Virus record (IMG/VR): IMGVR_UViG_3300024239_000014
Span: 1 to 64,000 of that record
DNA length: 64,000 nucleotides
Reading direction: 5' to 3' (one strand)
In this document: positions 1 through 64,000 of the stretch, piece by piece
Layout of the letters: each line of letters begins with the position of its first letter
Position numbering within the stretch: position 1 is the first letter of the stretch
The notes under the pieces: generated by a model
Told to the model about the DNA's origin: nothing
The model's input: only the letters and a program-made list of their open reading frames with translations
Databases searched by the model: none
Translations under genes and position numbers: made by a program

Positions 1-235
1 AAATGGTTAGTTCTTGCACTCATCCGACACCCTAACTGACAATGAAACGAATCCTAGTATACATGTACCCGGACCGTATAAAAAGACAGGAAAAATAGGT
101 TTGCGGAAAAAACCCCTCCCATTACGGGAGGGGGTGTTAAAGCATTGAATCAGCGGCAACCGGGGAGATGAAACATCAACGCTTAACTGAGGAAAGGCTA
201 TGTTCAAGCACGTTGAGGCCGAGACGCCTCATAGA

Positions 236-742
236 TTAACTACCTGCTTCATCAACCAGACGCACAGTAGCGGCCTTGTAACCGTTAGCAGACAACGCCA
301 GAACGATCTTTTCCACATCGGATTGACCGATATCTTCCACGATGATTTCACAGCGCTGACGGTTACGGATGACAATCGTGGCGCCGTTAATCCACGGCGC
401 ACCGAGGTAGGTTACCTGACCCGACACCAAGCGCAGTTTGACAAACGGATACTGATTGGCATTATTGGGCGTGCCAGGTGGGATCGATGGAAACACATTG
501 GCGTGCATCGAATAGGGATCGAAACCCAGCTGGCGAGTGGTGTCAGCGTCCAGATGTGCCAGGACTACAGCATCGACAAAACTTCCACCCAAAATGGTCG
601 GAGCAAAAGTTTCAAACGTTACAGCGGTGCCAATCGGAAGTTGTGCCAGTGTAGCCACAAGAAACTCCTTAAAAAAAGAAAGTGGGTGAGGGTAACCCTC
701 ACCCAGAACATTGGCCTTGTCGGAGTACACCGATAGCAACAT
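236..742 (-). CDS. hypothetical protein, 168 aa
   Basis: Last ORF of a tightly packed minus-strand run; followed by a hairpin at ~112-134. Confidence 0.6.
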   Translation of the reverse strand: MLLSVYSDKANVLGEGYPHPLSFFKEFLVATLAQLPIGTAVTFETFAPTILGGSFVDAVVLAHLDADTTRQLGFDPYSMHANVFPSIPPGTPNNANQYPFVKLRLVSGQVTYLGAPWINGATIVIRNRQRCEIIVEDIGQSDVEKIVLALSANGYKAATVRLVDEAGS

Positions 743-1088
743 CGGTTCCGTTCAAGCATTGAATATTCGTCATACAAATGACCGATAGTCCCAGAATGTC
801 GAACTTTTCGACAATCTCGCAGGCGATCGAGTAGATGCGAGCATTCAACTCTGCTTTCTCAGGAATAAAGTCGGCAAACCCTTCTTCAGGGATTGGACTC
901 TCGAACCATGCGGTGAGCCATTTCCAAAGAATGATGCTCATACGCCCTTCGATTGTCTGACACCACTGACCTCGTTCTTCAAAACGAGCATCTAGTTCAC
1001 CAAACTCCAACTCCGGGCGAGCCAACAAAAATTCACGAAGCGAGTCGAGTGACGCTAGTTCAAGGATCCAGACATCGTGCTGGCGCAT
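699..1088 (-). CDS. hypothetical protein, 129 aa
   Basis: ORF in co-directional, overlapping gene run. Confidence 0.65.
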   Translation of the reverse strand: MRQHDVWILELASLDSLREFLLARPELEFGELDARFEERGQWCQTIEGRMSIILWKWLTAWFESPIPEEGFADFIPEKAELNARIYSIACEIVEKFDILGLSVICMTNIQCLNGTDVAIGVLRQGQCSG

Positions 1089-1096
1089 AAGGTTCC

Positions 1097-1543
1097 CTAT
1101 AGAGCAGCGACTTGTTTAGCCGCTTTAACAACCGCAATGGTGTAAACATAGCCATTTGACGATTGGGCAGTGACAAATGCACGAGTACCTGGCACCGCCA
1201 GCTGCCTGGCGATTTGCTGGGTGATCTGGCACGTCATCAAGGTCTCGATCACCTGAAGAACAGATTTCTCTGTCTCATTGAGCGATGTCCAAGCAATGTC
1301 GCTACTTCTGTTAGAACCAATATCGGTCGGCTCGCCTTGCATCAGCAATTGAATTTGCAGTAACAGGTACTGTGGCAAGATGTTCGAAGCATACATCGCT
1401 ACAGCTTGAGAATGACCAACCAGTTCGGCATTGGCGTGGAAAAAGGGTGTCAGATCCAACACGACCGTTGAGACGACTTCGTGAGAAGGTGTATTTACGG
1501 TACTAGAAGTCATATTCGTATTTCCTTGGTTCGACCAGTACAA
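1097..1543 (-). CDS. hypothetical protein (true start probably the downstream MTSS)
   Basis: ORF in co-directional run; AAGGA precedes the internal ATG. Confidence 0.65.
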   Translation of the reverse strand: MYWSNQGNTNMTSSTVNTPSHEVVSTVVLDLTPFFHANAELVGHSQAVAMYASNILPQYLLLQIQLLMQGEPTDIGSNRSSDIAWTSLNETEKSVLQVIETLMTCQITQQIARQLAVPGTRAFVTAQSSNGYVYTIAVVKAAKQVAAL

Positions 1544-1916
1544 TGACTTCGGTCGGTGATAGCCATTTGTAAAGTTCGGCTCGGTAGTCCGACGCCTTAC
1601 CTGAGGTGACTGGGATGAACTTCAACAGCGTTTTACGCAGGCTATGTTCAATTTCTTTACACAAGTCGGATAAGTACCGATGCCTATAGAGATAATCAAC
1701 CTGGTCCTCTGAACCGGATTGGGCGTAGTAATCCAGCCGTACAGGCAATCCTACACCATTATACCCGAAGTGTAAGAATGAACAGGACAAGATATCGCCG
1801 ACACTAACACCATTGTCACGAAACGTAAACGCTAATCGATCGCGGATGTATTCGATTTCATCCGTGACTTTAAGCACCACATAAGCGCGTTGGAATACGA
1901 CCATACGCCACCTCAT
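1503..1916 (-). CDS. hypothetical protein, 137 aa
   Basis: ORF overlapping both neighbours, typical of phage operons. Confidence 0.65.
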   Translation of the reverse strand: MRWRMVVFQRAYVVLKVTDEIEYIRDRLAFTFRDNGVSVGDILSCSFLHFGYNGVGLPVRLDYYAQSGSEDQVDYLYRHRYLSDLCKEIEHSLRKTLLKFIPVTSGKASDYRAELYKWLSPTEVIVLVEPRKYEYDF

Positions 1917-2467
1917 TGATTCACTTGGACCAGCAGGTCACCATACCGCGTAACGCCGATGACCATGACAGACGACCCATCTGCCACAAAAGGTGCCAGC
2001 GGCAAACAAAGCCTAACAAACGCTTCACCGCGCAATGCCAGATAATCGATTAACACCCTGGCATGGTCAACCAATGCATCGGACAAAGTCAGGCGTTGAT
2101 CGACTACCTCCTGGGGGTCATCAGGCGACGTAAAATCTTCCAGGTACTGGCTGTCAACGATGTCAGCAATCTGCTGGCTAATGACGGTGTTCCACCAATA
2201 ATCGCTATAAGTCATCCCTGCGGCATAAATCTCCGCAGTAGTGCGGACAAGCACGTCGTAGATCACGACGTTAGCAAAATACTTGTCAGCACCACTTGCG
2301 CGGAGGTCGTTGTCAATCATCATCTTGACAGACAGAAACGGGAGTGAGACCACTAAAGCGGTGGTCGGTGTAAGTGGGCGGTATGATCGGATGGACGACG
2401 ACATAGATCCCGTCCATCGCCGGTAAGATCCGGTACCCAACCGATGAATGGAATCCTTCAGTGCCAT
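1913..2467 (-). CDS. hypothetical protein (start uncertain)
   Basis: ORF in co-directional run. Confidence 0.6.
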   Translation of the reverse strand: MALKDSIHRLGTGSYRRWTGSMSSSIRSYRPLTPTTALVVSLPFLSVKMMIDNDLRASGADKYFANVVIYDVLVRTTAEIYAAGMTYSDYWWNTVISQQIADIVDSQYLEDFTSPDDPQEVVDQRLTLSDALVDHARVLIDYLALRGEAFVRLCLPLAPFVADGSSVMVIGVTRYGDLLVQVNQ

Positions 2468-2798
2468 ACGACCAACCTCTCTGTTTAACAGCAGCTATCC
2501 CAAAAGACGAAAAGTCAAACTCTAACCGGCGGTATACCGCATCAATTAACTCGGTGGCCAGTCCGCTAGGTAGGCCCATGTCAACGAGGCGTTCCACTGG
2601 AGTCTGCTCGGCGTAATCGTATTCCGATACGCCGTGGCAAAGTAGGTCCAGACAATACCGCACCAAATAGCACAGTATTTCTGGACCAAAGACCATTTCG
2701 AGAACGCGGCTGTTTTGCTGCCCACGGACAATCGTTCTAACACGATCCACCAACGGACCGTCCGCTAGAAGAATGTGGAATACATGATTGACGTCCAT
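2313..2798 (-). CDS. hypothetical protein, 161 aa
   Basis: ORF with GAGG upstream of the ATG. Confidence 0.65.
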   Translation of the reverse strand: MDVNHVFHILLADGPLVDRVRTIVRGQQNSRVLEMVFGPEILCYLVRYCLDLLCHGVSEYDYAEQTPVERLVDMGLPSGLATELIDAVYRRLEFDFSSFGIAAVKQRGWSYGTEGFHSSVGYRILPAMDGIYVVVHPIIPPTYTDHRFSGLTPVSVCQDDD

Positions 2799-2809
2799 GG
2801 AATCCTCGT

Positions 2810-3346
2810 TTACGGCTGGGATTGCTCAGCCATCAGGCGGTGCCACTCTTTAATGCGGTAATCACCCTCATCAATCAGAATCAGGTTCATGTCCACTTGC
2901 TTGAGTGTCCACATCCGCCACGATGGTGGTTTCACTGCATCCACAATTGGTTTCATCATGGTATTGTATTCCAATTGGAAAGCCAATTCCGTCTGATGGA
3001 TGAACTCGTCCACCAAGGTTGAGTTGGTGCATTCCGTTCCGTAAATCAGCAGGTACAGACGAAGCCAAAATTTGCGCTGGTAGGCGATATCCGGGATGCC
3101 AGAACGCAGGGCGCGATGATCCGGGCGCTCGCCGTTGTCGATCCACAGCAACATTTCGTTCAGTGCCGTAGCGACGAGCGTCGCAGCCAATGATGTCGCA
3201 TTTCTCCATGGAACTTCTTTCGGCATGTCTGCGCTGCGTTGACTGCGGCAGTACGCGCGGATACAGTGAACCATCGGATATATGTCGATCACTACCGCTG
3301 GCAGTAAATCGACCTTTTCGAGACCATGGTGTTTCGAAGCGGGCAT
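2810..3346 (-). CDS. hypothetical protein, ~178 aa (start MPASK)
   Basis: CAGGAG RBS 10 nt before the ATG at 3346; globular-looking sequence. Confidence 0.65.
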   Translation of the reverse strand: MPASKHHGLEKVDLLPAVVIDIYPMVHCIRAYCRSQRSADMPKEVPWRNATSLAATLVATALNEMLLWIDNGERPDHRALRSGIPDIAYQRKFWLRLYLLIYGTECTNSTLVDEFIHQTELAFQLEYNTMMKPIVDAVKPPSWRMWTLKQVDMNLILIDEGDYRIKEWHRLMAEQSQP

Positions 3347-3665
3347 TGTAGTCAAACTCCTGTTCGATAACGAGTATCGCAGTAAACGGTGAAATGAGAG
3401 CAATGTGGGCTTTGGGAAAACCCACGATGAAATTAAGGTGTTTTGCGTAAGCATCCCACAGACGACGTTCGAGGTCTTGTAGGTCAATACTTGTAGAACG
3501 CATGGGGCTGATGTAACTAACGCGACAATCAACGATCTCAAGGGCATCGACAGCACGCTGAAGCAATTGAAGGATATCACTACCGTTGAAGCGCATTCCG
3601 GGATGGCGTTTAAAAAACGCCAGGAGAGCTTCTTCAAGGTCTACACTAAGGGCAACATGGGTCAT
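2871..3665 (-). CDS. hypothetical protein; first ~110 aa protein-like, the rest overlaps the next gene
   Basis: First ORF after the intergenic region; no stop until 2871. Confidence 0.55.
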   Translation of the reverse strand: MTHVALSVDLEEALLAFFKRHPGMRFNGSDILQLLQRAVDALEIVDCRVSYISPMRSTSIDLQDLERRLWDAYAKHLNFIVGFPKAHIALISPFTAILVIEQEFDYNARFETPWSRKGRFTASGSDRHISDGSLYPRVLPQSTQRRHAERSSMEKCDIIGCDARRYGTERNVAVDRQRRAPGSSRPAFWHPGYRLPAQILASSVPADLRNGMHQLNLGGRVHPSDGIGFPIGIQYHDETNCGCSETTIVADVDTQASGHEPDSD

Positions 3666-3770
3666 AGCTTAAAACCCTTTCTACGATCGATCTAGACCTA
3701 TTGGTGATATATATCCAAAGGTTGTTTGAGATAGTCTCTATAAATAGACCCTGTGTGTAGTTTTTAATAG

Positions 3771-3801
3771 CGGCATAAGGGTAGGGAATGACCCCTACCC
3801 C
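3771..3801 (-). terminator. hairpin+TATGCCG element
   Basis: Minus strand GGGGTAGGGG-tcatt-CCCTACCC-TTATGCCG. Confidence 0.6.
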
Positions 3802-4034
3802 ATGACCGGATTTTCCGTCCGTTGCACTCTGTGTTCCGAGCTCCTTAACGTGCTCATTGGTAACCAGCTGGCGTGGACGCTAAGATCTTTAACGACGGTA
3901 GGGAGTCACCCATCTTTTTTGCCTTTCGGCCCAGTTTGTTATTCGACAGCCACCGAGGTGGGGTAAACCAGCATCAACCAATGCCTATCCGTTTACCTCA
4001 GCTACGCTAATCCGAAGACTGGCTAGCTGTGTGC
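3802..4034 (-). ncRNA. candidate structured non-coding RNA
   Basis: No ORF; several stems with cUUCGg and GAAA tetraloops and G-U pairs on the minus strand; TATG motif at the 5' end and a hairpin terminator at the 3' end. Confidence 0.55.
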
Positions 4035-4122
4035 ATACAATACACGCTAAAATCAAGGGGTTAGAGTTTGTGCTGTACCGCCCTAGGGGTCCAATCATCT
4101 AACGTGTTTCGTATTGGCTTCG

Positions 4123-4359
4123 TCAGTCCAGCGAGAAACCGGTCGGACGATTGAGCACGAACGCATTCCCTGGGGTGTACGTTTTGCGCTCAAAGAAATT
4201 ATGCCACTGGCCGGTACCGACTTTCAGCCATGGATAGGTCGGGGTCGTCGGTAAGCACGCAGTGCACAAGAGGATACCGCCAGGAGGAGCAGACGCAGTG
4301 AGTACCAGCGACAGTGCATCAACGGTACCGCATTTATCACAAACGAACAAGTCGTTCAC
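4123..4359 (-). CDS. small putative zinc-binding protein
   Basis: CDKC...CTAC pair; GGAGGAG RBS upstream of a GTG start. Confidence 0.6.
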   Translation of the reverse strand: MNDLFVCDKCGTVDALSLVLTASAPPGGILLCTACLPTTPTYPWLKVGTGQWHNFFERKTYTPGNAFVLNRPTGFSLD

Positions 4360-4386
4360 TTCGTTCTCCTCCAGGCAGTAAACCGA

Positions 4387-5424
4387 TTACAGGATCAGGC
4401 CGGTCTCGTCAACGACATCACTGCCAGTAACAAACTGGACAGAGTCTTTGCGGGACTTCGCCTTTTCCTCGTAAGCCTTCACGTGACCTTCGATCGTCTT
4501 GGCAATGACGCGCAGTTGATCGATAAAGACCACGTAATGGATCTCGCCGCAGTTTTGCAGCTGGGCTTCTTCAGGGATGTACCCTTCAGCCAGGTATTCC
4601 TGACCGATCTGGATCGGTACCGATTCACGGTCGGTGTACAACGACGCCACGGTAATCGGATGGACGACACCGGCGGCTTTAAACGCCTCGTCGTCTTTAC
4701 CAGCAAAGATTTCCAGCTGTGCCAACTGAGGTTGGGCACGGGACACCAGGTCAAATCGGAGCAGGTTGCGGATGTCTTGGGAATCCATGCCGTCATTGAG
4801 ACCGGAAGCAAGGATTCGCAGGGCGTTAACGGCGCGAACGCATTCAGCATCGATCTCGCTCTTGGGTGCTTCCACCGAATTGTGCGAATACCACATCACC
4901 AGAGGACGGCTGGTGGTTTTGGTAATGCTGTCAAGGCTCTTCAAAGTCTTGAACGTATTGCTGGCAGTGATAGCCGACTCGTGAGAACCAATCACGACGG
5001 CTACGACCGGGACTTCGCGCTTAAGCAGTTCCTGTACGATCAGTGGACCAAAGACCGACCCCGAACCACCCGAGGCCGAAAAGAGGACCACGTTAAAACC
5101 CAGTGCCCCGTGCTCCAGCAACAGGTCACCGATACTCGACGCGATGGGCGACGAGTTCTCACCACGGATCTTGCCGCTACCGTCAACGTCGGGTAGCAGA
5201 AAGACGGGAAGGTTGTCTCCGGCTTGACGGAGATTGGATCTGGAGGTGTCAGCCAGGACGATGTCCGGCGTGGCCAGGCCAGGCTGGTTTTCACCGTAAG
5301 CCAACTTACGGGCCAGGTTAATACCGCAGCCGCCACAACCGTAGATACGAATGCGATTCGGCGCAGTCTTCGCTTCATGGAAAGTCGCGATCTCTTGAGA
5401 CACGGCGACGGGACGTTTTGCCAT
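4387..5424 (-). CDS. phuZ: PhuZ/TubZ phage tubulin
   Basis: IRIYGCGGCGIN nucleotide-binding loop, GSGK, SASGGSGS tubulin/FtsZ signature, acidic C-terminal tail VVDETGLIL. Confidence 0.93.
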   Translation of the reverse strand: MAKRPVAVSQEIATFHEAKTAPNRIRIYGCGGCGINLARKLAYGENQPGLATPDIVLADTSRSNLRQAGDNLPVFLLPDVDGSGKIRGENSSPIASSIGDLLLEHGALGFNVVLFSASGGSGSVFGPLIVQELLKREVPVVAVVIGSHESAITASNTFKTLKSLDSITKTTSRPLVMWYSHNSVEAPKSEIDAECVRAVNALRILASGLNDGMDSQDIRNLLRFDLVSRAQPQLAQLEIFAGKDDEAFKAAGVVHPITVASLYTDRESVPIQIGQEYLAEGYIPEEAQLQNCGEIHYVVFIDQLRVIAKTIEGHVKAYEEKAKSRKDSVQFVTGSDVVDETGLIL

Positions 5425-5435
5425 AGGTATAAGCC

Positions 5436-5735
5436 TCAAATTCGTGGAGCAGTCGGACCTTTGTTCGGGCCGAGTTGATCGAAAGCAGCCATGGTGTTGG
5501 TCTGAATGCGGCGAGCTTCGCGAAGAAGCTCAATCACCCTGTGGTTGTTATCCACCGCAAGTCTCAAAGCGTCTTCAGCGGTCTTTGTCGACAGAGGTGC
5601 TGGTTTGGTGGCGGTCTGGATAGTGGTCAGAAGCATCGCGTTCTTGGCTTCGAGCTCCAGTAACACTTGCTCCAGCAGGTCTTCCAACTTGGCACCGTCA
5701 GGATTGTCACGCGACATCAGGATGGGGTTTTTCAC
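5436..5735 (-). CDS. hypothetical coiled-coil protein, 99 aa
   Basis: Heptad-rich ORF directly upstream of phuZ. Confidence 0.65.
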   Translation of the reverse strand: MKNPILMSRDNPDGAKLEDLLEQVLLELEAKNAMLLTTIQTATKPAPLSTKTAEDALRLAVDNNHRVIELLREARRIQTNTMAAFDQLGPNKGPTAPRI

Positions 5736-5803
5736 GGTTATTCACTCGATGGTATGAATCGTCACATGACTACCACCTACCGTAAAATTTAACGGAGTTC
5801 GCT

Positions 5804-6637
5804 ATGTCTGGTGCCATCCAAAAAGCGCTTGATGAAATCTTTTTCCAGATTCCGATCGAGGTACTGCAACTAGCGTTCACCTCACAAAACATCTTCCTGA
5901 CCCAACGTCAGGTCAGCATTCCCGCCATGATCCGCGAAGAAGTGATCGAACGACGCGTTCGCATCGATCTCGATTGCGCAGGGGCTTCGCAAGTAGCGAT
6001 CCCGCTGACCGGACTGGTACCCGAGTACCTGGATCAATACACCCGGGTGTTTATCATCCCTGCTTCGTTGACCGATGGTCGTTCAATCAGCGCAACGCTG
6101 AGTGTCTCCTTTGGCCAATACGGGATGTACGGTTATCCGAATGCCCTGAGCCAAGGTCAGTTCAGCGCAGGGATGCCGGGTACGGATCAGTCGGTACTGA
6201 CCAACATGATCGATAACCTGAACAATGCACGTCGTCCTATCGCTCAGGTATCTTCGGCAAATGTTCGTCTGATTGCCGAAAACACTGTGATGATCACCGA
6301 GGTCATTCAACCTACCGCTGAGCTGTACCTGAACTGCCTGCTGGGCAGCGATCAAGAACTGACTCACATCCAGCCGCCGTATTGGCCGATGTTCTCTGAA
6401 CTGGTGGTGTGGGCTACCAAAGCCTACGTGTACCGCAAGCTGAACATCCAGCTCGATACCGGTGCGCTGGTAGGCGGTCAGGGACTGGGACGTATCCGTG
6501 AAGTCGTGGACGGCTACAGCGATGCTGAGCAGACTTACCAAGACATGCGTCGAGAAAAGCTCGGGAAGATGCTCTTCCTGAACGACCCGACACGGCGTAA
6601 GCAGCATCTGCGTCTGCTCATCGGTGGCGGTAACTGA
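5804..6637 (+). CDS. phiKZ-like putative virion structural protein, 277 aa
   Basis: GGAG RBS; followed by hairpin+TATGCCG; family assignment from recall and position near phuZ. Confidence 0.65.
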   Translation: MSGAIQKALDEIFFQIPIEVLQLAFTSQNIFLTQRQVSIPAMIREEVIERRVRIDLDCAGASQVAIPLTGLVPEYLDQYTRVFIIPASLTDGRSISATLSVSFGQYGMYGYPNALSQGQFSAGMPGTDQSVLTNMIDNLNNARRPIAQVSSANVRLIAENTVMITEVIQPTAELYLNCLLGSDQELTHIQPPYWPMFSELVVWATKAYVYRKLNIQLDTGALVGGQGLGRIREVVDGYSDAEQTYQDMRREKLGKMLFLNDPTRRKQHLRLLIGGGN

Positions 6638-6646
6638 GTCATAACA

Positions 6647-6678
6647 AGCGAGGGAGGAAACTCCCTCGCTCTATGCCG
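6647..6678 (+). terminator. hairpin+TATGCCG element
   Basis: AGCGAGGGAG-gaaa-CTCCCTCGCT-CTATGCCG. Confidence 0.7.
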
Positions 6679-6775
6679 CAATTCGAATAACCGTTCTAAA
6701 TCGCTTTCTGAGCGAATCTCTAAGCACGACGGTTCCGTTGTGGGTCTTCACGCTAGAAAACTTCTCTAGCGCGTT

Positions 6776-7351
6776 TTAGAAAGCACGGGTGTTGTATTCT
6801 GGTTCAGGGTATACTGGTTCGTGTAACTGTTCAGCTAAAATTTCGATTAGCTCTTTCTCGTCGTAGTGACGTTCGGTCGATGACAGCATGGTCAGGCATT
6901 GGTTGGCATAACGAGCGTATGCACGTTGGTGATCAGTCGCTGCGTACAGTTCAGCCAAGTGACCAGGGTCGTACCAGAGGGAATTGTTTTCAAGGTTCTG
7001 GAGCGGAATGCAATCGGGACAGCAGTACGTGAACGCTCGAAACATGTCGAACGTTTTGGTGTCGTTGATGGGGAGGAACCGAAGGGCGGTGGTCAGACCC
7101 AGCAGGACAGGGAAGATCTGGCCGATGTAGTAAAACCACGTTGGCTCAGGGGTGTCTGGTCGGTGTTGGTTCAAGCTGTCCAGGAGCTCGTCGTGGTCGA
7201 CGTTGTCCATCTCGACTGTGGACTGGACTGCCAGGTGATAGATTCGCCAACTGCCGTTGTACATCCCCAGTACGGCCAGCTGGGTGTTATCCGCGATGAG
7301 TGGTGAGAGGTCCAGGCTCAGGTGAAACTGATCGGTCAGTACTGCGCTCAT
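6776..7351 (-). CDS. hypothetical protein, ~191 aa
   Basis: GAGGG upstream of the MSAV start. Confidence 0.65.
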   Translation of the reverse strand: MSAVLTDQFHLSLDLSPLIADNTQLAVLGMYNGSWRIYHLAVQSTVEMDNVDHDELLDSLNQHRPDTPEPTWFYYIGQIFPVLLGLTTALRFLPINDTKTFDMFRAFTYCCPDCIPLQNLENNSLWYDPGHLAELYAATDHQRAYARYANQCLTMLSSTERHYDEKELIEILAEQLHEPVYPEPEYNTRAF

Positions 7352-7429
7352 GCAATGTCCCTCGGTGTGTCGCCCCATACGGTATATCCTGCTGTTAAGT
7401 TTAACGTTAGTTGCCTCTTTAGTTTATTA

Positions 7430-7910
7430 CGTACGTACGCACACCCGCGCCCACCGGCGTTAAACAAGCCTTCGTACTACTTACGTAGTACTCAGGTGAT
7501 TATACGGTATTTTCCCTACGGGAAAAATACCGTGTATACACGTGCGTACCCGCACGTATAAATATATATTTAATTAAGAGAATTACGAAATATATAAATA
7601 TATTTCTATAATTTAAACTAAGGAAGTGTGCGCATAGGCGCACACGCTATTATAGTCAGGTACTTGACGTACCTTCCTGGTCGACAGACCACTCACAGTG
7701 TTTTTCACAGGATGCCTAACCTGGTGAAAAACACTATTCGTGTTCGACCTAACTGGGAGAACCTAGCAGGAGTGCTTGTGGTAAACCACGCACTCAAAAC
7801 CGAGTATATTCCTATGGACGGAAAATTCACACCGTAAAAAGTTTTGCACAAACGGGTGTTGCACACAAAGCCCCCCGACCCCCCGCGCTTCGCGGCCGGC
7901 CGGCTGGGTC
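7430..7910. repeat. palindrome-dense intergenic region with AT-rich core
   Basis: At least 9 inverted repeats plus an almost purely A/T stretch at ~7558-7621. Confidence 0.75.
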
Positions 7911-7922
7911 AGGAGGACGACG

Positions 7923-8219
7923 ATGTCATGGCGGACGTGTTTAGCGCGGTGGTCGATGCGCAAACCGCAGGGTGCGGTGCAGGAGCCGCGTGAAGCGGCG
8001 GTAGCGCTGCTGGAGCAAGCGCTCCTGTTGGCGTACGCCAATGGCCTGACCGCACGGGACGTGGCGAGCCTCACCAACGGCGTATGGGATCGGGAGATCT
8101 TCTCACGACAGGCGGTGGATCAGACCGAAGTGCTGCACTCACTACTGGCAGCATGGAGACAGACCTGCGAAGCCAAAGGGGTGGATTGGGTCACCATGCT
8201 GCTGTGTGAAGTTACGTAA
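7923..8219 (+). CDS. hypothetical protein, 98 aa
   Basis: AGGAGG RBS at 7911-7916. Confidence 0.6.
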   Translation: MSWRTCLARWSMRKPQGAVQEPREAAVALLEQALLLAYANGLTARDVASLTNGVWDREIFSRQAVDQTEVLHSLLAAWRQTCEAKGVDWVTMLLCEVT

Positions 8220-8274
8220 AAACTTACACGGGTAATTCATGGTGTGCGAGAGTCGCATGCTGGAGGGATTCGTG

Positions 8275-8421
8275 ATGACCAAACAATCTTGGGAGCCCCA
8301 ACGTCGCACATTGGAACGTTCTGAACTACGAGCAGGACAACCAGTTCGTCTTGAGGTTTACGGTCGTGATAACACACTTGTCGTCGTACGGGAAATTACA
8401 CCGGCAAGACCAGCGGCATAA
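8275..8421 (+). CDS. small hypothetical protein (MTKQ...)
   Basis: GGAGG upstream; ends at a hairpin. Confidence 0.4.
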   Translation: MTKQSWEPQRRTLERSELRAGQPVRLEVYGRDNTLVVVREITPARPAA

Positions 8422-8446
8422 CGCCCTGAGGGATTCCCTCAGGGCT
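8414..8446 (-). terminator. hairpin+TATGCCG element between convergent genes
   Basis: + strand CGGCATA-ac-GCCCTGAGGG-att-CCCTCAGGGC. Confidence 0.65.
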
Positions 8447-8458
8447 GTTACGAAACGG

Positions 8459-8812
8459 TTACGGGGTGTACAGGCCCGCGAAAGCATCAGCCACAGGCTC
8501 AATGGCGTCGGCCAGGTCGGAGGGCTTCCGATCAAACGAGATAGCGAATTGCTCAGCAGTACCGAGATTGGACTGCACGTAATCGCCGATCGCAGTAGCG
8601 AGCTCGTCAGTGTCGCTGATGTTCGTGACAGCGTAGTAGCGAATGCCGCGATCACGAAAGTACGTTTTGAGTCGTTCCTGGGCAGGTGCTTCACCAGGAG
8701 CAGTAGCGTCGATGAACGCCTTGTTGCCGGAGTAGTCGGGATTAGCGTCTAGCACTAGACGCAGTTGGGTGTTGGCAGCGGCGGCTTCAGCCACCTTGGC
8801 GATGCGAAACAT
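8459..8812 (-). CDS. hypothetical protein, ~117 aa (MFRIAK)
   Basis: AGGAGG RBS before the internal ATG. Confidence 0.65.
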   Translation of the reverse strand: MFRIAKVAEAAAANTQLRLVLDANPDYSGNKAFIDATAPGEAPAQERLKTYFRDRGIRYYAVTNISDTDELATAIGDYVQSNLGTAEQFAISFDRKPSDLADAIEPVADAFAGLYTP

Positions 8813-9032
8813 GTGCGTCCTCCTTTGGACTGATTCATGGAATATCTCCACGCTGAAAGTGGTCGACACCAGCGCCGACCATAAGAACTCACTCAAAACC
8901 GTACTAAAACAAAAAAAAACAGCGGAGACGAACTCCGCTGCGTTGTGACGCCAATGGCTGTGGGTAGATCACTGGATCAAAGCGGCGTCCAAGGCTCCGT
9001 TACCGGAGCGACCCTACGACACAGAAACGGGT

Positions 9033-9749
9033 TTAATCAGCGGTATCCTCGGACACAGAAACCGGGAACACGTCGATGGAGTAACCCGGCAGAGCGCGAT
9101 AGCGCAGTTGACCACGTTGACGGTAGACAACCACCAGCGTGTCCTTACCGATCGATTGGAAGGGTTTGTACTGGTACTGGTAGAGCCAGGTGCCGTCGGT
9201 GAAGGTGTAGATGGTTTCCTTCCAGCTAGGCTTGCTGGAGATGACGGCCATCATACCGCGCTTGAAACCACCGAAGAACCCGCAGTTATCAAACAAACTG
9301 GCATCGAGGTACTGGCGGTCGAAATGTTCCGCCATGTCACCGAGACTGAGGTCTTCGTTCCAACGCGGTACGACTAGTGAACGAACCTCGTGCACCATCG
9401 ATTCGGGGTCGTAATCGAAGATCGAGTACAGACCAACGATGCTGTGATCTTCGAAAACGTTGGCGGTGAGTTCGCTCAGCTTCGGGATTCCATCTGTCAG
9501 AAGAGGACGCCAGTTAGATGTGTCAACCAGATCGTCGTGGAATTCTTCGACGGCATCGACGTAGGTCTTGACGTACGCCGTTTTCTTGGTGGCATAATAG
9601 TCAAGGTAAAAGGGTTCGTAGCCATCGTACAGCGCGCGAGCACTGAGCTCGCCGTCAGCGATTGGGTAGTGCGCCAAAAGGGCGTCCATGTTAAGTTGGA
9701 ATGCGGCGCGATCGTATTCGCGCTTATAAAAACGTTTGGAGTGATCCAT
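9033..9749 (-). CDS. hypothetical protein, 238 aa
   Basis: ORF with AAGGA RBS; U-tract terminator downstream at ~8911-8941. Confidence 0.7.
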   Translation of the reverse strand: MDHSKRFYKREYDRAAFQLNMDALLAHYPIADGELSARALYDGYEPFYLDYYATKKTAYVKTYVDAVEEFHDDLVDTSNWRPLLTDGIPKLSELTANVFEDHSIVGLYSIFDYDPESMVHEVRSLVVPRWNEDLSLGDMAEHFDRQYLDASLFDNCGFFGGFKRGMMAVISSKPSWKETIYTFTDGTWLYQYQYKPFQSIGKDTLVVVYRQRGQLRYRALPGYSIDVFPVSVSEDTAD

Positions 9750-9809
9750 TGCAGTTTCCTTAACTAAAGAGAATAAAGCGGGTAGGGATTCCCTACCCGC
9801 GCTATGACG

Positions 9810-10436
9810 TTAACCGTTTTCCATGAAGTACCGGAAGTACTCAGCTTCGAATGTTTTTACACTCAAACCGAACTTCCAATTGACATAGCTCCTTACCTGA
9901 GAGACCGTGCGCGCTTTACCTTTATCAGTGTAAAACACCGACCGGTTATTCTGCGCAGCTCTCGGTAAGACGGCTGACGCCTTACGATTACTTTTCGCCA
10001 GCAGGAGTTTCTTTACCCCACCTTCTCCAAGGAGATGGGCGAGATAGAGTTCTCCGGGGGTCGGGTCACGACCGAGGATGCCTTTTAAGTACGTCTGGTT
10101 ATACGCCAGCAATTCAGCTGCCATCAAGGCATTGTAACGAGCGTTGTACTTTGACGCATTAAGGGGAATCCCGTGTTTCCGGCCGTGTCCTTTTAACATA
10201 GCCTTCCAGGTACGATCTGTAAACTGGAAAAGGCCGCCGGCTGAAGTCGTCTCGGATTGAGCCCGTCGTTTGAACCTCGATTCCTTGTAAGCAAAGGCGG
10301 CAAGAACTGCTGCATCTACTTCCACGGTCTCGGCTGCTAGGAGCAGCGTTCGTGCATGGTAGTCGAAATCTTTCCCGAAGATGGGAAACGACACCCCAAC
10401 GAGCAGCAGTAGAGCGAAGATGCTCTTCATCTGCAT
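9810..10436 (-). CDS. lytic transglycosylase (SLT/gp144-like catalytic domain) with N-terminal signal peptide
   Basis: KES catalytic Glu, SAGGLFQF..TW, ELYLAHLLG motifs; hydrophobic N-terminus. Confidence 0.85.
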   Translation of the reverse strand: MQMKSIFALLLLVGVSFPIFGKDFDYHARTLLLAAETVEVDAAVLAAFAYKESRFKRRAQSETTSAGGLFQFTDRTWKAMLKGHGRKHGIPLNASKYNARYNALMAAELLAYNQTYLKGILGRDPTPGELYLAHLLGEGGVKKLLLAKSNRKASAVLPRAAQNNRSVFYTDKGKARTVSQVRSYVNWKFGLSVKTFEAEYFRYFMENG

Positions 10437-10512
10437 GATACACTCCTTCTAGGTTATTATTTCGGTGTTTCCTCAACCTACCTAGTTTCACCTCCTTTTT
10501 CTGATTTACAGA

Positions 10513-11169
10513 TTAACCAACTTGTTTGGATTTAGGCGTCCAATGGAGTTTCCACAACCGGTCGGTAAGGCGCATATCCCATTTACCATCCTTCGCCTGG
10601 TGTCGCATGGTAGTGTGAATATCGACAGCCAGTTCACCGGACTGAAAGAGACTTTCTGGCGTATCCGATGGATCGATGAAGCCCTGTACTTCAATGTCGG
10701 CATAAAGGCCTTCGGGTTTATTACCGTGGCGATCATGGCAGACAAGGTTACTCAGAATAAAAGTCGTAAGAACCCAACGTTTAGATTCTGCATCAGTGAC
10801 GCAGGTCGAAACTTCAGCGCAGATAACGCTGTTCAGCTGGTTTTCACCACACTTCAATAACCACCAATAGTCCATGCAGCCGATGTCGCCAAAGATGTGT
10901 ACCTGTTTCGATGTCTGTAGAACATTCTTGCTTTTAACAATCAGGTACTTCTTGAGATGTTCTTCTTCGCACGGGATGTGGTAATCGCCGTGACGCATCT
11001 TCTTGATATCTGACGCCGTGATTGACCCGTCGCTGTAAAAGCATGCCACCGGCCGCGTTTCGACGTCGTCACCATTTTCAAGATAGTAGTACGTCTCATC
11101 AAGCCCTTCCAGATAGAAGGGCGATTTTACACGACGCACCAAAGTTTTGCACCGGTCGAGGATGGACAT
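10513..11169 (-). CDS. hypothetical protein, 218 aa
   Basis: GGAGG RBS. Confidence 0.7.
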   Translation of the reverse strand: MSILDRCKTLVRRVKSPFYLEGLDETYYYLENGDDVETRPVACFYSDGSITASDIKKMRHGDYHIPCEEEHLKKYLIVKSKNVLQTSKQVHIFGDIGCMDYWWLLKCGENQLNSVICAEVSTCVTDAESKRWVLTTFILSNLVCHDRHGNKPEGLYADIEVQGFIDPSDTPESLFQSGELAVDIHTTMRHQAKDGKWDMRLTDRLWKLHWTPKSKQVG

Positions 11170-11188
11170 GAAACCTCCTATTCGGCAG

Positions 11189-11452
11189 TTACAGCGAAAT
11201 CACACCTTTGTTAGTACGGATGCACCAGCGTTCGCTGTAACGGAAAACCGCGAACCCAGCGCGCTCGAAGGATGCCGCTTTCTGGGAGTCGAGTTTTCCA
11301 TCACTCGTGAGCAACAGCCGCCGGATGTCGTCGAGCAATCCGCGATAATAGTTGCGGATATCGGCCACCAGCGACTGGTTACTAATGAGAGAATCTGCGT
11401 CGGTGTTCTGCAGACGACGGATGGTGTTGATGGTCAGTGCATTGGAAGTCAT
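11189..11452 (-). CDS. hypothetical protein, 87 aa
   Basis: AAGGA RBS; fills the gap between co-directional genes. Confidence 0.6.
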   Translation of the reverse strand: MTSNALTINTIRRLQNTDADSLISNQSLVADIRNYYRGLLDDIRRLLLTSDGKLDSQKAASFERAGFAVFRYSERWCIRTNKGVISL

Positions 11453-11479
11453 TCGAGGTTCCTTTTCGTTAACATGGTT

Positions 11480-12376
11480 TTATAATTCGCGAAACAACAA
11501 AGAGCCTTGAGCCAACGCTGTTTCGATGTCAATGACGCCGTGAAGATGTGCTTCCCAGTCGATGTCGTTATCCATGACCAACCGTACGTTGTACGCATTG
11601 GCAATCATCTTGGTAGTTGGATCTCCAAGTTCGGCATTAGGTAATTCACGAAGGTCGGTGTAAGTAATCAGACAGGGCTTACCTATCAGGTGTCCTACAT
11701 TCCCTTCATTGATGTTCATCCGTTCACTGTCGTAGCGGTCAACGAGCAACAGTAGTCTTTTACCTGACTCCGTTGTTGCTATTAGTTGACGCCGTGACGG
11801 AACATAACCGGTGATGGTGACCTTTAACACCGAAGAGAACACACGGCGATACCAACGATAATAGCTGGTACCTGGGTTTCGACGAGCGATGTACATCCCG
11901 CAGATTTGTTTATCGCGTTCACTGCGCTCTGCCAGTTCGGCGTACATATCGTCAATGTCAGATTGCAGTAATACTTTTTCATGTTGCACCAACGGTAGGT
12001 TGGTCGACACGCCTGAGCCCTGACGATAGTAGACGTGCAGGTGATACAATTCCCACTTCAGCGGTTTATCGTTTTTGATCGTGTTCAGCAGGTGCTCTTT
12101 CACAGCAGTTTCCGGAATAGACCGGTGGTTTACTATGAAACTCAGCTCATTCAGGTCGTAACCATAGTGAGTGTTGATGTACTCCCACAGCGAGTCGCCA
12201 AAGACGGTACCTGGTACCGCTTGTCGGTCGATTACAGTTTCCCATCCTTCCCGTCCACGACTGACGGTGATGAGACAACCGCGGTATGCCGGCATGATGA
12301 TACATTCTCTGTCCAGAATACCGTCTTCTTTAGGGCATGCGCTGTAGGGCCCGATCGTAAAGCTCGCTTTGATCAT
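11480..12376 (-). CDS. degenerate ATP-dependent DNA ligase-like protein
   Basis: Segments in ligase-motif order (PAYRG for KxDG; VTITGY; IGK..ITY OB-like), but catalytic Lys absent. Confidence 0.45.
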   Translation of the reverse strand: MIKASFTIGPYSACPKEDGILDRECIIMPAYRGCLITVSRGREGWETVIDRQAVPGTVFGDSLWEYINTHYGYDLNELSFIVNHRSIPETAVKEHLLNTIKNDKPLKWELYHLHVYYRQGSGVSTNLPLVQHEKVLLQSDIDDMYAELAERSERDKQICGMYIARRNPGTSYYRWYRRVFSSVLKVTITGYVPSRRQLIATTESGKRLLLLVDRYDSERMNINEGNVGHLIGKPCLITYTDLRELPNAELGDPTTKMIANAYNVRLVMDNDIDWEAHLHGVIDIETALAQGSLLFREL

Positions 12377-12403
12377 AAGGCCTCAAAAAGGATGGGTGAT
12401 AAG

Positions 12404-12425
12404 TCACCTGTGTGATTTAGGTTTA
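12404..12425 (-). promoter_or_regulatory. putative early promoter motif ACCT-N10-GGTGA
   Basis: Same motif and spacing as the copies at 27107-27131 and 31526-31550. Confidence 0.45.
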
Positions 12426-12466
12426 TTATTCTTTTTGATTCTATCCCGCCACATAGGAGACGGGTC

Positions 12467-13834
12467 ATGTCAGAATTGACATTGCTTGAACCGCAACCAT
12501 TGTTTAATGATGCTACCTCAGAGCACGACTGGGCTGCAGCACCGGATCTGGAAACTGCGTTTTCAGCCTTTAGTGAAGAAAACCATTCGTTGAGCCTGGA
12601 AGCTTACAAGGAAGTCGTGAATGGGGCGTATTTGATCCAAGCCTTTACGAAGGTCTGTGGTCATTTGAAGTTTGATGCCAAACTGGCCAAACAGATTCGC
12701 CGCTACGCCAACCATTTTGCCACTAAGAATGAAGAGCATATTCATTTCTTTGGCAGCATGCTCCTAGGTGTCCACAAAGTCCGTTTCACAGAAGACGACC
12801 GTCTGGCGTGGTACAATGACATTTTGGATTGCGATGAGATCGAATTGATCGAAGCTGTCCAGAACTGCCCTACGATTGAACCAGAGTTCGTGGTTTCCTC
12901 CGATCCGATGAACCAATCGTTCATTTGGATGTTGCACCAGTTTCATCACAGCAAGCTGCTGCACGAGCACGAGATCGAAGAAGTCAAAGTAGAACTGATG
13001 AAAATCATGCACTACAAGTTCGTGACTTCACTCATTGCGCATTCGTTCAAGTTCCCAGCAGATCGCGAAGTCGCACTTGCCGCTTACAGTGCCTTGTCGA
13101 AGAAGTACGACATTAAGCGCTACGGTAGTTGGGGTGCGCTGATCCAAGCACGTGCGGAGTCGATTGTATCACGTACTGGTTTACATTACCAGACGTATGT
13201 CCGGTATGACGATGACAAAAACACCGTCTACATGGTCAACGACATTCAATCCCGTATTCGCGAGGTGATTAAGAGCTATCGGGCAGAGTTCTATAACCAG
13301 CGGGAGCAGAACAGCCGAATCGGTACATCCAGTTCGACGATTGAACTGCAGGGCGAAAAAGTGATCCGGGATCGTACCCAGGCCTTTACCTTGTATCGTC
13401 GCTACCTGTACACCACACTGACAAACCGAAACGACTTCGTTAAACCGGAGCTCATTGCGGTTGTGTCTTCTGCCATGTCGGATGTATCGCCAGTCCACAT
13501 CACTGAAGCATTGGAAGGACTCCTTCTCGCCATGCGGGATGCTAAGTCGCCTTTTGCCGAACTGATCGATGAAACCTTGCTGCATGCGATTGACTTTATC
13601 CAGCGTCAACAGGTAAAGGTCAATGACCTGCAATTCATCATTACCAAGTTGCGCGCGCTGTATACAGCATCGCGATCTGCTGACGCCTCGGTTTTGCGGA
13701 TGCGTGCTTTGGGTGATGAATTGGTCAACGAGTTTGTGCGTTCTAAGAACGACACAGTGAAAGCTGGGGTACGTACCGCGGTATTGTTGTACCTTGTCCT
13801 GCGTGCCCTGTCGCGTAACTACTACACCAAGTAA
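12467..13834 (+). CDS. phiKZ-like putative virion structural protein (gp32-like), 455 aa
   Basis: AGGAG RBS; SLE protease motif near the N-terminus; assignment from recall. Confidence 0.65.
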   Translation: MSELTLLEPQPLFNDATSEHDWAAAPDLETAFSAFSEENHSLSLEAYKEVVNGAYLIQAFTKVCGHLKFDAKLAKQIRRYANHFATKNEEHIHFFGSMLLGVHKVRFTEDDRLAWYNDILDCDEIELIEAVQNCPTIEPEFVVSSDPMNQSFIWMLHQFHHSKLLHEHEIEEVKVELMKIMHYKFVTSLIAHSFKFPADREVALAAYSALSKKYDIKRYGSWGALIQARAESIVSRTGLHYQTYVRYDDDKNTVYMVNDIQSRIREVIKSYRAEFYNQREQNSRIGTSSSTIELQGEKVIRDRTQAFTLYRRYLYTTLTNRNDFVKPELIAVVSSAMSDVSPVHITEALEGLLLAMRDAKSPFAELIDETLLHAIDFIQRQQVKVNDLQFIITKLRALYTASRSADASVLRMRALGDELVNEFVRSKNDTVKAGVRTAVLLYLVLRALSRNYYTK

Positions 13835-13844
13835 GGAAAAGATC

Positions 13845-15161
13845 ATGTCAGAGTTGATGAAATTGCTGGCCACGAGCCTGTCACTGGAAGATGGGTTGGT
13901 AGCCCCAGCAGTAGAAGATGAAACGCAGACTGAACTTGAATCTGTGACTTCTGAATTTGATGGTGTCGTTGAGAACGTTACTGAAGCTGCGGTGGCGTTG
14001 GAGTCGCTCGTTGCGACTCTCGAACACTATGCGAATTCCGGAAAAGGGTTCAACCCACTCGAAGCCGCATTGTTCGATTCGGCTTACGCTGCGAACGCGC
14101 GTACGCTGGGTCTACCTGTTGTAAAGCTACCTGCGTTGGAGTCGTTTTCAAACGATCCGGTGGCTGCTACCAAGTTGTCGATGGAGATGGTGAGTGTGCT
14201 GTCCATCCTCCATGTCGCGGTTGTAGAACCTATCAAGAAACTGTTCATCTATGTCTTCAACTTCCTGAAGAAAATCGCAGACCGTTTTGCCAAATTCCTC
14301 AACAGAATTCTTGGCAGGCGCGATGAGGTGGCCGAAAAGTCCATGATTGAAAAACTTCAGCACTACGCCAGTACTGGTGCGAAGATGCAGAAGGTCAGAA
14401 TGGCACACTGCGAGTACATCTCCTTTGATAAGTATAACACAGCAGCGCACCGCCAGGTTACAGTCGCTAACCAGGTTGACATTGTTGCTAACACTCTAAA
14501 GCTACTCCAGGCTGCCGAAGAAATGCTGGCGAAAAACGGATCCGATATTGCATCGCACAGCAAGGAGTACAGCCAGTTTATTCGAGAAGTTCTGCATAGC
14601 CCCGATCGAGTTGACTACAGTAAAAAGATCCCCGATTTCGCTGTAGATGGTTTTTACCACCAGTCAATTAGCCTGGTCAAAAGTTCACGCCTACCGGGCG
14701 AGATCGTCACACCCGCGGAAATGGGTGATAACGGTCTTCTGGGGTACCACTTTAAAACCGAGCGTGGTTTTACTCTCGGTAACCATACTGAAGTCTTCCC
14801 GCCTTCAGCAGCAGACGCCGTTAAGATGGACGGCTACGTACAGCAGATGTTTGTTGAATTTCAAAAGATCCTGAAAGCCGACGCACTCAAACGTACCATC
14901 GATGACTTGAAACAAGATATCGAGATGCTTGAGTCGTATAAGCACACGGAGGATCTTCACGCCATGGCCGGTCATCCTTACGAAAAGAGACCGACCGAAT
15001 ACTACAGAAACTTCCACGACATCACTAAAGCCGGTAAGGCTGCGGTTAAAAAGATGTATTTGTACGTTTCTTTTGTTGTTAATGCCTCTAGTTATGGCGG
15101 CCATATACACAAGGACGCTCTACGTCTTATTAAGGCGTCGCTGGAGTCTTACCAAGGCTGA
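13845..15161 (+). CDS. internal head protein with propeptide
   Basis: Acidic N-terminus with several S/A-x-E sites (SLE, ALE, SME), typical of phiKZ-like head proteins processed by the prohead protease. Confidence 0.75.
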   Translation: MSELMKLLATSLSLEDGLVAPAVEDETQTELESVTSEFDGVVENVTEAAVALESLVATLEHYANSGKGFNPLEAALFDSAYAANARTLGLPVVKLPALESFSNDPVAATKLSMEMVSVLSILHVAVVEPIKKLFIYVFNFLKKIADRFAKFLNRILGRRDEVAEKSMIEKLQHYASTGAKMQKVRMAHCEYISFDKYNTAAHRQVTVANQVDIVANTLKLLQAAEEMLAKNGSDIASHSKEYSQFIREVLHSPDRVDYSKKIPDFAVDGFYHQSISLVKSSRLPGEIVTPAEMGDNGLLGYHFKTERGFTLGNHTEVFPPSAADAVKMDGYVQQMFVEFQKILKADALKRTIDDLKQDIEMLESYKHTEDLHAMAGHPYEKRPTEYYRNFHDITKAGKAAVKKMYLYVSFVVNASSYGGHIHKDALRLIKASLESYQG

Positions 15162-15168
15162 TGTCCCG

Positions 15169-15208
15169 GGACATAGAGGGAGGGTCGAAAGACCCTCCCC
15201 TTATGCCG
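15169..15208. terminator. bidirectional hairpin with TATG-containing flanks
   Basis: GGACATA-GAGGGAGGGTC-gaaa-GACCCTCCCC-TTATGCCG between convergent genes. Confidence 0.7.
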
Positions 15209-17575
15209 TTAAGCAGCTCGACTGTTCCAGGGGTTGTAGCCTCCTCGACCACCACCCATTCGGTTAATACCACCCATTCGCGAACGAAGCTGGCGTTTCT
15301 GTTTGATCGATTCCACCAAGTTAGTCAAGGTGTTCATCACCAGTTCTTCCTCGGTGTTAATCTGGCTAGTCAATACTTTAATGCGGTTTTCATATCGCAT
15401 CAAGGTAAAGTCGTCCGTGATGGACTTAATTTGACTTGCCATCATTTCCAGTTCTTCGCGCAGTTTCGTTTGTTCGCGCTTCTTCCGAATGTCCTCTTCG
15501 GTCATCGGTTTCGAAGCATCACCAACGAGTGCCATGACCGACAAGGTATCAATGCCATAGAAGTCCAGGTGTTTACCTTCCATGATAAACCAGGCTGCCA
15601 ACAGCCATGACATCACCATGTCGTCGTGTCCGCTGGTTTCATGGTCAATACGCCCCTTCTTCACCACCAGCGATCGAATCTGTTCCGACAGCTGTTTATC
15701 GCGTACCAGGTGCCCTGCCTTCTTCGCAGCATTCTGCAAGATACGAGAGTACAGATGCTCACGACTATTCCCGGTCGTTACGAAACCGAATTCACGGATG
15801 TAGCGATCGTGGAAATAGGTGCTTCTGCGACACAAATCGACCATAATGGCCTTGAAGTCTTCACGGCGATCGTGCTGTTCATCGACAATCTTGTTGTAGA
15901 TGCGCTTGAAGGGGTCTATTCCGCGCTGTGGCAGCATCAGCAGAAGTTTACCTAGGATGGCCGGCGCTGAGCTCTTACGTTCAATCACGAGCGTGGTATT
16001 GCGATACCGCGTCATGAAGTCCGCAAGGAAGTCCGCAAAGGTAATCAAGTTCGTTTCGTTAAACGACCCTGCACCTACCGTTGACATATCTCGTACGTCC
16101 ATCACTAACATCGCGATTTCATCTCGACCAATAGCATCACTGGTATCCATGCCAATGACGAAGTGACCTTGATGCATGGTGTTGTACACCAACGATTCTG
16201 GAATGTACCATCGGAATGCGTAGCAGTCTTTGGTAATTTCTGTGTGCTTTGGTGATTGCTCGCTCTTTTGGATGATTTCCAGCAACTGGATCGACAGCGG
16301 TGAGCCTTGAGAACCACTACTCCAAACGTTGAAGAAGTCGCGGTTGATCTGCTCAGGCGTACCACCGGCGTTGCTGATAGCGTCTTTGAGCCAAGCATCG
16401 CTAAAGCCCAACTGACGGTGCGAGAAGGTACAGTTCACCATGGTACGCTTCGGCGCGTTGTCGTTCTCGCTGAGCTTACGACAACTGTTCCTCACGACCA
16501 AGTGCAAGCGTACTTTACTCGGGATGTCCATAAAGGCTTCAGACCACGGTGCAGCCCGTTGGAACATCTCGTACATAAACCGTCCTGACCGGTCATCCTT
16601 CTTACCAGCCGTTGTGGTGAAGATGTTCCCGTATGGCTGACCAGTACGCTTGGACTCGTTACGGGCAGCGGTACCTGCTGCCAGTGCCGCTGGTAGTGTG
16701 ATGTCAATGTACGTCGTAAACGGACCTTCGTCACACTGCGTGATGGGTACGGTGTTACCACGAGCCACGTTGTTAGCAGCTGTTTCAGAGTTCTGAGCCA
16801 CTGACGTGATGTACTTGTTACCCAGCTTCTTGTAAGTCAGTTCTTGTTGGTTGTTGGCATCGAGCTTATCGGGATAGACCAAGTACTTGGGCAACAGGTC
16901 TCGAATCTTCTTCAACCGCTCGATGTTTGCCGTTCGCAGTTTATCGTCTTTAGTAATCAGCGAAATTGTGGTGTTGTTAAGTCCGATGAACAACAGGTAA
17001 ATCATCAAACAGTCCGTAGACACTGACTTACCAGTCTGACGAGGTTGGATCAACCCAACGTCGACATTGGAGAAGAACAACCAAATGAGCGAGATGTTCC
17101 CACGGTTTGCTCGGAACTTATCGGGAATGTTACCGGCAGACGGTGGGATGCGGACCACTTCACGGAAGTAATACCATGGATTGTATTTACACTCCATGGC
17201 GATCTTGACTTTGGTGTCAAAATCCAAATTCGGATCATGGGGGTCTACATGCTCCAGTTCAGGCTGCATAAGCGCCAACATGAAGTAGTAGTTCTTCACA
17301 CCCATCTTGCGGTATAGTCCAGCGAGTTCCACAAACGAGCGGTTACGCGTCGAGGTGTGAACCATCGCTGTAGGGAAGTACCGCCAGTCATCGGCAAAAC
17401 GAATCATGGGAATAGGATTGACACCAGGTTCTTCGCCTTCGATTGTGTCGTCCAACTCGTCCGTTTCTAATGCTGAGGCTAGTTCTTCCAAATCACGATT
17501 GATGAAGGCGTCAGTTAGGTCACCAGTCTTTTTGGCGGTAACGCCTAACTCAGCTTCTTTGCTTTTCACGAACAT
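15209..17575 (-). CDS. terL: terminase large subunit (phiKZ gp25-like)
   Basis: Walker A PRQTGKS, Walker B ..CDEG, nuclease motifs IGMDTS and HDDMVMS. Confidence 0.93.
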   Translation of the reverse strand: MFVKSKEAELGVTAKKTGDLTDAFINRDLEELASALETDELDDTIEGEEPGVNPIPMIRFADDWRYFPTAMVHTSTRNRSFVELAGLYRKMGVKNYYFMLALMQPELEHVDPHDPNLDFDTKVKIAMECKYNPWYYFREVVRIPPSAGNIPDKFRANRGNISLIWLFFSNVDVGLIQPRQTGKSVSTDCLMIYLLFIGLNNTTISLITKDDKLRTANIERLKKIRDLLPKYLVYPDKLDANNQQELTYKKLGNKYITSVAQNSETAANNVARGNTVPITQCDEGPFTTYIDITLPAALAAGTAARNESKRTGQPYGNIFTTTAGKKDDRSGRFMYEMFQRAAPWSEAFMDIPSKVRLHLVVRNSCRKLSENDNAPKRTMVNCTFSHRQLGFSDAWLKDAISNAGGTPEQINRDFFNVWSSGSQGSPLSIQLLEIIQKSEQSPKHTEITKDCYAFRWYIPESLVYNTMHQGHFVIGMDTSDAIGRDEIAMLVMDVRDMSTVGAGSFNETNLITFADFLADFMTRYRNTTLVIERKSSAPAILGKLLLMLPQRGIDPFKRIYNKIVDEQHDRREDFKAIMVDLCRRSTYFHDRYIREFGFVTTGNSREHLYSRILQNAAKKAGHLVRDKQLSEQIRSLVVKKGRIDHETSGHDDMVMSWLLAAWFIMEGKHLDFYGIDTLSVMALVGDASKPMTEEDIRKKREQTKLREELEMMASQIKSITDDFTLMRYENRIKVLTSQINTEEELVMNTLTNLVESIKQKRQLRSRMGGINRMGGGRGGYNPWNSRAA

Positions 17576-17631
17576 AGGGATATCCTCCCCTACTGGTAGG
17601 TCCGCAAAGACCTACCAGTAGGGACTATCGT

Positions 17632-19269
17632 TTACATGTGGCGTGCAGTCACTGCACTGACCCCCAGATGGAGATCATTCCCACCATCACGCTTGATCCA
17701 GTGCAGATACAGGTTCTGACCGTGTTTTACTTCGGTCGGAATGATCAGTTCAGCACCAAAGGCGTTGAGCGGGTATTCAGTCATCACACCATGAGCGTTA
17801 ACCACAAAGTGCGTCGGACGAGGCGGTCTGACTTCGAAGTCCGAATTGGTAACCGGCAGAGACTGGTAATAGAACCGTTCCAGCCAGGCATCCACGTTCG
17901 CCCAACGGTCGTTCAGACGAGCCTTGTAGGTATAGCCACTGATGTGCTCCATCATGGCGTACACTTCGGCACCGTACGGGGTGTCAGAACCGGTATCGTA
18001 GCTCACGGTCCACAGGGTCTGGGCTGCCGTACCGGCTGCAAACAGCGTCAGGCGCACAGTCTGTACGTGACGATATTTGGCAAACAGCGGGCTGACCTTG
18101 CTCAGATCGAGACTAACAGTGATGTCCTGGGTCTGACCGTACAGGTTAGCTTGGAACGGATTGCTGGTGACAGCAAATTCCACCAAGTCATCCACACGGT
18201 AGTAGGTTTCACGGTTCAGGTTGTACAGGAACCACTCCAGTCGGTATTGACTGAGCGTGTAATCCCAGTATGGGCAACAGAACAGCTTCACCGAATAAGC
18301 TCCGTCCACCGCAGTGGTCTTGGCACGGTAGTTGGCCATCACGACCTTCTCACCAATCCCCACTGCATTAAAGCTTGACTCATTTGGAGCCAGGCTGTAA
18401 CGAAGGTACAGCGGTACGCTGTTACCCAGAATGGTAGAAACGTAGTTCTCCAGACCCAGCAGTTGGATCTTGTCGCCGTCAATCGCTACGTCACGATGAC
18501 CGTCGGTGTAGTTCACCCGAGCCATCATGGTTACGGACGCCAGTGTTACGTTGATCGGGAATTCGATCAACTGAGGATCAACCGCCGATTTGAACGGCGA
18601 TACGATTTCCACGCTGGTGATGTAGCGTTCCGGTGTTTCGATGGCGCGTACGAACGACGTGTTCCACGCCAGCAGCTGTGCCTTGGAAGCAACACCACCA
18701 GCATCATCGTAGAACACCGCGGTGACCAACTCGCCGTCCACAAGACGATCGGTGCAATAACCGGTCTTCGGTGCCTTGATAGCGTAGTTGTTGTGGTCAG
18801 GCATCGCCACCACTTCGAACGGGATGTTATCACTGATGAAGTTGCCGTTCTGGTCGTAGTACTTCGAGATCACCCGACCCTGGGGGCCGATGTCAGACCC
18901 CAGAAACACTTTGCAGTACGACACCGTGCTGCTGTAGGCATGTAGGCGACGATCAAACTGCAAACGGAACGGTACGACACTGCTGTCGATCAGCATGCGC
19001 CAGCTTTCACTGGCGTACCCGGGACCCACACCGCTCAGGATGTCCAGACGGTTTTCAGGTTCTGGTTCGGCGGGTGCTTGCCAAGCCTGCAAGGTCGACA
19101 GACCCGTGGACATATCCACGGCGACCACGCGCAAAATACCTTGTACCCAATCCCACACCTTGTCGTCCACATTCGGAACGTACACGCCCGTACCGGTGGG
19201 TCCGGTATAGATTTCACTTCTGAGCCATTCGCGAAAACCGCGATTGGAGTCGAAAATAGGCTGAATCAT
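17632..19269 (-). CDS. virion structural protein (phiKZ gp26-like)
   Basis: 545-aa beta-rich ORF in the terminase-to-sheath block. Confidence 0.7.
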   Translation of the reverse strand: MIQPIFDSNRGFREWLRSEIYTGPTGTGVYVPNVDDKVWDWVQGILRVVAVDMSTGLSTLQAWQAPAEPEPENRLDILSGVGPGYASESWRMLIDSSVVPFRLQFDRRLHAYSSTVSYCKVFLGSDIGPQGRVISKYYDQNGNFISDNIPFEVVAMPDHNNYAIKAPKTGYCTDRLVDGELVTAVFYDDAGGVASKAQLLAWNTSFVRAIETPERYITSVEIVSPFKSAVDPQLIEFPINVTLASVTMMARVNYTDGHRDVAIDGDKIQLLGLENYVSTILGNSVPLYLRYSLAPNESSFNAVGIGEKVVMANYRAKTTAVDGAYSVKLFCCPYWDYTLSQYRLEWFLYNLNRETYYRVDDLVEFAVTSNPFQANLYGQTQDITVSLDLSKVSPLFAKYRHVQTVRLTLFAAGTAAQTLWTVSYDTGSDTPYGAEVYAMMEHISGYTYKARLNDRWANVDAWLERFYYQSLPVTNSDFEVRPPRPTHFVVNAHGVMTEYPLNAFGAELIIPTEVKHGQNLYLHWIKRDGGNDLHLGVSAVTARHM

Positions 19270-19281
19270 TACAGACTCCTG

Positions 19282-21828
19282 TTACTTAACCGTCACGAAC
19301 CGCGTCAGGTCCACTTTGTTTTGCAGGAAGAGACCGATGACCCGTGACAGGTAAGCATATTCCTGCATGGTCACCTCAAGCGTCAGAACCGAGTCGTGAG
19401 GATGAATCGCCACGTACCGTAAATCCAAGCCAGTGTTCAGACATGGATCGTACGTCAGTAGCGGTTGGTAAACATTACATTCAGACATGATCTGGTGATC
19501 ACTTCTAAACGATCCGTCAATGGTTTTTACACCTGTGACGATGTCGTAAAGGATCTTGGCCAGGAACGGGCTGTACAGTGCGTACTTATCCCGAATGAAG
19601 GTAATTTCACCGATGACCGGTTCCGGCAGATACGTAGACAGGTAGGCTTTCACCTTGGTATCGATTACACGAGCTTCTTGGCGCAATACCAGCGTGTTGA
19701 AGTTCGTCACCCCGCGTACCGGCACAAACAGCTCGTTGACCTGGTACGGTGCACCTTCGTACACCGATTCAACAGTCACCCCAGAATCGTCTTCCGAAAA
19801 GCGTAACTGATCGCGATGAAGCATCCGTCCATCGGCGACACACCGAATGACCTTATCATCACGAATGTCAAACTGGTTATTGCGGCTGAGCATGCGATGC
19901 TTTACAAAGCCGAATTCGCCGATCGGTTCACGATTCAGTTCAGCATCACAAAAGCCAGTGCAACGCACCACGATCTTTTGTGTCCAAGGGGTGATATCGC
20001 TGAGATACTGCTTGTTACAGATCACGACTTCCGGGAAGTTCACGACATAATCAAGGCCTTCGATCAATGATCGACCGTTCATCCAAACGGCGATCCGACC
20101 TGGCGGTACTTCCATGATCTGTGCTTCTTGGCCAACTGGTTTCCACCGCAGGCTGAATTTCAACAGATGGTCGCGATACGTCAAGTCGAAACTGTAGGTC
20201 AGGAACTTCTTGTCAGAAATGACCAGATACGTCCAGGCTTCGGTGTTATCGGTGAAGGTAATCAGGTTGTTTTCCAGGACGTAGTCCGTGGTACCGGTGA
20301 CATCTTCCCAAGTCCGCACGCCCGGCAGATAACCGTTCTGGGTGCGGTAAACGCGATAGCTGTAATTCGGGTCTACTGTTACTGGATCAAAACCGATGAT
20401 ACCGTCGAGCTCTAAACCAGCTCGCCCTGAAATCGCTTCGATCATGACACAGCTAGGATACTGCGGAATGTAGGTCACGTTGTTTTCGTGGTACATAACG
20501 CCCAACAGTAACCCATCGCCGTCGTATTCAAACACCGTGGCATTCTGACGCAGCTCCGGAGGGAGAACAACATACCGCCGCTCACCAGAAACAGTCACCC
20601 GTTGTGGTGTGTTCGCCGCCACAACCGTCATCCCATTATAGCCGTAAGCTGTCGCTACTGCATCCAGGGTAACGTTCTCGTACGGCAACCGCATCAAGGT
20701 AGTGTAGTTGGACTGTTCCAGATTAGGCGCTTGCCATTCTTCCACGGTGGCGTTTGTGCCAATCATGGCCCGCACAATCTGAATGTCATTGAGCTTATAC
20801 AGCTCATGTATCCGATTGTTTTCAAACACCAATGGCCGATAGACGCTAGCATCACGGATATGGAACCGGAGATACACGTCTTCCATGTTAACCCAACTTT
20901 CACCATGTGGTTGATACGCCTGAACGTACATCACCGGCACGGAGTAGTCGTTGTGGGTTACCATGCGCACAGCGTCTGGTTGGTTCTTGTGGTAGTACAG
21001 CCCACGTGCATGACCGCGGGTGTTACGCTTGATCAAGAACACGTCCAGATCGTCGTAAAAGTCAATGCGGTCAGCCAGTGCCTTTGGCAAATGGATCAGG
21101 TATTTACCCTTGGCATCCAAGTTGCTGTCGAAGATGTCCAAATCACCGATCTTGATTTCATGGATACGGTCGACGGTTGGATCGAAGACAAACTCAACGA
21201 CATCGCCGATGACCACACTGCCTGAATCAAAATGGTCAACAAACCGACCATTGTGGAACGCATAAGCGTGTCCAGTGGGACTGCCTTTGTAGATCTCGAA
21301 TGTGTGTTGCAGGTTAAGCAACTCGGACATGGTTTTAATCAAACCGCCACGCACTACAATTTTGTTATTTGCAGGACGGACGACGTCAGAATCAAACCAA
21401 GCGTTGGAGTACATCCGCAGATAAAGATCCTGGTCATCGAGGTTATCGATGGTCGGACAAATCCGTACCGCCAGAATCAGGTTACCGTCATCGTTACGAT
21501 GCATCCACGATTCAGACCGAGGAATCTGTAACCCGTTGGTGAGGTACAGATCCATGACCAGGTTTTCGATTTCGCACGCATCGGACATTTTTGTCCAGAT
21601 CTCCGTGATCGTCGGTAGGCCCAATCCCGGTGAGCGGTTCTGACCGATCTGATAGACGTGGTAGCGGGCATCGCGAGACGGCATGTAGATGCGTTCAAAC
21701 TGGTAGTCGATGCTGACATACGCCCCGGTACGAGGCGTCAGGCGAGTCAGTCGTAAAACGTGCTGACGGTCCTGCTGGGGTGCACACCAAACATTTCGGA
21801 GTGCGTGCTCGACCAGGTAATGGTTCAT
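19282..21828 (-). CDS. virion structural protein (phiKZ gp27-like)
   Basis: 848 aa, N-terminal NVWCAP.QD; synteny. Confidence 0.72.
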   Translation of the reverse strand: MNHYLVEHALRNVWCAPQQDRQHVLRLTRLTPRTGAYVSIDYQFERIYMPSRDARYHVYQIGQNRSPGLGLPTITEIWTKMSDACEIENLVMDLYLTNGLQIPRSESWMHRNDDGNLILAVRICPTIDNLDDQDLYLRMYSNAWFDSDVVRPANNKIVVRGGLIKTMSELLNLQHTFEIYKGSPTGHAYAFHNGRFVDHFDSGSVVIGDVVEFVFDPTVDRIHEIKIGDLDIFDSNLDAKGKYLIHLPKALADRIDFYDDLDVFLIKRNTRGHARGLYYHKNQPDAVRMVTHNDYSVPVMYVQAYQPHGESWVNMEDVYLRFHIRDASVYRPLVFENNRIHELYKLNDIQIVRAMIGTNATVEEWQAPNLEQSNYTTLMRLPYENVTLDAVATAYGYNGMTVVAANTPQRVTVSGERRYVVLPPELRQNATVFEYDGDGLLLGVMYHENNVTYIPQYPSCVMIEAISGRAGLELDGIIGFDPVTVDPNYSYRVYRTQNGYLPGVRTWEDVTGTTDYVLENNLITFTDNTEAWTYLVISDKKFLTYSFDLTYRDHLLKFSLRWKPVGQEAQIMEVPPGRIAVWMNGRSLIEGLDYVVNFPEVVICNKQYLSDITPWTQKIVVRCTGFCDAELNREPIGEFGFVKHRMLSRNNQFDIRDDKVIRCVADGRMLHRDQLRFSEDDSGVTVESVYEGAPYQVNELFVPVRGVTNFNTLVLRQEARVIDTKVKAYLSTYLPEPVIGEITFIRDKYALYSPFLAKILYDIVTGVKTIDGSFRSDHQIMSECNVYQPLLTYDPCLNTGLDLRYVAIHPHDSVLTLEVTMQEYAYLSRVIGLFLQNKVDLTRFVTVK

Positions 21829-21831
21829 GAA

Positions 21832-22758
21832 TCAACCTCTCCAGTGATCAAGGCAACGACGGTAATTGGTGGAGAAGACGGCAAAGTTATCGCCCTTGTT
21901 ATAGGAGCGATGCAAGATATCACCCAGACGGGTCTTCTTCCCACCGCGGTCGTTGATGGCTTCGTAAACGAGAACGGTGAACGTCGGTGGGTGTTCCAAT
22001 GCGACGGCCACCATTTCACGAGCATGTTGACCCATCCAGCTACCTGCCAGAATCTGAATCATGATAGCCGGCGTGAAGTTCTCCAGACGGATGGACCAGT
22101 TGCGTTCTCTGACTGCCTGACAGAATTCGGTCAGATTGCCGATAAACGGCACACCGTCCAACGCTTCCTTAATAAAGGCTGTCCCGATACCGGTAACGCG
22201 TGACAGGTTGGACTCATGCATGGTGCGGTTCATGTCGTCGCCGTTTTCTTTAAACTGGCAGCTATAGAAGTGTGCAGCGATGCAGGCGATTTTGGCCTGT
22301 ACTTCCGGTGCGAGGTTGTACTGGCGTGACACCACTTCAGACACCCAACGTTGATACAGCTGATGAGGAATCGGCGAAATGTTACGGATGTCGGAATAGT
22401 GTCCGTTGTCCCAACACTGTTGCATAACAGCGCGAGCCAGGAGCATCGCGAATTCGTTACGAGAGCGCAGCGATGGCGACGCGTTTCGGTCAGCGCGCTG
22501 TGATACCATCGACCGTGCATCGATGGCGATACGGTCTTCACCGTCTACGGTTTTAAAGTGGATCGGATGGGCGAAAGGCTTGATAATCACACTCTGAAAA
22601 CGAAGCGGAGTGACTACGATAATGTTCGTGTTGACCTGTTCAGTCAACACAGGTTCAACGCCGATTTCATTGACCACCAGCGCCTTAGCCAAAGCCTGCT
22701 GGATTTCAACCAGGTTGTATCCGCGGCAGGCGGTGGTGCTGTAGGGAGAAATAATCAT
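21832..22758 (-). CDS. conserved phiKZ gp28-like protein
   Basis: 308 aa with ALEHPPT motif; synteny. Confidence 0.65.
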   Translation of the reverse strand: MIISPYSTTACRGYNLVEIQQALAKALVVNEIGVEPVLTEQVNTNIIVVTPLRFQSVIIKPFAHPIHFKTVDGEDRIAIDARSMVSQRADRNASPSLRSRNEFAMLLARAVMQQCWDNGHYSDIRNISPIPHQLYQRWVSEVVSRQYNLAPEVQAKIACIAAHFYSCQFKENGDDMNRTMHESNLSRVTGIGTAFIKEALDGVPFIGNLTEFCQAVRERNWSIRLENFTPAIMIQILAGSWMGQHAREMVAVALEHPPTFTVLVYEAINDRGGKKTRLGDILHRSYNKGDNFAVFSTNYRRCLDHWRG

Positions 22759-22824
22759 GTGGACCTCTGGTTTACGTTAACTTTTAGGGAATACCGTAAT
22801 AGGCCAAAACATTTTAATGTTTAT

Positions 22825-23188
22825 GACGTGCGGTTGTTCCCGCTGTCGCATGCCTATACGATTTGAGTCTCCATCGGCATCGATGGCGATTTCTCGACTA
22901 TACCCCGATTTTCGTAAGAAGTCGCGGCACTAAAGCCTGGTCGATTAGCTCTACTACGATAGCGCTATCGTGGTAGGTATCCAACGTGCAACGATAGGTG
23001 GTGGCTGAGTAGGCTACTTATAGTTGGTGGTGTAAATCTGTCCTGGGGTAGCAGGGTTGCTTTTCATCACGTTAAACCGTTGAATACAGTCGGCGTAACT
23101 CAGACCTTCTCTGGTAGGTTACCAGACAAAAGACGTCTTTTGTAAACCCTCAGTTGCAGGAATATACCCCCTGCTCAAGGAGTCGTTA
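22825..23188 (+). ncRNA. long structured 5' leader or ncRNA upstream of the tail sheath gene
   Basis: TATG at 22822-22825, then ~360 nt with many stems whose G-U pairs and GNRA loop favour the + strand. Confidence 0.5.
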
Positions 23189-25261
23189 ATGACCGCGATT
23201 CAGAACGCGGCACCGCAGTATGTGCTTGATGGTATCAAGGACAACAGTGGTCGTCGTGCCGATCCGGAGCGCGAAGCGCTTCCTATTCACCTGCCCCTCG
23301 TGTTCTTCTACGCCGAACGTGGTCCGTCGGCCGCCCAGATCCTGACTGGCGGTGACGCCCGTCGTCTCTACGGTGCCAAGACCTTTGACTATCGTGGTGC
23401 TTACGCCAACCATGCAACTGCCCTGTTGCAGGAAGCCCTTTATCCGGGCAGCGGTGCGGTCATGCACCAGCGCGTGATCCCCGCTGATGCCCGCAAAGCT
23501 CGTCTGGCCGTCTACCTGGACCTGCTCGAAACCGCAATCCCGGTCTATGAGCGCAACAGCGACGGTTCGTTCCGTCTGGATACCAACGGCGACCGCATCA
23601 GTACCGGTAGTACTGTGCCGGGCTATAAAGGCAAGTGGGTGGTGGAAGCCATTCCGCCTACTGGTATTGGCGCACGTGCCATCGGTGCTGCTGTGCAGCT
23701 GCCGGGTACCCAGAATGACGGCGAATACGGCCAGTCGGTGAAATACCCGATCTTTGACGCCGAAGTGTCGTTCGAAGGCAAATACGGCGACAACGTTGGT
23801 TTCCGCCTGTATGCTCCGACCACTCGTTCTGCACTGCCGGTTAACCCGTCGCTGGTGACCGACCTGAACGCCTACGTCTTCCGTCTCCAGTTCCTGGAGC
23901 GTCCGACTGCTCAGTCGACTCCGAACATCATTCGCACCCGCGAAGATGAAGTGGCCGTTGACTTCTGTCTGAAGCCGGACTCGTTCCACGACAAGACCAA
24001 GCGTGAATACGGTATGGCCGAAGCGGTACTGCCGGCTTACAGCGACAAGACCATCGGGGTTGCTCCGACCTTCTCGCCGTTTGGCACTTTCCACGCCTAC
24101 CAGAACAACATCGACACCGTACTGAGTCTGATCTACGAAGGCGAAGAGAGCTACATGGGCCTCGGCGCCGGCATTGACGGTACCTACCTGATCGACCCGT
24201 TCACTGGAACTACGGTTGATGGCGTACCGTACCACACCTACGAGGTGGTTGGTGTGCTGGATGGCGGTGCTGCGTTCAACGACAGCGCTGTGTACTATGC
24301 CAAAGACGGTACTGACGGCACGATGTCCGATACGGCCTTCGACCTGCTCGTTCGCAACGAGCTCGAGAAGTACGGCGAACTGGAAAACCGTTACCTGGAC
24401 GAACTGCGCTTCCCGCACTCCTTCGTCTACGACAGTGGCTTCTCTGTGGAAACCAAAGAAGCGCTCCTGTCGCTGCTGTCCCGTCGCAAGGACATCATCC
24501 CGATCGTTTCGACTCAGGATGTGTCTCAGCCTCAGAACAGCCAGACTGTGGAATCGTCGATGGGTGTGGCGCTGGCCACTGCTGCGCGTTTCCATCCGGA
24601 ATCCGTCCTGCACGGTACCGGCGTCTGTCGTGCGGCCATCATCGGCCAGTCGGGTTACCTGATCAATTCGACCTACAAGAAGCTCGTACCGATGACTTTC
24701 GAAGTCGCGTACAAGCTGGCTCGTTGGGCCGGTGCCAGCAACGGTATCCTCAACGAACGTTGGGCGCCGGATGTCAGCCCGAACAACAAGCTCGAACTGC
24801 TCACTCGCGTCAACTGTACCTACAAGACCGCCGCCGTCCGTAACAAGGACTGGGTCAACGGCGTGGTGTGGGCGCAGTCCTACGACACCATGTCAGACTT
24901 CATTCCGGCGATTCAGACTGTCTATGGCGATGACACTTCGGTGCTCAACAGCCTGCTGGTGGTCATCATCGCATCGGAACTCCAGAAGGTCTGTATGCGT
25001 GTCTGGCGTGACCTGGTCGGTCGTACCGATCTGACCAAGGATCAGTTCAAGAAGAAATCCGACCAGCTGATCACCCAGTATGGTTCGGAAACGCGTTTCG
25101 GTAACCGTGTCCGTATCGTTCCCGATACCCACTTTACCGTACGTGACGAGCAGCTGGGCTACAAGGTCTCGGCTAACATCAATCTGTACGCCAACAACAT
25201 GATCTCCGTCGGGAGCTTCACCATTGTGGCGGACCGTATGGAGGCCTTGAACAATGGCTAA
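23189..25261 (+). CDS. tail sheath protein (phiKZ gp29-like)
   Basis: 690 aa; NAAP..GIKD N-terminus, PIHLPL, YDSGF, YPES-like motifs; directly upstream of the tube gene. Confidence 0.88.
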   Translation: MTAIQNAAPQYVLDGIKDNSGRRADPEREALPIHLPLVFFYAERGPSAAQILTGGDARRLYGAKTFDYRGAYANHATALLQEALYPGSGAVMHQRVIPADARKARLAVYLDLLETAIPVYERNSDGSFRLDTNGDRISTGSTVPGYKGKWVVEAIPPTGIGARAIGAAVQLPGTQNDGEYGQSVKYPIFDAEVSFEGKYGDNVGFRLYAPTTRSALPVNPSLVTDLNAYVFRLQFLERPTAQSTPNIIRTREDEVAVDFCLKPDSFHDKTKREYGMAEAVLPAYSDKTIGVAPTFSPFGTFHAYQNNIDTVLSLIYEGEESYMGLGAGIDGTYLIDPFTGTTVDGVPYHTYEVVGVLDGGAAFNDSAVYYAKDGTDGTMSDTAFDLLVRNELEKYGELENRYLDELRFPHSFVYDSGFSVETKEALLSLLSRRKDIIPIVSTQDVSQPQNSQTVESSMGVALATAARFHPESVLHGTGVCRAAIIGQSGYLINSTYKKLVPMTFEVAYKLARWAGASNGILNERWAPDVSPNNKLELLTRVNCTYKTAAVRNKDWVNGVVWAQSYDTMSDFIPAIQTVYGDDTSVLNSLLVVIIASELQKVCMRVWRDLVGRTDLTKDQFKKKSDQLITQYGSETRFGNRVRIVPDTHFTVRDEQLGYKVSANINLYANNMISVGSFTIVADRMEALNNG

Positions 25262-26144
25262 TGATCCGCTGAGCTATCTGCTCGCCTCCGGTCAAACCGG
25301 TCGCAAAGGCTTTCTCGAAGGCACTGTATCCGATGTTGCGGATGTCACCAAGGGTGGTCAGATGGGCTTCATGCCCGACTACACCACCATCAATGCGAAC
25401 GTCCCGTACGTTCGCAAGAACATCTTCGCCGTCGTGATTCAGGCACCGCTGGGTTTCGACGACCTGCCGGAACCTGATCTGTGGTACTCGGCCTTTAAGG
25501 CCATGGTCGAACGTCATCCGACTCGTATCGAAGGTCTGCGTTCCACCGTGAACGTGGAATGGGTGGAAACCCCCGTCGGTGGTGCCGGTGAAGTTCAGCA
25601 GGACGTTGGTAACGTGACGCGTGAGCGTTCCGAGCCGGCGTTCACCTGGCAGGAGAAACTCGGTCGTCCGTTTACCCGCTTCCTCGAAAGCTGGATTACG
25701 GAACTGATGGGCGATCCCAACAGCAAGGTGCCGAACGTCATCACTCGTGGTCTGCGTAAGACCCCGAACATGCTGCCGCAGTACAAGTCGGCCACCGTGA
25801 TGTTCATCGAGCCTGATGTGACTCACACCAAGGTCGAAAAGGCCTGGCTGTGCACCAACATGATGCCGAACATCTCCGGCCCGATCGAAGGTAGCCGCGA
25901 CATCACCGCCGGCGGCGAAATCCTGGAAATCAGCGTGACCTTCAGCGCCATCACCCAAGTGGGTTATGGTGTTGATACCTACGCGCAGAAACTCCTGGAC
26001 GACCTGAACCTGGTGGGTGCAAACCCGATGCTGGCTCCGGCTTTCGTTGACGGCATCGACCCCGATGTTTCTTCGAAGCAAGTGGGTTACATGGATCAGG
26101 TCAAGAAGGCTCGTGAGACCTTCCTGACTCGTTCTCCGACCTAA
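25254..26144 (+). CDS. tail tube protein (phiKZ gp30-like)
   Basis: 296 aa overlapping the sheath stop codon; FIEPD..AWLCTNMMP motif. Confidence 0.85.
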   Translation: MANDPLSYLLASGQTGRKGFLEGTVSDVADVTKGGQMGFMPDYTTINANVPYVRKNIFAVVIQAPLGFDDLPEPDLWYSAFKAMVERHPTRIEGLRSTVNVEWVETPVGGAGEVQQDVGNVTRERSEPAFTWQEKLGRPFTRFLESWITELMGDPNSKVPNVITRGLRKTPNMLPQYKSATVMFIEPDVTHTKVEKAWLCTNMMPNISGPIEGSRDITAGGEILEISVTFSAITQVGYGVDTYAQKLLDDLNLVGANPMLAPAFVDGIDPDVSSKQVGYMDQVKKARETFLTRSPT

Positions 26145-26166
26145 TCCGTTAAAGGAGAGGGGTATA

Positions 26167-26198
26167 CGGGAGGACCGAAAGGTCCTCCCGCTATGCCG
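26167..26198 (+). terminator. hairpin+TATGCCG element
   Basis: CGGGAGGACC-gaaa-GGTCCTCCCG-CTATGCCG. Confidence 0.72.
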
Positions 26199-26251
26199 CA
26201 ATGCAAAAAAAAACAGCGCGATTGCTGTTTTTCCGTAGCATTGCACTACGG

Positions 26252-26716
26252 TTACTCCTCGCGAGCCCATTCGGCTACCGCAGTTTTCAGGTTCTGCAGT
26301 CCACAGCGGTAGCCGTTGCGACCCGGTGTTGCAGCCTTACCGTTGACCCACTCCGGAGCCTCCTTGAGGATTTCTTCGAAGGAGCGCTTGGTGCCCGATA
26401 GTCCGATGCAGAGGTAACCGAGCGGGCGTTCGGTCGCCCGGAGTTCTCGCCAAAACTCCAACATCCGCGCTTTGCGCGCGGCGCCGGCGTTGTATACCCG
26501 TTGGGCCGGCCCGCCGATTACGAGATATACCACACTCTCGCTCTCGTAGAGATCTTCGAGCGTTTCAACCACGTCATCCCAATTGACAACACAGACGCGG
26601 TGAACGAGGCGATGATGGCCAACTCCGAAGGTGGCGCCGTCGAGCTCGATCAAGTAGCCAGAGGCTACCTCGATAGAGACAGGGCAGTCTTCTCTAAAAA
26701 TTGCTTCTACGTACAT
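26252..26716 (-). CDS. hypothetical protein, paralog of 27195-27584
   Basis: Shares YVE.IFR.DCP.S, VVYLV.GGP.QR.YN and YLC.G.S.T. Confidence 0.8.
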   Translation of the reverse strand: MYVEAIFREDCPVSIEVASGYLIELDGATFGVGHHRLVHRVCVVNWDDVVETLEDLYESESVVYLVIGGPAQRVYNAGAARKARMLEFWRELRATERPLGYLCIGLSGTKRSFEEILKEAPEWVNGKAATPGRNGYRCGLQNLKTAVAEWAREE

Positions 26717-26719
26717 GAA

Positions 26720-26896
26720 TTAGCTCTCCTTGTTGTACGCTGCGAGGATTGCACCGGCAGTTGCGCACAATGATGCGCCGATGCTCACACCAATCGCCAA
26801 CCCTGTCCACCAGCCACGGTTTTCACCGCGCTCGTACCCTTTTATCCACCCCGCAGCAAAGGTTTCTGGATTGGTGTTGTTATTTTGGTTTTCCAT
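26720..26896 (-). CDS. 58-aa single-TM protein (not in ORF track)
   Basis: MENQNNNTNPETFAAGWIKGYERGENRGWWTGLAIGVSIGASLCATAGAILAAYNKES; AGGAGG RBS. Confidence 0.72.
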   Translation of the reverse strand: MENQNNNTNPETFAAGWIKGYERGENRGWWTGLAIGVSIGASLCATAGAILAAYNKES

Positions 26897-26908
26897 AGTC
26901 GACCCTCC

Positions 26909-27085
26909 TTACTTGTTTTTGACGATGGCCACCACCGCCGCTGTGATGACCAGACCCACCAGGGCACCTGCGGCCCAGCCGCGGAGCTTCACGCGGACCC
27001 GGCCGTTCTCGAACCCGGCCTCGTAAGCTTTCACCACCTTGGCTGTTTGTTCGTCCATGGTCGGGGTGTTGATGTTGGTATTCAT
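26909..27085 (-). CDS. 58-aa single-TM protein (not in ORF track)
   Basis: MNTNINTPTMDEQTAKVVKAYEAGFENGRVRVKLRGWAAGALVGLVITAAVVAIVKNK; AGGAG RBS. Confidence 0.72.
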   Translation of the reverse strand: MNTNINTPTMDEQTAKVVKAYEAGFENGRVRVKLRGWAAGALVGLVITAAVVAIVKNK

Positions 27086-27106
27086 GATTTTCTCCTGGTT
27101 AAAGAT

Positions 27107-27131
27107 TCACCCCAGCAATATAGGTCTGAAA
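27107..27131 (-). promoter_or_regulatory. putative early (virion RNAP) promoter
   Basis: TTTCAGACCTATATTGCTGGGGTGA; the TATATT core resembles the phiKZ early TATATTAC consensus. Confidence 0.55.
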
Positions 27132-27194
27132 TAAAGTGGGATTAGAATTGCAAAAAAAAAGAGGAAAGGGATTTCCCTCTCCTCCTATGTCAGA

Positions 27195-27584
27195 TCAGTA
27201 CGTACAACTTGTCACCCATTCGGGAGCTTGTTTAAGCATTTCTGCAAATGCCTCTTGGGTGGTCGAAAAGCCTAAGCAGAGATATTGAAACGGGTGTTTC
27301 TCAGGTGCAAGACTTCGCCAGAAGTCCAACATCTGCTTCTTCCGATCAGGACCCACGTTATAAGCCCGTTGACCTGGACCTCCAACGACGAGGTAGACGA
27401 CGTCGCTGTTATCGGTTATATCAGATACCCTGTCCGCAACATCATCCCAGTACGCCACCTTGACACGATGACCACGGTCGTATCCTGTCATTACCCATTC
27501 ATCGTCTTGCTTCGCGAGGTAGTCTGTCGCAATCTGAACGCTAATCGGACAATCGGTCCGAAAGATTACTTCGACGTAAGCCAT
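27195..27584 (-). CDS. hypothetical protein, paralog of 26252-26716
   Basis: Direct sequence similarity. Confidence 0.8.
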   Translation of the reverse strand: MAYVEVIFRTDCPISVQIATDYLAKQDDEWVMTGYDRGHRVKVAYWDDVADRVSDITDNSDVVYLVVGGPGQRAYNVGPDRKKQMLDFWRSLAPEKHPFQYLCLGFSTTQEAFAEMLKQAPEWVTSCTY

Positions 27585-27590
27585 GTTACC

Positions 27591-28103
27591 TTACTCCACT
27601 TTACTCGCCGTGTCCTGGTACAGTGGTCCTGGCACCAAACCGTGGCGCTCGATGAAGCCGCGGATCAAGCGCCGAGATACTTCATCGATTTCTTCGAATT
27701 CGACCAGCTCTACACCCGTGGCGAACTTCTTGTGGAAGAAATCGCGATATGCGTAGATATCCGCCACATTGTCACGCGGTTTAGACGTGAAGGTGTCGAA
27801 GTGACTACCGTCAATCTCAAACCATGCATGGAACGATGTCATGTGGTACGTCACCCGGACGTCGTACAGATCAAAGATGACCGAACCGATCGCAAGAGCC
27901 GCTGTCACCGAATCGTTGAAGTTGATGGACATCACCGCTTCACGATGCGCATCGTCACTGTACTCGTGTACTTGCATGTGGTTGTACATCTCACCATTCA
28001 CACAGAGTTTGTCCAACGTCTGCAGTGGGACGCGACCTTTGCTGTATTCCACAAAGTCATCGATCAGCGCACTAACCTTTTCCAACAATTTACCCTTGTC
28101 CAT
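27591..28103 (-). CDS. hypothetical protein, 170 aa
   Basis: ORF in operon; HAWFEIDG..FD segment. Confidence 0.7.
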   Translation of the reverse strand: MDKGKLLEKVSALIDDFVEYSKGRVPLQTLDKLCVNGEMYNHMQVHEYSDDAHREAVMSINFNDSVTAALAIGSVIFDLYDVRVTYHMTSFHAWFEIDGSHFDTFTSKPRDNVADIYAYRDFFHKKFATGVELVEFEEIDEVSRRLIRGFIERHGLVPGPLYQDTASKVE

Positions 28104-28113
28104 AAAGCCCTCG

Positions 28114-28641
28114 TTAACCTGGTGTTAATTGATTTGCTTTCCACGCATCGAGTAGTTCTTTCCAGTACCCGAGAATGGTGTGCTGTTGTTTGTCGCTCAC
28201 GTACGCTCGAACAATATCGTAGCGGCTGACACGCAGTCGCTTTTGCGTGTACTTGTGCATCACTTCACGATCAGCGTCAGAAAGGATTGCAAACTGCGTA
28301 GCTACCGCGGCTTTAATCCGGCCTAAGCGCTCGTCTGTCTTGATCAAACGGCGACTGATAGGTGGATAGCCGATCATGGTAAAGAGTCGCGCAGCTGCGC
28401 TTACAGCAGCTTCACTGTGGCTATTTCTGAGTCGCTCGCGACCAGCCAAGACCCACGGCATCTTGACGAGTCGGGTTTGTTTATCTACCAACCAGTCTTC
28501 CACATCGGTATCGATGATAAAACTGAAGAGGCAAGCATACTCACGTACTTCATCACTACCTTCGGGTTTATACAGCACAGGTAGCGGGTAAATCGGACTC
28601 GGGTTAATCGACACTTGGTTCGACGTGACGGGGTGTTTCAC
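28114..28641 (-). CDS. hypothetical protein, 175 aa
   Basis: GGAGGAG RBS; GTG start overlapping the upstream stop. Confidence 0.7.
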   Translation of the reverse strand: MKHPVTSNQVSINPSPIYPLPVLYKPEGSDEVREYACLFSFIIDTDVEDWLVDKQTRLVKMPWVLAGRERLRNSHSEAAVSAAARLFTMIGYPPISRRLIKTDERLGRIKAAVATQFAILSDADREVMHKYTQKRLRVSRYDIVRAYVSDKQQHTILGYWKELLDAWKANQLTPG

Positions 28642-29237
28642 GTAGTCTCCTCCTTTAACTCCTGTCTCAAACCTTCCCAGAACATCAACTGCCAGTCGTG
28701 GTGGGGAAGTTCGATAACACGGTACGGCACTTTCATGCCGTAGTAGTAATAGTGCTTAAACGGTAATGTTGACTCAGCTAGTAGCCGTGCTAATTCCTCA
28801 TTGAGTTCTACCTTGCTTCGCAATGCCACGCGAAAGGCGCGACGGAATGCTTCGCTTGAAGTGATCTCAATCTTCTCTTCATCCGTGATGCCGGCTTCAT
28901 CACACAGCGTACGGCCCAGCTTCTTGGCATAGCCGCCATACGCCGTACGTAAATCCGACCAGGGTTTCTTCTTGACATCAAACCCATCCACGCGATGGGA
29001 ACATTCAATTAGATTGCAGTACCAGAACGCTTCTGCCGAGTTATAGCGCACGTCGCCAAACACCACCGGAGAATTCGCTAGGTTCGACAACAGTCGACCT
29101 AAGCGGGTAATTCCCGATGAATAGATGTTGATGTGGGTGCGACCGTCTTCTGCCGGCAATTCACTCAGGTTTGGGGTCACAGTAAAGCTCTCCTTGGTAC
29201 TGGAATTCAAAGCCATGCTTCTTGGCAATGGCTTCAA
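28638..29237 (-). CDS. NADAR-superfamily-like protein (start uncertain)
   Basis: DG.THINIYS....LGRLLSN, YNSAEAFW, AKKLGR, L..ST.PF.HYY motifs. Confidence 0.6.
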   Translation of the reverse strand: MKPLPRSMALNSSTKESFTVTPNLSELPAEDGRTHINIYSSGITRLGRLLSNLANSPVVFGDVRYNSAEAFWYCNLIECSHRVDGFDVKKKPWSDLRTAYGGYAKKLGRTLCDEAGITDEEKIEITSSEAFRRAFRVALRSKVELNEELARLLAESTLPFKHYYYYGMKVPYRVIELPHHDWQLMFWEGLRQELKEETT

Positions 29238-29541
29238 GGAAGTTCACCAGCAGGTACCGGTGACAAAAGGTGTGGGGTGTGCAGTAACAACCAATCGCAA
29301 TTGATGGATACTGAAAGAGCTCATGCCAGTGTGCTTGATGGTCTTTGTACGACTGCCGCATCCGTTCGGTGTAAATGCGACGGTACTCCGCTTCAGTCAT
29401 CGTTTGGTTCTTAATCCCCATGACGATGTCCCAACCGGGCGCAAAGACTGCATCACCAGTCTTGGTCGTGCTGTCGAGTAGGAAGTGGTTTTCCTTTCTG
29501 ACCTTACGCCAATGAGAGAGATGGACTGTGTGGCATTTCAC
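29161..29541 (-). CDS. DUF488-like protein
   Basis: FAP.W.IV...K....EY...Y, then CYC....CHR.L. Confidence 0.65.
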   Translation of the reverse strand: MKCHTVHLSHWRKVRKENHFLLDSTTKTGDAVFAPGWDIVMGIKNQTMTEAEYRRIYTERMRQSYKDHQAHWHELFQYPSIAIGCYCTPHTFCHRYLLVNFLEAIAKKHGFEFQYQGELYCDPKPE

Positions 29542-29956
29542 GGCGCTTCCCCCATTTGAGTTGTTTCAGATCAGCTTCTAATCCCAATCGCCCTACAGCG
29601 ATACCCAAAGCTAGTGCTTTGTTAGACGAGCAGGTTTCAAACTGCACCGTATCGTATTGGAGTTCGTGGTGATGACTAAACGTCCCGGGTGCGAAGGGTG
29701 GTCGCACACTCACGAAGTGACGATAGGTGTTACGTTCGCCGCTGATTCGTTCTTGAGAGATCTTCACACCCAATCGACGAGACTCCCGCAGCAACCAATC
29801 TGAATCATCCACTAAAGAGATGATGCGTTCCATGCCATTAATGAGCACCAGTGATTTACGCTTTTTAACGTCATAACCGATGAAAGTGATGTCACGGATG
29901 ATACAGAGCAGCTGCTCCAGCTCCAAGTCACTGGCAGTGAGCGTTTGAAATAGCAT
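29504..29956 (-). CDS. hypothetical protein, 150 aa
   Basis: GAGG RBS; in operon. Confidence 0.6.
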   Translation of the reverse strand: MLFQTLTASDLELEQLLCIIRDITFIGYDVKKRKSLVLINGMERIISLVDDSDWLLRESRRLGVKISQERISGERNTYRHFVSVRPPFAPGTFSHHHELQYDTVQFETCSSNKALALGIAVGRLGLEADLKQLKWGKRREMPHSPSLSLA

Positions 29957-30034
29957 AAAGGCCTCTCAGAGCGATTTGTCAGGGGTAGGTGACACTACCC
30001 CACTATGACGCATAACAATGCAGTACAGCGCGTT

Positions 30035-30592
30035 TTAGAGTGCCCTGCCTGAATAGCTTTCACACATCGCGGTCATCCAATCCATCGCTTCCTTGCCTTG
30101 ACGGATGTCGAAGAACTCCGAGTACTTCCCGCCTGTCATGGTGTACAGTTCGGTACGCATCACGCGGTGGTTACTCAGGTAGTCCCAGAACTTCTGACCT
30201 TGCTTCGGCGGGGCGCTACCAGCCATCATGTGCATAAAGGCGACATCATCACCTGTTTTGTACACATACTTGATCGGTGTGCCAATGATCGGTTCGTCGT
30301 CGATCAGCACACGCACAAACCCGAAGTCAGGATCTACGTAGTCTTCGGTGTCGCTATTAGGTACAGCAAGCTGTGTTGTGAAGTTTTCGCAGTCGTTGAC
30401 TTTGGATGTGACAACAAACTTAGTGTCGCTATCCTCGGATACAACCGGGTTGATTGCCGAAACAATTACATTCCCGCTAGCTGCCGTAATGACGCTGACG
30501 TACCAGTCACCGAATACCTTACCGGTGTCCTCATTAGCCGAAACGCCGGCCACCGAAAGAAGCAACACAAAGAAAAACAGAATAGATTTCAT
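30035..30592 (-). CDS. exported/periplasmic protein, 185 aa
   Basis: Signal peptide MKSILFFFVLLLSVAGVSA; FGDW near the mature N-terminus; two Cys. Confidence 0.7.
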   Translation of the reverse strand: MKSILFFFVLLLSVAGVSANEDTGKVFGDWYVSVITAASGNVIVSAINPVVSEDSDTKFVVTSKVNDCENFTTQLAVPNSDTEDYVDPDFGFVRVLIDDEPIIGTPIKYVYKTGDDVAFMHMMAGSAPPKQGQKFWDYLSNHRVMRTELYTMTGGKYSEFFDIRQGKEAMDWMTAMCESYSGRAL

Positions 30593-30662
30593 AACCTTTT
30601 CTCTCTATTAACAAAAGTGGCATAAAGCCCACTCCCTAACACAAGGGAGTGGGCTACCAGAC

Positions 30663-31139
30663 TTACTTCTCGGTGCCGAAGGTTTCGCGGAACATCGCGC
30701 GCACGTTGTCGCGGACGTTCTTGTGTTCACCACGGTCACCAGCACCAGCCAGAATAACTTTACCGGTTACACGACCCCAAGTGGTGGTCATGCCGGGGTT
30801 ATTCTTGTCGCCGTTCGGCACCTGTGCTTCACGGTAGACGTCGAAGTCAAACTTCAGGCCTTTGACGGCCGGCAGCGTAGCGCTGACAATGTCGACACCA
30901 CTGTTCTGTTGCATGTAGTCGTGAGCAGCTTCGGCCACCACGAGACTACCGGCCGCGCTGACGTTGCCGATGTGTCTGACCGCCTTTTGGAATTGGTCGA
31001 TGTCCAGACCGGTACCGGTAAGCGACTTTTCGAACACACCTTCGCTGAACGCGCCAGTGCCGGCATCACCGATTGTGAAGCCGTCGGCCAGTACGGTGGC
31101 CAGTTGGCGTGTTCTTTCTTTGATCTCAGCCATTTTCAT
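30663..31139 (-). CDS. hypothetical protein, ~158 aa
   Basis: GGAG before MKMAE; followed by a hairpin+TATGCCA element. Confidence 0.72.
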   Translation of the reverse strand: MKMAEIKERTRQLATVLADGFTIGDAGTGAFSEGVFEKSLTGTGLDIDQFQKAVRHIGNVSAAGSLVVAEAAHDYMQQNSGVDIVSATLPAVKGLKFDFDVYREAQVPNGDKNNPGMTTTWGRVTGKVILAGAGDRGEHKNVRDNVRAMFRETFGTEK

Positions 31140-31305
31140 ACTCCGGAGTGTGTGGATAGGAAACATTCAGCACCGCGCGATGCTGTTTCTGCACAACTAG
31201 ACCCCAAACGTTAAAGTTAACAGGGCCTAATTGCACGGAAAGGGACAAAAAGAAGGGTCCAGTGAAGGACCTCTCTCCTGCTACCCGAAGGCAGCAGGAG
31301 ACTTC

Positions 31306-31458
31306 TTAGGTTGGGATACCCATCACCAGTCCGCCGTAGATGACGGCGATGGTGACGAGAACAAAAGTTATGCCGTTAAGCAGCTCGTTGGTCTGCTCTT
31401 TGGCACCAGCGCGCTGGGCGCTGTTGCGATAATGCTTTAATGGTTTTACCTGAGTCAT
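31306..31458 (-). CDS. 50-aa single-TM protein (not in ORF track)
   Basis: MTQVKPLKHYRNSAQRAGAKEQTNELLNGITFVLVTIAVIYGGLVMGIPT; GAGGA RBS; downstream of the early-type motif. Confidence 0.6.
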   Translation of the reverse strand: MTQVKPLKHYRNSAQRAGAKEQTNELLNGITFVLVTIAVIYGGLVMGIPT

Positions 31459-31525
31459 TTTTTTTTCGTCCTCTTAACTGGTTTTATATACCGATAACGC
31501 GATTGATGTTACCGGTCTTTGATGG

Positions 31526-31550
31526 TCACCTAGGGAATATAGGTTTGAAA
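31526..31550 (-). promoter_or_regulatory. putative early promoter
   Basis: TTTCAAACCTATATTCCCTAGGTGA, a near copy of 27107-27131. Confidence 0.55.
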
Positions 31551-31568
31551 TGTTTTTAAACTCAATTG

Positions 31569-31602
31569 CGGCATAGAGGGGGGATCTTTCGATCCCCCCT
31601 CT
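31569..31602 (-). terminator. hairpin+TATGCCG element
   Basis: + strand CGGCAT-AGAGGGGGGATC-tttc-GATCCCCCCTCT. Confidence 0.7.
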
Positions 31603-31612
31603 TTCTTACCGT

Positions 31613-32797
31613 TTACAGGTTCAACAGAGTACCGGCCAGTTTGGAGTCCATGGTGGAGATGTAGCTGATCCACGCACGCGGTACTTGAGAAGTTGTTTTC
31701 CACAGCGCCTTGACCATGACTCGACCTTGCGAGAAGGTGCCAAAGTCTTGAGCATTGTCCATCTTCTCGATGACACCACCTCTGGACACGTGCCGCTGGC
31801 TATTCTCAACCAACTGCGCAACGGCTTTGCCGATTGCCTCGTCGGTTGCGCGCCATCCGCGGATGTAACTGGATGCGTATTCCAGAGCCGTGATCATTGA
31901 ATCAACCATCTTTTCGGCATCAGCCTTGGCGATCGTCATGCCTTGACCTGGGATGACTTTGGCGTTGCGTTCGACGCGAACAGTCATCTTACTACCGAAC
32001 CAAGACCACTTGAAGTTGAATTCAGGCGCCCCTGGCAGATCGTAATGCGTCAGATCAACTTCTTTCTGGAGAGCATGGTGGTTGAAGTAGAGGCCTGGGT
32101 TTCTGATGATGAAGAAGACGTTATCGTTGCGATACTGGGCGTTCAATTTCTTGACGCCTGAGTTGATTTCGTTCACGTAATCAACAAGCACTTGCTTACT
32201 CGCCTTGGCGAGATCGTCGTAGACCTTTACCGGGTTATTACCGGTGTCACCTGAAAACTCAAGCCAGCGAGCCGTTTGACGCGGGGTCATAACGATATCG
32301 CCATGGATGTTGCCGCGAGCTTTCTTGTAGGCCTTGATTGAACGTGCGGCGTGGTCAGCCACTTTAGCAAAGAAGTCTTTGATACCTGCACGTACCTTGG
32401 CGAAAGCATCGCCGATGGCATCGCCAATACGACCCAGGGTATCGCCAACACCTTCCATTGAAAAACCGCCGTCGGCGCTTTCCAGGGAAATGTTTTCCAT
32501 GCTCACGCCGATGCGGCCGAATTCGGCGCGCAGTTTGTCGGTAACGAGCACACGCTCGAGGTCAGACTTACAACCACCGAAGCTTTCGAGCTGGATGATC
32601 AGGTTTTCGATCGATACCGCAGCAGATTCAGCGTTGTCGATTTCAGCTTCATTGGCAGCCAGTGCTTCGCCGGTGGCGATGACGCTTTCAGCTGATTCAA
32701 CGTGCTCAGTTACAGTGGCATGGGCTTCACCGTCTTCAATCACTTCGTCATTTTCCATGGCCAGCCCATTGGCTTTCAGATATTGTTGCAACAGCAT
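31613..32797 (-). CDS. internal head protein with propeptide
   Basis: Acidic N-terminus with AME/SIE/SME/SLE sites; adjacent to the protease gene. Confidence 0.75.
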   Translation of the reverse strand: MLLQQYLKANGLAMENDEVIEDGEAHATVTEHVESAESVIATGEALAANEAEIDNAESAAVSIENLIIQLESFGGCKSDLERVLVTDKLRAEFGRIGVSMENISLESADGGFSMEGVGDTLGRIGDAIGDAFAKVRAGIKDFFAKVADHAARSIKAYKKARGNIHGDIVMTPRQTARWLEFSGDTGNNPVKVYDDLAKASKQVLVDYVNEINSGVKKLNAQYRNDNVFFIIRNPGLYFNHHALQKEVDLTHYDLPGAPEFNFKWSWFGSKMTVRVERNAKVIPGQGMTIAKADAEKMVDSMITALEYASSYIRGWRATDEAIGKAVAQLVENSQRHVSRGGVIEKMDNAQDFGTFSQGRVMVKALWKTTSQVPRAWISYISTMDSKLAGTLLNL

Positions 32798-32826
32798 GAG
32801 GAACGTTCCTTTACGTGATGATAGAC

Positions 32827-33597
32827 TTACCAGCGACCGCTGGCGGGTTTTTCGTAGGTTTGTTCACCAGGTACAAAACCCAGCGACTCCATGAGGTCTT
32901 CCAGCGATAGCGCCAACGATTCCATTGACACCATCCCACGAGACTGGGCGGTCGCCAGCGACGAAATGATGTCAGTTGTTACCATCAGCGTATCGCCGGC
33001 AAAACATTCGAGGGTGGGCGAGTGCCACTTCTTGGCCGGCCACAATCCTGGCTCGTTCACATAATCCCATGTCACGATTTGCTTCAGTTCCTTTTGCAAC
33101 TCTCCTCTGACGTATTTGTCATCGGTCAGTGCACGAATACTGAAACAGACATTTTCATCGGGGTTGTTGAGTTGGCGTTCCAGTGCCGGACCGTAAGGAC
33201 CTGACGGGAGGATCTTGGCGATGATTGCCACCACCTTACGACCATCCGGACCTTTGATCAGGCTATCATCCAACCGTACCGATTTGATGTGGAATGCCTG
33301 AAGTGTTTCTTCGATGGTCATGCAACGCAGCAGGTAGTCCTGCATGCTCTGCCCGGTCTGACGTTTCGGATGTCCATACTCGCCGCGCAGTGCACCGTCT
33401 TTAATACGACGCTGCAACAACCCGCTATCTTCAAACAAAGTACGTGCCTTCTGGGTAGCCGGATACCAGGCTTGGCCTGAGTTATACACATCCAGCGCGC
33501 CGAGCAGTACTTCGTAATACCCCTTCTCATCTTTCTTCAGGTTCCCAACTTTGTTGGTTCCCATCAAGGCTGTACAGCCGTATTCTACACATTTCAT
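32827..33597 (-). CDS. prohead protease (phiKZ gp175-like)
   Basis: GEYGHP (His), FSIR (Ser), TWDYVNEPG (Asp) motifs. Confidence 0.9.
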   Translation of the reverse strand: MKCVEYGCTALMGTNKVGNLKKDEKGYYEVLLGALDVYNSGQAWYPATQKARTLFEDSGLLQRRIKDGALRGEYGHPKRQTGQSMQDYLLRCMTIEETLQAFHIKSVRLDDSLIKGPDGRKVVAIIAKILPSGPYGPALERQLNNPDENVCFSIRALTDDKYVRGELQKELKQIVTWDYVNEPGLWPAKKWHSPTLECFAGDTLMVTTDIISSLATAQSRGMVSMESLALSLEDLMESLGFVPGEQTYEKPASGRW

Positions 33598-33609
33598 ACC
33601 CGACTACTC

Positions 33610-34326
33610 CTACCAGTGGGCAGAAGGCACCGAATGCTCGAGCGCCACCTGTTCTTTGACGTACTGTTGATATTCCGCACGGCTAATGGAAACAGCTTCA
33701 ACGACTGTGTCCTTCAAGGTGTTACCGCAGCCGTACCAGTTCTTCACTTCGACACGATGATACCCGCGACCCAACAGCACGCCGTCAGAAAACAGGATAG
33801 GTTCTTCGCCGTTGACCTTCACCACCAATTCCATACCACCGGTCAACACGTTATTGATGTACCGTGAAATCACAGAAGTGAGTTTCACAATGCCAATAAT
33901 GTCAGCTCGGTATTCACGGGTTTCGGGGCTATAGGTCACGAGCCAATGCTCGTTTGTTTCTTTTTGGTCAGGCAGGAGTTTCTTCGTCGGTTTAATGGCC
34001 TTGTCAAACACAAAGCGGTACACCGACCACATTGCCTCGTTCCCTTTACCTTGGAAGAAGTCGCGGTACACCGCGCCATACCCCGCCATACACTCGAGTA
34101 CCGACGGAGCGGTACAGACACGAGGTACGCGGTTATCTTCGCCATTGGCGACCCGAGCGGAGACCATGGGAACGAACTTCGGGATTTTACCGTTGGTGGA
34201 GATGTGGTACAGAGTCCCTTGCGCGAACTCGTCCTTATCCACCACTTGCACGTTGTTCTTGATGATGTCCGGTAGGAGTTCTACCCACTTCATCATGTCA
34301 GGATCAGTCGTCAATGCCCGTGGCAT
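33610..34326 (-). CDS. probable virion protein with an ADP-ribosyltransferase-like N-terminal region
   Basis: LYHIS..F.P...ED..PRVC.A.S and E.W motifs; C-terminal ALE site. Confidence 0.5.
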   Translation of the reverse strand: MPRALTTDPDMMKWVELLPDIIKNNVQVVDKDEFAQGTLYHISTNGKIPKFVPMVSARVANGEDNRVPRVCTAPSVLECMAGYGAVYRDFFQGKGNEAMWSVYRFVFDKAIKPTKKLLPDQKETNEHWLVTYSPETREYRADIIGIVKLTSVISRYINNVLTGGMELVVKVNGEEPILFSDGVLLGRGYHRVEVKNWYGCGNTLKDTVVEAVSISRAEYQQYVKEQVALEHSVPSAHW

Positions 34327-34335
34327 AATTCATCC

Positions 34336-35067
34336 TTACTGACGCAGCAGTTCTTCGATGTTTTCATTACGCGTACTGGGGTTCACCAGTGCCGAGGTCA
34401 CTGCCAGGTCAGCATAACTGCCCATGAGCTTGGCTGTCACGTTGGTGGCGCCGTACTGAATATCCTTAAACGGAATCCAATAGGGCTTCACCGACCACTG
34501 CTGGTCTATAGACTCGATGGCGGTACAGTACTTCAGGGCTGGGTTCTCGGGGTTTCTGGCAATGTCCGATGCAATCAGAGACATTACCGACTCGTTGGCG
34601 GCCAACGATACCCCGGTGTAATACGGACAGGAAGTGAACAGATTCACCACATCCAGGAATCCGAAGTACCACGGAATGCGCGCGTGGGCAATGAAATGGT
34701 TATACGTCCGATAAGGAAGAACGTCGTCCATCACGCAATCGGTCGTGGGGATAACCACGGTACCCGGATCAAACACCAGCTCGTAGTAGTCTTCATCGTA
34801 GATCTTGACCACATTCACAATGGCTGGCGAAAACTTCACCAGCGTGCAGGCCGACATCACCGCATAAGCGTGCTTCTCAGGAAAGATGATGGCCAGATAC
34901 CCGATGGCGCTGACTTCTTCGCCAATGAACGCTAATTGATGTTCAGCATAGTTAACAGGAAATACAACCCGACAAGCTGCGTCGGTAAACACAGTCCCAT
35001 CTGGCAGTGTTTTCCAAGCACCCATGACCGATGCATCGCGTTTGAGTTTCCGGTAATCCATAAGCAA
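34336..35067 (-). CDS. phiKZ gp176-like virion protein (possible vRNAP-associated subunit)
   Basis: 243 aa ending E.IE.LLR; synteny between protease and vRNAP genes. Confidence 0.6.
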   Translation of the reverse strand: MLMDYRKLKRDASVMGAWKTLPDGTVFTDAACRVVFPVNYAEHQLAFIGEEVSAIGYLAIIFPEKHAYAVMSACTLVKFSPAIVNVVKIYDEDYYELVFDPGTVVIPTTDCVMDDVLPYRTYNHFIAHARIPWYFGFLDVVNLFTSCPYYTGVSLAANESVMSLIASDIARNPENPALKYCTAIESIDQQWSVKPYWIPFKDIQYGATNVTAKLMGSYADLAVTSALVNPSTRNENIEELLRQ

Positions 35068-35121
35068 TCCTTGAATAAGTCGCTACCGCTACCCTATTCA
35101 GGCAACGGTAGCGACGCACGG

Positions 35122-36591
35122 TTAGGGTTTGATCACTGTCAGGTATTCGCAGACCCAGTCCGCCAGCACTTCTACTGAAGCGTAGTAGCTCAGCAGTCGA
35201 CCATCGGCCGACGGCATGCGCTTGGCCAGATCGTCCATATAGGTCAGGATTGACAGTACATTGGTGCCGTAGAAGAAGCAGTGACAGACCAACTTGCGTG
35301 CCACGACCCAAAGGTTATCGAGATCAGCCAAAGTAACGTACTTCAGGTGTTCTTCGATTTCCTTCACGGCATCACCACGAGTGCGGGTGCTCTGACCTTC
35401 TTTCAGTCGCTCATTGAGAGTCTGGTAGAGTTCAGCACGCAAACTGGCAATGGTGCGGGCGTGGTATTCGGTGTTGTCACGCTCGATCATATTGCGAGCG
35501 TACACCTGCTGTGCTGCCAGGTAGCGTTCCATCCCTTTGGCGATTTCATCCTTCAGCAGCGCTTTGTCAGTCAGAGCATTGCCAATGATGGCCTCGACAC
35601 TACCACCTTCTTTCAGAAACTGGGTGTAGACGTCAGCGTTGACCAGAATGGTGGTCTTGGTCTTACCACGATCCAGCAACTTTTCAGACTGACTCAGCAC
35701 CAGACGGCCAGAGGCGTAGTCACGACGCCGTGCTTCGAGCGCGCCAGCCAAACGACGGCCGGTTTGACCCACCAGCACACCCATCGATGCTTCAAACTTC
35801 TTGGCGTCGCCAGAGAAGCCGTCAGGGATTGATTTCAACAGACCCTTGGCCAGGAAGTGCAGAACAGCAACGTGATTGCAACCTACCTGATTCGGGGTGA
35901 AGCTGGCGCTACCAACCGTCGAACCCGGTGCCATGAACGATGCGGTCAAGGCAGTGGCTTCGTTGTTGAAGAAGACGTCGTTGTACAGGCGAACCAGATA
36001 GTCATCTTCTTCAGACGACATCTTCTCGACGTATTCGAGTACCGCCTTTTCCACCGAGCTGCTACCCTTGATCAGAGCACGCAGTTCGTCTTTGGTCATC
36101 TGACCCAGACCACCACTGAACACCCAGGGTTCTGCTACCATTTCACGGTATTTCTCAACCGTGGCAACAAACCCGCTGTTGTCCCAGAAATCAGCATACT
36201 CAAACGGCACCACGTCAAACCCGTAGGCGAAGCGGGCATCGCGATTAGCCTCGCGTGTCTTGATCCCTTCGACCACCTGTTCGATCAGTGGGTTCACCAC
36301 GTGGCGTGCATAGGCGATGTTGTTCTGCAGCGCTTTGCTGGCCAGTTCAACCACCTGAGCGGTAGCAACATCGTGCGGATATTGGTCGGTGGGAGTCTTC
36401 TTGGCACTAGCCACTTCCAGGCCAGCCACAATCAGTTCCAGCGACAGGTCGGGACCCAGAGCCACTTCACACATGCACTGGTCAACCATCAGACGCAACG
36501 GGGTACCCGATTTAGCGTCTGCATACACCCCGGAGGTTTCCAGGGCAGTCGTCACGGCGGTCGCAGCGGCGACAGCATTTTTAGTCAGCAT
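35122..36591 (-). CDS. phiKZ gp177-like virion/head protein
   Basis: 489 aa; synteny. Confidence 0.6.
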   Translation of the reverse strand: MLTKNAVAAATAVTTALETSGVYADAKSGTPLRLMVDQCMCEVALGPDLSLELIVAGLEVASAKKTPTDQYPHDVATAQVVELASKALQNNIAYARHVVNPLIEQVVEGIKTREANRDARFAYGFDVVPFEYADFWDNSGFVATVEKYREMVAEPWVFSGGLGQMTKDELRALIKGSSSVEKAVLEYVEKMSSEEDDYLVRLYNDVFFNNEATALTASFMAPGSTVGSASFTPNQVGCNHVAVLHFLAKGLLKSIPDGFSGDAKKFEASMGVLVGQTGRRLAGALEARRRDYASGRLVLSQSEKLLDRGKTKTTILVNADVYTQFLKEGGSVEAIIGNALTDKALLKDEIAKGMERYLAAQQVYARNMIERDNTEYHARTIASLRAELYQTLNERLKEGQSTRTRGDAVKEIEEHLKYVTLADLDNLWVVARKLVCHCFFYGTNVLSILTYMDDLAKRMPSADGRLLSYYASVEVLADWVCEYLTVIKP

Positions 36592-36602
36592 GTTCAGCCC
36601 TC

Positions 36603-36791
36603 TTAAACAGCCGTGAATTTGTTCAGGCGTACCTGAATCTTGGCAGCGATCAGTTCATCCACCACCGCATCATCGGCCTGCGGTACTGCGATGTCGTTCC
36701 CTGCCACACTGTCCACCACCTGCCGCACCAGATGCACCGCGTTAGCGATTGCATTGAGCGACTGGTAACGCATATCACTCGTAAGACTCAT
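36603..36791 (-). CDS. small conserved-position protein, 62 aa
   Basis: AGGAG RBS; between vRNAP beta and the gp177-like gene. Confidence 0.6.
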   Translation of the reverse strand: MSLTSDMRYQSLNAIANAVHLVRQVVDSVAGNDIAVPQADDAVVDELIAAKIQVRLNKFTAV

Positions 36792-36860
36792 GGATTGCTC
36801 CTATCAAAAAGAAGTGAAAGCACCGGTACCCATCAAGGGTACCGGTGTCTTTTCGTGACG

Positions 36861-37988
36861 TTAACTGTCTTCAAAAAAGAGGGCAGCCCCAACTTTCGAG
36901 CCTTCCAGCATCAGTCGGCTCATGATACCGATCTGATAAGGAGAACCCACGATACGGTTAAAAATCGACATGTGTCCGAACTTGCCGTCCAGCTGCAAAC
37001 CGGACTCGGTTTCCATCACCCCTTCGTACGTTCGACAGGTTACGGATTTCAGCTGGTTACCAAACACCAACTTATCACCGCCGCCGTAGTCTTCTTCGTA
37101 GGTAATGAAATAACGCACCGCCACGGTATCCTGTTCAAGTGGATACCCTTCGATTCGTACCCGGTCCATGACTTCGCCGTCTTCTGCTTCGTCGTTCCGG
37201 AGTTTCCGGACCAATGCAGCGCGTTTACGGTTGTAGGCTTTCACCAACTCCCGCAATGAGTCGGACATGTCTTCGAGGTCCCCTCGATAAAAGACCTCAA
37301 TCTTTTCCACCGTACCCTCGACTTTCGCCTTGGGTGTATGGGATGACAGCATCTTCAAAGTGTCCAACGACATCTCGTCGAAGAGCCCTGAATTGGCCGT
37401 CAGTTGGTCTTCAATCGTACATAGAATTGAGTCAGAGTCAACGATTTCGCCCTCTTTCACAATCCCACGGACCTCTTGGTCGAACTTCAAAATCACTGCT
37501 TTGACTTTCGTGAGTTTGGTCTTAAGCTTCTCGGCAGAACGTGACATCAACGCCGAGGAGTCCTCAAACGTATCTGCGTCATCAAGGATCGCCACGTTAA
37601 ACAGTGCGCCAGATTTCCACAACACCTGTGTCGGGTAGAAGTGGTCTCTGACGAACCAGTGACTATTCCAAGCCAAGACATCGCCCTTAACGAACGATTG
37701 ACCAACCACCACATCTGTTTCTACCTGATGTGGATAGCAACTCCCTTCAGCCCGCCCGAAGCGGCGACCGAGTTCTACCGACGTAACGGTCCCGTCTTTG
37801 TACTCGATCAACAGATGGTTCGGGCTAACCTCTTTCACCATCCCATCAGCCGTCGCAGCAAATGCGTAAAGGTCGCCCACACGCTTAGACAGGACATTTT
37901 CATATCCGGTCACAGTCGGCATGTAGGTATAACCTTCAGCAGCAATACCTGACGATTGTTGGATGCTGGCAAAGAGGGCACGTTTCAT
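36861..37988 (-). CDS. virion RNA polymerase beta-like subunit (gp178-like), exon 2
   Basis: MKRALFASIQ, TFEDS, GDKLVFGNQLK (RpoB GDK motif). Confidence 0.9.
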   Translation of the reverse strand: MKRALFASIQQSSGIAAEGYTYMPTVTGYENVLSKRVGDLYAFAATADGMVKEVSPNHLLIEYKDGTVTSVELGRRFGRAEGSCYPHQVETDVVVGQSFVKGDVLAWNSHWFVRDHFYPTQVLWKSGALFNVAILDDADTFEDSSALMSRSAEKLKTKLTKVKAVILKFDQEVRGIVKEGEIVDSDSILCTIEDQLTANSGLFDEMSLDTLKMLSSHTPKAKVEGTVEKIEVFYRGDLEDMSDSLRELVKAYNRKRAALVRKLRNDEAEDGEVMDRVRIEGYPLEQDTVAVRYFITYEEDYGGGDKLVFGNQLKSVTCRTYEGVMETESGLQLDGKFGHMSIFNRIVGSPYQIGIMSRLMLEGSKVGAALFFEDS

Positions 37989-38330
37989 CTAATGTCTTCA
38001 ATGTGGCCTAACCACACCCGTGCACCGCATGCACTGCTCCAGGTTTTCCCTGGATGTAGAGACTATATCTTCACCCTCGCTGGATTTGCGATAGGGTGCC
38101 TCCCATTTCGGCGGATGCCTACGAGCTCGCGCTCTAGTCGTTGAACGTTCTTCCCAGTAGGAAGCTTCGCTGCGGATTACCCAATCCCAGTCTCTTTTAC
38201 CATACCCAAGTGATTAGCTTGGCCACCTGTACATTACTGTTACAAGCTTGGTGTACTGGGCTTTCAGTGGATTCCCGTCAGTTAGAGAGGATTCGCTACC
38301 GGATTACGCCGGTAGAGGACTATGTAAATA
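37989..38330 (-). mobile_element. group I intron, 342 nt, no internal ORF
   Basis: P (AACUGACGGGAA 38283-38272), Q (AAUCCGCAGC 38178-38169), R (GUUCAACGACUA 38146-38135), S (AAGAUAUAGUC 38071-38061); P1 with U-G wobble at the 5' splice site; terminal G; splicing gives in-frame HDD|MKRAL. Confidence 0.93.
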
Positions 38331-41300
38331 ATCGTCGTGAACGATCGAGGGTGACAGGTTACCAGTAGTACTCAACACCGATGTCAACCCGTCGCCATTC
38401 TTGTCGAACGCTCGTGTGACACCATAAAGGTTGGTGAAGTTCGGATCAGAAGACAGGTAGGTGTTCACCGCCACTTCAGACGAGTCCACCGTTGCTTCAG
38501 AAACCACCCCGAAGTCAGAATCATCGTACGCACGTGTGCTGCGCACCATGGTGCGACTACTGCGACCGCCAGTACCACCAAAGGTCACAGCTTCCTGTTC
38601 TTTCAAGTGGTGAACCGGGTTGATGTCCTGCACCAGTGTGATACTCGGATCGCTCTGAATTGCATTCCATACCGCATTGGGCTTGATGTCAATGCTGGCT
38701 CGACTCGTTACCGGTTTTCCATGGTACTGTTTCAGCGCCATAGCCAATTCACGATACACGGCACCGGCAATACGCTCGTAGCCTTTGAATCGATCTGGAC
38801 GGTGTTCCACTTCATCATTCTGAAGCATTTCCACGGAGCGGAAAAGCAGCCCATCAAAAGTGGTTGGTTCCTGGTAGCTTTCCAGCAACGTCTTCGTGAT
38901 CGGATCTACGAAGTGCAGCATCAGCACATCAAGCTCACGCAGCTGTCTGGCTGTCATCCCAAGCCCATCGAGCAGGTTCAGGTAGACATCCTGCCGGTTG
39001 AACTCCTTCACGGAATAGTGCGACATCTGCCGGTGGAAACGGTTCATGCCAGAAAGCACCAACGCTGCTTTTCGGTCGTGGCGCGACAGAGCCCAGGTTT
39101 CATCCTTAAAGCGCAGTGAATATTCACCATGCTCCAGGGTGGCCTTTTGCCCCTTGGGAATACGGCGAGGTGTTACCCCCAGTCGTCGGCAGAGTTCGTC
39201 CAAACCGAAGTAGTAGCCGAAGACAAACCCGAGCGGGATTTCCTTACCGGCCACTTTTATCTCGATCTGTTCAATCGGCGCTTGGTTGTTATCAAAACCA
39301 ACCAGATCGCCAATATCGCCCACTGGCATTGGTTTACCGTCTTCCGTGGTATAAAGCGCATCGCGATCATCGACGTACAGGAACTTCGAGTTGTCTTCAC
39401 GTCGTCCCATGACCACCAAGCCGTCGATCTCACCTGCCAAGGCATCTGCACCAAAGAAGGCGGCGCGGTTGTCGTAGTCGAAGTTCAACTCCCAGCCATT
39501 TACGGTAAAGCCGATAAAGCGACTGGTCAGGATGGTGTACAGACGAGGAAGGCGCGACCCCTTCTTCCGACCCTGGGTTTTGTACGCCAGCTTGGAAACA
39601 GTGGCGTTATCACCCATTGACATGTAGATGATGCGGTTCTGCAACCACCGACCGTAGTTGTGCACGGCCTTCTCAGAACGTTTCACAAAGAGCTTGCCGT
39701 AGTAGCTGGTCAAAGCCACTTTATCCGGAGCCACCTTGTGGATCGGACAATCACCTCGTTGCTTACGCAGACGGTATTTCACGCCATCGGCCACCCAGCT
39801 ACCGTCTTCAGCCACGACCGGCAGCTCGATCCGCACGGTCGTGGGTTTGCCAGCCACTGGGACCAGTTTAACAGTGATCACGTCGTATTTGTTCAGAGCG
39901 TCTTTGACGCGCTCTACTTCGTACGACGTCACGGCAACACCCGAATGCTGCAGCGACATGATCATCCGCGCTACGTCTCGATGCAGGACGTCTTTGATGT
40001 ACGCCTTGTCGAAATCGAGCAGCGTACTTCTCAGCATGGTCTTGTCAGTGACTGCTTCATGGTCAGTTACAGAGAGTCGTTCGGGCTTCAACGAAACATC
40101 GCTGTCTTTGACATCAATCAAGTCAGCCAATGTCCCTTGACCAAAGGGGTTTTCGATGGACTTGTAACTGTTCGCCAGTTTTTCAAAGCGACGAAATTCG
40201 GCTCCAGAAATCATAGCGTGTTCAAGCAAGCGTTCAGCGCTGTGGATTACACCGAGTTCCGGTTTCGCAGTCAGGTCAATCGCCGCTTTACTTTCATTAC
40301 CCACCTGCCCCAGTTCCACACCAGGGATGTGGAGCTCAAACAGATCGTCATTCCAAATGTCCACAGCACCTTCTGCCAGAGCTTCGAGTTCTTCGCGATA
40401 CTCGTCAGCTTCTTTTTCAGACATTTCAGGAATGGCGGCTTCCTGCTCTTCTGGCATCGGTGTATCTTTCAGACGTTCAGGTACGGTAGCGCCTGGTGCT
40501 TCGCTACCGCTGTCGCTTTCATCGTCAGTGTCGTGGACTGGCGGTAGATCACTGTCTTCTTCGACAGCATCGACCTGTACTGCGGTGAAGACGTTTTCAG
40601 CACGCAGCTTGGCGAGTTGGATAAAGAAGTAGTAGACCTTCCGTTGAAAGGTTTCCATGCTTGCATCGATGACATCACCATCGGTCTTTGCACGCGCTTT
40701 GCGCCACCCATCCAATTGACCGAGGTTGATCACCCCACCCTGACCGTTATCAGTAACCACCAGGTTCACACGAGCCAGAGCCTCGGGCTTGATTTTCGAC
40801 AGCAACGACTCACCGTGCTTCTTACCAGCCCAAGTCCACAGGTCGAGCAGAAACATCGACTCGTACGTCGACAACGATTCCACCACGTTTTTAGACAGGC
40901 TATTTTCACCCATCTTCAACAGCGCTAACCGCGGCAGGTGTTGCGGTAGGTTGATGTGGATGTAATGCTGACGATCGCTCTGGATAGCAATGTCGTTGAT
41001 GGTTTCGATCATCGTGGCAAAAATGTTCTGCCAACGATAATAGTTTGCCATGAAGTTAACGGGGTAGCGGTACAGATGCTGGAGTAACGCGTAGTTGATA
41101 ACCAGGGTAGACCGCAGGTCACGATCCACCATGTCAAACTGCCGCACCCGTCTGAGCAGACGGTTCTTCTTCTCCAGGTCGCGGATTGCAGTACCGGCAT
41201 TGATAGACCCCATGCGAATAGGTCTACCTACTTCACTTTTAAGTTCTGCCACATGCTGACAGTACAGCAACCCGCCCTTGCGCTGAATGAACGGGTCGTT

Positions 41301-41459
41301 GTTATCCAACGACCGTTCTTGTGTGTTCAGTGGCAGATAATGGTACACCGGCCGTAGGGGAAAGGCCAATTCAACCAAGGGCTTAAATGCAAAGCCTGTC
41401 AGTTGTTGCTCTTTCCACACCCCGTTCTTACGGTAGTACTGTGGGTATTTTAAAAACAT
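38331..41459 (-). CDS. virion RNA polymerase beta-like subunit (gp178-like), exon 1
   Basis: GTGGRS.R.M and SEATVDS motifs; ends in HDD; spliced product 1418 aa. Confidence 0.9.
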
Positions 41460-41469
41460 TCGACCGTCC

Positions 41470-43098
41470 TTATGCTGGGGTGGTCAGAAGTGACTTCAGC
41501 ACGAGTGTGATGGTGTCGTTGTTGGCTGAAGTCACCAGCTTCCCTGACGCACTGATCGCAAAGGACCGGCTGTGCAGGTAGCGCTTGATTTCTTCACCAG
41601 AATCTTTCAGGTAGACAGTTTCTGCCGAGCAGGTATCGCCGTCATAGTCACCACCCAGATCGGCCAAGAACGCCGGGTGGGGTGCCATCGTGGAAATAAA
41701 CTTCGCATTGATGTCGGTGTCGGGAAATTCACGTGCCGTAAACTCGGCGCCTTTAGGTTCCCACGCTTCGTCCAACTCAATCTTGGCAGACGCTTTGACA
41801 GTAGTCCGACAATACAGCTGCGACGGGTACATACTTCCCACGCCTGCTACCGGATAGCGGGTTACAAAGGTGTACAGTTCGTACCACTTCTGATATCCAC
41901 TCAGGTAGAACAGTTCAGTGTACGTCATCGGATGGACATTCTTGCGACTCAGATTCTTCGGCAGGTCTTCAATGTCATTAAAGACCTTGAAGTGCTTGTC
42001 GTCGCTGTACACGAGCCCCAAGTAATACCCTTCAATCTTCACGGGCTTTTGACGCAACTTGGGATTTTCAAATGCTTCAATGAGCTTCTCGATCCCAGCC
42101 GCTGTTGTCCACTTGTCGATGGTTTCCACGCCGACTGATTTGTATTCAGCTTTGAGCGTTTTAGGGTTTACCAATAACGCGTCACGATCCGCGCCAGCAA
42201 AGACGTGACTGACCACGCCGGTCAAGATAAGGTGTACTGCTACAGGTAAGGCTGACTTCAGTGTTTGATACAACCCCATCTGGGTGTTGATCACGGACAT
42301 ACTGCGCAGACCACCGAAGTAGTCCGCCACGGTGTCCATTGAAGAAATAACGTTACGTGTCCCGTTGAATACGCGACGACTACCCCATTTAGCCTGAACG
42401 AACCCTTTCTTGCCGTAAAGGATTTCAGCGATCTTGTCGTAGATATCCGTGAACGCTCGTTCAAGACTCAGGCGAGCTGGGTCGAACGCGGAGTCGTCGT
42501 AACTGTTGACGTTACCAAGCGTGTTGCTGACCGCAATCAGGCGACGATAGGGGTCGTTGATCTCATCTTCGATGGTACGACCGTACTCATCTACCTCAAT
42601 GTCGCGCAGCCCAGCAGGAAGAACCAGGATCTTGTCGACCATGGCAACGCTGCGGTACTTTTCAACAAACTGCAGCGCAATACGACGGCGGATGCTTTTG
42701 GTTTCTCCAAATACAATCGATTGCCACTTTTCGGCAAAAAAACCAAATCCGGTTCCAGCACCATCCTCTTCAGGTAGTGCAGGAACAAAATCATTCTTTT
42801 GACCATCCCACTTGGCGTAGGCTTTACCGGTAGCAACGTCACCGTATAGGCCTTTCAGGTCCACCAGACGTCGATAAATCAGCGGGTGGAAGATCAAAGC
42901 TTTGATGTCGATGTAACCGAAGTTGGTATCGCGTTCAGGACTCCCGACTCGGCCAAAGGTCGTTGTAGAAAACAGACCATCTTCATGGTAGTTGTTGGTC
43001 ATCCCGTCGAAGATATCGAGCGACTTCACTTGGCGCATGGCCTTAAGTGATTCGGTCGTGGGTTTCAACAACCGTAAATTAAAGGGCGCTTTGGCCAT
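41470..43098 (-). CDS. virion RNA polymerase beta'-like catalytic subunit (gp180-like)
   Basis: GLFS..FG, VLPAGLRD, TRYP and catalytic GGDYDGD motifs. Confidence 0.92.
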   Translation of the reverse strand: MAKAPFNLRLLKPTTESLKAMRQVKSLDIFDGMTNNYHEDGLFSTTTFGRVGSPERDTNFGYIDIKALIFHPLIYRRLVDLKGLYGDVATGKAYAKWDGQKNDFVPALPEEDGAGTGFGFFAEKWQSIVFGETKSIRRRIALQFVEKYRSVAMVDKILVLPAGLRDIEVDEYGRTIEDEINDPYRRLIAVSNTLGNVNSYDDSAFDPARLSLERAFTDIYDKIAEILYGKKGFVQAKWGSRRVFNGTRNVISSMDTVADYFGGLRSMSVINTQMGLYQTLKSALPVAVHLILTGVVSHVFAGADRDALLVNPKTLKAEYKSVGVETIDKWTTAAGIEKLIEAFENPKLRQKPVKIEGYYLGLVYSDDKHFKVFNDIEDLPKNLSRKNVHPMTYTELFYLSGYQKWYELYTFVTRYPVAGVGSMYPSQLYCRTTVKASAKIELDEAWEPKGAEFTAREFPDTDINAKFISTMAPHPAFLADLGGDYDGDTCSAETVYLKDSGEEIKRYLHSRSFAISASGKLVTSANNDTITLVLKSLLTTPA

Positions 43099-43187
43099 AG
43101 TGGACTCCGTCAGCGTAAAACTATGAGGGTTCCCAACGACCAATCCGCGCCGGGGTGTAACGAACCCGACAGGCGCCGATAGTCTAT

Positions 43188-46100
43188 ATGTCTTACAGGA
43201 ACAAACCGATGGCTAAGAAAGACGATATCGATCTGGACAATGACTTCGATTTCGATGATTTCGAAGACTTTGACGATTTTAATGTCGATCCCCCGAAAGA
43301 CGACCGAAACCCTATTGTTAAAACAGGGGTGGCGGTCATTAAAGGCGCTGCCGAAGGGGTCGCTAGTGAGACCTTTTTGCGCGAGTTTACTCGCGCTGCT
43401 ATGCCCCCTGGATATAGCGAAGCATTTGACCTCGTCAGCGACGTCAAGAACCGTACGAGCAGTCTATACAATGAAGCCCGTACTAAATTAAAGCCAGCCA
43501 TCCGTGACGCCAAGAAAGCCGTCAATGCAGTGATGCCTGCGGCAGAAAAACTCCTGCCCAAAAGGCTGGCTGAAAAGATCAAAGCGGCAGTGGCACCCGA
43601 GAAGGAATTCTCGAACCAACAAGCTACTGCACAGGACTCTGAAATCACTGGCACCTTGGCATCGATCTTTGATGCACAAGTTCAGTTGGCTGAAGCAGAT
43701 AAAAACCGCCAAGAAGCCGAAGCGGTTATCAAAGACCGCCGTGACAGCAAGCGCCATGAAGAATCCGTGGTGGTTCTCCAAGACATCCGCGATGCTGCTG
43801 CCCGTCTGGTAGGGTATCAGGATAACGTTCTGTCCAAGTTCCAGCGCAAATCGCTGGAGCTCCAGTACCGCCAGTTCTTTGCTACTCGCGATTTGTTGGC
43901 GGTTACCCAATCGACAGCAAAAGCCACCATCGACGAACTCAAGGCAATTGCGAAGAACACCGGCCTTCCGGATTACGTGAAGATCCACAGCAGCGAAGCC
44001 TTTAAACAGGCGATGCGCGATAAGCTGATTGGACGCTTCACTGATTCTGCCGCCGAGTTTTCGCGGAACTTCCGTGAGAAGGTGTTTAAGAACATCAGCG
44101 AACGCGTGATGTCGAATGTCAATACATTCAAGGACTCCTTCTCTGCTGCCGCCCAGATGGGTGATGATCTCTCATCAATGAATGAGATGATGGCGGATGC
44201 GGAAGAGATGGGTATGGGTGGTGGTCGGACCGAGATGGCCGGCAACTTCGCTGGCGGTATGCTTGGTCAGTGGTTGGGGATTCGTGCAGGACGAAAACTT
44301 AGAAAGTACACTGAGTCGCACGATAAGACGGTTGCAACTGGCGCCGACCTGCTGTACAAGGTCCGTAACTCACCACAGCTGCTGTCTGAGTGGGCGAAGT
44401 CGCCTACTGACTACATGTCTAAGTACGGGATGTTGACTGACCTTGCAAAGTCGGTCATTCCGATCTTCAGTGGTCCTGGGGCAGAAGTTACAAATGCAGG
44501 CACGGCAGACGTTGTCGGCAATGCCTTCTTTGATAACCAAACCCATCGTTCAATCAACGAGGTAATTCCGGGATATCTGTCCCGTATTTACCAGACCATG
44601 GAAGGGATTCGTACCGGCGAAATGCCGGACCGCGTGGTGTACAACCACGAGCGCAACGCATTCACCTCGTACAAGCAGTCGGTTGGCGATATCAAACGCC
44701 GCCTGATTGCTCCCCAGGAACTTGAGTACTTCAAGAAAAATGTCGACGCCACGGTCGACCGGGTGGATGGTGATAAGAAGCTGAGTCCAGAAGCGCGGAA
44801 GGCACTGGCCGATCAGTTGTCAAAAGACGCCTATGCTAATAAGCGGTTTGACCCGACTCGTATGGTAACAGACGACGGGTATCATTCATCGATCGATACT
44901 GCAGTGCGGGATGAGTTGAAGGAGCATTTCCGGAACGCATTCGACCTCGACGATGACGGCAAAATGAGAGAAGGTGCAAAACCTCGCACGTTCTTGAATG
45001 AAGTCGATCGCTATTACAAAGACGTCATCAACAGCATGCCCAACCCCTACAGTCGTGTTAACCTGTATGCCAATACAGGACAGCGCGAACAGTTGCGGTC
45101 ATTGGGACTACTTAATCGCGTCGGTTTGCAAGATACCGTGGATGGTGCTTGGATGTCGCGTGTCCTCGCTGACCACCAGGCTGATACCCTGGATTACGAC
45201 GGCGTTGAGACGGACAGACCTACTGACACCCTGCGCCAGCGTGGCGGGAAGGGTCGGGCATCTAAAGCAGAGATTGCTGCATTCCGCACCCTTGCCGAGG
45301 AGTTAAAGAAGTTACGTGAGCAAGGAATTTCGAGCGGCCTTTCGAATGGCCAAAATGGGCCTCTTCATACTGGCAATGGCGCTCCTGGCGGTCCTGCTGC
45401 TGGTCCTGGAGCTACCCCTACGCCTGTGCCGCCGCCCCCGCAAGCGGGTGGAGCCGGTGGAGTAAGCAAGTGGGAAGAGACGATTAACTCAATCGTTGAC
45501 GGAACGGATCGGACTACGCAAGAAATCCGATCCTTCCGCGACGCACTGATGTCTGCTACTGGCGGAACCAACGAACTACTTGTGAAGGTGGTCGAAGCAT
45601 CCGCAATCATTGCCGATTTGATTCCTACAGCCGGTAGCGGGAGCGCTGGTACACGTGGCGGCAATCGCCGTTCGGTGGGTCAGATGATCAGCGGTGGGTT
45701 GGCAGGTATCATTGATAAAGGTCTGTGGTTGGGTGGTAAAGGCCTTGGTGCTATTTGGCGTGGCACTGGCCATACAGCCAAGGGTGCTTGGTGGGTTACC
45801 AAGAAACTCGCGGGACTCCCTTTGGCAGTGGCTTCAGGTACGATTAAGTACGGCCAGAAGCTTATGGAAAAGAGTCCGTTGAATTGGCTGCGCGAGAAGA
45901 AAGAAGCCATCAAGGGAGCTATCGACTTGCGTGCTGCCGATGGTCGCATTCTGATCGAGAAAGCTCGGCTGGCCGCCGGTGAATACCGCGATGCCATTAC
46001 AGGAGAAGTGATCAAACGTGTTCAGGATATCAAAGGTCAGCTACTGGATCCGGATGGTAAAGTAGTTTTGACCATTGAAGACATCAAGAAAGGTCTTTTT

Positions 46101-49100
46101 ACGGAAGAGGGTCGTCGCGTCTATTTGAAGCATGTGGGTGACATCATCCACGGCATTGATGGACGTGTGCGTGGTAGTGCCACTTTCCGTCGTATCCGGA
46201 ACCTTTGGAACTGGGATGCTGAAAAGATCTGTGACGTCTATATCCGTGATAAACCTGACCTTCCGGTCATGCAGGCGGTGGATATCCAACAGGGTAAATA
46301 CCGTGACAAGAAGTCAGGTCGGGTGATCAAAACGATCGGGGACATTGAAGGTGCTGTGGTTGACTGGGATAACAACCTGGTACTGACCGATGAACAGTAT
46401 TCAGATGGTCTCTTCGACCACAAGGGCAAACGCCTCAACCGCAATGTTGTTGGACGGGCCTTTGGTGCAGCCGTTGGTCTCGTCAAAGGCGGGCTCAATA
46501 TAAGCAGCTTGATGATGAAGCCGATGCAATGGATGGCTAAGAAGGCCAAGAGCGGCCTTAGGTCAATCCTTGTACCTTTTGACGTGTACGTCAAGGGCGA
46601 AACGTCGCCGCGACTGTTAGCCAGACTGATTCGTGCTGGTCAGTACATCTGTAAGTCCACCGGTAAAACAGTGGTATTGTATTCAGATATCGAAGGCCCT
46701 ATCGTCCACCGTAGCGATCCAAACGGTAATGAGCTCGTTACATTGGCCGAAGTTACCGCAGGACTTGTAGACCGTTTTGGGCGCCCTATCGAAGGGATTC
46801 CAAAGCGCCTTGTGAAGCTGGGTGTTGAAGCTGGCATCAAGGCTATTAGAATGGTTGGCAAGGTTGGTAAGTGGGCGTTGGATAAATCCAAAGGTGCGTG
46901 GGACGTGATGTCCAAGGGACTGGGTAAGTTCACGAGTTATCTCCGCGAACACTGGATCGGTAGCACTGAGGAAGTCAAACGCAGCAACAGCCTCCTGGAG
47001 AAAATCTACGAGCTGTTGGATGAGCGTTTACCAGGCGGTGGCAAGCGACGTCGCAAGGGTCGTAAAGGCCGTGGTGCAGCGGTGGCTGACAATGTCAAAC
47101 TCGACCAGAATGGCAATCCTGTCGGTAAACACGATAGTGATGGCGATGGTGATCGTGACGGGTCTTGGCGTGATATCTTGGCCAACAAAGCCAAGAACGC
47201 CAAAGACAAAGCGAAAGCACTGATTGAGAAGGTCAAAGCACCGAAAGGTAAAGGCCTGCTTGGCATGCTCTCCACGCTGACAGCAGGGATCGGTTCACTG
47301 ATTTCTGCCATTGCGACATTCAACCCGCTGAAGTTCCTGACTAAGATTCCTGGCCTTGGTAAGCTCGGTAAACTGGCTGCCGGTGCTTGGGGTGGTATGA
47401 AGGCACTCGGGTTAGGAATTGCTGGTCGCGCCACAGCCGGTGGAGTCATGGGTACGCTGGGTAAAGGGATTGGTGCGGTTGGCCGGTTTGTTGGTCGCAA
47501 CATTCTCTGGCGTGGGTTAACTTGGGCTGCCTTTGGCTTGGCCAGCGTGGTCAGCACGCCAGTACTGGCTGTTGGTGCGGTGGTTGCCGGTGCTGCGATC
47601 GGTGGATATCTGCTGTATAAGTACCTGACCAAAGAAAACAAGCTGACTCGACTGCGCGCCTTGCAGTACGGTATCGACCCGGATGATAACGACCAGGTAG
47701 GACCTGTTGCCAAGCTCGAAGAAATCTTTGGTCCTCATGTGACGGTAAATCGCGTGGGTGATTTGAAGGTAGAAGGCGAGCCTGACATGAAACAAATGTT
47801 GGAGCCTTTTGGTATCGATCCTCAGAATGACGGCGATGTCGCACGTTTCGCTCAATGGACGGTGTGGTTCAAGGATCGTTTCAAACCGGTCTACTGTAAG
47901 CATCGCATCGAACTCGGGACCCGTGTACCTGAAGCCGATATTGGCGATGTGGATAAAGTGATCAAGCCCGAATACAAACTCCCGTTTGCTCGGGGTACGA
48001 TGATTACCACCGAACCCAGCCCGTACAACGTGACACATTCGCCGTTTGGCGATCAACCATTGCCTGTGGGTACGGAAAAGATCCGTGCCTTGATTTCTGA
48101 GATCGAAAAGGAATTCGGTCAGAAGGAAATTAAAACCGATAAAGGTACTTACCGTCCTGCTTTGCAGGGGTTGACGGTTCCTAATCGGTTCGCTGGCAAT
48201 AGCGCTGCAGATGAGGCCGCACGACGGACACTCGAAGGCTTGAGCAAAGACGAGTACTTGACTGAAGACGAAGCCAAACGCCAACGTGATAAGTTGGGTA
48301 CTGTGGGTGCTGGCACTGTTACCTGGAGCACTCTGCCGGTGAATCGGATCGATGAGATCACCTCTATTCGATTCCGTGTTTACGGGATGTCCAAGCTTCT
48401 GGTATCGCACACCAATGCGTTGATGTCGTTCGAGAAGGACGTCATGGACATGGTGGACCTTGGTGCTGGTAAAGACGCAGTATTCAGCGGTGATCAAATT
48501 ACCATCTACGAAAAGTATGCTTCGTTGTTTAACCGCTTGGCGGGTAATGAGGCAGACCGGACGCAGTGGACCTACTGGATGATGAACCGTTTCTTGCCGA
48601 CCTTCTTGGCGTATGTCGGAATGGTTCGTAAGTTGGTTCCCGGTGGATTGGTCAGTGAAGCATGGAAGAACTTCAAACCTGAGCAGAAGCTTCAGGTGGC
48701 AGAGGCGTTAGCAAACGTGCGCGTGAAAATCAAGGATGATGAAGTCTCGGTCTGGAAGATCGAGGCGGGTCCGTTCCCAGATCTGGAAGTGAACACCAAC
48801 CCAGAAAGTATCAAGCCGATCCTGGACGCGCTCCGTAAGGCGGTACTGGACAAGAAGGTGGAGGAATCCTTCAAAACGGACGCGCAGAAGAAAGCCGAAG
48901 CCGAAGTCGGTAAGCTGGTCAAAGGAAAGAATCTTGGGATCGCCCCAGGTACTGGTCCGCTCATGCCTACGGGCAACGGGAATCAGGTAGGCTTCCTGGA
49001 CGGCATGATGGGTGGACTGGCGGCTTCGGCTGGTGGTCAACCTGTAGCGGCTATCGTAACGGGTAGTGGTGGTAAGGCGTCGGATATCACAGCAGGTACG

Positions 49101-50333
49101 GCGTACCAGAAACTGGCTAGCAATGCTAGCCGTGCTCAACGGTGGGATGCCGTGAAAGACATTATCACACAAGCAGCGCGGATGGCTGGGGTTGACCCGG
49201 CGTTGATGGCGGCTATTGCTGGGGTAGAGTCTAACATGAACCCGAACGCTGGTGCGTCGACGTCGTCTGCTAAGGGGTTGTACCAGTTCACCAAGTCAAC
49301 TTGGGCTGAGACTCTCCAGAAGCATGGGATGAAGTATAACCTGCCGTCAGATGCTGATCCAATGGACCCGGTGGCTAATGCCCTGATGGGTGCAGAGTTC
49401 TTAAAGGACAACATGGCATACTTCGAACGCCGGATGGGTCGCAGACCGTCTGACTACGAGTTGTACATGATGCACTTCTTAGGCGCAGGGGGCGGTGTTC
49501 ATTTCCTGAAGTCGCCGATGACAGCTATGGCATCTGATGCCTTGGTCGATAAAGGTGCGCTGTCCGCTAACAAACCGATCTTCTACACCGAGAGTGGGCG
49601 GATGCGGACAGTTGCAGAGGTTACTCAGGAAGTCCAACGTCGGATGGAAGCAAATGGTCGTCCGTACGGGCGATTGGCTAGTACCTACGTGGGTACGGGT
49701 CAAACACCCATTTCGCCAATGTTGGAGCGTCCGACTGAACCGGAAGGTACTGCAGCTCCGGCTGCTCCGGCGATGTCGGTAACCACCATGCCTGCCGTTC
49801 CAGGGTCAGCACCCGTTGCTCCGGCAAAAGTATCGCCGTTGCCAGACATGACACCGGTTAAGCCAGACCCGTCCAGTGGTTATCGAACCACCGTTAACGT
49901 TCCGGGTGCTGGCGATGCAGGGATTGCAGCACCGTCTGTGACCACTACTGCTTCCATGATCATGCCGGTATCGTCGCCCGTGGCGACCATTCCGACCGCT
50001 GATCCGGGTACCAAACAGCGCGAACGCGCTATCAGGGACCAGGAAGTCAGACAGCAGCGTCAACAGCAAATCCGTCAGGCACAGGAAGCCGAAGTATCGC
50101 GGATGACCACCGAGCAAGCAATCAAAGTTGAAACGGTTTTGAACCAACAGCTTGAGGTCCAAAAGACCATGGTTGTGAAACTCGATGAGGTGGTCAAGGA
50201 ACTCAGGGCACAGTCAAAGCAGTTGAAGGCTAGCCAGCAGGCGCCTGCGCAAGCAAGCACACCAGCAAAACCAGTCCGTCAGACGCGAGACGCCTTGCCA
50301 AGGGAACCGGTTGTTGATATGAGGTCACGTTAA
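43188..50333 (+). CDS. giant tail (tape-measure-like) protein with C-terminal lytic transglycosylase (gp181-like)
   Basis: 2381 aa; helical N-terminus, Gly-rich hydrophobic segments, VES...SSAKGLYQF..TW domain at ~49150-49650. Confidence 0.88.
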   Translation: MSYRNKPMAKKDDIDLDNDFDFDDFEDFDDFNVDPPKDDRNPIVKTGVAVIKGAAEGVASETFLREFTRAAMPPGYSEAFDLVSDVKNRTSSLYNEARTKLKPAIRDAKKAVNAVMPAAEKLLPKRLAEKIKAAVAPEKEFSNQQATAQDSEITGTLASIFDAQVQLAEADKNRQEAEAVIKDRRDSKRHEESVVVLQDIRDAAARLVGYQDNVLSKFQRKSLELQYRQFFATRDLLAVTQSTAKATIDELKAIAKNTGLPDYVKIHSSEAFKQAMRDKLIGRFTDSAAEFSRNFREKVFKNISERVMSNVNTFKDSFSAAAQMGDDLSSMNEMMADAEEMGMGGGRTEMAGNFAGGMLGQWLGIRAGRKLRKYTESHDKTVATGADLLYKVRNSPQLLSEWAKSPTDYMSKYGMLTDLAKSVIPIFSGPGAEVTNAGTADVVGNAFFDNQTHRSINEVIPGYLSRIYQTMEGIRTGEMPDRVVYNHERNAFTSYKQSVGDIKRRLIAPQELEYFKKNVDATVDRVDGDKKLSPEARKALADQLSKDAYANKRFDPTRMVTDDGYHSSIDTAVRDELKEHFRNAFDLDDDGKMREGAKPRTFLNEVDRYYKDVINSMPNPYSRVNLYANTGQREQLRSLGLLNRVGLQDTVDGAWMSRVLADHQADTLDYDGVETDRPTDTLRQRGGKGRASKAEIAAFRTLAEELKKLREQGISSGLSNGQNGPLHTGNGAPGGPAAGPGATPTPVPPPPQAGGAGGVSKWEETINSIVDGTDRTTQEIRSFRDALMSATGGTNELLVKVVEASAIIADLIPTAGSGSAGTRGGNRRSVGQMISGGLAGIIDKGLWLGGKGLGAIWRGTGHTAKGAWWVTKKLAGLPLAVASGTIKYGQKLMEKSPLNWLREKKEAIKGAIDLRAADGRILIEKARLAAGEYRDAITGEVIKRVQDIKGQLLDPDGKVVLTIEDIKKGLFTEEGRRVYLKHVGDIIHGIDGRVRGSATFRRIRNLWNWDAEKICDVYIRDKPDLPVMQAVDIQQGKYRDKKSGRVIKTIGDIEGAVVDWDNNLVLTDEQYSDGLFDHKGKRLNRNVVGRAFGAAVGLVKGGLNISSLMMKPMQWMAKKAKSGLRSILVPFDVYVKGETSPRLLARLIRAGQYICKSTGKTVVLYSDIEGPIVHRSDPNGNELVTLAEVTAGLVDRFGRPIEGIPKRLVKLGVEAGIKAIRMVGKVGKWALDKSKGAWDVMSKGLGKFTSYLREHWIGSTEEVKRSNSLLEKIYELLDERLPGGGKRRRKGRKGRGAAVADNVKLDQNGNPVGKHDSDGDGDRDGSWRDILANKAKNAKDKAKALIEKVKAPKGKGLLGMLSTLTAGIGSLISAIATFNPLKFLTKIPGLGKLGKLAAGAWGGMKALGLGIAGRATAGGVMGTLGKGIGAVGRFVGRNILWRGLTWAAFGLASVVSTPVLAVGAVVAGAAIGGYLLYKYLTKENKLTRLRALQYGIDPDDNDQVGPVAKLEEIFGPHVTVNRVGDLKVEGEPDMKQMLEPFGIDPQNDGDVARFAQWTVWFKDRFKPVYCKHRIELGTRVPEADIGDVDKVIKPEYKLPFARGTMITTEPSPYNVTHSPFGDQPLPVGTEKIRALISEIEKEFGQKEIKTDKGTYRPALQGLTVPNRFAGNSAADEAARRTLEGLSKDEYLTEDEAKRQRDKLGTVGAGTVTWSTLPVNRIDEITSIRFRVYGMSKLLVSHTNALMSFEKDVMDMVDLGAGKDAVFSGDQITIYEKYASLFNRLAGNEADRTQWTYWMMNRFLPTFLAYVGMVRKLVPGGLVSEAWKNFKPEQKLQVAEALANVRVKIKDDEVSVWKIEAGPFPDLEVNTNPESIKPILDALRKAVLDKKVEESFKTDAQKKAEAEVGKLVKGKNLGIAPGTGPLMPTGNGNQVGFLDGMMGGLAASAGGQPVAAIVTGSGGKASDITAGTAYQKLASNASRAQRWDAVKDIITQAARMAGVDPALMAAIAGVESNMNPNAGASTSSAKGLYQFTKSTWAETLQKHGMKYNLPSDADPMDPVANALMGAEFLKDNMAYFERRMGRRPSDYELYMMHFLGAGGGVHFLKSPMTAMASDALVDKGALSANKPIFYTESGRMRTVAEVTQEVQRRMEANGRPYGRLASTYVGTGQTPISPMLERPTEPEGTAAPAAPAMSVTTMPAVPGSAPVAPAKVSPLPDMTPVKPDPSSGYRTTVNVPGAGDAGIAAPSVTTTASMIMPVSSPVATIPTADPGTKQRERAIRDQEVRQQRQQQIRQAQEAEVSRMTTEQAIKVETVLNQQLEVQKTMVVKLDEVVKELRAQSKQLKASQQAPAQASTPAKPVRQTRDALPREPVVDMRSR

Positions 50334-50393
50334 CCCATTAGAGGGGAGCGGTCACCCGCTCCCCTTTATTTTCCGCATTCTGAGGTAACTACC

Positions 50394-52436
50394 ATGAATC
50401 TGTTTGGACGCGAAGATGTCACCACTTGGGTCAGACATGCGTTTGTACTTCCACCACAAGCACTTGATGCCGTGGCACAACGTCGCCGGATTTACAGCGA
50501 CACGTCACTGAAGTTCACTGATACCTCACTAGGTGGTAACTTTTGTATTAACCCTCCGGCACAATTCACGCCCACTGCTGATCCGCGAATGAAGTCCTTC
50601 TGGACCACGACTACTGCCGATGGCATGGGTCGTTACTACAGTGAAGCAATTGACGATAATAACGTACTTGCTCATTTCCGTTTTGGAGTAGCCGAATTTA
50701 ACTCCATGCGGAACTTCTTCACTAACTTCTACGACTACGATGTTGGCTACATGGCACGTACAGGTCGTACCACGAATCTTGGGTTTGTATTAGGTAAATT
50801 GATCGGAACGGTTGTTGGTTGGCCGTTGGTTGGGATGTCGATTATCGGTAGAGCTTATCGCTTTGCTTTTGGTAAACCTGCATCCAAATACTACTACCTG
50901 AAACCCACGATGCCGGTGTACTGGAACGCTGTGAATGACATTGCCAATAACATGGCAGTAAACCTCGGTATCGTCGCTCCTTTGTGGCCGTCGGCTTACG
51001 ACGTTAGCAAGAACGCGGTCTTTAACCAGTCCGTTTCAACCGAACAGCAAAAACAGGCGCTGAATTCAATTATTCCCGATGTCTGGCGTGAGAACGGAAC
51101 GATCGATGTTTACGGTGTTGCCACCCGTGCTCAGCGCTTGTCAGCGTCTTTGAATGAACGCATCCTCGAAGCCTTGGGCGGTAGTTTAGAAGAAGCCAAC
51201 CAGCGCCAGCTGACGATGCGAGAGGCAATCGAGAAGATCAGGGACATCAAACAAGAATCGCTTCAAGAGCGAAAGGTTTCGCTTCGTGATTACTTGTCTA
51301 AGTACCTGCGACTGCAAGGTGCACAACCTACACACTCGCTTGTCGAACAGGACGCTGAAGGCGTCGATAAGGATACAGGCAAGATTGTCTATCGGTCGGA
51401 TACGATCAGTGACGCAGAAGCTTACCCGTCGTTCTACCCGAACAACGATGAAAGCAACAATGATACGTCCAATACAACCAATAGCGCCGCTGCGTTCCTT
51501 ATGGGCGAAGTTCGCGACGGGGCACAGTTCATCACCTACCGTATTGATAACCCCGGCAATACCGGCGAATCGTTTAACAACAGCACCCGTGAATCAGACA
51601 TTGCTTCGACGCTGAATGGGTTTTCTGGCGGGATGAAGAACACGCGCTTCTCGTTGATGGACGGCCAGATCGCCGGTCTTCGTGATATTCCGGTAGTGGG
51701 GGACATGATTGTTGGGGCGATGGAACAGGTCAAAGGGGTGATTACCGGCGCAATTGCTGGTGCTAAGCTCGATGGTCTGCTGGGCCTGGCTGGTTCTGCA
51801 TTTGTTGACATCCCCAAACACTGGGAATCTTCAACGGCAAACATGCCACGCGCCGAGTTCACCATTCCGCTACGGTCTCCTTACGGTAATGATGCTTCGC
51901 GGTATCAGGCGATCTTGTTGCCAATCGCTACGCTGCTAGCAGCAGCCTTACCGATGGCTACCGGTGGTGCTTCCTACACAAGTCCGTTCCTCTGCGAATG
52001 TTACGTACAAGGTCGTTGCCAGATTCGTCTGGGGATGATTGAATCGTTAACGTTCACCCGTGGTACCGGTAACCAAGGCTGGACTCCCGATGGCAAGTTC
52101 CTAGGTGTCGACGTTACTGTTTCTGTGGTCGATATGTCATCGATCTTGACAGTACCAGTCGGGTCGGCAATGTCACCAACAGACCTGCTTGATCCAGATG
52201 CACTCGTAGCAAAGATCCTGGGCGAAGATTCGCCTTGGCATGATTACTTGGCAGTATTGACCAGTATGTCGTTGTCAAGTCAGATCTACCAGTTTCCTAA
52301 GCTGATGAGGAACATTACTCGGTTTGGTGCCAACTGGGATGCGTTTTGGTCGGTATCGCACGGAGCGAACTGGTTACGTGGAACCTGGCCAGTTTCAACA
52401 TTGTCGAACTTCTTCAAAACTGCTGAACGAATGTGA
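50394..52436 (+). CDS. virion/tail protein (gp182-like)
   Basis: 680 aa; KFTDT.LGGNF.INP.QFT motif; synteny. Confidence 0.72.
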   Translation: MNLFGREDVTTWVRHAFVLPPQALDAVAQRRRIYSDTSLKFTDTSLGGNFCINPPAQFTPTADPRMKSFWTTTTADGMGRYYSEAIDDNNVLAHFRFGVAEFNSMRNFFTNFYDYDVGYMARTGRTTNLGFVLGKLIGTVVGWPLVGMSIIGRAYRFAFGKPASKYYYLKPTMPVYWNAVNDIANNMAVNLGIVAPLWPSAYDVSKNAVFNQSVSTEQQKQALNSIIPDVWRENGTIDVYGVATRAQRLSASLNERILEALGGSLEEANQRQLTMREAIEKIRDIKQESLQERKVSLRDYLSKYLRLQGAQPTHSLVEQDAEGVDKDTGKIVYRSDTISDAEAYPSFYPNNDESNNDTSNTTNSAAAFLMGEVRDGAQFITYRIDNPGNTGESFNNSTRESDIASTLNGFSGGMKNTRFSLMDGQIAGLRDIPVVGDMIVGAMEQVKGVITGAIAGAKLDGLLGLAGSAFVDIPKHWESSTANMPRAEFTIPLRSPYGNDASRYQAILLPIATLLAAALPMATGGASYTSPFLCECYVQGRCQIRLGMIESLTFTRGTGNQGWTPDGKFLGVDVTVSVVDMSSILTVPVGSAMSPTDLLDPDALVAKILGEDSPWHDYLAVLTSMSLSSQIYQFPKLMRNITRFGANWDAFWSVSHGANWLRGTWPVSTLSNFFKTAERM

Positions 52437-52439
52437 TTG

Positions 52440-52473
52440 TGGCATAGAGGGAGGGCCATTCGGCCCTCCCTCT
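52440..52473. terminator. bidirectional hairpin with TATGCCA flank
   Basis: TGGCAT-AGAGGGAGGGCC-attc-GGCCCTCCCTCT between convergent genes. Confidence 0.7.
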
Positions 52474-53474
52474 TATTTCGCATCTACGGTCAACCACTTC
52501 CCAGCAGGTGATTGTGGGAAATGCTGCCTTATCATCGTTCTCAGTTGATTGGTGGGGTATGATTTTGCAATCATGGCCTCGGTGCGGTAAATCCCAGCCT
52601 GTGTGAACACCGCCAAGGTGTCTTCACTGGCATGAGCAAAATAACCGATAAAACTAATCGGTTCGCCGAGACGGTCACGTCGACTCCATTCGGGATCCAG
52701 GCTGTCGAAGAGCTCAATCAACTCGTTGTAAATTGATCCATAGTTCGGCGTCTCGTCTTCCTCAGTTTTCAGACGGAACCCGGCCATAATCAATTGAACG
52801 ATGTTAGGTAGGCGAGCGTACATTTCAGCCGCGCCAATCCAACCGCGAATCTTTCGGAGGTTGGGTAAGTCACCTGCCCGTGCTACTCGTTCGAGGTTGG
52901 CAATCAGAGCCTTCTTCTTGGCCTTATCGTCATCGATCTTTTCAAGCAGCTTGTCGATGGCTTCGGGAAGTTCCAATTCAATGGCCAAACCAATCAAGCT
53001 GCCGATCATGGCGACATTGACGTAATCGTCCACCACCGGCGGTAGTAAGTCAGACTTCAACAAGTCATTGACAAACTCGGTAAATTCGCTGGCGCTGCCG
53101 GTAATATCACCACCAAATCCAACGCCTGTGGCATCGCTGGCAATATCAAGCATCTGTCGCTTGAAATCGTCCATGAATGCGCGTTTGGATGAAAGATCAA
53201 TCCCAGCGGCGCGTTCAGCTCGCCGACCAATTGCGTTTTGATTGCCCTTGATTGCACCATCTTCGATGTCAATCAAATCGACTAGGTCGGATAACGACGT
53301 ATTATCACCCTTTAGACGGGAGAGCATGTCGTTCGATCCCTGTGTTACCGACGACACATAATCGTTCAGTAACGCATCACTCCCGCTTTCGGCTTTATAG
53401 ACATCGGTAACTTTAAGCTGTTCGTCACCGCCGCCGCCAAAGACGGTACTCACAATCGTTGGTCGGTTGGCCAT
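52473..53474 (-). CDS. putative virion structural protein, 333 aa
   Basis: Long ORF; function not recognised. Confidence 0.6.
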   Translation of the reverse strand: MANRPTIVSTVFGGGGDEQLKVTDVYKAESGSDALLNDYVSSVTQGSNDMLSRLKGDNTSLSDLVDLIDIEDGAIKGNQNAIGRRAERAAGIDLSSKRAFMDDFKRQMLDIASDATGVGFGGDITGSASEFTEFVNDLLKSDLLPPVVDDYVNVAMIGSLIGLAIELELPEAIDKLLEKIDDDKAKKKALIANLERVARAGDLPNLRKIRGWIGAAEMYARLPNIVQLIMAGFRLKTEEDETPNYGSIYNELIELFDSLDPEWSRRDRLGEPISFIGYFAHASEDTLAVFTQAGIYRTEAMIAKSYPTNQLRTMIRQHFPQSPAGKWLTVDAK

Positions 53475-53519
53475 AGCACCTACTCGTTAGTAACATTCCA
53501 TACGATGAACACGTGTAAA

Positions 53520-53813
53520 CTACCATCGTTTTCTAGGAGCCATCAGTTCGTCGGTACGCAGCAAATACGGTGGGTAGTCTCTTTCACGAACGTTGATGAC
53601 TTCATGCTCGCGTCGAAAGTCGTATTCCATTTTGGTAGGCGGTCCCTGAATGGTCATGCGATAACTGCGTTCTTTCTGTGCCGCGACCATCGCCTCTTTT
53701 TCTTTTTCGTTTCTAGCTTCGGGTAAATGACCGTAATGACCACTCCAGTTAACCGATGTTTCTACATACCCTTTTTCGAGTCTGCTGCTGTAAGCCAGAT
53801 AGTCCGATTCCAT
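53520..53813 (-). CDS. hypothetical protein, ~97 aa (MESDY)
   Basis: GGAGG RBS. Confidence 0.55.
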   Translation of the reverse strand: MESDYLAYSSRLEKGYVETSVNWSGHYGHLPEARNEKEKEAMVAAQKERSYRMTIQGPPTKMEYDFRREHEVINVRERDYPPYLLRTDELMAPRKRW

Positions 53814-53868
53814 AAAGCACCTCCAGTTGAACAAAAAAAACAGGGAGGTCGCTCCTCCCTGTTTTGCC

Positions 53869-54291
53869 TTACTCGTCTTCTTGCTCGAGTTCGCGTGTAA
53901 TGTCCAATGCATTGCCATCCAATTTATTCACAACATCAAACCCGCGTTTACGGATGACGTTGCCACGTTTATAGTGGACTTCAAACCGAATGTAAGGTAC
54001 TGCATAAGACAACAACCGCAACGCCCTGATAAACGATTTCCACGTCATCGTGTTGCTGAGTAACGCTTTGTTCAGGTTCCCAGCAGCAGTCGATCGATCC
54101 TTTGAAGTGGCAGCCACCCCGTTAGCAGGGTCTTCCACAAACTGTTTCATTAGCGTGCGCCAATAAAACGGATCGATTCGTAAATCCGCCAGGATGGCAC
54201 GAAAGGTTCGCGCCAGGTGATCGTTTGCCCGACTCTCACCTTTGTCGGTGGTCATTAAAATGTCCAACCGTTCAGATTTGTCGTCACGCAT
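53869..54291 (-). CDS. conserved phiKZ-like hypothetical protein, ~140 aa
   Basis: LAR.FR.IL...GNL.K.L....MTWK.F motif. Confidence 0.65.
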   Translation of the reverse strand: MRDDKSERLDILMTTDKGESRANDHLARTFRAILADLRIDPFYWRTLMKQFVEDPANGVAATSKDRSTAAGNLNKALLSNTMTWKSFIRALRLLSYAVPYIRFEVHYKRGNVIRKRGFDVVNKLDGNALDITRELEQEDE

Positions 54292-54799
54292 ACGCCAACT
54301 CCACCTGGTACAGGACCAGCAACAATTGGTGCAGGTCATTACAAACGCCCCGTAGGCTGCGGTCGTAATAACTGATTTTGTCCTGCCGTGTTAACTGAGC
54401 ACTGCGGTAAACCGTTACCAGCTTATCCAGTTTTTGCGATAACAATGGAAGGTATCCAGTCATCGAAATGTACCGGGTGTTTGCCACGAACCACTCTTCG
54501 AAGTAGAGGCTCTGCTTTAACTGGTTCAGATACGATGTGCTGATAACTGCGTCTTCGCCAATACAACTCGTGAAGACATCAAGGGTTTCAAGTAAGCTGG
54601 AGGGCGAATGGTAATACTGGCCTGAAATGCGTCCATCTGCAGGCGTGTATACCTTCGCGATATTAACTCGATCAAGCAGACCCCAGTGACGATACAATTG
54701 CAGTAGCGTCGGTCTTTGAAGCTCTTTCAAGCTTTCAAATTCTTTTAGCATTGCATGCCGCCTCCGTTGTCGCTTAAAGCGCTCGATTAAAGATCTCAT
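54284..54799 (-). CDS. hypothetical protein, 171 aa
   Basis: GGAG RBS; overlaps the next gene. Confidence 0.65.
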   Translation of the reverse strand: MRSLIERFKRQRRRHAMLKEFESLKELQRPTLLQLYRHWGLLDRVNIAKVYTPADGRISGQYYHSPSSLLETLDVFTSCIGEDAVISTSYLNQLKQSLYFEEWFVANTRYISMTGYLPLLSQKLDKLVTVYRSAQLTRQDKISYYDRSLRGVCNDLHQLLLVLYQVELAYA

Positions 54800-54978
54800 G
54801 AGAACTCCGTTAATCCAGCAGACCAGGTTACCGGTATGGTCTGTTAGACAGTGATGATCCTTAGACGTCCATCGACTTGGCCGAGTCGTTTGGAATATGG
54901 GCGTTTTCGGTCCATTCTGATGATATGAGTCTATTATTCCTTTCGATTCGTCGAAAGAGGGCGGTTAGGAGGTATACG

Positions 54979-55380
54979 ATGGCCCTTTTTAACAATGATG
55001 GAGAAGCGCTGGCGTATACGCAGTCCCTACGTAAACGCCTCGTAGAAGAATGTTTAATCACCGACGGTAAGCTACCTGGCCATGAAGAAGGTCAGGCTAT
55101 GCTCCTGAAAGTTCTCGGTGATATGGACAAACAAACCCTCGTTCTGAAGAAGATCGAGGTGGATGCAGGTAATGCCGACGCCGACCGCCAAGCTGCATTG
55201 ATGGTTGCTCAAATCAATCGCGGCGTTACCAGTAGCCCATTCTTCTCGGCAGAATACACTCGTTCCGCTCCGCAGCCGGAACTCGAAATTCCGATTCCAG
55301 AAGCAGTGGAAGAGTCTGTTATGGCTATCGGTATTTCTACCGAACGCTACGAAGATTTCTGTGATCGTGCTGGTGACTGA
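54979..55380 (+). CDS. hypothetical protein, 133 aa
   Basis: AGGAGG RBS; ends at a hairpin. Confidence 0.7.
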   Translation: MALFNNDGEALAYTQSLRKRLVEECLITDGKLPGHEEGQAMLLKVLGDMDKQTLVLKKIEVDAGNADADRQAALMVAQINRGVTSSPFFSAEYTRSAPQPELEIPIPEAVEESVMAIGISTERYEDFCDRAGD

Positions 55381-55387
55381 TCCTTGG

Positions 55388-55424
55388 GACATAAGGGGAG
55401 GGCGAATGCCCTCCCTCTATGCCG
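55388..55424. terminator. bidirectional hairpin with TATG-containing flanks
   Basis: GACATA-AGGGGAGGGC-gaat-GCCCTCCCTC-TATGCCG. Confidence 0.7.
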
Positions 55425-55430
55425 CGGGTT

Positions 55431-56141
55431 TTACCCCAAGGGCTTTACGCACCATTCGTAGACAGGTAGACACCGGAGTTTCATCCGACCTTCCCACGAT
55501 GCTTCAATCACCCGAAAAGCTGGAATCTCTTTTACCAGTTTCAGGTTTTCTTCTGGGGGTGAAGAATACATGCTAATCAACTCCGGTGCGACCACAGTAG
55601 TCCTAAGCATGTACACCTGTTCAAAGTCATCGGCAAAACGTTTTAACCAGCCGAAGAGATCGTAGATGAACATTAAGTCCCATTGCTCCGTAGCCGCTTT
55701 CGGGTGGAGAAAATCAATGGGATTAAAGATAGCATCAACCGTCACATGCATCGGCATCATCGAAGCAACAGCATCTACCACCGCACGACGTTCATCGAGG
55801 TTGCATTCGTACGGCCAGAAGTTGATATCGATGTTCACTTTCTTGGTCGCGCCAGCATCGCTATCGAGCGCCCAGTTAATGGATAACACGGACTCCCACA
55901 ACACTTCTGCAATGCACGTCCGCACTGCTTGTGCCAGGTGTCGATAACCACGCCCCTGCCAGGCCTTTACCCAGTCTTCACGGGTAACCTTAGACCCTAA
56001 CAGTGACCAGTCGTCAGACAGTCGTGTCCGGTATACGTCGGGTAACTTTTCTTCCACGAATTCTGGATCAAGCTCGTGTAGGATAGGTAGTCGCGTATCC
56101 ATCAAACTGTCGAGATCGACATAGATACGGTGGCAAGCCAT
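55431..56141 (-). CDS. phiKZ-like protein with HAD-like N-terminal motif
   Basis: IYVDLDSLMDTR. Confidence 0.6.
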   Translation of the reverse strand: MACHRIYVDLDSLMDTRLPILHELDPEFVEEKLPDVYRTRLSDDWSLLGSKVTREDWVKAWQGRGYRHLAQAVRTCIAEVLWESVLSINWALDSDAGATKKVNIDINFWPYECNLDERRAVVDAVASMMPMHVTVDAIFNPIDFLHPKAATEQWDLMFIYDLFGWLKRFADDFEQVYMLRTTVVAPELISMYSSPPEENLKLVKEIPAFRVIEASWEGRMKLRCLPVYEWCVKPLG

Positions 56142-56150
56142 GTGTGGTCC

Positions 56151-56633
56151 TTATCGCCGCTTGGGGTCGGGGAGGCGGATAGTGAGTGTGTGCATGATGT
56201 AGATCGGCAGCAACCAGATATTGGCTGACAACGTGTCAATCCCTGTCTGGAGCTTAGGAATCAGAAACAGTGACTCACGTGGAATCGCAGTTCGCTCATC
56301 GTGCAACGAAACAATGTTGCTGGCAAATGTGGCGATGAATGCTACTTTACTGTCTTCATCATTGAACGACCGTTGCAGGAGCTCGGTCGTAACACTCAAG
56401 ATGAAGTTAGCGGCAAAGGTGTCTTCTGCAAAATACCGCGCCCAGATATCGCGTGCAACGCCATTGCCCAGCAACTGCCAATCAGTCACGTTATTGGACA
56501 GATTGAGATACAGCTTCAAGAAGTCGGTGTACATATCCGGATCAGTTGCTGCATACCAACGACTTTTGCGTTCGATGATCTCTGCCATGGTTTTGCGGAG
56601 CAATTCCACAGTGTCAGTGTAATCCAAGAACAT
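56151..56633 (-). CDS. hypothetical protein, 160 aa
   Basis: ORF in operon. Confidence 0.65.
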   Translation of the reverse strand: MFLDYTDTVELLRKTMAEIIERKSRWYAATDPDMYTDFLKLYLNLSNNVTDWQLLGNGVARDIWARYFAEDTFAANFILSVTTELLQRSFNDEDSKVAFIATFASNIVSLHDERTAIPRESLFLIPKLQTGIDTLSANIWLLPIYIMHTLTIRLPDPKRR

Positions 56634-56642
56634 AGCCGTTCC

Positions 56643-57317
56643 TTACAAGTTATTATCCAGATGCTGCGCCTTCAGGTACGTCGACAGCACTTCCGATGAC
56701 TTCGCCCGAGAACCGAGCTCCCGCAACTCAGCTACGGTAGCGACACCGCGTTCGTAAATCATCCGGTTTGACGCATCAAAGGCAGTACCGTCCCCACCAC
56801 GTACCTTCAACAATTCAAAGGCCGCACTCTTCAGACCACGCGACTCCAGGATCAGTGCCTGAGGGAAACTGATGCTACTGCCTTTAGAATCACCGGTGGG
56901 TTGTCCGGTCATGGTGTCAATGTGCGAGTTGTCGCTTGCCAGCGACCCTTTCTTTCGCTGGATCTGACTTTGACGACGGGTTGGCAATGTGAGGATCAGT
57001 GCCGGTTTGTTCGTGAAGGTGTCAATCCCTGTTGCTGGGTCGGTGAACTTCACACGTTCCCAGAACTTGATCCCCATGCTTTCACCGATATCCAACAACT
57101 CTTCAACACCCAGATGGGCTTCGCTGTTTGGCAGAGTAATTCGAAGATGATGTTTGCCATTTTGAAAATCGGTCATCAGAGCTTCGAACTGCTGATCGGT
57201 CAGGCGATCGAGCTGAGTTCGCGTTAGAGCTGCGTTGGGGGTATTGGGAGCGCACCTTTCCATCAGGCTGACGAAGTATTGGGTTGCCTTCTCCCGACGT
57301 TCTTTGAGGTTTTTCAT
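56643..57317 (-). CDS. virion RNA polymerase beta C-terminal subunit (gp149-like)
   Basis: RRQSQ..K, TGQPTG.SKG, ELLKVRGGD (RpoB C-terminal motifs). Confidence 0.85.
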   Translation of the reverse strand: MKNLKERREKATQYFVSLMERCAPNTPNAALTRTQLDRLTDQQFEALMTDFQNGKHHLRITLPNSEAHLGVEELLDIGESMGIKFWERVKFTDPATGIDTFTNKPALILTLPTRRQSQIQRKKGSLASDNSHIDTMTGQPTGDSKGSSISFPQALILESRGLKSAAFELLKVRGGDGTAFDASNRMIYERGVATVAELRELGSRAKSSEVLSTYLKAQHLDNNL

Positions 57318-57708
57318 GAATGCTTTCCTTCAAAACAGATTCAGGTGGGATGGAAACACACACCCGTAGGTTTGCTTCTTTAGCACGCCGGATCAGTGCA
57401 TCGGTACCACGGTGCTTGGTATCCCAGATCGCGATCAGGTGAGTAGCATAATCTACCGCTTCCTCATCGCGTTCAATGGGTGCCATTTTGTCGTGGGTCT
57501 CCCAATCAAGCTCGATGATCTTGTATGCGTAATCATTTTGCTTGGCGTACGAACATGCTAGTTCATGCACCCCGCCTTCAGCATACATCACTAACTCCAC
57601 AACGCTCTTATCGAACGCCGATAACAAATCATCGAGCTCAGCAAAGACGTACTCACGATTCTTGATCTGCGGTGGCCCGGCTACAATGAAGCGGTACTTG
57701 GCTAGCAT
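57103..57708 (-). CDS. SLOG-family (DUF2493/YspA-like) protein
   Basis: IIVAG-like FIVAG, A.G...LA..YA, DW..H.K.A...R, LIAIWD...GT..I..A motifs. Confidence 0.65.
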   Translation of the reverse strand: MLAKYRFIVAGPPQIKNREYVFAELDDLLSAFDKSVVELVMYAEGGVHELACSYAKQNDYAYKIIELDWETHDKMAPIERDEEAVDYATHLIAIWDTKHRGTDALIRRAKEANLRVCVSIPPESVLKESIHEKPQRTSGEGNPILRQPDGKVRSQYPQRSSNANSARSPDRSAVRSSDDRFSKWQTSSSNYSAKQRSPSGC

Positions 57709-58132
57709 GTGAGCCCCCTTGGACCCAGCGTTTGCGTTCGTTTTCGCGGTGAGCGAGGACTTGTCTGGCGATTTCGATAGATTCATCACACCCTCCGATA
57801 ACCACCAGCTCGCCATCCGCCATGACGCGTACAAGGGAAATCGATGACCCGTCGGGTAGATCTTTGTAGATCGTCACTGCTTCCCAGTAGGTACTGTCTT
57901 CGATGGCAGCGCATACTGCTTCGGACGACTTCGCAGTACTTTGGAAGAAAATACTGCGGACGCACGCACCGAGGATGACAGAAACAATCAGAATTGGACC
58001 GACATGTATCGCCACTCGTAGCAAACGTTCCGGTTCCATCGTCGGCAGTGCTACGAACAGACTTACCAGCAACACCACCAACATAAACGAAGCCGCAACT
58101 ACAGTAACGGTGTTATTTGGATGTTGATTCAT
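57653..58132 (-). CDS. membrane protein with two N-terminal TM helices
   Basis: Two hydrophobic segments. Confidence 0.6.
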   Translation of the reverse strand: MNQHPNNTVTVVAASFMLVVLLVSLFVALPTMEPERLLRVAIHVGPILIVSVILGACVRSIFFQSTAKSSEAVCAAIEDSTYWEAVTIYKDLPDGSSISLVRVMADGELVVIGGCDESIEIARQVLAHRENERKRWVQGGSHASQVPLHCSRATADQES

Positions 58133-58416
58133 TGCGGTAGTCCATTATTTACCATAAACGGGATGATGGAAAGTTCGACCTGTTGAAGCCAACGGTCGTA
58201 GTCTTCACCCACATTCAGAATTTCGCGTAAATCTCGGGTATCTTGACCAGGTACCCGCCCTAACTGAATTCGCAGCATTCCGTTGGCGTATTGCCAGTCA
58301 CCTTGACGACTCACGGTTCGGGTCGGGCACAAGGCCCGCCACCGGTTTGCTGCGTCAGTGTTCAGGCGGTCCAACGCAGCTGCGACATCATCAATCGCAT
58401 TGCGTGTAAGTTCCAT
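58129..58416 (-). CDS. hypothetical protein, 95 aa
   Basis: GAGGA RBS; ATGA overlap with the next gene. Confidence 0.65.
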   Translation of the reverse strand: MELTRNAIDDVAAALDRLNTDAANRWRALCPTRTVSRQGDWQYANGMLRIQLGRVPGQDTRDLREILNVGEDYDRWLQQVELSIIPFMVNNGLPQ

Positions 58417-58423
58417 AACGTCC

Positions 58424-59857
58424 TCATTCGGTAACAGCCAGCGCTTTGGGCTTCTCGGCCATCCAGAACGGATGGTACAAGCCAGCGCGCATATTCAGCA
58501 AATCGCCTGTGCTCAGGTAGTTCTTCACGCCCTTGGCACCATTCCATGTCCACCAGCCGCGGGTATCCAGGAGCTGGTCCCAGTCATAGCCTTTGGCCTT
58601 AAGGTCATCATACAGTTCTTTGGGAGTGCAGAGCCAACCTTCCGGCAAGTCATGCCAGAAGTTCCGCATCTGACACATTTCACCAGTGATCTCCAGCGCA
58701 CGACGCAGTTTAGCGTCGGCATCAATCTTCCCGCGCACGGTGGTACGCGAAAGCTTCACGTCAGGCAGAATGTCCAGGAAGTAGTTGCGGTCGTTACCGC
58801 CGATCCCGTACCCATCGTTGTCTTTCAGATACACCAGTGCAGTCAGGTGAGACAGAATACCTTCGCTCTGAGAAACGATGACGTCGACCACATGACCCGA
58901 TGGTCCGTTCTTGGAACGCACCAGCATGAAGGTCACGCGCATCAGGTCGGTATCACCTTCAAGGTTGTCTTCACTGCTTCTCGGGAATTCCGGTGCACCG
59001 GTCGTGCGGTTCTTCAGCGGTGTGCCTGTAATCAGGTACCACAGGTGAGTGGTCAGGAACCCGAAGTTTTCAGGAACGCGTTTGAACTTCACATCGGCTT
59101 TCAAGAACGCCAGTGATTTACTCAAAGGGGCTCTGGGGTCAAGTTGATAGACCTTGCCGACGTGAGCGGTGGAAATGCAGCAGACGTTCGCAGAAGCACA
59201 GAGATCCGGCATCTGCACCAACATCTGGGTCTTCGCAGCCTGACCCTTCATGGCTTCGATGTTGGCACCGGATTCACCGATTTCGTTTTCATCCAAGATG
59301 CGATCAACCACCTCCGCCTGTAACATCGACAAAGAGTCGATCTCTACCACATGCGGCAGGTAGTTCGTCAAGAACTTACCGGTCTTCTTATCGAGGAACG
59401 GGTATTCCACCAGCTCGGGTTTCTTGTCATCCAACGTTTCTTTGATACCGTCGCGAAACGCCTTGAAGAACTTATTACCAGTCATCACCGTGGAGTCGGT
59501 GAACATCATAACGGACTCGACATCCATTTCGGCCAAACGTTCGCGTTTGCGAACCAAACCTTGGAAACGACCAGGGTTAACACTGGGTGGCTCGGTATCG
59601 TACACCAACGAACGTGCTTTGGCTTCAGCGGGGTCCAGCATCGCGTAACGATCGATCATCGTCACATTGAATTCGTGTGCAGCCAGAGACTTACCCAGGT
59701 TACCTTGCCCACCGATCCCGGTGAAGGTCAAAATGCCGCCATTGAGCAACATCTCACCGTAGATGCCTTTGTAGTAACGGCCAGTCGGGATATCCCAAGG
59801 GAAACCCATGTTGTAAGCAGGACGAAGAGAAGGTGCGGGGATGACTTTGCCAAACAT
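58424..59857 (-). CDS. uvsX: UvsX/RecA-like recombinase (gp152-like)
   Basis: Walker A G.GN.GKS, YDTE, IDSLS, RSKNGPSG. Confidence 0.85.
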   Translation of the reverse strand: MFGKVIPAPSLRPAYNMGFPWDIPTGRYYKGIYGEMLLNGGILTFTGIGGQGNLGKSLAAHEFNVTMIDRYAMLDPAEAKARSLVYDTEPPSVNPGRFQGLVRKRERLAEMDVESVMMFTDSTVMTGNKFFKAFRDGIKETLDDKKPELVEYPFLDKKTGKFLTNYLPHVVEIDSLSMLQAEVVDRILDENEIGESGANIEAMKGQAAKTQMLVQMPDLCASANVCCISTAHVGKVYQLDPRAPLSKSLAFLKADVKFKRVPENFGFLTTHLWYLITGTPLKNRTTGAPEFPRSSEDNLEGDTDLMRVTFMLVRSKNGPSGHVVDVIVSQSEGILSHLTALVYLKDNDGYGIGGNDRNYFLDILPDVKLSRTTVRGKIDADAKLRRALEITGEMCQMRNFWHDLPEGWLCTPKELYDDLKAKGYDWDQLLDTRGWWTWNGAKGVKNYLSTGDLLNMRAGLYHPFWMAEKPKALAVTE

Positions 59858-59997
59858 TTTACCCGATTCCTTTTAGTGCGAGTTCAGGGACGTACATAGA
59901 AATACCTCTCCTGTATTTTTTAAAGAACAGATACAGATAAATGCATCGTATGACAGGACTTCTTCTATATGTCCCACTTGCCCAATGAGGAATTTCC

Positions 59998-61245
59998 ATG
60001 ACCATGACGTTCGAACAGGACGTGTTGACCGCCCATGACTTTGTGGTCAATCACACCGAAAACGCTGAGGTGAGCCCCGGTGAAGTCGTCCCCGAATCCA
60101 TTTATCAGGACGACTACGACGACAGCATCCAGAAATTGGCTCTCGTCTTTCCTGACAAGTCCGTTCACAAACAAGTGCGTGAATGGGATCGTGAAGAATT
60201 TGAGAAGTACGACCAAATGGCCCGCAACAACGGCTTTGCCAACAAACACGAACAGTTCGAATACATCAACAGCCATTCGCAACTCAAAGAAGATCTGGTG
60301 GAAGAAACACCAAAGACTGTTGCAGATGCGCAGGCTCAGTTGGTAGGCAGCAAGGTATCGCTGGAAGCCTTCCTGGACGCTCGTGGTTTGCGTGCCAATG
60401 AAGATGGTACCCTTACCCCTATGTTCACGCTGGAATCGCTCCAGCGGCTCTCTATGGAGCTTTCGATTGCGCTGAATACCCGTGAGCTGATGGCAGGTAT
60501 TTCCGGTAAACTCCGCGGCCTCATGAAGGGCTTTAGCGGCTACCTGAAAATGCGTCAATTCACCACGGTCTATAACTTCCAGTACAATCGTATTGAGAAG
60601 GCAGCCACGATTGCTCGCGACACGCCTTACGCTGCTGTGGCTCGCACCAAGCTCAATGCCATGCGCGGTCAGAACGCCAGTTATGTCGATGTGCTCAACG
60701 CGCTCATCCTGGCTCAAGATGCCGCTGAGAAAACCTTTACCGACAGCATCACGTCTCTGAAACGCTGGCTGGGCGGTCTGTCGAGTTCGCACGACTTACG
60801 CCAGTCGATTCGCGATACATCGTCACTGCGTCCCAACCTGGGTACTGGCGACACCAGCATCTATGCTCCTGTGCGTGAAGCGCTGGCACGTTGTATCGTC
60901 AACCGCCCTGAAGTGCAGCACCAGTACAACCTGCTGTTTAAGAACCATACCGAGTGGTTCGATCTGCTCGCTGCAACACCGGCACTGCTGGGTCGTTTGG
61001 AAAGTCATGGTCCTGCGGCCTTTAACCAAGCCATTGAAGGCTGTGTTCATCTGATCGACCATTTGATCTCAATCATTGATCGTCAGCAGGATCAGGCGCT
61101 TTCTCGGGAAGTGGCACAGAAGATCGGCGAAGTTGTTTACGCAGTTGCTCAGGAAGTCGAGTTCTGTGCGGCGTATAACACCCTCGTGATTCAGTTCTGT
61201 AACGGGTTGAGTGAAACGGCCGATCATTTCATCAAAACCCGGTAA
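59998..61245 (+). CDS. virion head protein (gp153-like)
   Basis: SLE/TLE/SME sites after an acidic propeptide; synteny. Confidence 0.65.
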   Translation: MTMTFEQDVLTAHDFVVNHTENAEVSPGEVVPESIYQDDYDDSIQKLALVFPDKSVHKQVREWDREEFEKYDQMARNNGFANKHEQFEYINSHSQLKEDLVEETPKTVADAQAQLVGSKVSLEAFLDARGLRANEDGTLTPMFTLESLQRLSMELSIALNTRELMAGISGKLRGLMKGFSGYLKMRQFTTVYNFQYNRIEKAATIARDTPYAAVARTKLNAMRGQNASYVDVLNALILAQDAAEKTFTDSITSLKRWLGGLSSSHDLRQSIRDTSSLRPNLGTGDTSIYAPVREALARCIVNRPEVQHQYNLLFKNHTEWFDLLAATPALLGRLESHGPAAFNQAIEGCVHLIDHLISIIDRQQDQALSREVAQKIGEVVYAVAQEVEFCAAYNTLVIQFCNGLSETADHFIKTR

Positions 61246-61296
61246 TGCGTGAATAGGCGGGGACCCGGATGGGTCCCCGCTCTATGTTGTCAATGG

Positions 61297-61710
61297 TCAG
61301 CGCGCGAGATTTCGTTCGATGACATTACAGAGAGTATTGAAATCCCTCTGGAAGTCACTTTCTTGTCCGTAGACCATCCAGTCTGGTAGCTTGCTCAAAA
61401 TTTCACGAGCTACTGCTTTGCGTTTGCTGCTTTCATGCGACCTAGCAGCGTCGGCTACCCGTGAAACTAAAGGTTCTTCGTCCTGCCACAGAAGGTTACG
61501 GAAACTGATCGGTACATCCAGACTGCGAGTATCGCTCACCAGACACAAACTTGTGTTGAGGTCGGTCACTTCACTCACTGGACGACGGCTCTGTTCCATA
61601 CACTTTGCAAACAGTGAAGTCATCACGAAAACACGATGTCCCTTTGGCGGTTGGCGTCTGAGAATCCACCTCACCACCGTGGCCAAAAAGCCAGTTTTGT
61701 TGACAGTCAT
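61297..61710 (-). CDS. hypothetical protein, 137 aa
   Basis: ORF downstream of RNase H. Confidence 0.6.
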   Translation of the reverse strand: MTVNKTGFLATVVRWILRRQPPKGHRVFVMTSLFAKCMEQSRRPVSEVTDLNTSLCLVSDTRSLDVPISFRNLLWQDEEPLVSRVADAARSHESSKRKAVAREILSKLPDWMVYGQESDFQRDFNTLCNVIERNLAR

Positions 61711-61763
61711 TTAAGCACCATAGGTAGAGGTTGGGGTGATCGTCACGTAACTACAGACGACCG

Positions 61764-63299
61764 TTATTTACGCAAAATGCGCAGATTGGAGAACACTCCT
61801 GCCCAGATCCCACTGTCATCGCCAACCTCGACGATGACCGCGTATCGGAATCCATGATCGGATTCGCGCCATGTAACCACCTTAATCGCCGGCTTGATTT
61901 CCGACGCAATGGCAGATAGAGCGTTTCTGGTGGGGAGGTCAACACCTACCGCAAGGGTAAGCTTGCAGGTCTCCAGGGAGCCAGTTACGTTATAAAGAAC
62001 GTCCACTTCCAACGACCGAGTGGTCGGTAAGATATCTCCCTTGAGCCGGTATACCGGCTTCTTCTTTGACACGTCTTCTTCATAGACATGGTCACTAATG
62101 TCGGTAACTACCAGCGTATTCATCGCTGTACCGACGTCACCGCGAGCGTATTCGAGATAGGTATCGCGCAGCGCGTTCATTCGCAACTCGGCGTTCCACG
62201 CCATCATGGGCGGATTAACTTGTTCCGTCAGGCTAACACCGCCGACGTATTCCAAGCTTTCCGTTACCCCAGGGCGATGTACATAACGAGATCCATGTTC
62301 ACAAAGATCAGAATAGTTCTTTGCTGACAAGGTCCCCGAGAGGTTGCCAACGAACGGCGAGCCGTAAAGGCCCTTAGCAATCGATTCCTGATACGCTCGA
62401 ATGCAATCCAGTACAGGCTCAGGTTCCTTCAGGAACAAAACAGCGAAGCTGCCGCTAGATTGCACTTTACCGTGGTCTTCATCGTCCTTGCCGTGTTTAC
62501 CGGTATAGTAGATGTGGCGACCATCGGGTGCCAAACGTGCTTGGTTCGACATAGTCGAGAAGTACCAAGCATTCTGGCAAAACAACCGGTTATAATCCGC
62601 CTTGAAGTTCCAGTAACCTTTAGCCGGCTTATACGTTGTGACGGGCTCCAACAAACCCTTACTGGCCAAGATCAACCCACGAGTCGCTTGGTTATCGGCC
62701 GTGTCGTTACCGAGATTGCCCGAATGCCCCATGACCCAATACATCTGAACCGGAACTTTCTTGTCATCGAGTTGTCCGACCAACCCGTAGATCTTTTTCC
62801 AGTATTCGACATTCTGGACCGGGATACCACCACCCTTGCACCAGTTATTCTTCACCCACTTGTGCATGTGGTTCAGCGTACCTTCAAGGACGTACTTGCT
62901 ATCGGCCGCAACGACCACCGAACGCACTTCATTTTCCAGTGCCACTGTCAGGGCTGAAATCATCCCTTCAAGTTCACCGATGTTATTCGTGCCGTTGGGT
63001 ACAGGTACATGGGAGTCTACCATGACCAACGGTTTGACCACCCTGGCACCCATGCTGATTAGTTCAGCCAGATTGTTTTCATCCACATAGCCGTGGGTGG
63101 TCGGCGTTTCTTTCTTGGCGGGTGGTTCTTTGACCAACACTTCCAATTCTTCGCCTGGACTTGTTGCGTAAATATACGCATGCAGACCACCGCCTGCCAT
63201 CGGCGGTGTCCACCGGCACCCGCCATCAGAATACGCCACCAAATGGAGCGTCTTCCCTGCTTCGAGTGCTTTTGTCAATTCGCTCATGTAAAGCTCCAC
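61764..63299 (-). CDS. ribonuclease H (gp155-like)
   Basis: YSDGG, TNNIGEL, DSKYV, WVMGHSG..GN..AD motifs. Confidence 0.9.
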   Translation of the reverse strand: MELYMSELTKALEAGKTLHLVAYSDGGCRWTPPMAGGGLHAYIYATSPGEELEVLVKEPPAKKETPTTHGYVDENNLAELISMGARVVKPLVMVDSHVPVPNGTNNIGELEGMISALTVALENEVRSVVVAADSKYVLEGTLNHMHKWVKNNWCKGGGIPVQNVEYWKKIYGLVGQLDDKKVPVQMYWVMGHSGNLGNDTADNQATRGLILASKGLLEPVTTYKPAKGYWNFKADYNRLFCQNAWYFSTMSNQARLAPDGRHIYYTGKHGKDDEDHGKVQSSGSFAVLFLKEPEPVLDCIRAYQESIAKGLYGSPFVGNLSGTLSAKNYSDLCEHGSRYVHRPGVTESLEYVGGVSLTEQVNPPMMAWNAELRMNALRDTYLEYARGDVGTAMNTLVVTDISDHVYEEDVSKKKPVYRLKGDILPTTRSLEVDVLYNVTGSLETCKLTLAVGVDLPTRNALSAIASEIKPAIKVVTWRESDHGFRYAVIVEVGDDSGIWAGVFSNLRILRK

Positions 63300-63335
63300 T
63301 GATTACGCCTACAGATTATCCGTCGACGTAAAGAC

Positions 63336-63818
63336 TTACCGGACACAAGTTTTCAACCAATCTTGATACGCCTTTGCCAGCGCAGCGTCGTAATCAATAA
63401 TGTGTTTCTTCAAGTCCAGTATGTAGTACTTCATGGCCAGGATAACTTCACGATCATCGCGAATATCTGACACCTTACCAATCACAGGCATCTGTGGCCG
63501 CTGTGGTGGTGTAAATTCCTTTGTACAGCTCATGCCGGCAGCTTGGGGTGGGGTGACAACCTTAGGAGTCGGCAAAGGTTCTATGGCCACGCGGTGGCGT
63601 TTCAGGTAATCGATGTAAGCATCCAGCTCAGCGACGTAAGCGGCGCTTTCATCGTGGTAATAAGTACCTTCAGGCAAACCTTCATTGGAAACTGGGACTG
63701 GGGGTGATAACAATTCGGCAGGATAAGCCGTATCAACTTGGCGATAATCAACGTGACTCTGAGGAGACAGTGTACAACCGGAGAGAAGAGCGATCGCAGC
63801 AAGAATAACAGCTTTCAT
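63336..63818 (-). CDS. outer-membrane lipoprotein, probable o-spanin
   Basis: Lipobox LSGC; Pro-rich; overlaps the upstream coiled-coil gene. Confidence 0.6.
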   Translation of the reverse strand: MKAVILAAIALLSGCTLSPQSHVDYRQVDTAYPAELLSPPVPVSNEGLPEGTYYHDESAAYVAELDAYIDYLKRHRVAIEPLPTPKVVTPPQAAGMSCTKEFTPPQRPQMPVIGKVSDIRDDREVILAMKYYILDLKKHIIDYDAALAKAYQDWLKTCVR

Positions 63819-64000
63819 TTGGCACCTTCGGTCAATTCGTTGTACACGTCCGCACCGACCCCTTTCTTCTTAGGCGTCGAAGGAGTGGTTGTTGTGCAGA
63901 GCTTGCGCTTACGGAGTTCTGCTTCCATGCGAGCATTATCGCTCACCAGGATTGACAGATCCTGATTCATTTTGGCGTTTTCCAAAAGCGCCGTGCTCAA
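63815..64000 (-). CDS. 3' end of a probable i-spanin (truncated by the window edge)
   Basis: Coiled-coil C-terminus overlapping the lipoprotein start. Confidence 0.4.
   Translation of the reverse strand: MSTALLENAKMNQDLSILVSDNARMEAELRKRKLCTTTTPSTPKKKGVGADVYNELTEGAK

What the first reader, a model, noticed from the sequence alone, without database searches (positions are those of the whole stretch)
3771..4037. Stand-alone ~265-nt structured RNA gene candidate beside phuZ
Seen on the minus strand, with no ORF: TATG at 4037-4034; stem CAGCUA..cUUCGg..UAGCUG (3999-4029); GGUAAAC/GUUUACC enclosing a G-U-containing hairpin (3962-3997); CCAC-cucg-GUGG (3950-3961); GCC-gaaa-GGC (3921-3930); AAGAU/AUCUU; possible 5' GCAC / 3' GUGC closure (4031-4034 with 3824-3827); then a hairpin+TATGCCG end. 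Known: phiKZ late promoters have a TATG consensus at the start site. Inference: an independently transcribed late multi-branched ncRNA that matches no tRNA, riboswitch or intron core I recognise. Possible roles include a virion assembly/packaging RNA, protein sponge or ribozyme. This is my best candidate for an undescribed element.
Basis: partly seen in the sequence, partly recalled or inferred. Interest (0 to 1): 0.75.

Follow-up and report, generated by a model that had tools for sequence, protein, structure and literature searches.

The report
Conserved structured RNA beside phage phuZ
A roughly 265-290-base non-coding stretch next to the tubulin gene of an uncultivated jumbo phage is a real, conserved, folded RNA element that matches no described RNA family, but its job and its exact 5' end are still unknown.

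Summary
Seven homologous copies were recovered from wastewater and subsurface assemblies. They fall into two types, A and B. Between types the three 5' hairpins are only 52% identical, yet they fold into the same three hairpins. One core helix and the terminal hairpin carry compensatory changes. The core (GNRA hairpin, UUAAAGAUCU linker, CGUCC/GGACG helix) is 70-80% identical, against 66% for phuZ and 59% for the zinc-ribbon gene. Rfam 15, ARAGORN, phage, viral, metagenome and bacterial-genome searches found no relative.

The "hairpin + TATGCCG end" is not specific to this RNA. It is the phage's general phiKZ-type terminator, with about 40 copies genome-wide. Independent "late" transcription from TATG is not shown: one RNA-library contig begins 23 nt upstream of that start. 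RNA-type libraries hold this region preferentially, and one metatranscriptome contig ends right after the terminator.

Best reading: a new, lineage-restricted phage structured ncRNA, probably acting as a protein-binding RNA. Its function is untested.

The parts
4038..4122 (-). Conserved upstream block between the stop of the 78-aa gene and TATG. It contains the locus-specific box ACAAACTCTAAC (4060-4071) and a small CCC-CUA-GGG hairpin. It may be promoter DNA, part of the RNA, or both.
   Evidence: 73% identical to L002 and about 95% to L013. The box occurs only here in the genome. A similar box, ACAATYTGGWTAAG, heads the non-coding cassettes at the same site in L004-L007. The RNA-library contig in X26 begins at about 4057.
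4034..4037 (-). TATG, a candidate phiKZ-type late start signal (start at G4034).
   Evidence: Invariant in all 8 copies. phiKZ late promoters are TATG with +1 at the G (PMC4666361). Function here is not shown.
3999..4029 (-). Hairpin H1: about 13 bp with bulges and a UUCG loop.
   Evidence: Types A and B have different stem sequences but the same length, position and loop. Within type B, one pair runs C-G (L002), U-G (L013), U-A (L085). Two type A variants each carry one mismatch.
3962..3997 (-). Hairpin H2: 7-bp basal stem, conserved internal loop (CG.AUAG), 5-6-bp apical stem.
   Evidence: GGUAAAC/GUUUACC in type A versus GGCGAGU/ACUCGCC in type B. In L011 the apical stem keeps pairing through U-G/U-A/G-C switches, and there is one A-C mismatch in the basal stem.
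3950..3961 (-). Hairpin H3: 4 bp in type A, a 10-11-bp hairpin of 30 nt in type B. A variable arm.
3804..3949 (-). Conserved core, modelled as a four-way junction. Its parts are:
- joining strand UAACAAA;
- long-range helix CUGG (3931-3934) with CCGG (3806-3809);
- GNRA hairpin (3921-3930);
- A-rich linker;
- hairpin P-mid (3894-3914);
- invariant linker UUAAAGAUCU (3883-3892);
- helix CGUCC (3875-3879) with GGACG (3816-3820), closing a variable arm (3824-3872). The arm is 38 nt longer in type A (3829-3866).
   Evidence: Covariance model R1 scores 171-176 bits on type A and 84-88 bits on type B, with no other hit in the genome or in other loci. In P-mid, 3 of 4 pairs change on both sides. CGUCC/GGACG has one U-A to U-G change. 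The other helices are invariant. Cores folded alone give the same architecture in both types.
3771..3801 (-). phiKZ-type terminator: 10-11-bp GC-rich hairpin (3778-3801) followed by UAUGCCG (3771-3777).
   Evidence: Compensatory U-A/C-G and G-C/C-G changes among copies. The same hairpin+YTATGCCGY occurs about 40 times after genes in this genome, including bidirectional pairs. It matches the mapped phiKZ terminator motif ...YTTATKYYGT (PMC10914365). A metatranscriptome contig ends at 3770.
3666..3770 (-). Conserved spacer downstream of the terminator, with a promoter-like CACCAATAGGTCT (ATAGGT at 3696-3701) and the ribosome-binding site of the 264-aa gene (2871-3665).
   Evidence: 74.5% identical between types. 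ATATAG/ATAGGT motifs are enriched upstream of genes in this genome.
4123..4359 (-). Neighbouring 78-aa gene: a four-cysteine zinc-ribbon protein (CxxC...CxxC). It lies directly upstream of the non-coding site in all related clades.
   Evidence: C7, C10, C32, C35 invariant; synteny.
4387..5424 (-). phuZ (tubulin PhuZ), which anchors the synteny.
   Evidence: phrog_4733, E = 6.6e-80; homologues.

Best explanation
The gap encodes a conserved, folded non-coding RNA of about 265 nt (if it starts at G4034) to about 290 nt (if it starts near 4057-4061). It is read on the minus strand and ends at a phiKZ-type terminator (3771-3801).

Shown:
- It is non-coding and conserved.
- The helices are maintained through sequence turnover.
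- Its 3' signal is the phage's own terminator.
- It has no relative in any library searched.

Inferred: the RNA accumulates as a discrete stable molecule, from a promoter inside 4034-4071 and/or by processing of read-through phuZ-operon transcripts. I infer it works in trans as a protein-binding RNA (scaffold or decoy). In that picture the invariant, largely unpaired four-way-junction core (GNRA hairpin, A-rich linker, UUAAAGAUCU, CGUCC/GGACG) is the recognition surface. The fast-evolving hairpins H1-H3 and the variable arm give stability and bulk. The partner is unknown.
For: - No conserved ORF.
- Non-coding blocks are 70-82% identical between types A and B, against 66.5% for phuZ, 58.6% for the zinc-ribbon gene and about 40% for the downstream gene.
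- H1-H3 are 52% identical, yet independent MFE folds give the same three hairpins (z = -2.2 and -3.1).
- Compensatory changes occur in P-mid (3 of 4 pairs), in the terminator hairpin and in H1 of type B, via a U-G intermediate that fits only this strand.
- The conserved core has weak folding energy (z = -0.9 and -1.3) but the highest sequence conservation. That is the pattern expected of a binding or tertiary core rather than of simple hairpins.
- The terminator motif is generic and oriented for the minus strand (PMC10914365).
- RNA-type libraries: X26 (13.4 Mb) holds a single contig, 3810-4057, and nothing else of 2800-5500. X21 shows 2.6-6 times the flank depth over 3801-3982, while the DNA library X5 of the same study is flat. 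The X20 metatranscriptome contig 3770-3947 ends just after TATGCCG.
- L084 combines a type B upstream gene with a type A RNA, so the RNA behaves as a separate module.
Against: - Only two sequence types from one narrow lineage, so statistical power for covariation is low. Five of eight core helices never vary.
- Within type A, three single changes break pairs.
- MFE z of the window copy is only -1.6 to -2.1, and its antisense strand folds about as well.
- The runs laid were chosen because they hold this region, so depth comparisons are biased. Logan contigs are not reads, and X21 is flagged 'probably DNA'.
- The 5' end is not mapped, and the X26 contig starts upstream of TATG.
- No partner protein or target is identified. 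No extended complementarity to the phage genome was found. The complex prediction was not run.
Confidence: 0.4

Rival explanations
1. The element is the structured 3' untranslated region of the phuZ/zinc-ribbon operon, possibly trimmed into a 3'-UTR-derived RNA. It would act in cis to stabilise the mRNA and insulate it from the next transcription unit. It would not be an independent gene.
For: - No terminator-like hairpin lies between the stop at 4123 and the RNA. The first phiKZ-type terminator after phuZ is at 3771-3801, so operon transcripts must run through it.
- The X26 contig extends 23 nt upstream of the TATG start.
- TATG is not enriched in upstream regions.
- The X20 metatranscriptome also holds phuZ 5' contigs.
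Against: - The X26 contig stops at about 4057 instead of running into the 78-aa ORF, and no ORF sequence is present in that run.
- The invariant unpaired core is more conserved than the ORFs it would serve.
- The recombinant L084 swaps the RNA independently of the gene.
- TATG and the upstream box are invariant.
Confidence: 0.25
2. The element is a leader or attenuator (riboswitch-like) that controls read-through of the terminator into the downstream 264-aa gene and the genes leading to the DNA polymerase.
For: The layout is a structured conserved domain followed by a terminator and then genes on the same strand. In the window copy, CCCUACC in P-mid duplicates the terminator's 3' arm and could form an antiterminator (repeat D1).
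Against: - That alternative pairing does not co-vary. L008, L011 and L012 have CCCUAAC against GGGGCAGGGG, and type B lacks it.
- The terminator is the generic genome-wide one.
- A conserved 105-nt spacer with a promoter-like ATAGGT motif lies between the terminator and the gene.
- No Rfam riboswitch matched.
Confidence: 0.12
3. The element works at the DNA level, as a replication origin, a centromere-like site for the tubulin system, or a protein-binding site. The hairpins would be incidental or cruciform.
For: - The locus sits beside a TubZ-family tubulin and a small zinc-ribbon protein.
- The locus-specific box ACAAACTCTAAC recurs in form at the same site in distant relatives.
- The palindrome AGATCT is invariant.
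- The antisense strand folds about as well in type A.
Against: - No iterons or direct-repeat arrays.
- Stem sequences are replaced wholesale while complementarity is kept, and G-U intermediates fit one strand only. That is RNA-type selection rather than sequence-specific DNA binding.
- GC skew is uninformative.
- The region is recovered preferentially in RNA-type libraries.
Confidence: 0.08
4. The element is an accessory counter-defence RNA (decoy or sponge for a host immune or RNA-handling protein), carried in a hot spot where related phages hold different non-coding cassettes.
For: - The same site after the zinc-ribbon gene holds unrelated non-coding cassettes in L004-L007.
- L005 and L006, with identical PhuZ, differ by a 442-nt non-coding indel.
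- L084 is a recombinant.
- The 5' domain turns over fast while the core is fixed.
Against: - No similarity to CRISPR repeats, tRNAs, toxin-antitoxin RNAs or any host RNA.
- The host is unknown.
- Hot-spot behaviour is also expected of neutral spacer DNA.
Confidence: 0.12

Closest known systems
sRNAs mapped in phiKZ and 201phi2-1 by ONT-cappable-seq (e.g. sRNA005 / sRNAgp182; PMC11512511, PMC10914365)
   Same: Non-coding RNAs encoded by nucleus-forming jumbo phages, conserved among relatives, bounded by phage promoters and phiKZ-type terminators, function unknown.
   Different: Those are under 250 nt, mostly 5'-UTR-derived by premature termination, and sit upstream of a tail gene. This one lies after the phuZ operon, is larger and multi-branched, and shares no sequence with phiKZ-like isolates. 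phiKZ has no equivalent gap after phuZ.
phi29 prohead (packaging) RNA
   Same: A phage-encoded, multi-helix, protein-binding structural RNA of similar size class (from established knowledge).
   Different: No sequence or Rfam match. pRNA belongs to small podoviruses with protein-primed genomes. Nothing links this RNA to the portal or terminase.
Bacterial 3'-UTR-derived small RNAs
   Same: They share the terminator of the upstream operon and may arise both by processing and from an internal promoter. That fits the absence of a terminator between the 78-aa gene and the RNA.
   Different: Those act by short seed pairing with Hfq or ProQ. Here no target complementarity was found, and the conserved part is a junction core rather than a linear seed.
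Orphan large structured ncRNA classes found by comparative genomics, some phage-borne (GOLLD, ROOL, HEARO, raiA in Rfam)
   Same: Discovered as long conserved ORF-free gaps with covarying helices and invariant junctions. Function initially unknown.
   Different: None of these models matches, even at E <= 10. This family is much smaller (7-8 sequences, one lineage).

Membership tests
Any Rfam 15 family (4227 models) | Score at or above the family's gathering threshold | tested here: not met
   Gathering scan of the window: only the group I intron at 38037-38340. Permissive scans (E <= 10) of 3500-4400 and of L002 6250-6800 gave only noise outside the core.
tRNA / tmRNA | Cloverleaf or tmRNA fold detected by ARAGORN | tested here: not met
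   0 genes in the window.
Group I intron | P3-P8 catalytic core matching RF00028, with flanking exons | tested here: not met
   RF00028 finds the true intron at 38037-38340 but nothing here, even at E <= 10. The flanks are separate genes.
Hammerhead ribozyme | CUGANGA box, stem II, GAAA | tested here: not met
   Type B reads CUGAUG-CGUCC...GGACG-GAAA but lacks A9. Type A has CUUAG in place of CUGAUG. No Rfam hit.
phiKZ-type intrinsic terminator | GC-rich hairpin directly followed by YTTATKYYGT-like tail (PMC10914365) | tested here: met
   GGGGUAGGGG-UCAU-UCCCUACCCU + UAUGCCGC at 3770-3801. About 40 like sites after genes in this genome. A metatranscriptome contig ends at 3770.
phiKZ late (nvRNAP) promoter | TATG with transcription starting at the G, and activity with the non-virion RNA polymerase (PMC4666361) | tested here: inconclusive
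   The TATG motif is present and invariant. It is not enriched upstream of genes. An RNA-library contig starts 23 nt upstream of it. Activity cannot be tested with these tools.
Riboswitch / transcription attenuator | Conserved aptamer whose 3' strand competes with a terminator (conserved alternative pairing), directly upstream of the regulated gene | tested here: not met
   The candidate antiterminator (CCCUACC) does not co-vary with the terminator and is absent in type B. A promoter-like spacer separates the terminator from the gene.
Structured ncRNA (generic criterion) | Helices supported by compensatory substitutions across homologues | tested here: met
   P-mid has 3 of 4 pairs changed on both sides. 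98.8% of cells are paired, against 93.3% in shuffles and 24-38% when the 3' partners are slid. H1, H2 and the terminator are kept with different sequences. Caveats: two clades only, and the alignment was fitted to the model.
Independent RNA gene | Own mapped 5' start and 3' end, discrete transcript | not testable with these tools
   Only assembled contigs from public runs were available. They suggest a 3' end at about 3770 and a 5' end at or upstream of 4057.

The most novel reading that the evidence does not exclude
The RNA is the first example of a jumbo-phage ribonucleoprotein or decoy RNA carried in a swappable 'non-coding cassette' site beside phuZ. In this reading, different nucleus-forming phages plug different structured RNAs behind a locus-specific box (ACAA..T..TAA) to counter host defences or to control phage-nucleus functions. 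Alternatively, its invariant four-way-junction core is a new catalytic or ligand-binding fold.
Probability: 0.12. Interest if true: 0.8.

Novelty: new member of a known kind. Interest (0 to 1): 0.45.

Why it matters
Very few non-coding RNAs are known in nucleus-forming jumbo phages, and none has a function. This element is long, multi-branched and better conserved than its neighbouring genes, so it is a concrete target for Northern, RACE and deletion work once a host or a cultured relative is found. The site it occupies looks like a hot spot where related phages carry different non-coding cassettes. That would be a new kind of accessory locus if confirmed. The work also shows that the phiKZ terminator signal (hairpin + TATGCCG) holds in a distant uncultivated lineage, which helps annotate such genomes.

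Tried and rejected
Homologue and family searches that found nothing:
- blastn of the gap against INPHARED phages: no match.
- tblastn of the 264-aa neighbour: no match.
- PhuZ and 264-aa protein scans of IMG/VR: none.
- Two core patterns in IMG/VR: none.
- Core pattern in JGI metagenomes: 64 stretches, all chance except the window's own record.
- The same pattern in 185,579 species genomes: 62 stretches, none matching model R1.
- R1 against the whole phage genome, L004-L007 and the Xanthomonas phages RTH11 and LucasX: no second copy or distant homologue.
- The zinc-ribbon protein search gave only one cluster.

Analyses that were uninformative:
- The 5'-domain model R2 found type B only with filters off, at noise-level scores (16, 13.3 and 9.8 bits; similar scores elsewhere). 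The resulting alignment A7 was therefore not used for pair counts.
- Antisense-target search in the phage genome: chance-level hits only.
- Origin hypothesis: GC skew uninformative.
- Sigma-70 and U-tract terminator scan: nothing above shuffles.
- Complex prediction of the zinc-ribbon protein with the RNA was not folded by the tool. It is not evidence either way.

Ideas rejected or left as leads:
- Hammerhead, CRISPR-repeat mimic and 11-nt tetraloop-receptor ideas were rejected on reading the alignment.
- An AR9-like AACA(N6)T(A/G) promoter reading of the upstream box fits poorly (PMC5449584) and is kept only as a lead.

Full report
**Setting.** The window is the first 64 kb of a 249,640-bp IMG/VR virus record. 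The record is a nucleus-forming jumbo phage of the phiKZ kind. It encodes tubulin PhuZ at 4387-5424 on the minus strand (phrog_4733, E = 6.6e-80) and split multisubunit RNA polymerase genes. Its PhuZ is at most 43% identical to that of any isolated phage; the best match is Xanthomonas phage RTH11. The finding lies in a 457-nt gap (3666-4122) between two minus-strand genes: a 78-aa gene (4123-4359) and a 264-aa gene (2871-3665).

**Observation.** The gap holds only 30-54-aa ORFs. The longest on the RNA strand loses its start codon in the relative L002.

| Sequence folded | MFE (kcal/mol) | z against dinucleotide shuffles |
|---|---|---|
| Window 3771-4037, RNA strand | -90.7 | -2.07 and -1.6 (two runs) |
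| Type B homologue (L002) | -91.3 | -4.4 to -4.8 |

Folding energy alone is therefore marginal for the window copy. Rfam 15 finds nothing here at gathering or permissive thresholds, and ARAGORN finds no tRNA or tmRNA.

**Homologues.** Nucleotide and protein scans of the phage, IMG/VR and JGI collections gave nothing.
- Exact-protein look-ups of PhuZ and of the 78-aa protein clusters recovered contigs from wastewater and other assemblies.
- They yield seven full copies and one partial copy of the element.
- Type A comprises the window, L008, L011, L012 and L084.
- Type B comprises L002, L013 and the partial L085. The PhuZ of type B phages is 60% identical to the window's.
- L084 joins a type B zinc-ribbon gene to a type A RNA, so it is a recombinant.

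**Conservation between types A and B**.

| Segment | Identity |
|---|---|
| Upstream block 4038-4122 | 73% (82% over 4021-4080) |
| Hairpins H1-H3 | 52% |
| Core, 5' part | 71% |
| CGUCC...CCGGUC part | 80% |
| Terminator | 82% |
| Downstream spacer | 74.5% |
| phuZ | 66.5% |
| 78-aa gene | 58.6% |
| Downstream gene | about 40% |

The non-coding blocks are thus under at least as much constraint as the best-conserved gene nearby.

**Structure, 5' domain.**
- Independent MFE folds of the type A and type B 5' domains give the same three hairpins at the same positions, with z = -2.2 and -3.1.
- H1 carries a UUCG loop at the same place in both types.
- H2 has a 7-bp basal stem (GGUAAAC/GUUUACC versus GGCGAGU/ACUCGCC) and a shared internal-loop sequence.
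- H3 varies in size.
- Within type B, one H1 pair runs C-G (L002), U-G (L013), U-A (L085). The U-G intermediate fits only the minus-strand RNA.

**Structure, core.**
- A covariance model of the core (R1, 138 positions) scores 171-176 bits on type A and 84-88 bits on type B.
- On its alignment 98.8% of pair cells are standard pairs. Column shuffles give 93.3%, and sliding the 3' partners gives 24-38%.
- The P-mid helix has 3 of 4 pairs changed on both sides, and CGUCC/GGACG has one U-A to U-G change.
- The other five helices never vary, so they are neither supported nor contradicted.
- The variable arm is 38 nt longer in type A.
- The terminal hairpin shows U-A/C-G and G-C/C-G swaps.

**Points against the structure.**
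- Three single changes within type A break pairs.
- The antisense strand of type A folds about as well as the sense strand.
- The core alone has weak z-scores of -0.9 and -1.3.

**The ends.**
- The 'hairpin + TATGCCG' is not peculiar to this RNA. A GC-rich hairpin followed by YTATGCCGY occurs about 40 times after genes across the genome, including palindromic bidirectional pairs.
- That signal matches the experimentally mapped phiKZ terminator motif BCCYCCCCHWWDGGGRRGGBYTTATKYYGT (PMC10914365).
- TATG is the phiKZ late-promoter consensus with +1 at the G (PMC4666361), and it is invariant here. In this genome, however, TATG is not enriched upstream of genes (69 found, 73 expected).
- No terminator separates the RNA from the phuZ operon, so operon transcripts must read through it.
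- The box ACAAACTCTAAC (4060-4071) is unique to this locus in the genome. A box of similar form (ACAATYTGGWTAAG) heads each non-coding cassette at the same site in the more distant relatives L004-L007.
- The 264-aa gene has its own promoter-like ATAGGT motif. It belongs to the class ATATAG(G/T), which is enriched upstream of genes.

**RNA evidence.** Only Logan contigs were available, and the runs were chosen because they hold the region, so these results are only suggestive.
- A 13.4-Mb wastewater RNA-Seq run (X26) holds a single contig covering about 3810-4057 and nothing else of 2800-5500.
- An RNA-Seq library (X21, flagged probably DNA-containing) shows 26-60x depth over 3801-3982 against about 10x on the flanks. 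The DNA library of the same study (X5) is flat.
- A metatranscriptome (X20) has a contig covering 3770-3947, which ends one base after TATGCCG. It also has phuZ 5' contigs.
- Together these suggest a 3' end at the terminator and a 5' end at or upstream of 4057, not at G4034.

**Context.**
- The 78-aa neighbour is a four-cysteine zinc ribbon, conserved at 39-54% identity across all clades.
- In the clade with about 50% PhuZ identity (L004-L007), the same site holds unrelated non-coding cassettes ended by the same kind of terminator.
- L005 and L006/L007 encode identical PhuZ but differ by a 442-nt non-coding indel.
- phiKZ, RTH11 and LucasX have no such gap after phuZ.
- No second copy exists in the genome, and no relative was found in 185,579 bacterial and archaeal species genomes.
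- No extended complementarity to the phage genome was found.

**Interpretation.**
- What is shown: a conserved, ORF-free, minus-strand element whose helices are maintained by compensatory change, ended by the phage's own terminator, with no known family.
- The most likely reading (0.4) is a discrete stable structured RNA that acts through its invariant junction core as a protein-binding scaffold or decoy.
- Rivals are a cis-acting 3' UTR of the phuZ operon (0.25), an attenuator for the downstream genes (0.12), an accessory counter-defence RNA in a cassette hot spot (0.12) and a DNA-level site (0.08).
- The element is best filed as a new, lineage-restricted member of the known kind 'phage-encoded structured ncRNA of unknown function'.

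Noticed in passing
window 38037-38340 (-): A group I intron (RF00028, 78.5 bits) splits an RNA polymerase beta-subunit gene. ORFs 38304-41459 and 36861-37988 match phrog_3148 positions 2-1050 and 1051-1414.
   Followed up: partly
whole genome G000, e.g. window 6645-6678 (+), 15175-15208 (+), 26165-26198 (+), 31550-31581 (-): About 40 copies of a GC-rich hairpin directly followed by YTATGCCGY after genes. Bidirectional palindromic pairs lie at genome 194106/194135 and 247338/247371. This is the same signal as the mapped phiKZ terminator motif, here in a phage whose PhuZ is at most 43% identical to that of any isolate (PMC10914365).
   Followed up: partly
L004 6661-7024; L005 6693-6943; L006 and L007 6693-7385: In the clade with about 50% PhuZ identity, the same site after the zinc-ribbon gene holds unrelated non-coding cassettes. 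Each is headed by ACAATYTGGWTAAG and ended by a hairpin+TATGCC terminator. L005 and L006/L007 have identical PhuZ but differ by a 442-nt indel.
   Followed up: partly
L084 143-733: A recombinant: the zinc-ribbon gene and the first ~20 nt after it are type B, while the RNA is type A.
   Followed up: no
genome G000 upstream regions, e.g. window 27118, 41516, 58537: ATATAG(G/T) is enriched upstream of genes (9 found, 0.9 expected), as is the palindrome TTACGTAA (6 found, 0.4 expected). These are likely promoter or operator classes of this phage.
   Followed up: no
window 7379-7762, 22759-23188, 56634-57102; genome 97780-98633, 163424-164169, 191629-192334: A crude gene call leaves 24 gaps of 200 nt or more. 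Some may hold further non-coding RNAs. The stretch at about 7496-7586 (+) gave a weak hairpin-rich hit to model R2 in three relatives.
   Followed up: no
window 3877-3887 and 4044-4054; 3780-3794 and 3897-3911: There are two short direct repeats inside the element. GAUCUUAGCGU in the core resembles GAUUUUAGCGU in the upstream block. The P-mid hairpin (GGGUGACUCCCUACC) resembles the terminator top (GGGUCAUUCCCUACC). Neither co-varies in relatives.
   Followed up: partly
window 4123-4359 (-): The 78-aa neighbour is a four-cysteine zinc-ribbon protein with invariant W52-H53 and N70-R71. It is conserved next to the non-coding site in all clades, and its function is unknown.
   Followed up: partly

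What the first reader, a model, noticed from the sequence alone, without database searches (positions are those of the whole stretch)
7430..7910. Array of back-to-back palindromes around an AT-rich core: candidate origin or structural element
Seen between divergent genes: GTACTAC/GTAGTAC (7474-7491); a ~16-bp stem (7501-7536); ACGTGCG/CGCACGT (7540-7557); an almost all-A/T core with its own palindromes (7558-7621); GTGTGCGC/GCGCACAC (7626-7645); AGGTAC/GTACCT (7658-7674); TGGTC/GACCA (7678-7691); AGTGTTTTTCAC/GTGAAAAACACT (7697-7735); GAGTGC/GCACTC (7770-7795); and a GC-rich end (7871-7910). Most stems are strand-symmetric, unlike the RNA candidates. Inference: a DNA-level element (replication origin with unwinding element, packaging site or genome tether) or a long ncRNA.
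Basis: partly seen in the sequence, partly recalled or inferred. Interest (0 to 1): 0.62.

Follow-up and report, generated by a model that had tools for sequence, protein, structure and literature searches.

The report
Conserved palindrome-rich unwinding element, jumbo phage
A 400-base non-coding stretch of an uncultured nucleus-forming jumbo phage holds the easiest-to-melt DNA of the whole 250-kb genome, flanked by hairpin-forming palindromes that relatives keep through matched changes on both arms; it is most likely a DNA-level control site such as a replication origin, which is not known for this phage family.

Summary

The window is the first 64 kb of a 249.6-kb chimallivirus (phiKZ-like) contig that carries PhuZ, chimallin, TerL and a gp42 homolog.

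- **Unique core:** the AT core (7557-7616) is the least stable 60-mer of the genome by a wide margin, and the only 40-mer with at least 85% A+T.
- **Single copy:** the element occurs once and matches no Rfam family.
- **Conservation:** it is far better conserved than its neighbour genes. One relative's flanking protein is 32% identical, yet it keeps a 20-nt invariant word and helices A, B, C, D, G and H.
- **Stems:** I counted about 17 compensatory pair changes over 61 stem positions, with no G·T pair.
- **Wider reach:** hairpin A recurs in cultured Xanthomonas phages LucasX and RTH11.
- **DNA-level signs:** two hairpin loops are found inverted between relatives, and a recombination junction sits at the edge of the AT core.

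Best reading (about 0.4): a strand-symmetric DNA element, probably a replication origin or unwinding site. A structured RNA (about 0.25) is not excluded. No replication, packaging or transcript data could be obtained.

The parts
6776..7351 (-). Left flanking gene, a 191-aa orphan protein
   Evidence: ORF and start read. No PHROG, Pfam or Atlas family. Homologs at 97%, 64% and 32% identity mark the relatives.
7417..7436 (.). Invariant 20-mer CTTTAGTTTATTACGTACGT. It holds TTACGTA, and its first bases form the left arm of a long-range inverted repeat (7416-7426 with 7614-7624).
   Evidence: Identical in all five aligned relatives. Unique in the 249.6-kb genome, and TTATTAC is not a repeated promoter word. 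Related word AAGTTTACT(T)ACGTACTT in the L014-L018 clade. Inverted repeat I13, kept in all sequences.
7474..7491 (.). Hairpin A, GTACTAC-ttac-GTAGTAC, carrying the word TACTTACGTA
   Evidence: Same 18-mer in LucasX (loop flipped to gtaa) and in IMG/VR contig L019. RTH11 has AGTAGTAC-taaa-GTACTACT, a C:G to G:C compensation. The word occurs only inside the element in the fetched loci of the relatives that carry it; L007 and RTH11 lack it.
7501..7538 (.). Hairpin B, a long imperfect palindrome with two bulges on the 3' arm
   Evidence: I1. Three sequence versions (window, L007, L008) all pair, with bulges in the same places.
7540..7557 (.). Hairpin C, ACGTGCG-tacc-CGCACGT
   Evidence: Three compensatory pair changes in L007 and L008, with loop tRcc kept.
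7557..7621 (.). AT-rich core (candidate unwinding element) with internal AT palindromes
   Evidence: Only 40-mer island with at least 85% A+T in the genome. Least stable 60-mer in the genome. About 64 nt here, 70 nt in L005, about 35 nt in L007 and L008. A TAAGAA insertion in a wastewater relative. In all 10 relative loci the least stable 60-mer lies in the syntenic gap.
7615..7626 (.). Conserved box AAACTAAGGAAG. It is the right arm of the long-range inverted repeat and the site of a recombination junction.
   Evidence: Identity between the window and L007 jumps from below 80% to 97-100% here. Metagenome contigs break or replace the sequence at 7436/7614.
7626..7645 (.). Hairpin D, GTGTGCGC-atag-GCGCACAC
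   Evidence: The loop is inverted to ctat in L005 and L006. One compensatory pair change in L008.
7658..7691 (.). Hairpins E (AGGTAC/GTACCT) and F (TGGTC/GACCA)
   Evidence: Stems are kept while the loops vary in L005-L007. In L008 three unrelated hairpins replace them.
7697..7735 (.). Hairpin G, a 12-bp stem with the conserved 15-nt loop AGGATGCYTAACCTG. The left arm holds TTTTTCACA, a match to the relaxed DnaA-box pattern.
   Evidence: I2. Three compensatory pair changes in L008 while the loop is kept. DnaA-box-like 9-mers: 2 of the 18 genome sites lie in the gap.
7770..7795 (.). Hairpin H, GAGTGC..GCACTC with a nested GTGG-taaa-CCAC
   Evidence: Two nested compensatory changes in L008.
7841..7865 (+). 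Direct repeats GTTTTGCACA and GTGTTGCACA (third copy GTTTTTCACA at 7700)
   Evidence: D1. GTTTTKCACA has 3 sites in the genome, 2 of them here.
7871..7904 (.). C tract CCCCCCGACCCCCC followed by GC palindromes
   Evidence: A C5N3C5 tract also lies in the syntenic gap of the L014-L018 clade.
7923..8219 (+). Right flanking gene, a 98-aa orphan protein. This slot is variable: 217 aa in L008, absent in the L014 clade.

Best explanation
The stretch 7417-7800, with looser flanks out to 7352 and 7922, is a single-copy cis-acting DNA element of a chimallivirus lineage. It is most likely a replication origin or other site where the duplex is opened.

Proposed working, all inferred:
1. The AT core melts first under negative superhelical stress, because it is by far the weakest duplex of the genome.
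2. The flanking palindromes then fold back on both single strands.
3. This holds the bubble open and presents fixed words to a phage protein that starts replication. Those words are TAC(T)TACGTA at the top of hairpin A and the 15-nt loop of hairpin G. The protein could be an initiator, primase or helicase loader.

Shown: uniqueness, extreme instability, conservation above that of the neighbouring genes, stems kept by matched changes on both arms, and strand symmetry. Not shown: opening, protein binding, or replication start.
For: - **Least stable duplex:** it is the only 40-mer island with at least 85% A+T in 249.6 kb. Its 60-mer scores -55.1 kcal/mol, against -67.7 for the next and a mean of -86.0, sd 4.3. 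In all 10 relative loci the least stable 60-mer also falls in the syntenic gap.
- **Single copy:**
- **Conservation:** L008 and L009 keep the 20-mer and helices A, B, C, D, G and H, although the adjacent protein is only 32% identical.
- **Stems:** about 17 compensatory pair types over 61 stem positions, no G.T, and one non-pairing terminal position.
- **Loop flips within collinear flanks:** helix D atag/ctat and helix A ttac/gtaa between L019 and LucasX. Orientation is therefore free while the letters are kept, as expected if both strands matter.
- **Signature word:** TAC(T)TACGTA and TACGTA are concentrated in the element across clades.
- **Recombination junction:** it lies exactly at the edge of the AT core. 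From my own knowledge, phage T4 origins are recombination hot spots.
- **Position:** the element lies between the DNA polymerase/PhuZ cluster and TerL.
- **Not a transcript signal of known type:** no terminator of the genome's own type and no copy of its promoter-like family lies inside it.
- **Not coding:** indels among relatives are not multiples of three.
Against: - There is no direct replication signal. GC skew follows gene direction and shows no turning point here. Coverage could not be profiled, because the one reads call held contigs only.
- There are no iterons or tandem repeats.
- No recognisable initiator gene lies next to it.
- Covarying stems with an invariant 15-nt loop, and bulges kept on one arm, are also the classic picture of a structured RNA.
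- The genome has other dense hairpin arrays without an AT core, so hairpin arrays by themselves are not specific to this site.
- The signature was not found in phiKZ, or within 10 kb of the gp42 homolog in three more distant clades.
- In the L014 clade the parts are ordered differently, and the gap lies between co-oriented genes.
Confidence: 0.4

Rival explanations
1. A structured RNA. This would be either a long 5' leader of the 191-aa gene on the minus strand (or of the variable plus-strand gene), or a free ncRNA of about 400 nt. Its hairpins would be the functional units, for example in stability, protein binding or translational control.
For: Stems covary while loops are conserved (helix G loop, helix C loop) and bulges sit on one arm only in helix B. 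Fold z-scores are near -9. One G-C to G-U change in the long-range pairing fits the plus strand. In the L014 clade the minus-strand copy of the conserved inverted repeat holds the Shine-Dalgarno sequence of the downstream gene. Short contigs over 7416-7499 and 7837-7987 occur in a metatranscriptome run.
Against: No G.U pair occurs in 61 stem positions over all lineages. Neither strand folds better consistently, and G-U counts flip between sequences. The loop flips would change an RNA tetraloop (UUAC to GUAA, AUAG to CUAU) yet are tolerated. A 64-nt stretch of almost pure A/U whose length varies two-fold is odd for a folded RNA. There is no Rfam match. No promoter or terminator of the genome's own types bounds it. 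The RNA-library contig runs on upstream of the element and may be DNA.
Confidence: 0.25
2. A regulatory hub for the two divergent genes. The palindromes would be operators for dimeric phage regulators, and the AT core would hold promoters.
For: It lies between divergent genes in the window and in LucasX. TACGTA and CACGTG are perfect short palindromes and are enriched here. A weak sigma-70-like match lies in the AT core.
Against: The stems change sequence freely while pairing is kept. Operators do the opposite, because a protein reads the letters. All the palindromes differ from one another. In the L014 clade the gap lies between co-oriented genes, and the plus-strand gene is missing. The regulated genes are poorly conserved orphans while the element is highly conserved. 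The sigma-70 scan is no better than shuffles. From my own knowledge, phiKZ-like phages do not use host RNA polymerase.
Confidence: 0.12
3. Another DNA-handling site: a packaging start (pac) for the terminase, a recombination or resolution site, or an anchoring site for the genome inside the phage nucleus.
For: It is single-copy and conserved. It lies 2-7 kb from TerL in LucasX, L008 and the window and 2 kb from PhuZ. A recombination junction lies at the edge of the core. The loop flips show that the palindromes are active at the DNA level.
Against: No read-end pile-up could be tested. Contig breaks at 7436/7614 are explained by co-occurring strain variants. There are no repeated binding sites of the kind found in tubC-type centromeres. 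No small-terminase or adaptor gene was recognised nearby.
Confidence: 0.13
4. No function of its own. A tolerant non-coding gap in which palindromes arise and are kept perfect by template switching during replication.
For: Whole hairpins are replaced by unrelated hairpins at the same place, and hairpins are gained or lost. Loop inversions and perfect Watson-Crick stems are what arm-to-arm copying produces. Other hairpin arrays exist in the genome.
Against: Unpaired words are conserved across clades whose proteins share 30-40% identity: the 20-mer, the AAACTAAGGAAG box, the 15-nt loop of G, and TACTTACGTA. Template switching cannot preserve these. The unique AT core is kept in every lineage.
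Confidence: 0.08

Closest known systems
Herpes simplex virus oriS/oriL (my own knowledge)
   Same: Both are single or few-copy origins lying between divergently transcribed genes. Both have an A+T-rich centre that is itself palindromic, flanked by short recognition words, and the unwound strand folds into a hairpin that the initiator uses.
   Different: No UL9-like initiator or repeated box is identified here. There are many different flanking hairpins rather than one large palindrome. It is a bacterial virus. Function was not tested.
Phage T4 oriF/oriG and the T7 primary origin (my own knowledge)
   Same: Both have a unique easily melted stretch in a non-coding gap next to transcription signals. 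T4 origins double as recombination hot spots, and here a junction sits at the edge of the core.
   Different: Those origins are defined by a promoter whose transcript primes DNA synthesis. No promoter could be placed here, and those origins do not carry arrays of covarying hairpins.
Hairpin origins of rolling-circle replicons (HUH Rep: circoviruses, geminiviruses, pT181; my own knowledge)
   Same: A conserved short word is presented on a hairpin whose stem covaries. TAC(T)TACGTA sits in or at the top of hairpins in three clades.
   Different: No HUH Rep gene was found with two Pfam families (the second search had no working positive control). The genome is a 250-kb double-stranded phage.
Bacterial oriC type (DnaA boxes plus an AT-rich unwinding element)
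   Same: There is an AT-rich unwinding element with nearby 9-mers that fit the relaxed pattern TTWTNCACA (7701, 7842).
   Different: Only two relaxed boxes and none with the consensus TTATCCACA. There is no dnaA or dnaN context. Whether host proteins such as DnaA reach the DNA inside the phage nucleus is unknown.
TubZRC partition centromere tubC/tubS (my own knowledge)
   Same: It lies 2 kb from the phage tubulin gene PhuZ.
   Different: tubC sites are arrays of one repeated word bound by TubR. Here there are no iterons and no adaptor gene was recognised.
phiKZ-type intrinsic terminators (PMC10914365)
   Same: Both are GC-rich perfect hairpins in non-coding DNA of a chimallivirus.
   Different: The genome's terminators are hairpin plus TATGCCG. 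No hairpin of the element has that tail, and the element sits between gene starts, not gene ends.

Membership tests
Any Rfam RNA family | Covariance-model match at the family's gathering score | tested here: not met
   No hit in the region at gathering scores. The best hit at E below 10 scores 29 bits against a threshold of 80.
Origin with a DNA unwinding element (generic) | A locally extreme, easily melted AT-rich stretch | tested here: met
   Unique island with at least 85% A+T. Least stable 60-mer of 249.6 kb, 7 sd from the mean. The same holds in 10 of 10 relative loci.
Origin with a DNA unwinding element (generic) | Replication starts there (copy-number peak, bubble arcs, autonomous amplification) | not testable with these tools
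   Only contig-level data were available. GC skew is uninformative.
Iteron-type phage or plasmid origin (lambda, P4, SPP1) | Several copies of one initiator-binding word | tested here: not met
   No tandem array. Only 2-3 copies of short words: GTTTTKCACA and TAYTAC(T)TACGTA.
Iteron-type phage or plasmid origin (lambda, P4, SPP1) | Initiator gene overlapping or adjacent | tested here: inconclusive
   The flanking proteins are orphans with no Pfam, PHROG or Atlas family.
oriC / DnaA type | Cluster of DnaA boxes next to the unwinding element | tested here: inconclusive
   Two relaxed boxes lie in the gap, of 18 in the genome (about 0.04 expected). None is TTATCCACA.
Transcription-primed origin (T4 oriF/G, T7) | Promoter directly upstream of the unwinding element | tested here: inconclusive
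   There is no copy of the genome's 10-site promoter-like motif and no repeated TTATTAC word. Other promoter classes of this phage are unknown.
HUH rolling-circle origin | Hairpin presenting a conserved word | tested here: met
   TAC(T)TACGTA lies on hairpins in the window clade, the L014 clade and the LucasX clade.
HUH rolling-circle origin | HUH Rep or gpA gene in the genome | tested here: not met
   PF05840 and PF02407 give no match in the 249.6-kb record. The PF02407 search had no working positive control.
tubC-type centromere | Iteron array bound by a TubR adaptor next to the tubulin gene | tested here: not met
   PhuZ is 2 kb away, but there are no iterons and no adaptor was recognised.
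phiKZ-type intrinsic terminator | GC hairpin followed by the TATGCCG/TTAT tail at a gene end | tested here: not met
   The CTATGCC sites are listed and none lies in 7352-7922. The motif is as in PMC10914365.
pac site | Preferred DNA ends in virion DNA, next to terminase genes | not testable with these tools
   TerL is at 15209-17575, 7.3 kb away. No raw virion reads were available.
Chimalliviridae (the host genome of the element) | Chimallin, PhuZ and gp42-like core genes | tested here: met
   Chimallin scores 92 bits, over the cut-off. PhuZ matches phrog_4733 at 7e-80.

The most novel reading that the evidence does not exclude
This is the first recognisable replication origin of nucleus-forming jumbo phages. 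It would be a single site where the weakest duplex of the genome opens, and flanking palindromes fold out on both strands to present a fixed word (TACTTACGTA on hairpin A) to a still unknown phage initiator. The same hairpin in the cultured Xanthomonas phages LucasX and RTH11 would make this directly testable.
Probability: 0.35. Interest if true: 0.8.

Novelty: new variant of a known kind. Interest (0 to 1): 0.62.

Why it matters
My two literature searches for an origin in phiKZ-like phages found no report that defines where these phages start copying their DNA inside the phage nucleus.

This is a conserved, single-copy, easily melted element with structure-preserving evolution. It is shared with two cultured phages, LucasX and RTH11. 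That gives a concrete site to test by marker-frequency sequencing, plasmid amplification, pull-down of the protein that binds hairpin A, and deletion.

If it turns out instead to be a structured RNA, it would be a new large phage RNA family absent from Rfam. Either way it is a useful landmark for annotating this clade of jumbo phages.

Tried and rejected
- **Known RNA families and tRNAs:** the Rfam gathering and E-value scans and the tRNA scan found nothing in the region.
- **Phage DNA database:** blastn against 50,697 phage records gave no match, even at E = 10.
- **IMG/VR scans:** scans with peptides of the flanking genes and with the 23-nt loop word of helix G found nothing.
- **Metagenome scan:** the 19-mer scan found only the window's own contig plus two AT-rich chance hits, L010 and L011.
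- **18-mer hit L020:** it lies inside a polymerase-like coding region and was treated as chance.
- **phiKZ early-promoter idea:** I recalled the early-promoter word as TATATTAC and asked whether the invariant 20-mer is such a promoter. I dropped this, because TTATTAC is not a repeated upstream word and the 20-mer is unique.
- **Genome's own promoter-like motif:** it has no copy in the gap.
- **CTATGCC word:** it first looked like a promoter, but it is the tail of phiKZ-type terminators.
- **Sigma-70 and terminator scan:** no better than shuffles.
- **GC skew:** no turning point.
- **Strand test by G-U counts and fold energies:** inconclusive.
- **Iterons and tandem repeats:** none.
- **Flanking proteins:** no family. 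The Atlas hint of an RNase-H-like fold for the 191-aa protein scored 0.82, which is below the useful range.
- **HUH Rep genes:** none found.
- **LucasX AT island:** no AT island at the 40-mer threshold.
- **More distant clades:** phiKZ lacks hairpin A. Three more distant clades (L025-L027) show no signature within 10 kb of the gp42 homolog.
- **Small ORFs in the gap:** 7628-7837 and 7322-7561 were rejected as coding, because relatives carry indels that are not multiples of three.
- **Reads:** I laid 5,501 letters only. All four runs were contigs, so starts, ends and depth could not be used.
- **Not used or not seen:** No other genetic code was used. The large representative protein search was not used.

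Full report
**What the window is**

The window is the first 64 kb of a 249,640-bp IMG/VR virus record with 51.6% G+C, from a subsurface metagenome. The record encodes:
- a PhuZ tubulin at 4387-5439, minus strand (phrog_4733, 7e-80);
- a homolog of phiKZ gp42 (DUF7484) at 5804-6637;
- chimallin at 244126-245661 (92 bits, over the cut-off);
- a large terminase at 15209-17575.

It is therefore a nucleus-forming jumbo phage (Chimalliviridae). It is distant from cultured ones: the best PhuZ identity is 43%, to Xanthomonas phages RTH11 and LucasX.

**Checking the observation**

The finding lies in a 570-bp gap between two divergent orphan genes, 6776-7351 (minus) and 7923-8219 (plus).

The pattern is not chance:
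- Both strands fold about 9 standard deviations better than dinucleotide shuffles.
- The stretch ties for third in the genome for density of tight perfect hairpins.
- The AT core is the only 40-mer island with at least 85% A+T in the whole genome.
- The core is also the least stable 60-mer: -55.1 kcal/mol, against -67.7 for the next and a mean of -86.0, sd 4.3.
- The element is single-copy.

**Relatives**

Laying metagenome contigs on the stretch showed that variants exist. I fetched their DNA through homologs of the flanking proteins.

Three lineages of the same clade carry the element:
- near-identical ones (L005, L006, L013);
- L007, whose left flanking protein is 64% identical;
- L008 and L009, whose left flanking protein is only 32% identical.

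The non-coding element is kept much better than the genes beside it. A 20-nt word, CTTTAGTTTATTACGTACGT, is invariant. So are the box AAACTAAGGAAG and the 15-nt loop of helix G.

The stems of helices B, C, D, G and H differ between lineages but always pair. I counted 17 compensatory pair types over 61 stem positions. There was one terminal non-pair and no G.T pair at all. Without selection, or copying between the arms, so many matched double changes would not be expected (my inference).

The AT core stays AT-rich, but its length runs from about 35 to 70 nt.

**Beyond the clade**

A second clade has a gp42 homolog 55% identical to the window's and 46% G+C (L014-L018). It has a 460-640-bp non-coding gap in the same place. 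That gap contains:
- AT-rich palindromes;
- TACGTA pairs;
- one or two hairpins presenting TTACT(T)ACGT;
- the same short inverted repeat, CTTTAGTTT/AAACTAAGG;
- a long CT-rich tract.

The parts are ordered differently there, and both neighbour genes point the same way.

Hairpin A also occurs in other phages:
- as the exact 18-mer in Xanthomonas phage LucasX (between LUCX_35 and LUCX_36);
- as the exact 18-mer in a 311-kb IMG/VR contig (L019);
- in RTH11 with a C:G to G:C swap in the stem.

In every fetched relative locus (10 of 10) the least stable 60-mer lies in this gap. The word TAC(T)TACGTA occurs nowhere else in the fetched loci of the relatives that carry it; L007 and RTH11 lack it.

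phiKZ lacks hairpin A. Three still more distant clades show no signature within 10 kb of their gp42 homolog.

**DNA or RNA?**

For DNA:
- The stems are purely Watson-Crick.
- Neither strand folds better consistently.
- Two hairpin loops are found inverted between close relatives whose flanks are collinear. Helix D has atag in the window and ctat in L005 and L006. Helix A has ttac in L019 and gtaa in LucasX. The loop letters are kept but their orientation is free. That suits a site where both strands count and would alter an RNA loop.
- A sharp recombination junction lies at the right edge of the AT core. The window and L007 are 97-100% identical to the right of 7614 and below 80% to the left.
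- No terminator of the genome's own type (hairpin plus TATGCCG, as in phiKZ; PMC10914365) lies inside it, and no copy of its 10-site promoter-like motif.

For RNA:
- The 15-nt loop of helix G is invariant.
- The bulges of helix B stay on one arm.
- One G-C to G-U change in the long-range pairing fits the plus strand.
- Short contigs over the element occur in a metatranscriptome. These may be DNA.

**What it most likely is**

I commit, at about 0.4, to a strand-symmetric DNA element where the duplex is opened, most likely a replication origin. The AT core would melt first. The palindromes would fold out on both strands and present fixed words to a phage protein.

This works like the AT-rich palindromic origins of herpes simplex virus, which also lie between divergent genes. 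It also resembles the promoter-plus-unwinding origins of T4 and T7. Both comparisons rest on my own knowledge. It is not a member of any tested family:
- there are no iterons;
- only two relaxed DnaA-like boxes are present;
- there is no HUH Rep gene;
- no initiator was recognised among the orphan neighbours;
- there is no Rfam family.

The rivals are:
- a structured RNA or long leader (0.25);
- another DNA-handling site such as a pac or recombination site (0.13);
- an operator and promoter hub (0.12);
- functionless palindromes kept by template switching (0.08).

**Limits**

I obtained no replication, packaging or transcription data. GC skew tracks gene direction only. The covariation rests on three to four independent lineages. 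The helix B alignment contains indels, so two or three of the 17 events depend on how the arms are aligned. The genome has other hairpin arrays that I did not resolve.

**Novelty**

The two searches of the held paper library for an origin in phiKZ-like phages returned no paper that defines one. The element has no Rfam family. I rate it a new variant of a known kind (a viral origin-like unwinding element), with interest 0.62. It is conserved, single-copy and directly testable in the cultured phages LucasX and RTH11.

Noticed in passing
window 38037-38340 (-): Group I intron (RF00028, 78.5 bits, full-length model). It lies between ORFs 36861-37988 and 38304-41459 on the same strand, so it probably splits a gene.
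   Followed up: no
window 6640-6680, 26167-26200, 31540-31580 and elsewhere (27 CTATGCC sites genome-wide, many of them this type): A family of GC-rich hairpins (GAGGGAGG..CCTCCCTC) followed by (C)TATGCCG. This is the same design as the phiKZ intrinsic terminators described in PMC10914365.
   Followed up: partly
window 27124 and 31543; genome 67089, 105550, 130157, 135261, 158075, 165240, 189336, 224585 (all on the minus strand): Ten copies of a roughly 45-nt promoter-like motif, aATc.AAT.C.Aa...ATtTCA.ACCTATAT..Ct.a.GTGA, often just after a terminator. It may be one promoter class of this phage.
   Followed up: partly
genome 223941-224365 (L022), 164985-165324 (L023), window 26167-26481 (L024): Other dense arrays of different perfect hairpins, 11 in a row at 224 kb, without an AT core. 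ORFs on both strands overlap them and there is no Rfam match. Their nature is unknown.
   Followed up: partly
window 7614 rightwards, compared with L007: L007 is 100% identical to the window from 7770 to beyond 8900, but only 55-88% identical to the left of 7614. This is a recent recombination between two lineages, with the junction inside the element.
   Followed up: yes
L014:5517-5720 and the same place in L015-L018: A roughly 200-nt polypyrimidine (CT) tract with C5N3C5 lies inside the syntenic gap of a related clade. Read on the other strand, it is full of GGAG/AGGAG words.
   Followed up: no
L015:1-1782: A Cache/MCP-signal (chemoreceptor-type) gene lies next to the PhuZ gene on one relative's contig. 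It is either an assembly chimera or a host-derived gene.
   Followed up: no
window 43188-50333 (+); contig ends: A 2381-aa ORF that causes the strongest local GC-skew swing. Separately, I take the large ORF at 247382-249532 to be the DNA polymerase, by synteny only, and gene order in relatives suggests the contig ends are contiguous, so the genome may be circularly permuted or circular.
   Followed up: no

What the first reader, a model, noticed from the sequence alone, without database searches (positions are those of the whole stretch)
22822..23188. ~360-nt highly structured leader in front of the tail sheath/tube operon
Seen on the + strand after TATG: CCAUCG/CGAUGG (22871-22886); a GUAA-capped stem (22906-22924); an 11-12-bp stem with G-U (22951-22976); a G-U-rich stem (~22995-23020); UCUGGUA/UACCAGA (23110-23126); palindrome ACAAAAGACGTCTTTTGT (23126-23143); and GCAGG/CCUGC (23156-23174) just before the AAGGAG RBS. 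AGCAGGG (~23050) could alternatively pair with CCCUGCU (~23169-23175). Such a long non-coding gap is exceptional in this dense window. Inference: a translational switch/autoregulatory leader or a processed structural RNA.
Basis: partly seen in the sequence, partly recalled or inferred. Interest (0 to 1): 0.62.

Follow-up and report, generated by a model that had tools for sequence, protein, structure and literature searches.

The report
Long structured leader before sheath gene
A giant phiKZ-like phage carries a conserved, roughly 365-base, ten-hairpin non-coding stretch between the late promoter and the start of its tail-sheath gene; base-pairing is kept by matching mutations in related phages, so it is very probably a functional RNA leader, of a kind not yet catalogued and of unknown role.

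Summary
Window 22759-23188 is a 430-bp non-coding gap between two divergent genes: a gp28-like vertex protein on the - strand and the tail sheath plus tube on the + strand. The only TATG in the gap (22822-22825) matches the phiKZ late-promoter motif. It is conserved, with its downstream context, in front of sheath genes of all 13 phiKZ-like lineages inspected.

In most of those lineages the leader is 64-161 nt (about 220 in RP12). Only the window's clade, three sequenced lineages with sheath 69-99% identical, has a 359-367-nt leader.

- Alignment folding is far better than column shuffles (z -6).
- H4 and H5 each show many double compensatory changes (1/500 shuffles each).
- H5-H6 sequence identity is no higher than at four-fold degenerate sites, yet the pairing is kept.
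- G·U pairs and local energies favour the + strand.
- No small ORF is conserved, and there is no Rfam match.

Best reading: a clade-specific, structured 5' leader of the sheath-tube late mRNA that acts in cis on stability or translation. Transcription itself is not shown.

This is a new, uncatalogued RNA motif of a known general kind. Interest is moderate.

The parts
21832..22758 (-). Context: gp28-like vertex-binding virion protein gene (308 aa), first gene of the divergent leftward structural operon
   Evidence: PF25614 PhiKZ_VTX, E 3e-76, aligned 1-304; phrog_3227
22759..22821 (.). Shared upstream region: probable 5' UTR and RBS (GAGG) of the gp28-like gene on the - strand, and the upstream part of the sheath promoter. 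Almost invariant in four lineages.
   Evidence: Identity 0.98 (L007) and 0.80 (L008), against 0.55-0.75 in the flanking CDS. L013 has only 3 differences in 104 nt.
22822..22825 (+). TATG, late-promoter motif of phiKZ-type non-virion RNA polymerase; inferred transcription start at G22825
   Evidence: It is the only TATG in the gap on either strand. It is invariant in L007, L008 and L013. TATGA plus a similar downstream context precedes the sheath genes of L009, L010, L018, L019, L003-L006, phiKZ and RP12. The motif T-3ATG+1 is defined in PMC4666361. The genome encodes a gp68 homologue and a beta-like subunit.
22826..22852 (+). H1, a hairpin at the very 5' end of the inferred transcript (CGUGCG.../...CGCAUG, or GACG-GCGG/CCGC-GUC)
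   Evidence: The same CGUGYG...CGCAUG arms occur in L018 and L019, whose sheath is only ~50% identical.
22853..22864 (+). Conserved single-stranded box CCTATACGATTT. On the - strand it reads TATAG (22858-22854). This is positionally equivalent to a - strand TATG in most other lineages, so it is probably the promoter of the gp28-like operon.
   Evidence: Invariant in 4 lineages. A - strand TATG lies 24-37 nt downstream of the + TATG in L009, L010, L018, L019, L004, L005 and phiKZ, and TATAG takes its place in L003 and L006.
22865..22892 (+). H2, an 11-bp interrupted hairpin with 2 G·U pairs
   Evidence: The inner stem CCAUCG/CGAUGG is replaced by CUACC/GGUAG in L008, with two pairs changed on both sides (hand count).
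22894..22944 (+). H3, a three-way junction. The outer stem is 22894-22900/22938-22944. H3b is 22906-22912/22918-22924, with a GUAA-containing loop. H3c is 22926-22928/22935-22937.
   Evidence: The loop reads GUAA in the window, GCAA in environmental variants (22915 T>C) and GUGA in L008. L007 rewires H3c into an extension of H3b.
22951..22976 (+). H4, a 13-bp hairpin with an invariant apical palindrome and a covarying base
   Evidence: 97% of cells are paired and 5 of 11 pairs are changed on both sides, reached by 1/500 shuffles. The environmental variant 22953 A>G turns an A-U pair into G·U.
22989..23026 (+). H5, a 13-15-bp hairpin of fixed length with an invariant loop GCUGAGU (23004-23010) and a freely covarying stem
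   Evidence: 8 of 15 pairs are changed on both sides, reached by 1/500 shuffles, and the slid controls collapse. Local MFE for H5+H6 is -27.5 on + against -9.5 on -.
23027..23070 (+). H6, a long irregular hairpin, variable in sequence and length
   Evidence: It is predicted in all three lineages. Sequence identity is only 0.37-0.53, which is about the four-fold-site level. Its tip in the window looks like a terminator (23040-23057), but this is not conserved.
23092..23103 (+). Conserved single-stranded GGCGURACUCAG. The ACUCAG (23097-23102) is complementary to the H5 loop CUGAGU, and its ACUC to the GAGU of the ribosome-binding site.
   Evidence: Invariant apart from one R position. It is unique in the genome. 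Duplex with the H5 loop is -8.6 to -9.5 kcal/mol; with the SD region it is -6.3 (window) and -12.6 (L008). The pairing itself is inferred, not shown.
23110..23126 (+). H7, a 7-bp hairpin
   Evidence: 95% of cells are paired and 2 pairs are changed on both sides (54/500 shuffles, weak).
23127..23142 (+). H8, an invariant palindromic hairpin CAAAAGACGUCUUUUG
   Evidence: Invariant in three lineages and unique in the genome. There is no variation, so no covariation test is possible.
23156..23174 (+). H9, a 5-7-bp hairpin directly before the ribosome-binding site
   Evidence: It is GCAGG/CCUGC in the window, GCAGGG/CCCUGC in L007, and GCGA-CUG/CAGUCGC in L008, where three pairs are changed on both sides (hand count).
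23177..23191 (+). Shine-Dalgarno AAGGAG (23177-23182) and the ATG of the sheath gene (23189)
   Evidence: Homologues align from residue 1.
23189..26144 (+). Context: tail sheath (23189-25261, 690 aa) and tube-like protein (25254-26144, 296 aa), overlapping by 8 nt
   Evidence: phrog_3242 E 3e-216 and phrog_3185 E 4e-96; PF20961 and PF23806 in relatives.

Best explanation
The stretch 22825-23188 is the 5' untranslated leader of the late sheath-tube mRNA of a nucleus-forming phiKZ-like phage.

Transcription is inferred to start at the G of the TATG at 22822-22825, driven by the phage's own non-virion RNA polymerase. The first ~40 nt (5'-terminal hairpin H1 plus a conserved box) are an ancient core, shared with distant relatives whose leaders are mostly 64-161 nt (about 220 in RP12). 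In the window's clade about 300 nt of extra RNA (22865-23174) sits between that core and the ribosome-binding site. It folds into about nine further hairpins (H2-H9 and a small variable one at ~23077-23094), and selection maintains them.

Most likely it acts in cis on the sheath-tube message in two ways. First, the hairpin at the extreme 5' end and the dense stem array protect the mRNA from 5'-end-dependent decay. Second, the invariant single-stranded ACUCAG can pair either with the invariant H5 loop (CUGAGU) or with the GAGU of the Shine-Dalgarno region, which would tune ribosome access, possibly under the control of a bound protein.

Shown: the stretch is non-coding; it is conserved above the neutral level; pairing is kept by compensatory changes; there is a + strand bias; and the promoter motif is conserved. 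Inferred: the transcription start, co-transcription with the sheath gene, and every functional step.
For: Promoter:
- There is a single TATG in the gap. It is invariant in the clade.
- TATGA followed by a homologous context (ACGTG..GTCGCATG.CC(T)ATAC) stands before sheath genes whose proteins are only 42-53% identical, and before phiKZ gp29.
- phiKZ late transcripts start at the G of TATG, and the motif is bound by the beta-like subunit (PMC4666361; PMC12809450).
- The genome has gp68, beta-like and chimallin homologues.
- TTATG is about 3.6-fold enriched in correctly oriented upstream gaps (32 observed against ~9 expected, my estimate).
- No other TATG is conserved nearer the start codon.

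Conservation:
- Gap length is 430, 425 and 434 bp in three lineages, and 430 in a fourth 99%-identical contig.
- Leader identity is 0.58-0.76, against 0.34-0.46 at four-fold degenerate sites of the sheath gene.

Structure:
- alifold z is -6.0.
- H5 has 8/15 and H4 has 5/11 pairs changed on both sides, each reached by 1/500 shuffles.
- H2, H7 and H9 also show double changes.
- H5-H6 are neutral in sequence but still fold.

Strand:
- The summed local MFEs favour + in all three lineages, by 11-24 kcal/mol.
- G·U pairs number 36 on + against 17 on -.
- A natural variant, 22953 A>G, makes a G·U pair in H4.

Non-coding: no ORF survives in all three lineages.
Against: - Transcription is not demonstrated. 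The RNA-library data are assembled contigs at depth 2-4.5 that also span the divergent promoter, so DNA carry-over is possible.
- Only three independent full-length sequences exist, so covariation statistics are thin, and the shuffle controls do not correct for relatedness.
- The alignment z-score is as good on the - strand (-7.1). Strand assignment therefore rests on G·U counts, local energies and the promoter.
- Thermodynamic predictions of Shine-Dalgarno accessibility disagree between the three lineages.
- The ACUCAG and H5-loop segments are invariant, so their pairing cannot be tested by covariation.
- Part of the conservation at 22759-22864 is probably due to DNA-level promoter function for both operons, not to RNA.
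Confidence: 0.55

Rival explanations
1. The RNA is made from the same TATG promoter, but its main role is as a separate stable non-coding RNA. It would be processed or terminated out of the 5' UTR and act in trans, as proposed for the 5'UTR-derived small RNAs of phiKZ and 201phi2-1. Riding on a strong late promoter would be incidental.
For: - phiKZ has 17 candidate 5'UTR-derived ncRNAs, and a conserved sRNA lies upstream of tail gene gp182/gp277 (bioRxiv 10.1101/2023.10.13.562163; PMC11512511).
- The ~300-nt module is an addition to an otherwise sufficient short leader.
- Invariant loop and linker sequences suggest specific partners.
Against: - No conserved terminator lies inside the leader. 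The only terminator-like site (23040-23057) is specific to the window.
- The reported phage 5'UTR ncRNAs are under 250 nt and are produced by premature termination.
- There are no data on RNA ends.
- No complementary target was sought or found. The motifs are unique in the genome.
Confidence: 0.2
2. The conserved inverted repeats act at the DNA level. They could be operators for a phage DNA-binding regulator, a replication or packaging signal, or hairpins extruded in single-stranded DNA. On this reading RNA structure is irrelevant.
For: - Two hairpins are perfect, invariant palindromes: the GATAGCGCTATC core of H4, and H8.
- Conserved structure scores equally well on both strands at the alignment level.
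- The region is a divergent promoter region, where regulators are expected.
Against: - Compensatory changes in stems with free sequence (H5, H9, base of H4) are not expected for protein operators.
- G·U pairs are twice as frequent on + as on -, and + strand hairpins are 11-24 kcal/mol more stable.
- The natural variant 22953 A>G breaks the DNA symmetry but keeps RNA pairing.
- Two perfect palindromes among about ten hairpins is not beyond chance (my estimate, p ~0.14).
- The motifs occur nowhere else in the genome.
Confidence: 0.08
3. The structured RNA belongs to the - strand: a long leader, or an antisense transcript, of the gp28-like operon starting near the sheath gene.
For: The alignment z-score is slightly better on the - strand (-7.1 against -6.0). 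A sigma-70-like match lies on the - strand at 23189-23161.
Against: - There is no TATG on the - strand anywhere in the gap.
- The sigma-70-like hexamers are not conserved in L007 or L008, and phiKZ-type phages do not rely on host polymerase (PMC4666361).
- Local energies and G·U counts favour +.
- In relatives the - strand promoter motif sits 24-37 nt from the + one, which gives a short gp28 leader.
Confidence: 0.07
4. It is a functionless remnant of an insertion (a decayed gene or mobile element), and the similarity between lineages is only shared ancestry.
For: - The ~300 nt are absent from all lineages outside one clade.
- The middle part (22979-23072) is as diverged as synonymous sites.
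Against: - That same diverged part keeps its pairing through double changes.
- Other blocks are far more conserved than synonymous sites.
- Length is held at 425-434 bp.
- Column shuffles never reach the observed consensus energy.
Confidence: 0.03

Closest known systems
phiKZ late promoters and the short 5' leader of phiKZ gp29 (tail sheath)
   Same: - Same synteny: gp28 is divergent from gp29-gp30.
- The same TATGA motif lies upstream of the sheath gene.
- A second motif on the opposite strand lies 24-37 nt downstream.
- The polymerase subunits that read TATG are encoded in this genome.
   Different: - The phiKZ leader would be about 64 nt, against 364 nt here.
- The extra ~300 nt with nine or so hairpins has no counterpart in phiKZ.
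- Here the opposite-strand motif reads TATAG, not TATG.
5'UTR-derived ncRNA candidates of jumbo phages: phiKZ 5'UTR_gp40, the short RNAs before PHIKZ221 and PHIKZ302, and 201phi2-1 sRNA005 upstream of tail gene gp277 (phiKZ gp182)
   Same: Structured RNA located in the 5' UTR of a late or structural gene of a phiKZ-like phage, and conserved among related phages.
   Different: - Those are 71-250 nt and are defined by premature termination inside the UTR. Here no conserved terminator exists and the element is ~365 nt.
- Sequence relatedness to them was not tested.
- They have experimental RNA evidence; this one has none.
Translational operators and structured leaders of phage and bacterial mRNAs (T4 gene 32 and regA-type operators, MS2 coat-protein hairpin, ompA-type 5' stabiliser hairpins); from my own knowledge
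   Same: - A hairpin at the extreme 5' end.
- A hairpin with a sequence-specific loop.
- A stem next to the Shine-Dalgarno sequence.
- It controls an abundant structural protein.
   Different: - It is far larger and multi-domain.
- No binding protein is known.
- No sequence or Rfam relation.
- The resemblance is functional analogy only.
Large structured non-coding RNAs associated with phages (GOLLD, ROOL, HEARO, raiA) and group I introns
   Same: Size class of several hundred nucleotides, multi-hairpin, in a phage genome.
   Different: No match to any of the 4227 Rfam models down to E = 10, in the window or in the two relatives. The scan does detect a genuine group I intron elsewhere in the window, so it was working.

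Membership tests
phiKZ-type late promoter (nvRNAP, T-3ATG+1) | TATG motif on the non-template strand immediately upstream of a late (virion) gene | tested here: met
   TATG at 22822-22825 is the only one in the gap. It is conserved in the clade and before sheath genes of 13 lineages, including phiKZ.
phiKZ-type late promoter (nvRNAP, T-3ATG+1) | The genome encodes the non-virion multisubunit RNA polymerase | tested here: met
   gp68 homologue, E 5e-60. A beta-like ORF with PF00562, 42 bits. A chimallin homologue, E 6e-28. The other subunits were not searched for.
phiKZ-type late promoter (nvRNAP, T-3ATG+1) | Transcripts start at the G of TATG late in infection | not testable with these tools
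   Only assembled contigs of RNA libraries were available, and they show no ends or strand.
5'UTR-derived ncRNA by premature termination (phiKZ / 201phi2-1 type) | A terminator inside the 5' UTR that yields a short RNA (<250 nt) with the same 5' end as the mRNA | tested here: not met
   The only terminator-like site (23040-23057) is in the window alone. L007 and L008 have no U-tract there. Unconventional termination cannot be excluded.
Riboswitch or translational switch | Mutually exclusive pairings, one of which occludes the ribosome-binding site, conserved among relatives | tested here: inconclusive
The ACUCAG segment can pair with the H5 loop or with the SD GAGU in all three lineages, but all the partners are invariant and the predicted ensembles disagree.
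Riboswitch or translational switch | Match to a known aptamer or leader family | tested here: not met
   No Rfam hit at E <= 10 in the leader of the window, L007 or L008.
Structured RNA in general (conserved secondary structure) | Pairing maintained by compensatory substitutions beyond what shuffled controls give | tested here: met
   alifold z -6.0. H5 and H4 covariation is reached by 1/500 shuffles each, and the slid controls collapse. Caveat: only three sequences.
Small protein-coding gene | An open frame with a start and RBS, conserved among relatives | tested here: not met
   All nine ORFs of 12 aa or more in the gap are interrupted by stops or frameshifts in L007 or L008.
tRNA, tmRNA or group I intron | Detected by ARAGORN or Rfam | tested here: not met

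The most novel reading that the evidence does not exclude
The ~300-nt clade-specific module may not be a mere expression tuner. It could be a stable, highly expressed late RNA with a job of its own in a nucleus-forming phage. For example, it could be a tag or scaffold bound by a phage protein that directs the sheath-tube message out of the phage nucleus or to the site of tail assembly. Or it could be a decoy or sponge RNA against a host RNA-targeting defence, released from the leader. The invariant H5 loop, the invariant H8 hairpin and the conserved linkers would be the recognition sites.
Probability: 0.12. Interest if true: 0.78.

Novelty: new member of a known kind. Interest (0 to 1): 0.48.

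Why it matters
Jumbo phiKZ-like phages transcribe their genes with their own polymerases inside a protein nucleus, and how individual late messages are stabilised, exported and translated is poorly known.

- **A defined comparison.** This is a large, clade-specific leader RNA under selection, placed in front of the most abundant tail proteins. Relatives with 64-161-nt leaders serve as natural controls lacking the extra module.
- **An uncatalogued motif.** It adds a structured RNA motif that is not in Rfam.
- **A by-product on promoters.** The analysis supports a conserved pair of overlapping divergent late promoters between gp28 and gp29 across the phage family, and TATAG as a possible variant of the TATG start motif.

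The limits are that the phage is uncultured, the clade is small, and nothing is yet known about function.

Tried and rejected
**Searches for more copies**
- blastn of the region against 50,697 phage records found no match.
- Exact-pattern scans of IMG/VR (two patterns), JGI metagenomes and GTDB genomes found only the window's own contig.
- A search with the N-terminal 200 aa of the sheath, meant to catch truncated contigs, found nothing.

**Known RNA classes**
- Rfam at E <= 10 on the window region and on relatives gave nothing relevant.
- ARAGORN found nothing.

**Literature**
- Supplements of the phiKZ ONT-cappable-seq paper are not held. Ceyssens et al. 2014 is not held. The mapped phiKZ gp29 start site therefore could not be checked.

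**RNA evidence**
- The look-up of sequencing runs found 20 runs from 9 studies (wastewater, groundwater, subsurface). All are held as contigs.
- The two metatranscriptomic runs gave low-depth contigs over 22564-22914, ending at a polymorphic site. That shows neither strand nor ends. No support either way.

**Ideas rejected**
- The long-range pairing of ACGAUUU (22859-22865) with the SD in the alifold consensus is only 7 bp with 3 G·U pairs, and is broken in L008.
- A conserved small ORF is rejected.
- H5-like hairpins with the GCUGAGU loop do not recur elsewhere in the genome.
- A host sigma-70 promoter or an intrinsic terminator as a conserved feature is rejected.

**Technical limits**
- mafft-qinsi was not installed.
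- MAFFT alignments of H2 and H9 were not in structural register, so those two were counted by hand only.
- No covariance model was built: with three sequences, and nothing further to search, it would add nothing.
Full report
**1. Where the finding lies**

The window is the first 64 kb of a 249,640-bp IMG/VR virus record with 51.6% G+C. The finding lies in the 430-bp gap 22759-23188.
- To its left, on the - strand, is a 308-aa gene (21832-22758) that matches the phiKZ gp28 vertex-binding protein family from end to end (PF25614, E 3e-76).
- To its right, on the + strand, are the tail sheath (23189-25261; phrog_3242, E 3e-216) and a tube-like protein (25254-26144) that overlaps it by 8 nt.

The gap is therefore a divergent promoter region, not a gap after an upstream gene.

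The genome encodes homologues of the phiKZ nuclear-shell protein gp54 (E 6e-28), of the non-virion RNA polymerase subunit gp68 (E 5e-60), and of a beta-like polymerase fragment. It is therefore a nucleus-forming phiKZ-like phage.

By a crude ORF call the gap is the fifth longest of about 277 in the genome, where the median is 36 bp.

**2. The observation**

On the window sequence alone the fold is barely better than shuffles (z -1.88) and no better than the opposite strand (z -1.80). The single sequence therefore did not justify 'highly structured'. Rfam gives nothing at E <= 10 and ARAGORN gives nothing.

**3. Relatives**

Known phages are distant: the best sheath identity is 43%. All keep the gp28/sheath divergent synteny, but with gaps of 128-215 bp. 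One group (Ralstonia phage RP12) has 318 bp of unannotated sequence.

The large protein collection gave closer kin:
- a 99%-identical contig with a 430-bp gap, for which no DNA was served;
- L007, with sheath 79% identical and a 425-bp gap;
- L008, which equals L014 and L015, with sheath 69% identical and a 434-bp gap;
- L013, with gp28-like protein 84% identical, which covers only the first 104 nt of the gap.

Lineages at 48-53% sheath identity (L009, L010, L018, L019) have gaps of 133-153 bp. The long gap is thus a conserved feature of one small clade. Pattern scans of IMG/VR, JGI metagenomes and GTDB genomes found no further copies.

**4. Promoter**

The gap holds a single TATG on either strand, at 22822-22825 on +. 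phiKZ late transcripts start at the G of a TATG that is necessary for transcription by the non-virion polymerase, and that is bound directly by its beta-like subunit (PMC4666361; PMC12809450).

The motif and its context are invariant in the clade. A recognisably homologous context (TATGACGTG...GTCGCATG.CC(T)ATAC) stands before the sheath genes of L018 and L019. Looser versions stand before those of L009, L010, L003-L006, phiKZ and RP12.

The implied leader lengths are:

| Lineage | Leader (nt) |
|---|---|
| phiKZ, L018, L019 | 64-68 |
| L009, L010 | 71-78 |
| L003-L006 | 131-161 |
| RP12 | about 220 |
| Window clade | 359-367 |

No second TATG nearer the start codon is conserved.

Within this genome TTATG is enriched in correctly oriented upstream gaps. 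It often follows a G+C-rich hairpin directly, as cTTATGccg. This fits a late promoter abutting the previous terminator.

**5. The conserved box is probably a second promoter**

The invariant CCTATACGATTT (22853-22864) corresponds in seven other lineages to CCATAC-type sequences. On the - strand these read TATG, 24-37 nt downstream of the + TATG. In the window clade, in L003 and in L006 the - strand reads TATAG instead.

TATAG is about 2.7-fold enriched in upstream gaps of this genome, often 13-28 nt before a start codon.

The simplest reading is a conserved pair of overlapping divergent late promoters. Their transcripts would share the H1 region in opposite senses. On that reading, the strong conservation of 22759-22864 is partly a DNA-level constraint plus the gp28 leader, not evidence for the RNA element.

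**6. Conservation of the rest**

Four-fold degenerate sites of the sheath gene are 0.34-0.46 identical between the three lineages, so neutral sites are close to saturated. Against that baseline:

| Segment | Identity between lineages |
|---|---|
| H2-H4 | 0.62-0.83 |
| Linker + H7 + H8 | 0.69-0.82 |
| H5-H6 | 0.37-0.53 (about neutral) |

None of the nine ORFs of 12 aa or more in the gap is open in all lineages.

**7. Structure**

Folding the anchored segments separately gives the same series of hairpins in all three lineages:
- H1, 22826-22852
- H2, 22865-22892
- H3, a three-way junction, 22894-22944
- H4, 22951-22976
- H5, 22989-23026
- H6, 23027-23070
- a small variable hairpin at about 23077-23094
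- H7, 23110-23126
- H8, 23127-23142
- H9, 23156-23174
- then AAGGAG and the ATG

The RNAalifold consensus energy is -79.6 kcal/mol, against -49.7 +/- 5.0 for 200 column shuffles that keep the gap and conservation classes. That is z -6.0, and no shuffle is as low.

On gapless alignments:
- **H5:** 87% of cells are paired and 8 of 15 pairs are changed on both sides.
- **H4:** 97% of cells are paired and 5 of 11 pairs are changed on both sides.
- Each of these values is reached by 1 of 500 shuffles and collapses when partners are slid.
- **H7:** two double changes, which is weak (54/500).
- **H2 and H9:** by hand, these swap CCAUCG/CGAUGG for CUACC/GGUAG and GCAGG/CCUGC for GCGA-CUG/CAGUCGC.

H5 keeps exactly 40 nt between its anchors and an invariant loop GCUGAGU, while its stem sequence drifts freely.

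Caveats: there are only three sequences; the shuffle control ignores relatedness; and L007 rewires part of H3.

**8. Strand**

At the alignment level the - strand scores as well (z -7.1), as expected for hairpins. Three things favour the + strand:
- The summed local MFEs are -99.6, -91.9 and -105.5 on +, against -76.0, -79.8 and -94.3 on -. G·U pairs number 36 against 17.
- An environmental variant, 22953 A>G, converts an A-U pair of H4 into G·U. Another, 22915 T>C, keeps a GNRA-type loop (GUAA to GCAA; L008 has GUGA).
- The only conserved promoter motif that can read through the region points rightward.

**9. Transcription evidence**

Twenty public runs from nine studies (wastewater, groundwater, subsurface) hold the stretch, but all are served as contigs. 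In the two metatranscriptomic runs, low-depth contigs cover 22564-22914. They cross the divergent promoter and stop at the polymorphic site 22915. This neither shows nor excludes transcription, and I draw no conclusion from it.

**10. How it may work**

What the anatomy offers:
- a hairpin at the very 5' end;
- a dense array of stems;
- an invariant 7-nt loop (H5);
- an invariant hairpin (H8);
- a stem abutting the ribosome-binding site (H9);
- an invariant single-stranded GGCGURACUCAG.

The ACUCAG of that last segment is the exact complement of the H5 loop CUGAGU (duplex -8.6 to -9.5 kcal/mol). Its ACUC also complements the GAGU of the Shine-Dalgarno region (-6.3 in the window; -12.6 in L008, where three changes lengthen that pairing to 8 bp). 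All these motifs are unique in the genome.

I therefore favour a cis-acting leader with two effects. It would stabilise the sheath-tube message through its 5' hairpin and compact fold. It would tune ribosome access through competition of the H5 loop and the SD region for ACUCAG, possibly set by a bound protein.

This mechanism is inference. The partners do not vary, so covariation cannot test it, and partition-function predictions of SD accessibility disagree among lineages.

The terminator-like tip of H6 (23040-23057) is likewise specific to the window. That argues against the premature-termination route by which phiKZ and 201phi2-1 make 5'UTR-derived small RNAs.

**11. Comparison and novelty**

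5'UTR-borne structured RNAs are already described in jumbo phages, including one upstream of a tail gene that is conserved across genera (PMC11512511). So the kind is known. This element matches no Rfam family. It is several times longer than the sheath leaders of most related phages, and it is confined to one uncultured clade.

I file it as a new member of a known kind (a structured 5' leader RNA of a phage late operon) with unknown function. It is of moderate interest, mainly because short-leader relatives provide natural controls and because it sits on a message that must leave a phage nucleus.

**12. Operators' notes**

No toxin or effector gene and no animal or plant virus was involved. 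No alternative genetic code was used. Read laying was given 5,901 letters.

Noticed in passing
window 38037-38340 (- strand): A group I catalytic intron (RF00028, 78.5 bits, E 2.8e-18) lies between ORFs 36861-37988 (375 aa) and 38304-41459 (1051 aa) on the same strand. This is probably one gene split by a self-splicing intron.
   Followed up: no
window 22822-22858; also L009, L010, L018, L019, L004, L005, and L016 (phiKZ) 6270-6298: Across phiKZ-like phages the gp28/sheath gap carries a + strand TATG and, 24-37 nt downstream of it, a - strand TATG. These look like overlapping divergent late promoters whose transcripts would share 20-35 nt in opposite senses. In the window clade, L003 and L006 the - strand motif reads TATAG instead. 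TATAG is also enriched upstream of genes in this genome, which suggests a tolerated variant of the start motif.
   Followed up: partly
genome-wide; in the window e.g. 3778 (-) and 30625 (-): A recurrent module: a G+C-rich hairpin immediately followed by cTTATGccg, 22-170 nt before a start codon, in about 10 copies. It looks like a terminator fused to the next late promoter.
   Followed up: partly
window 25254-25261: The sheath and tube-like genes overlap by 8 nt, which suggests translational coupling. The same overlap is seen in L007, L008, L009 and L010.
   Followed up: no
L006 (Xanthomonas phage RTH11) 3001-5115: The sheath gene is annotated as three consecutive CDSs, and the gp28-like and tube genes are also split. 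This suggests frameshifts or sequencing errors in that record.
   Followed up: no
window 22915 and 22953: Environmental variants of the phage in groundwater and wastewater runs carry 22915 T>C (loop GUAA to GCAA) and 22953 A>G (A-U to G·U in H4). Near-identical phage DNA occurs in 9 studies of wastewater, groundwater and subsurface samples.
   Followed up: partly
L017 (Ralstonia phage RP12) 1183-1500: A second lineage has a lengthened sheath leader: about 220 nt from a TATG at 1278-1281, in 318 bp of unannotated sequence. It has no evident sequence similarity to the window's leader, so leader expansion may have happened more than once.
   Followed up: no
whole genome (G000): ARAGORN detects no tRNA gene in the 249.6-kb genome. 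Other long gaps are flagged by the crude ORF call at 191629-192334 (706 bp), 98097-98633 (537 bp) and 163424-163950 (527 bp), and were not examined.
   Followed up: no
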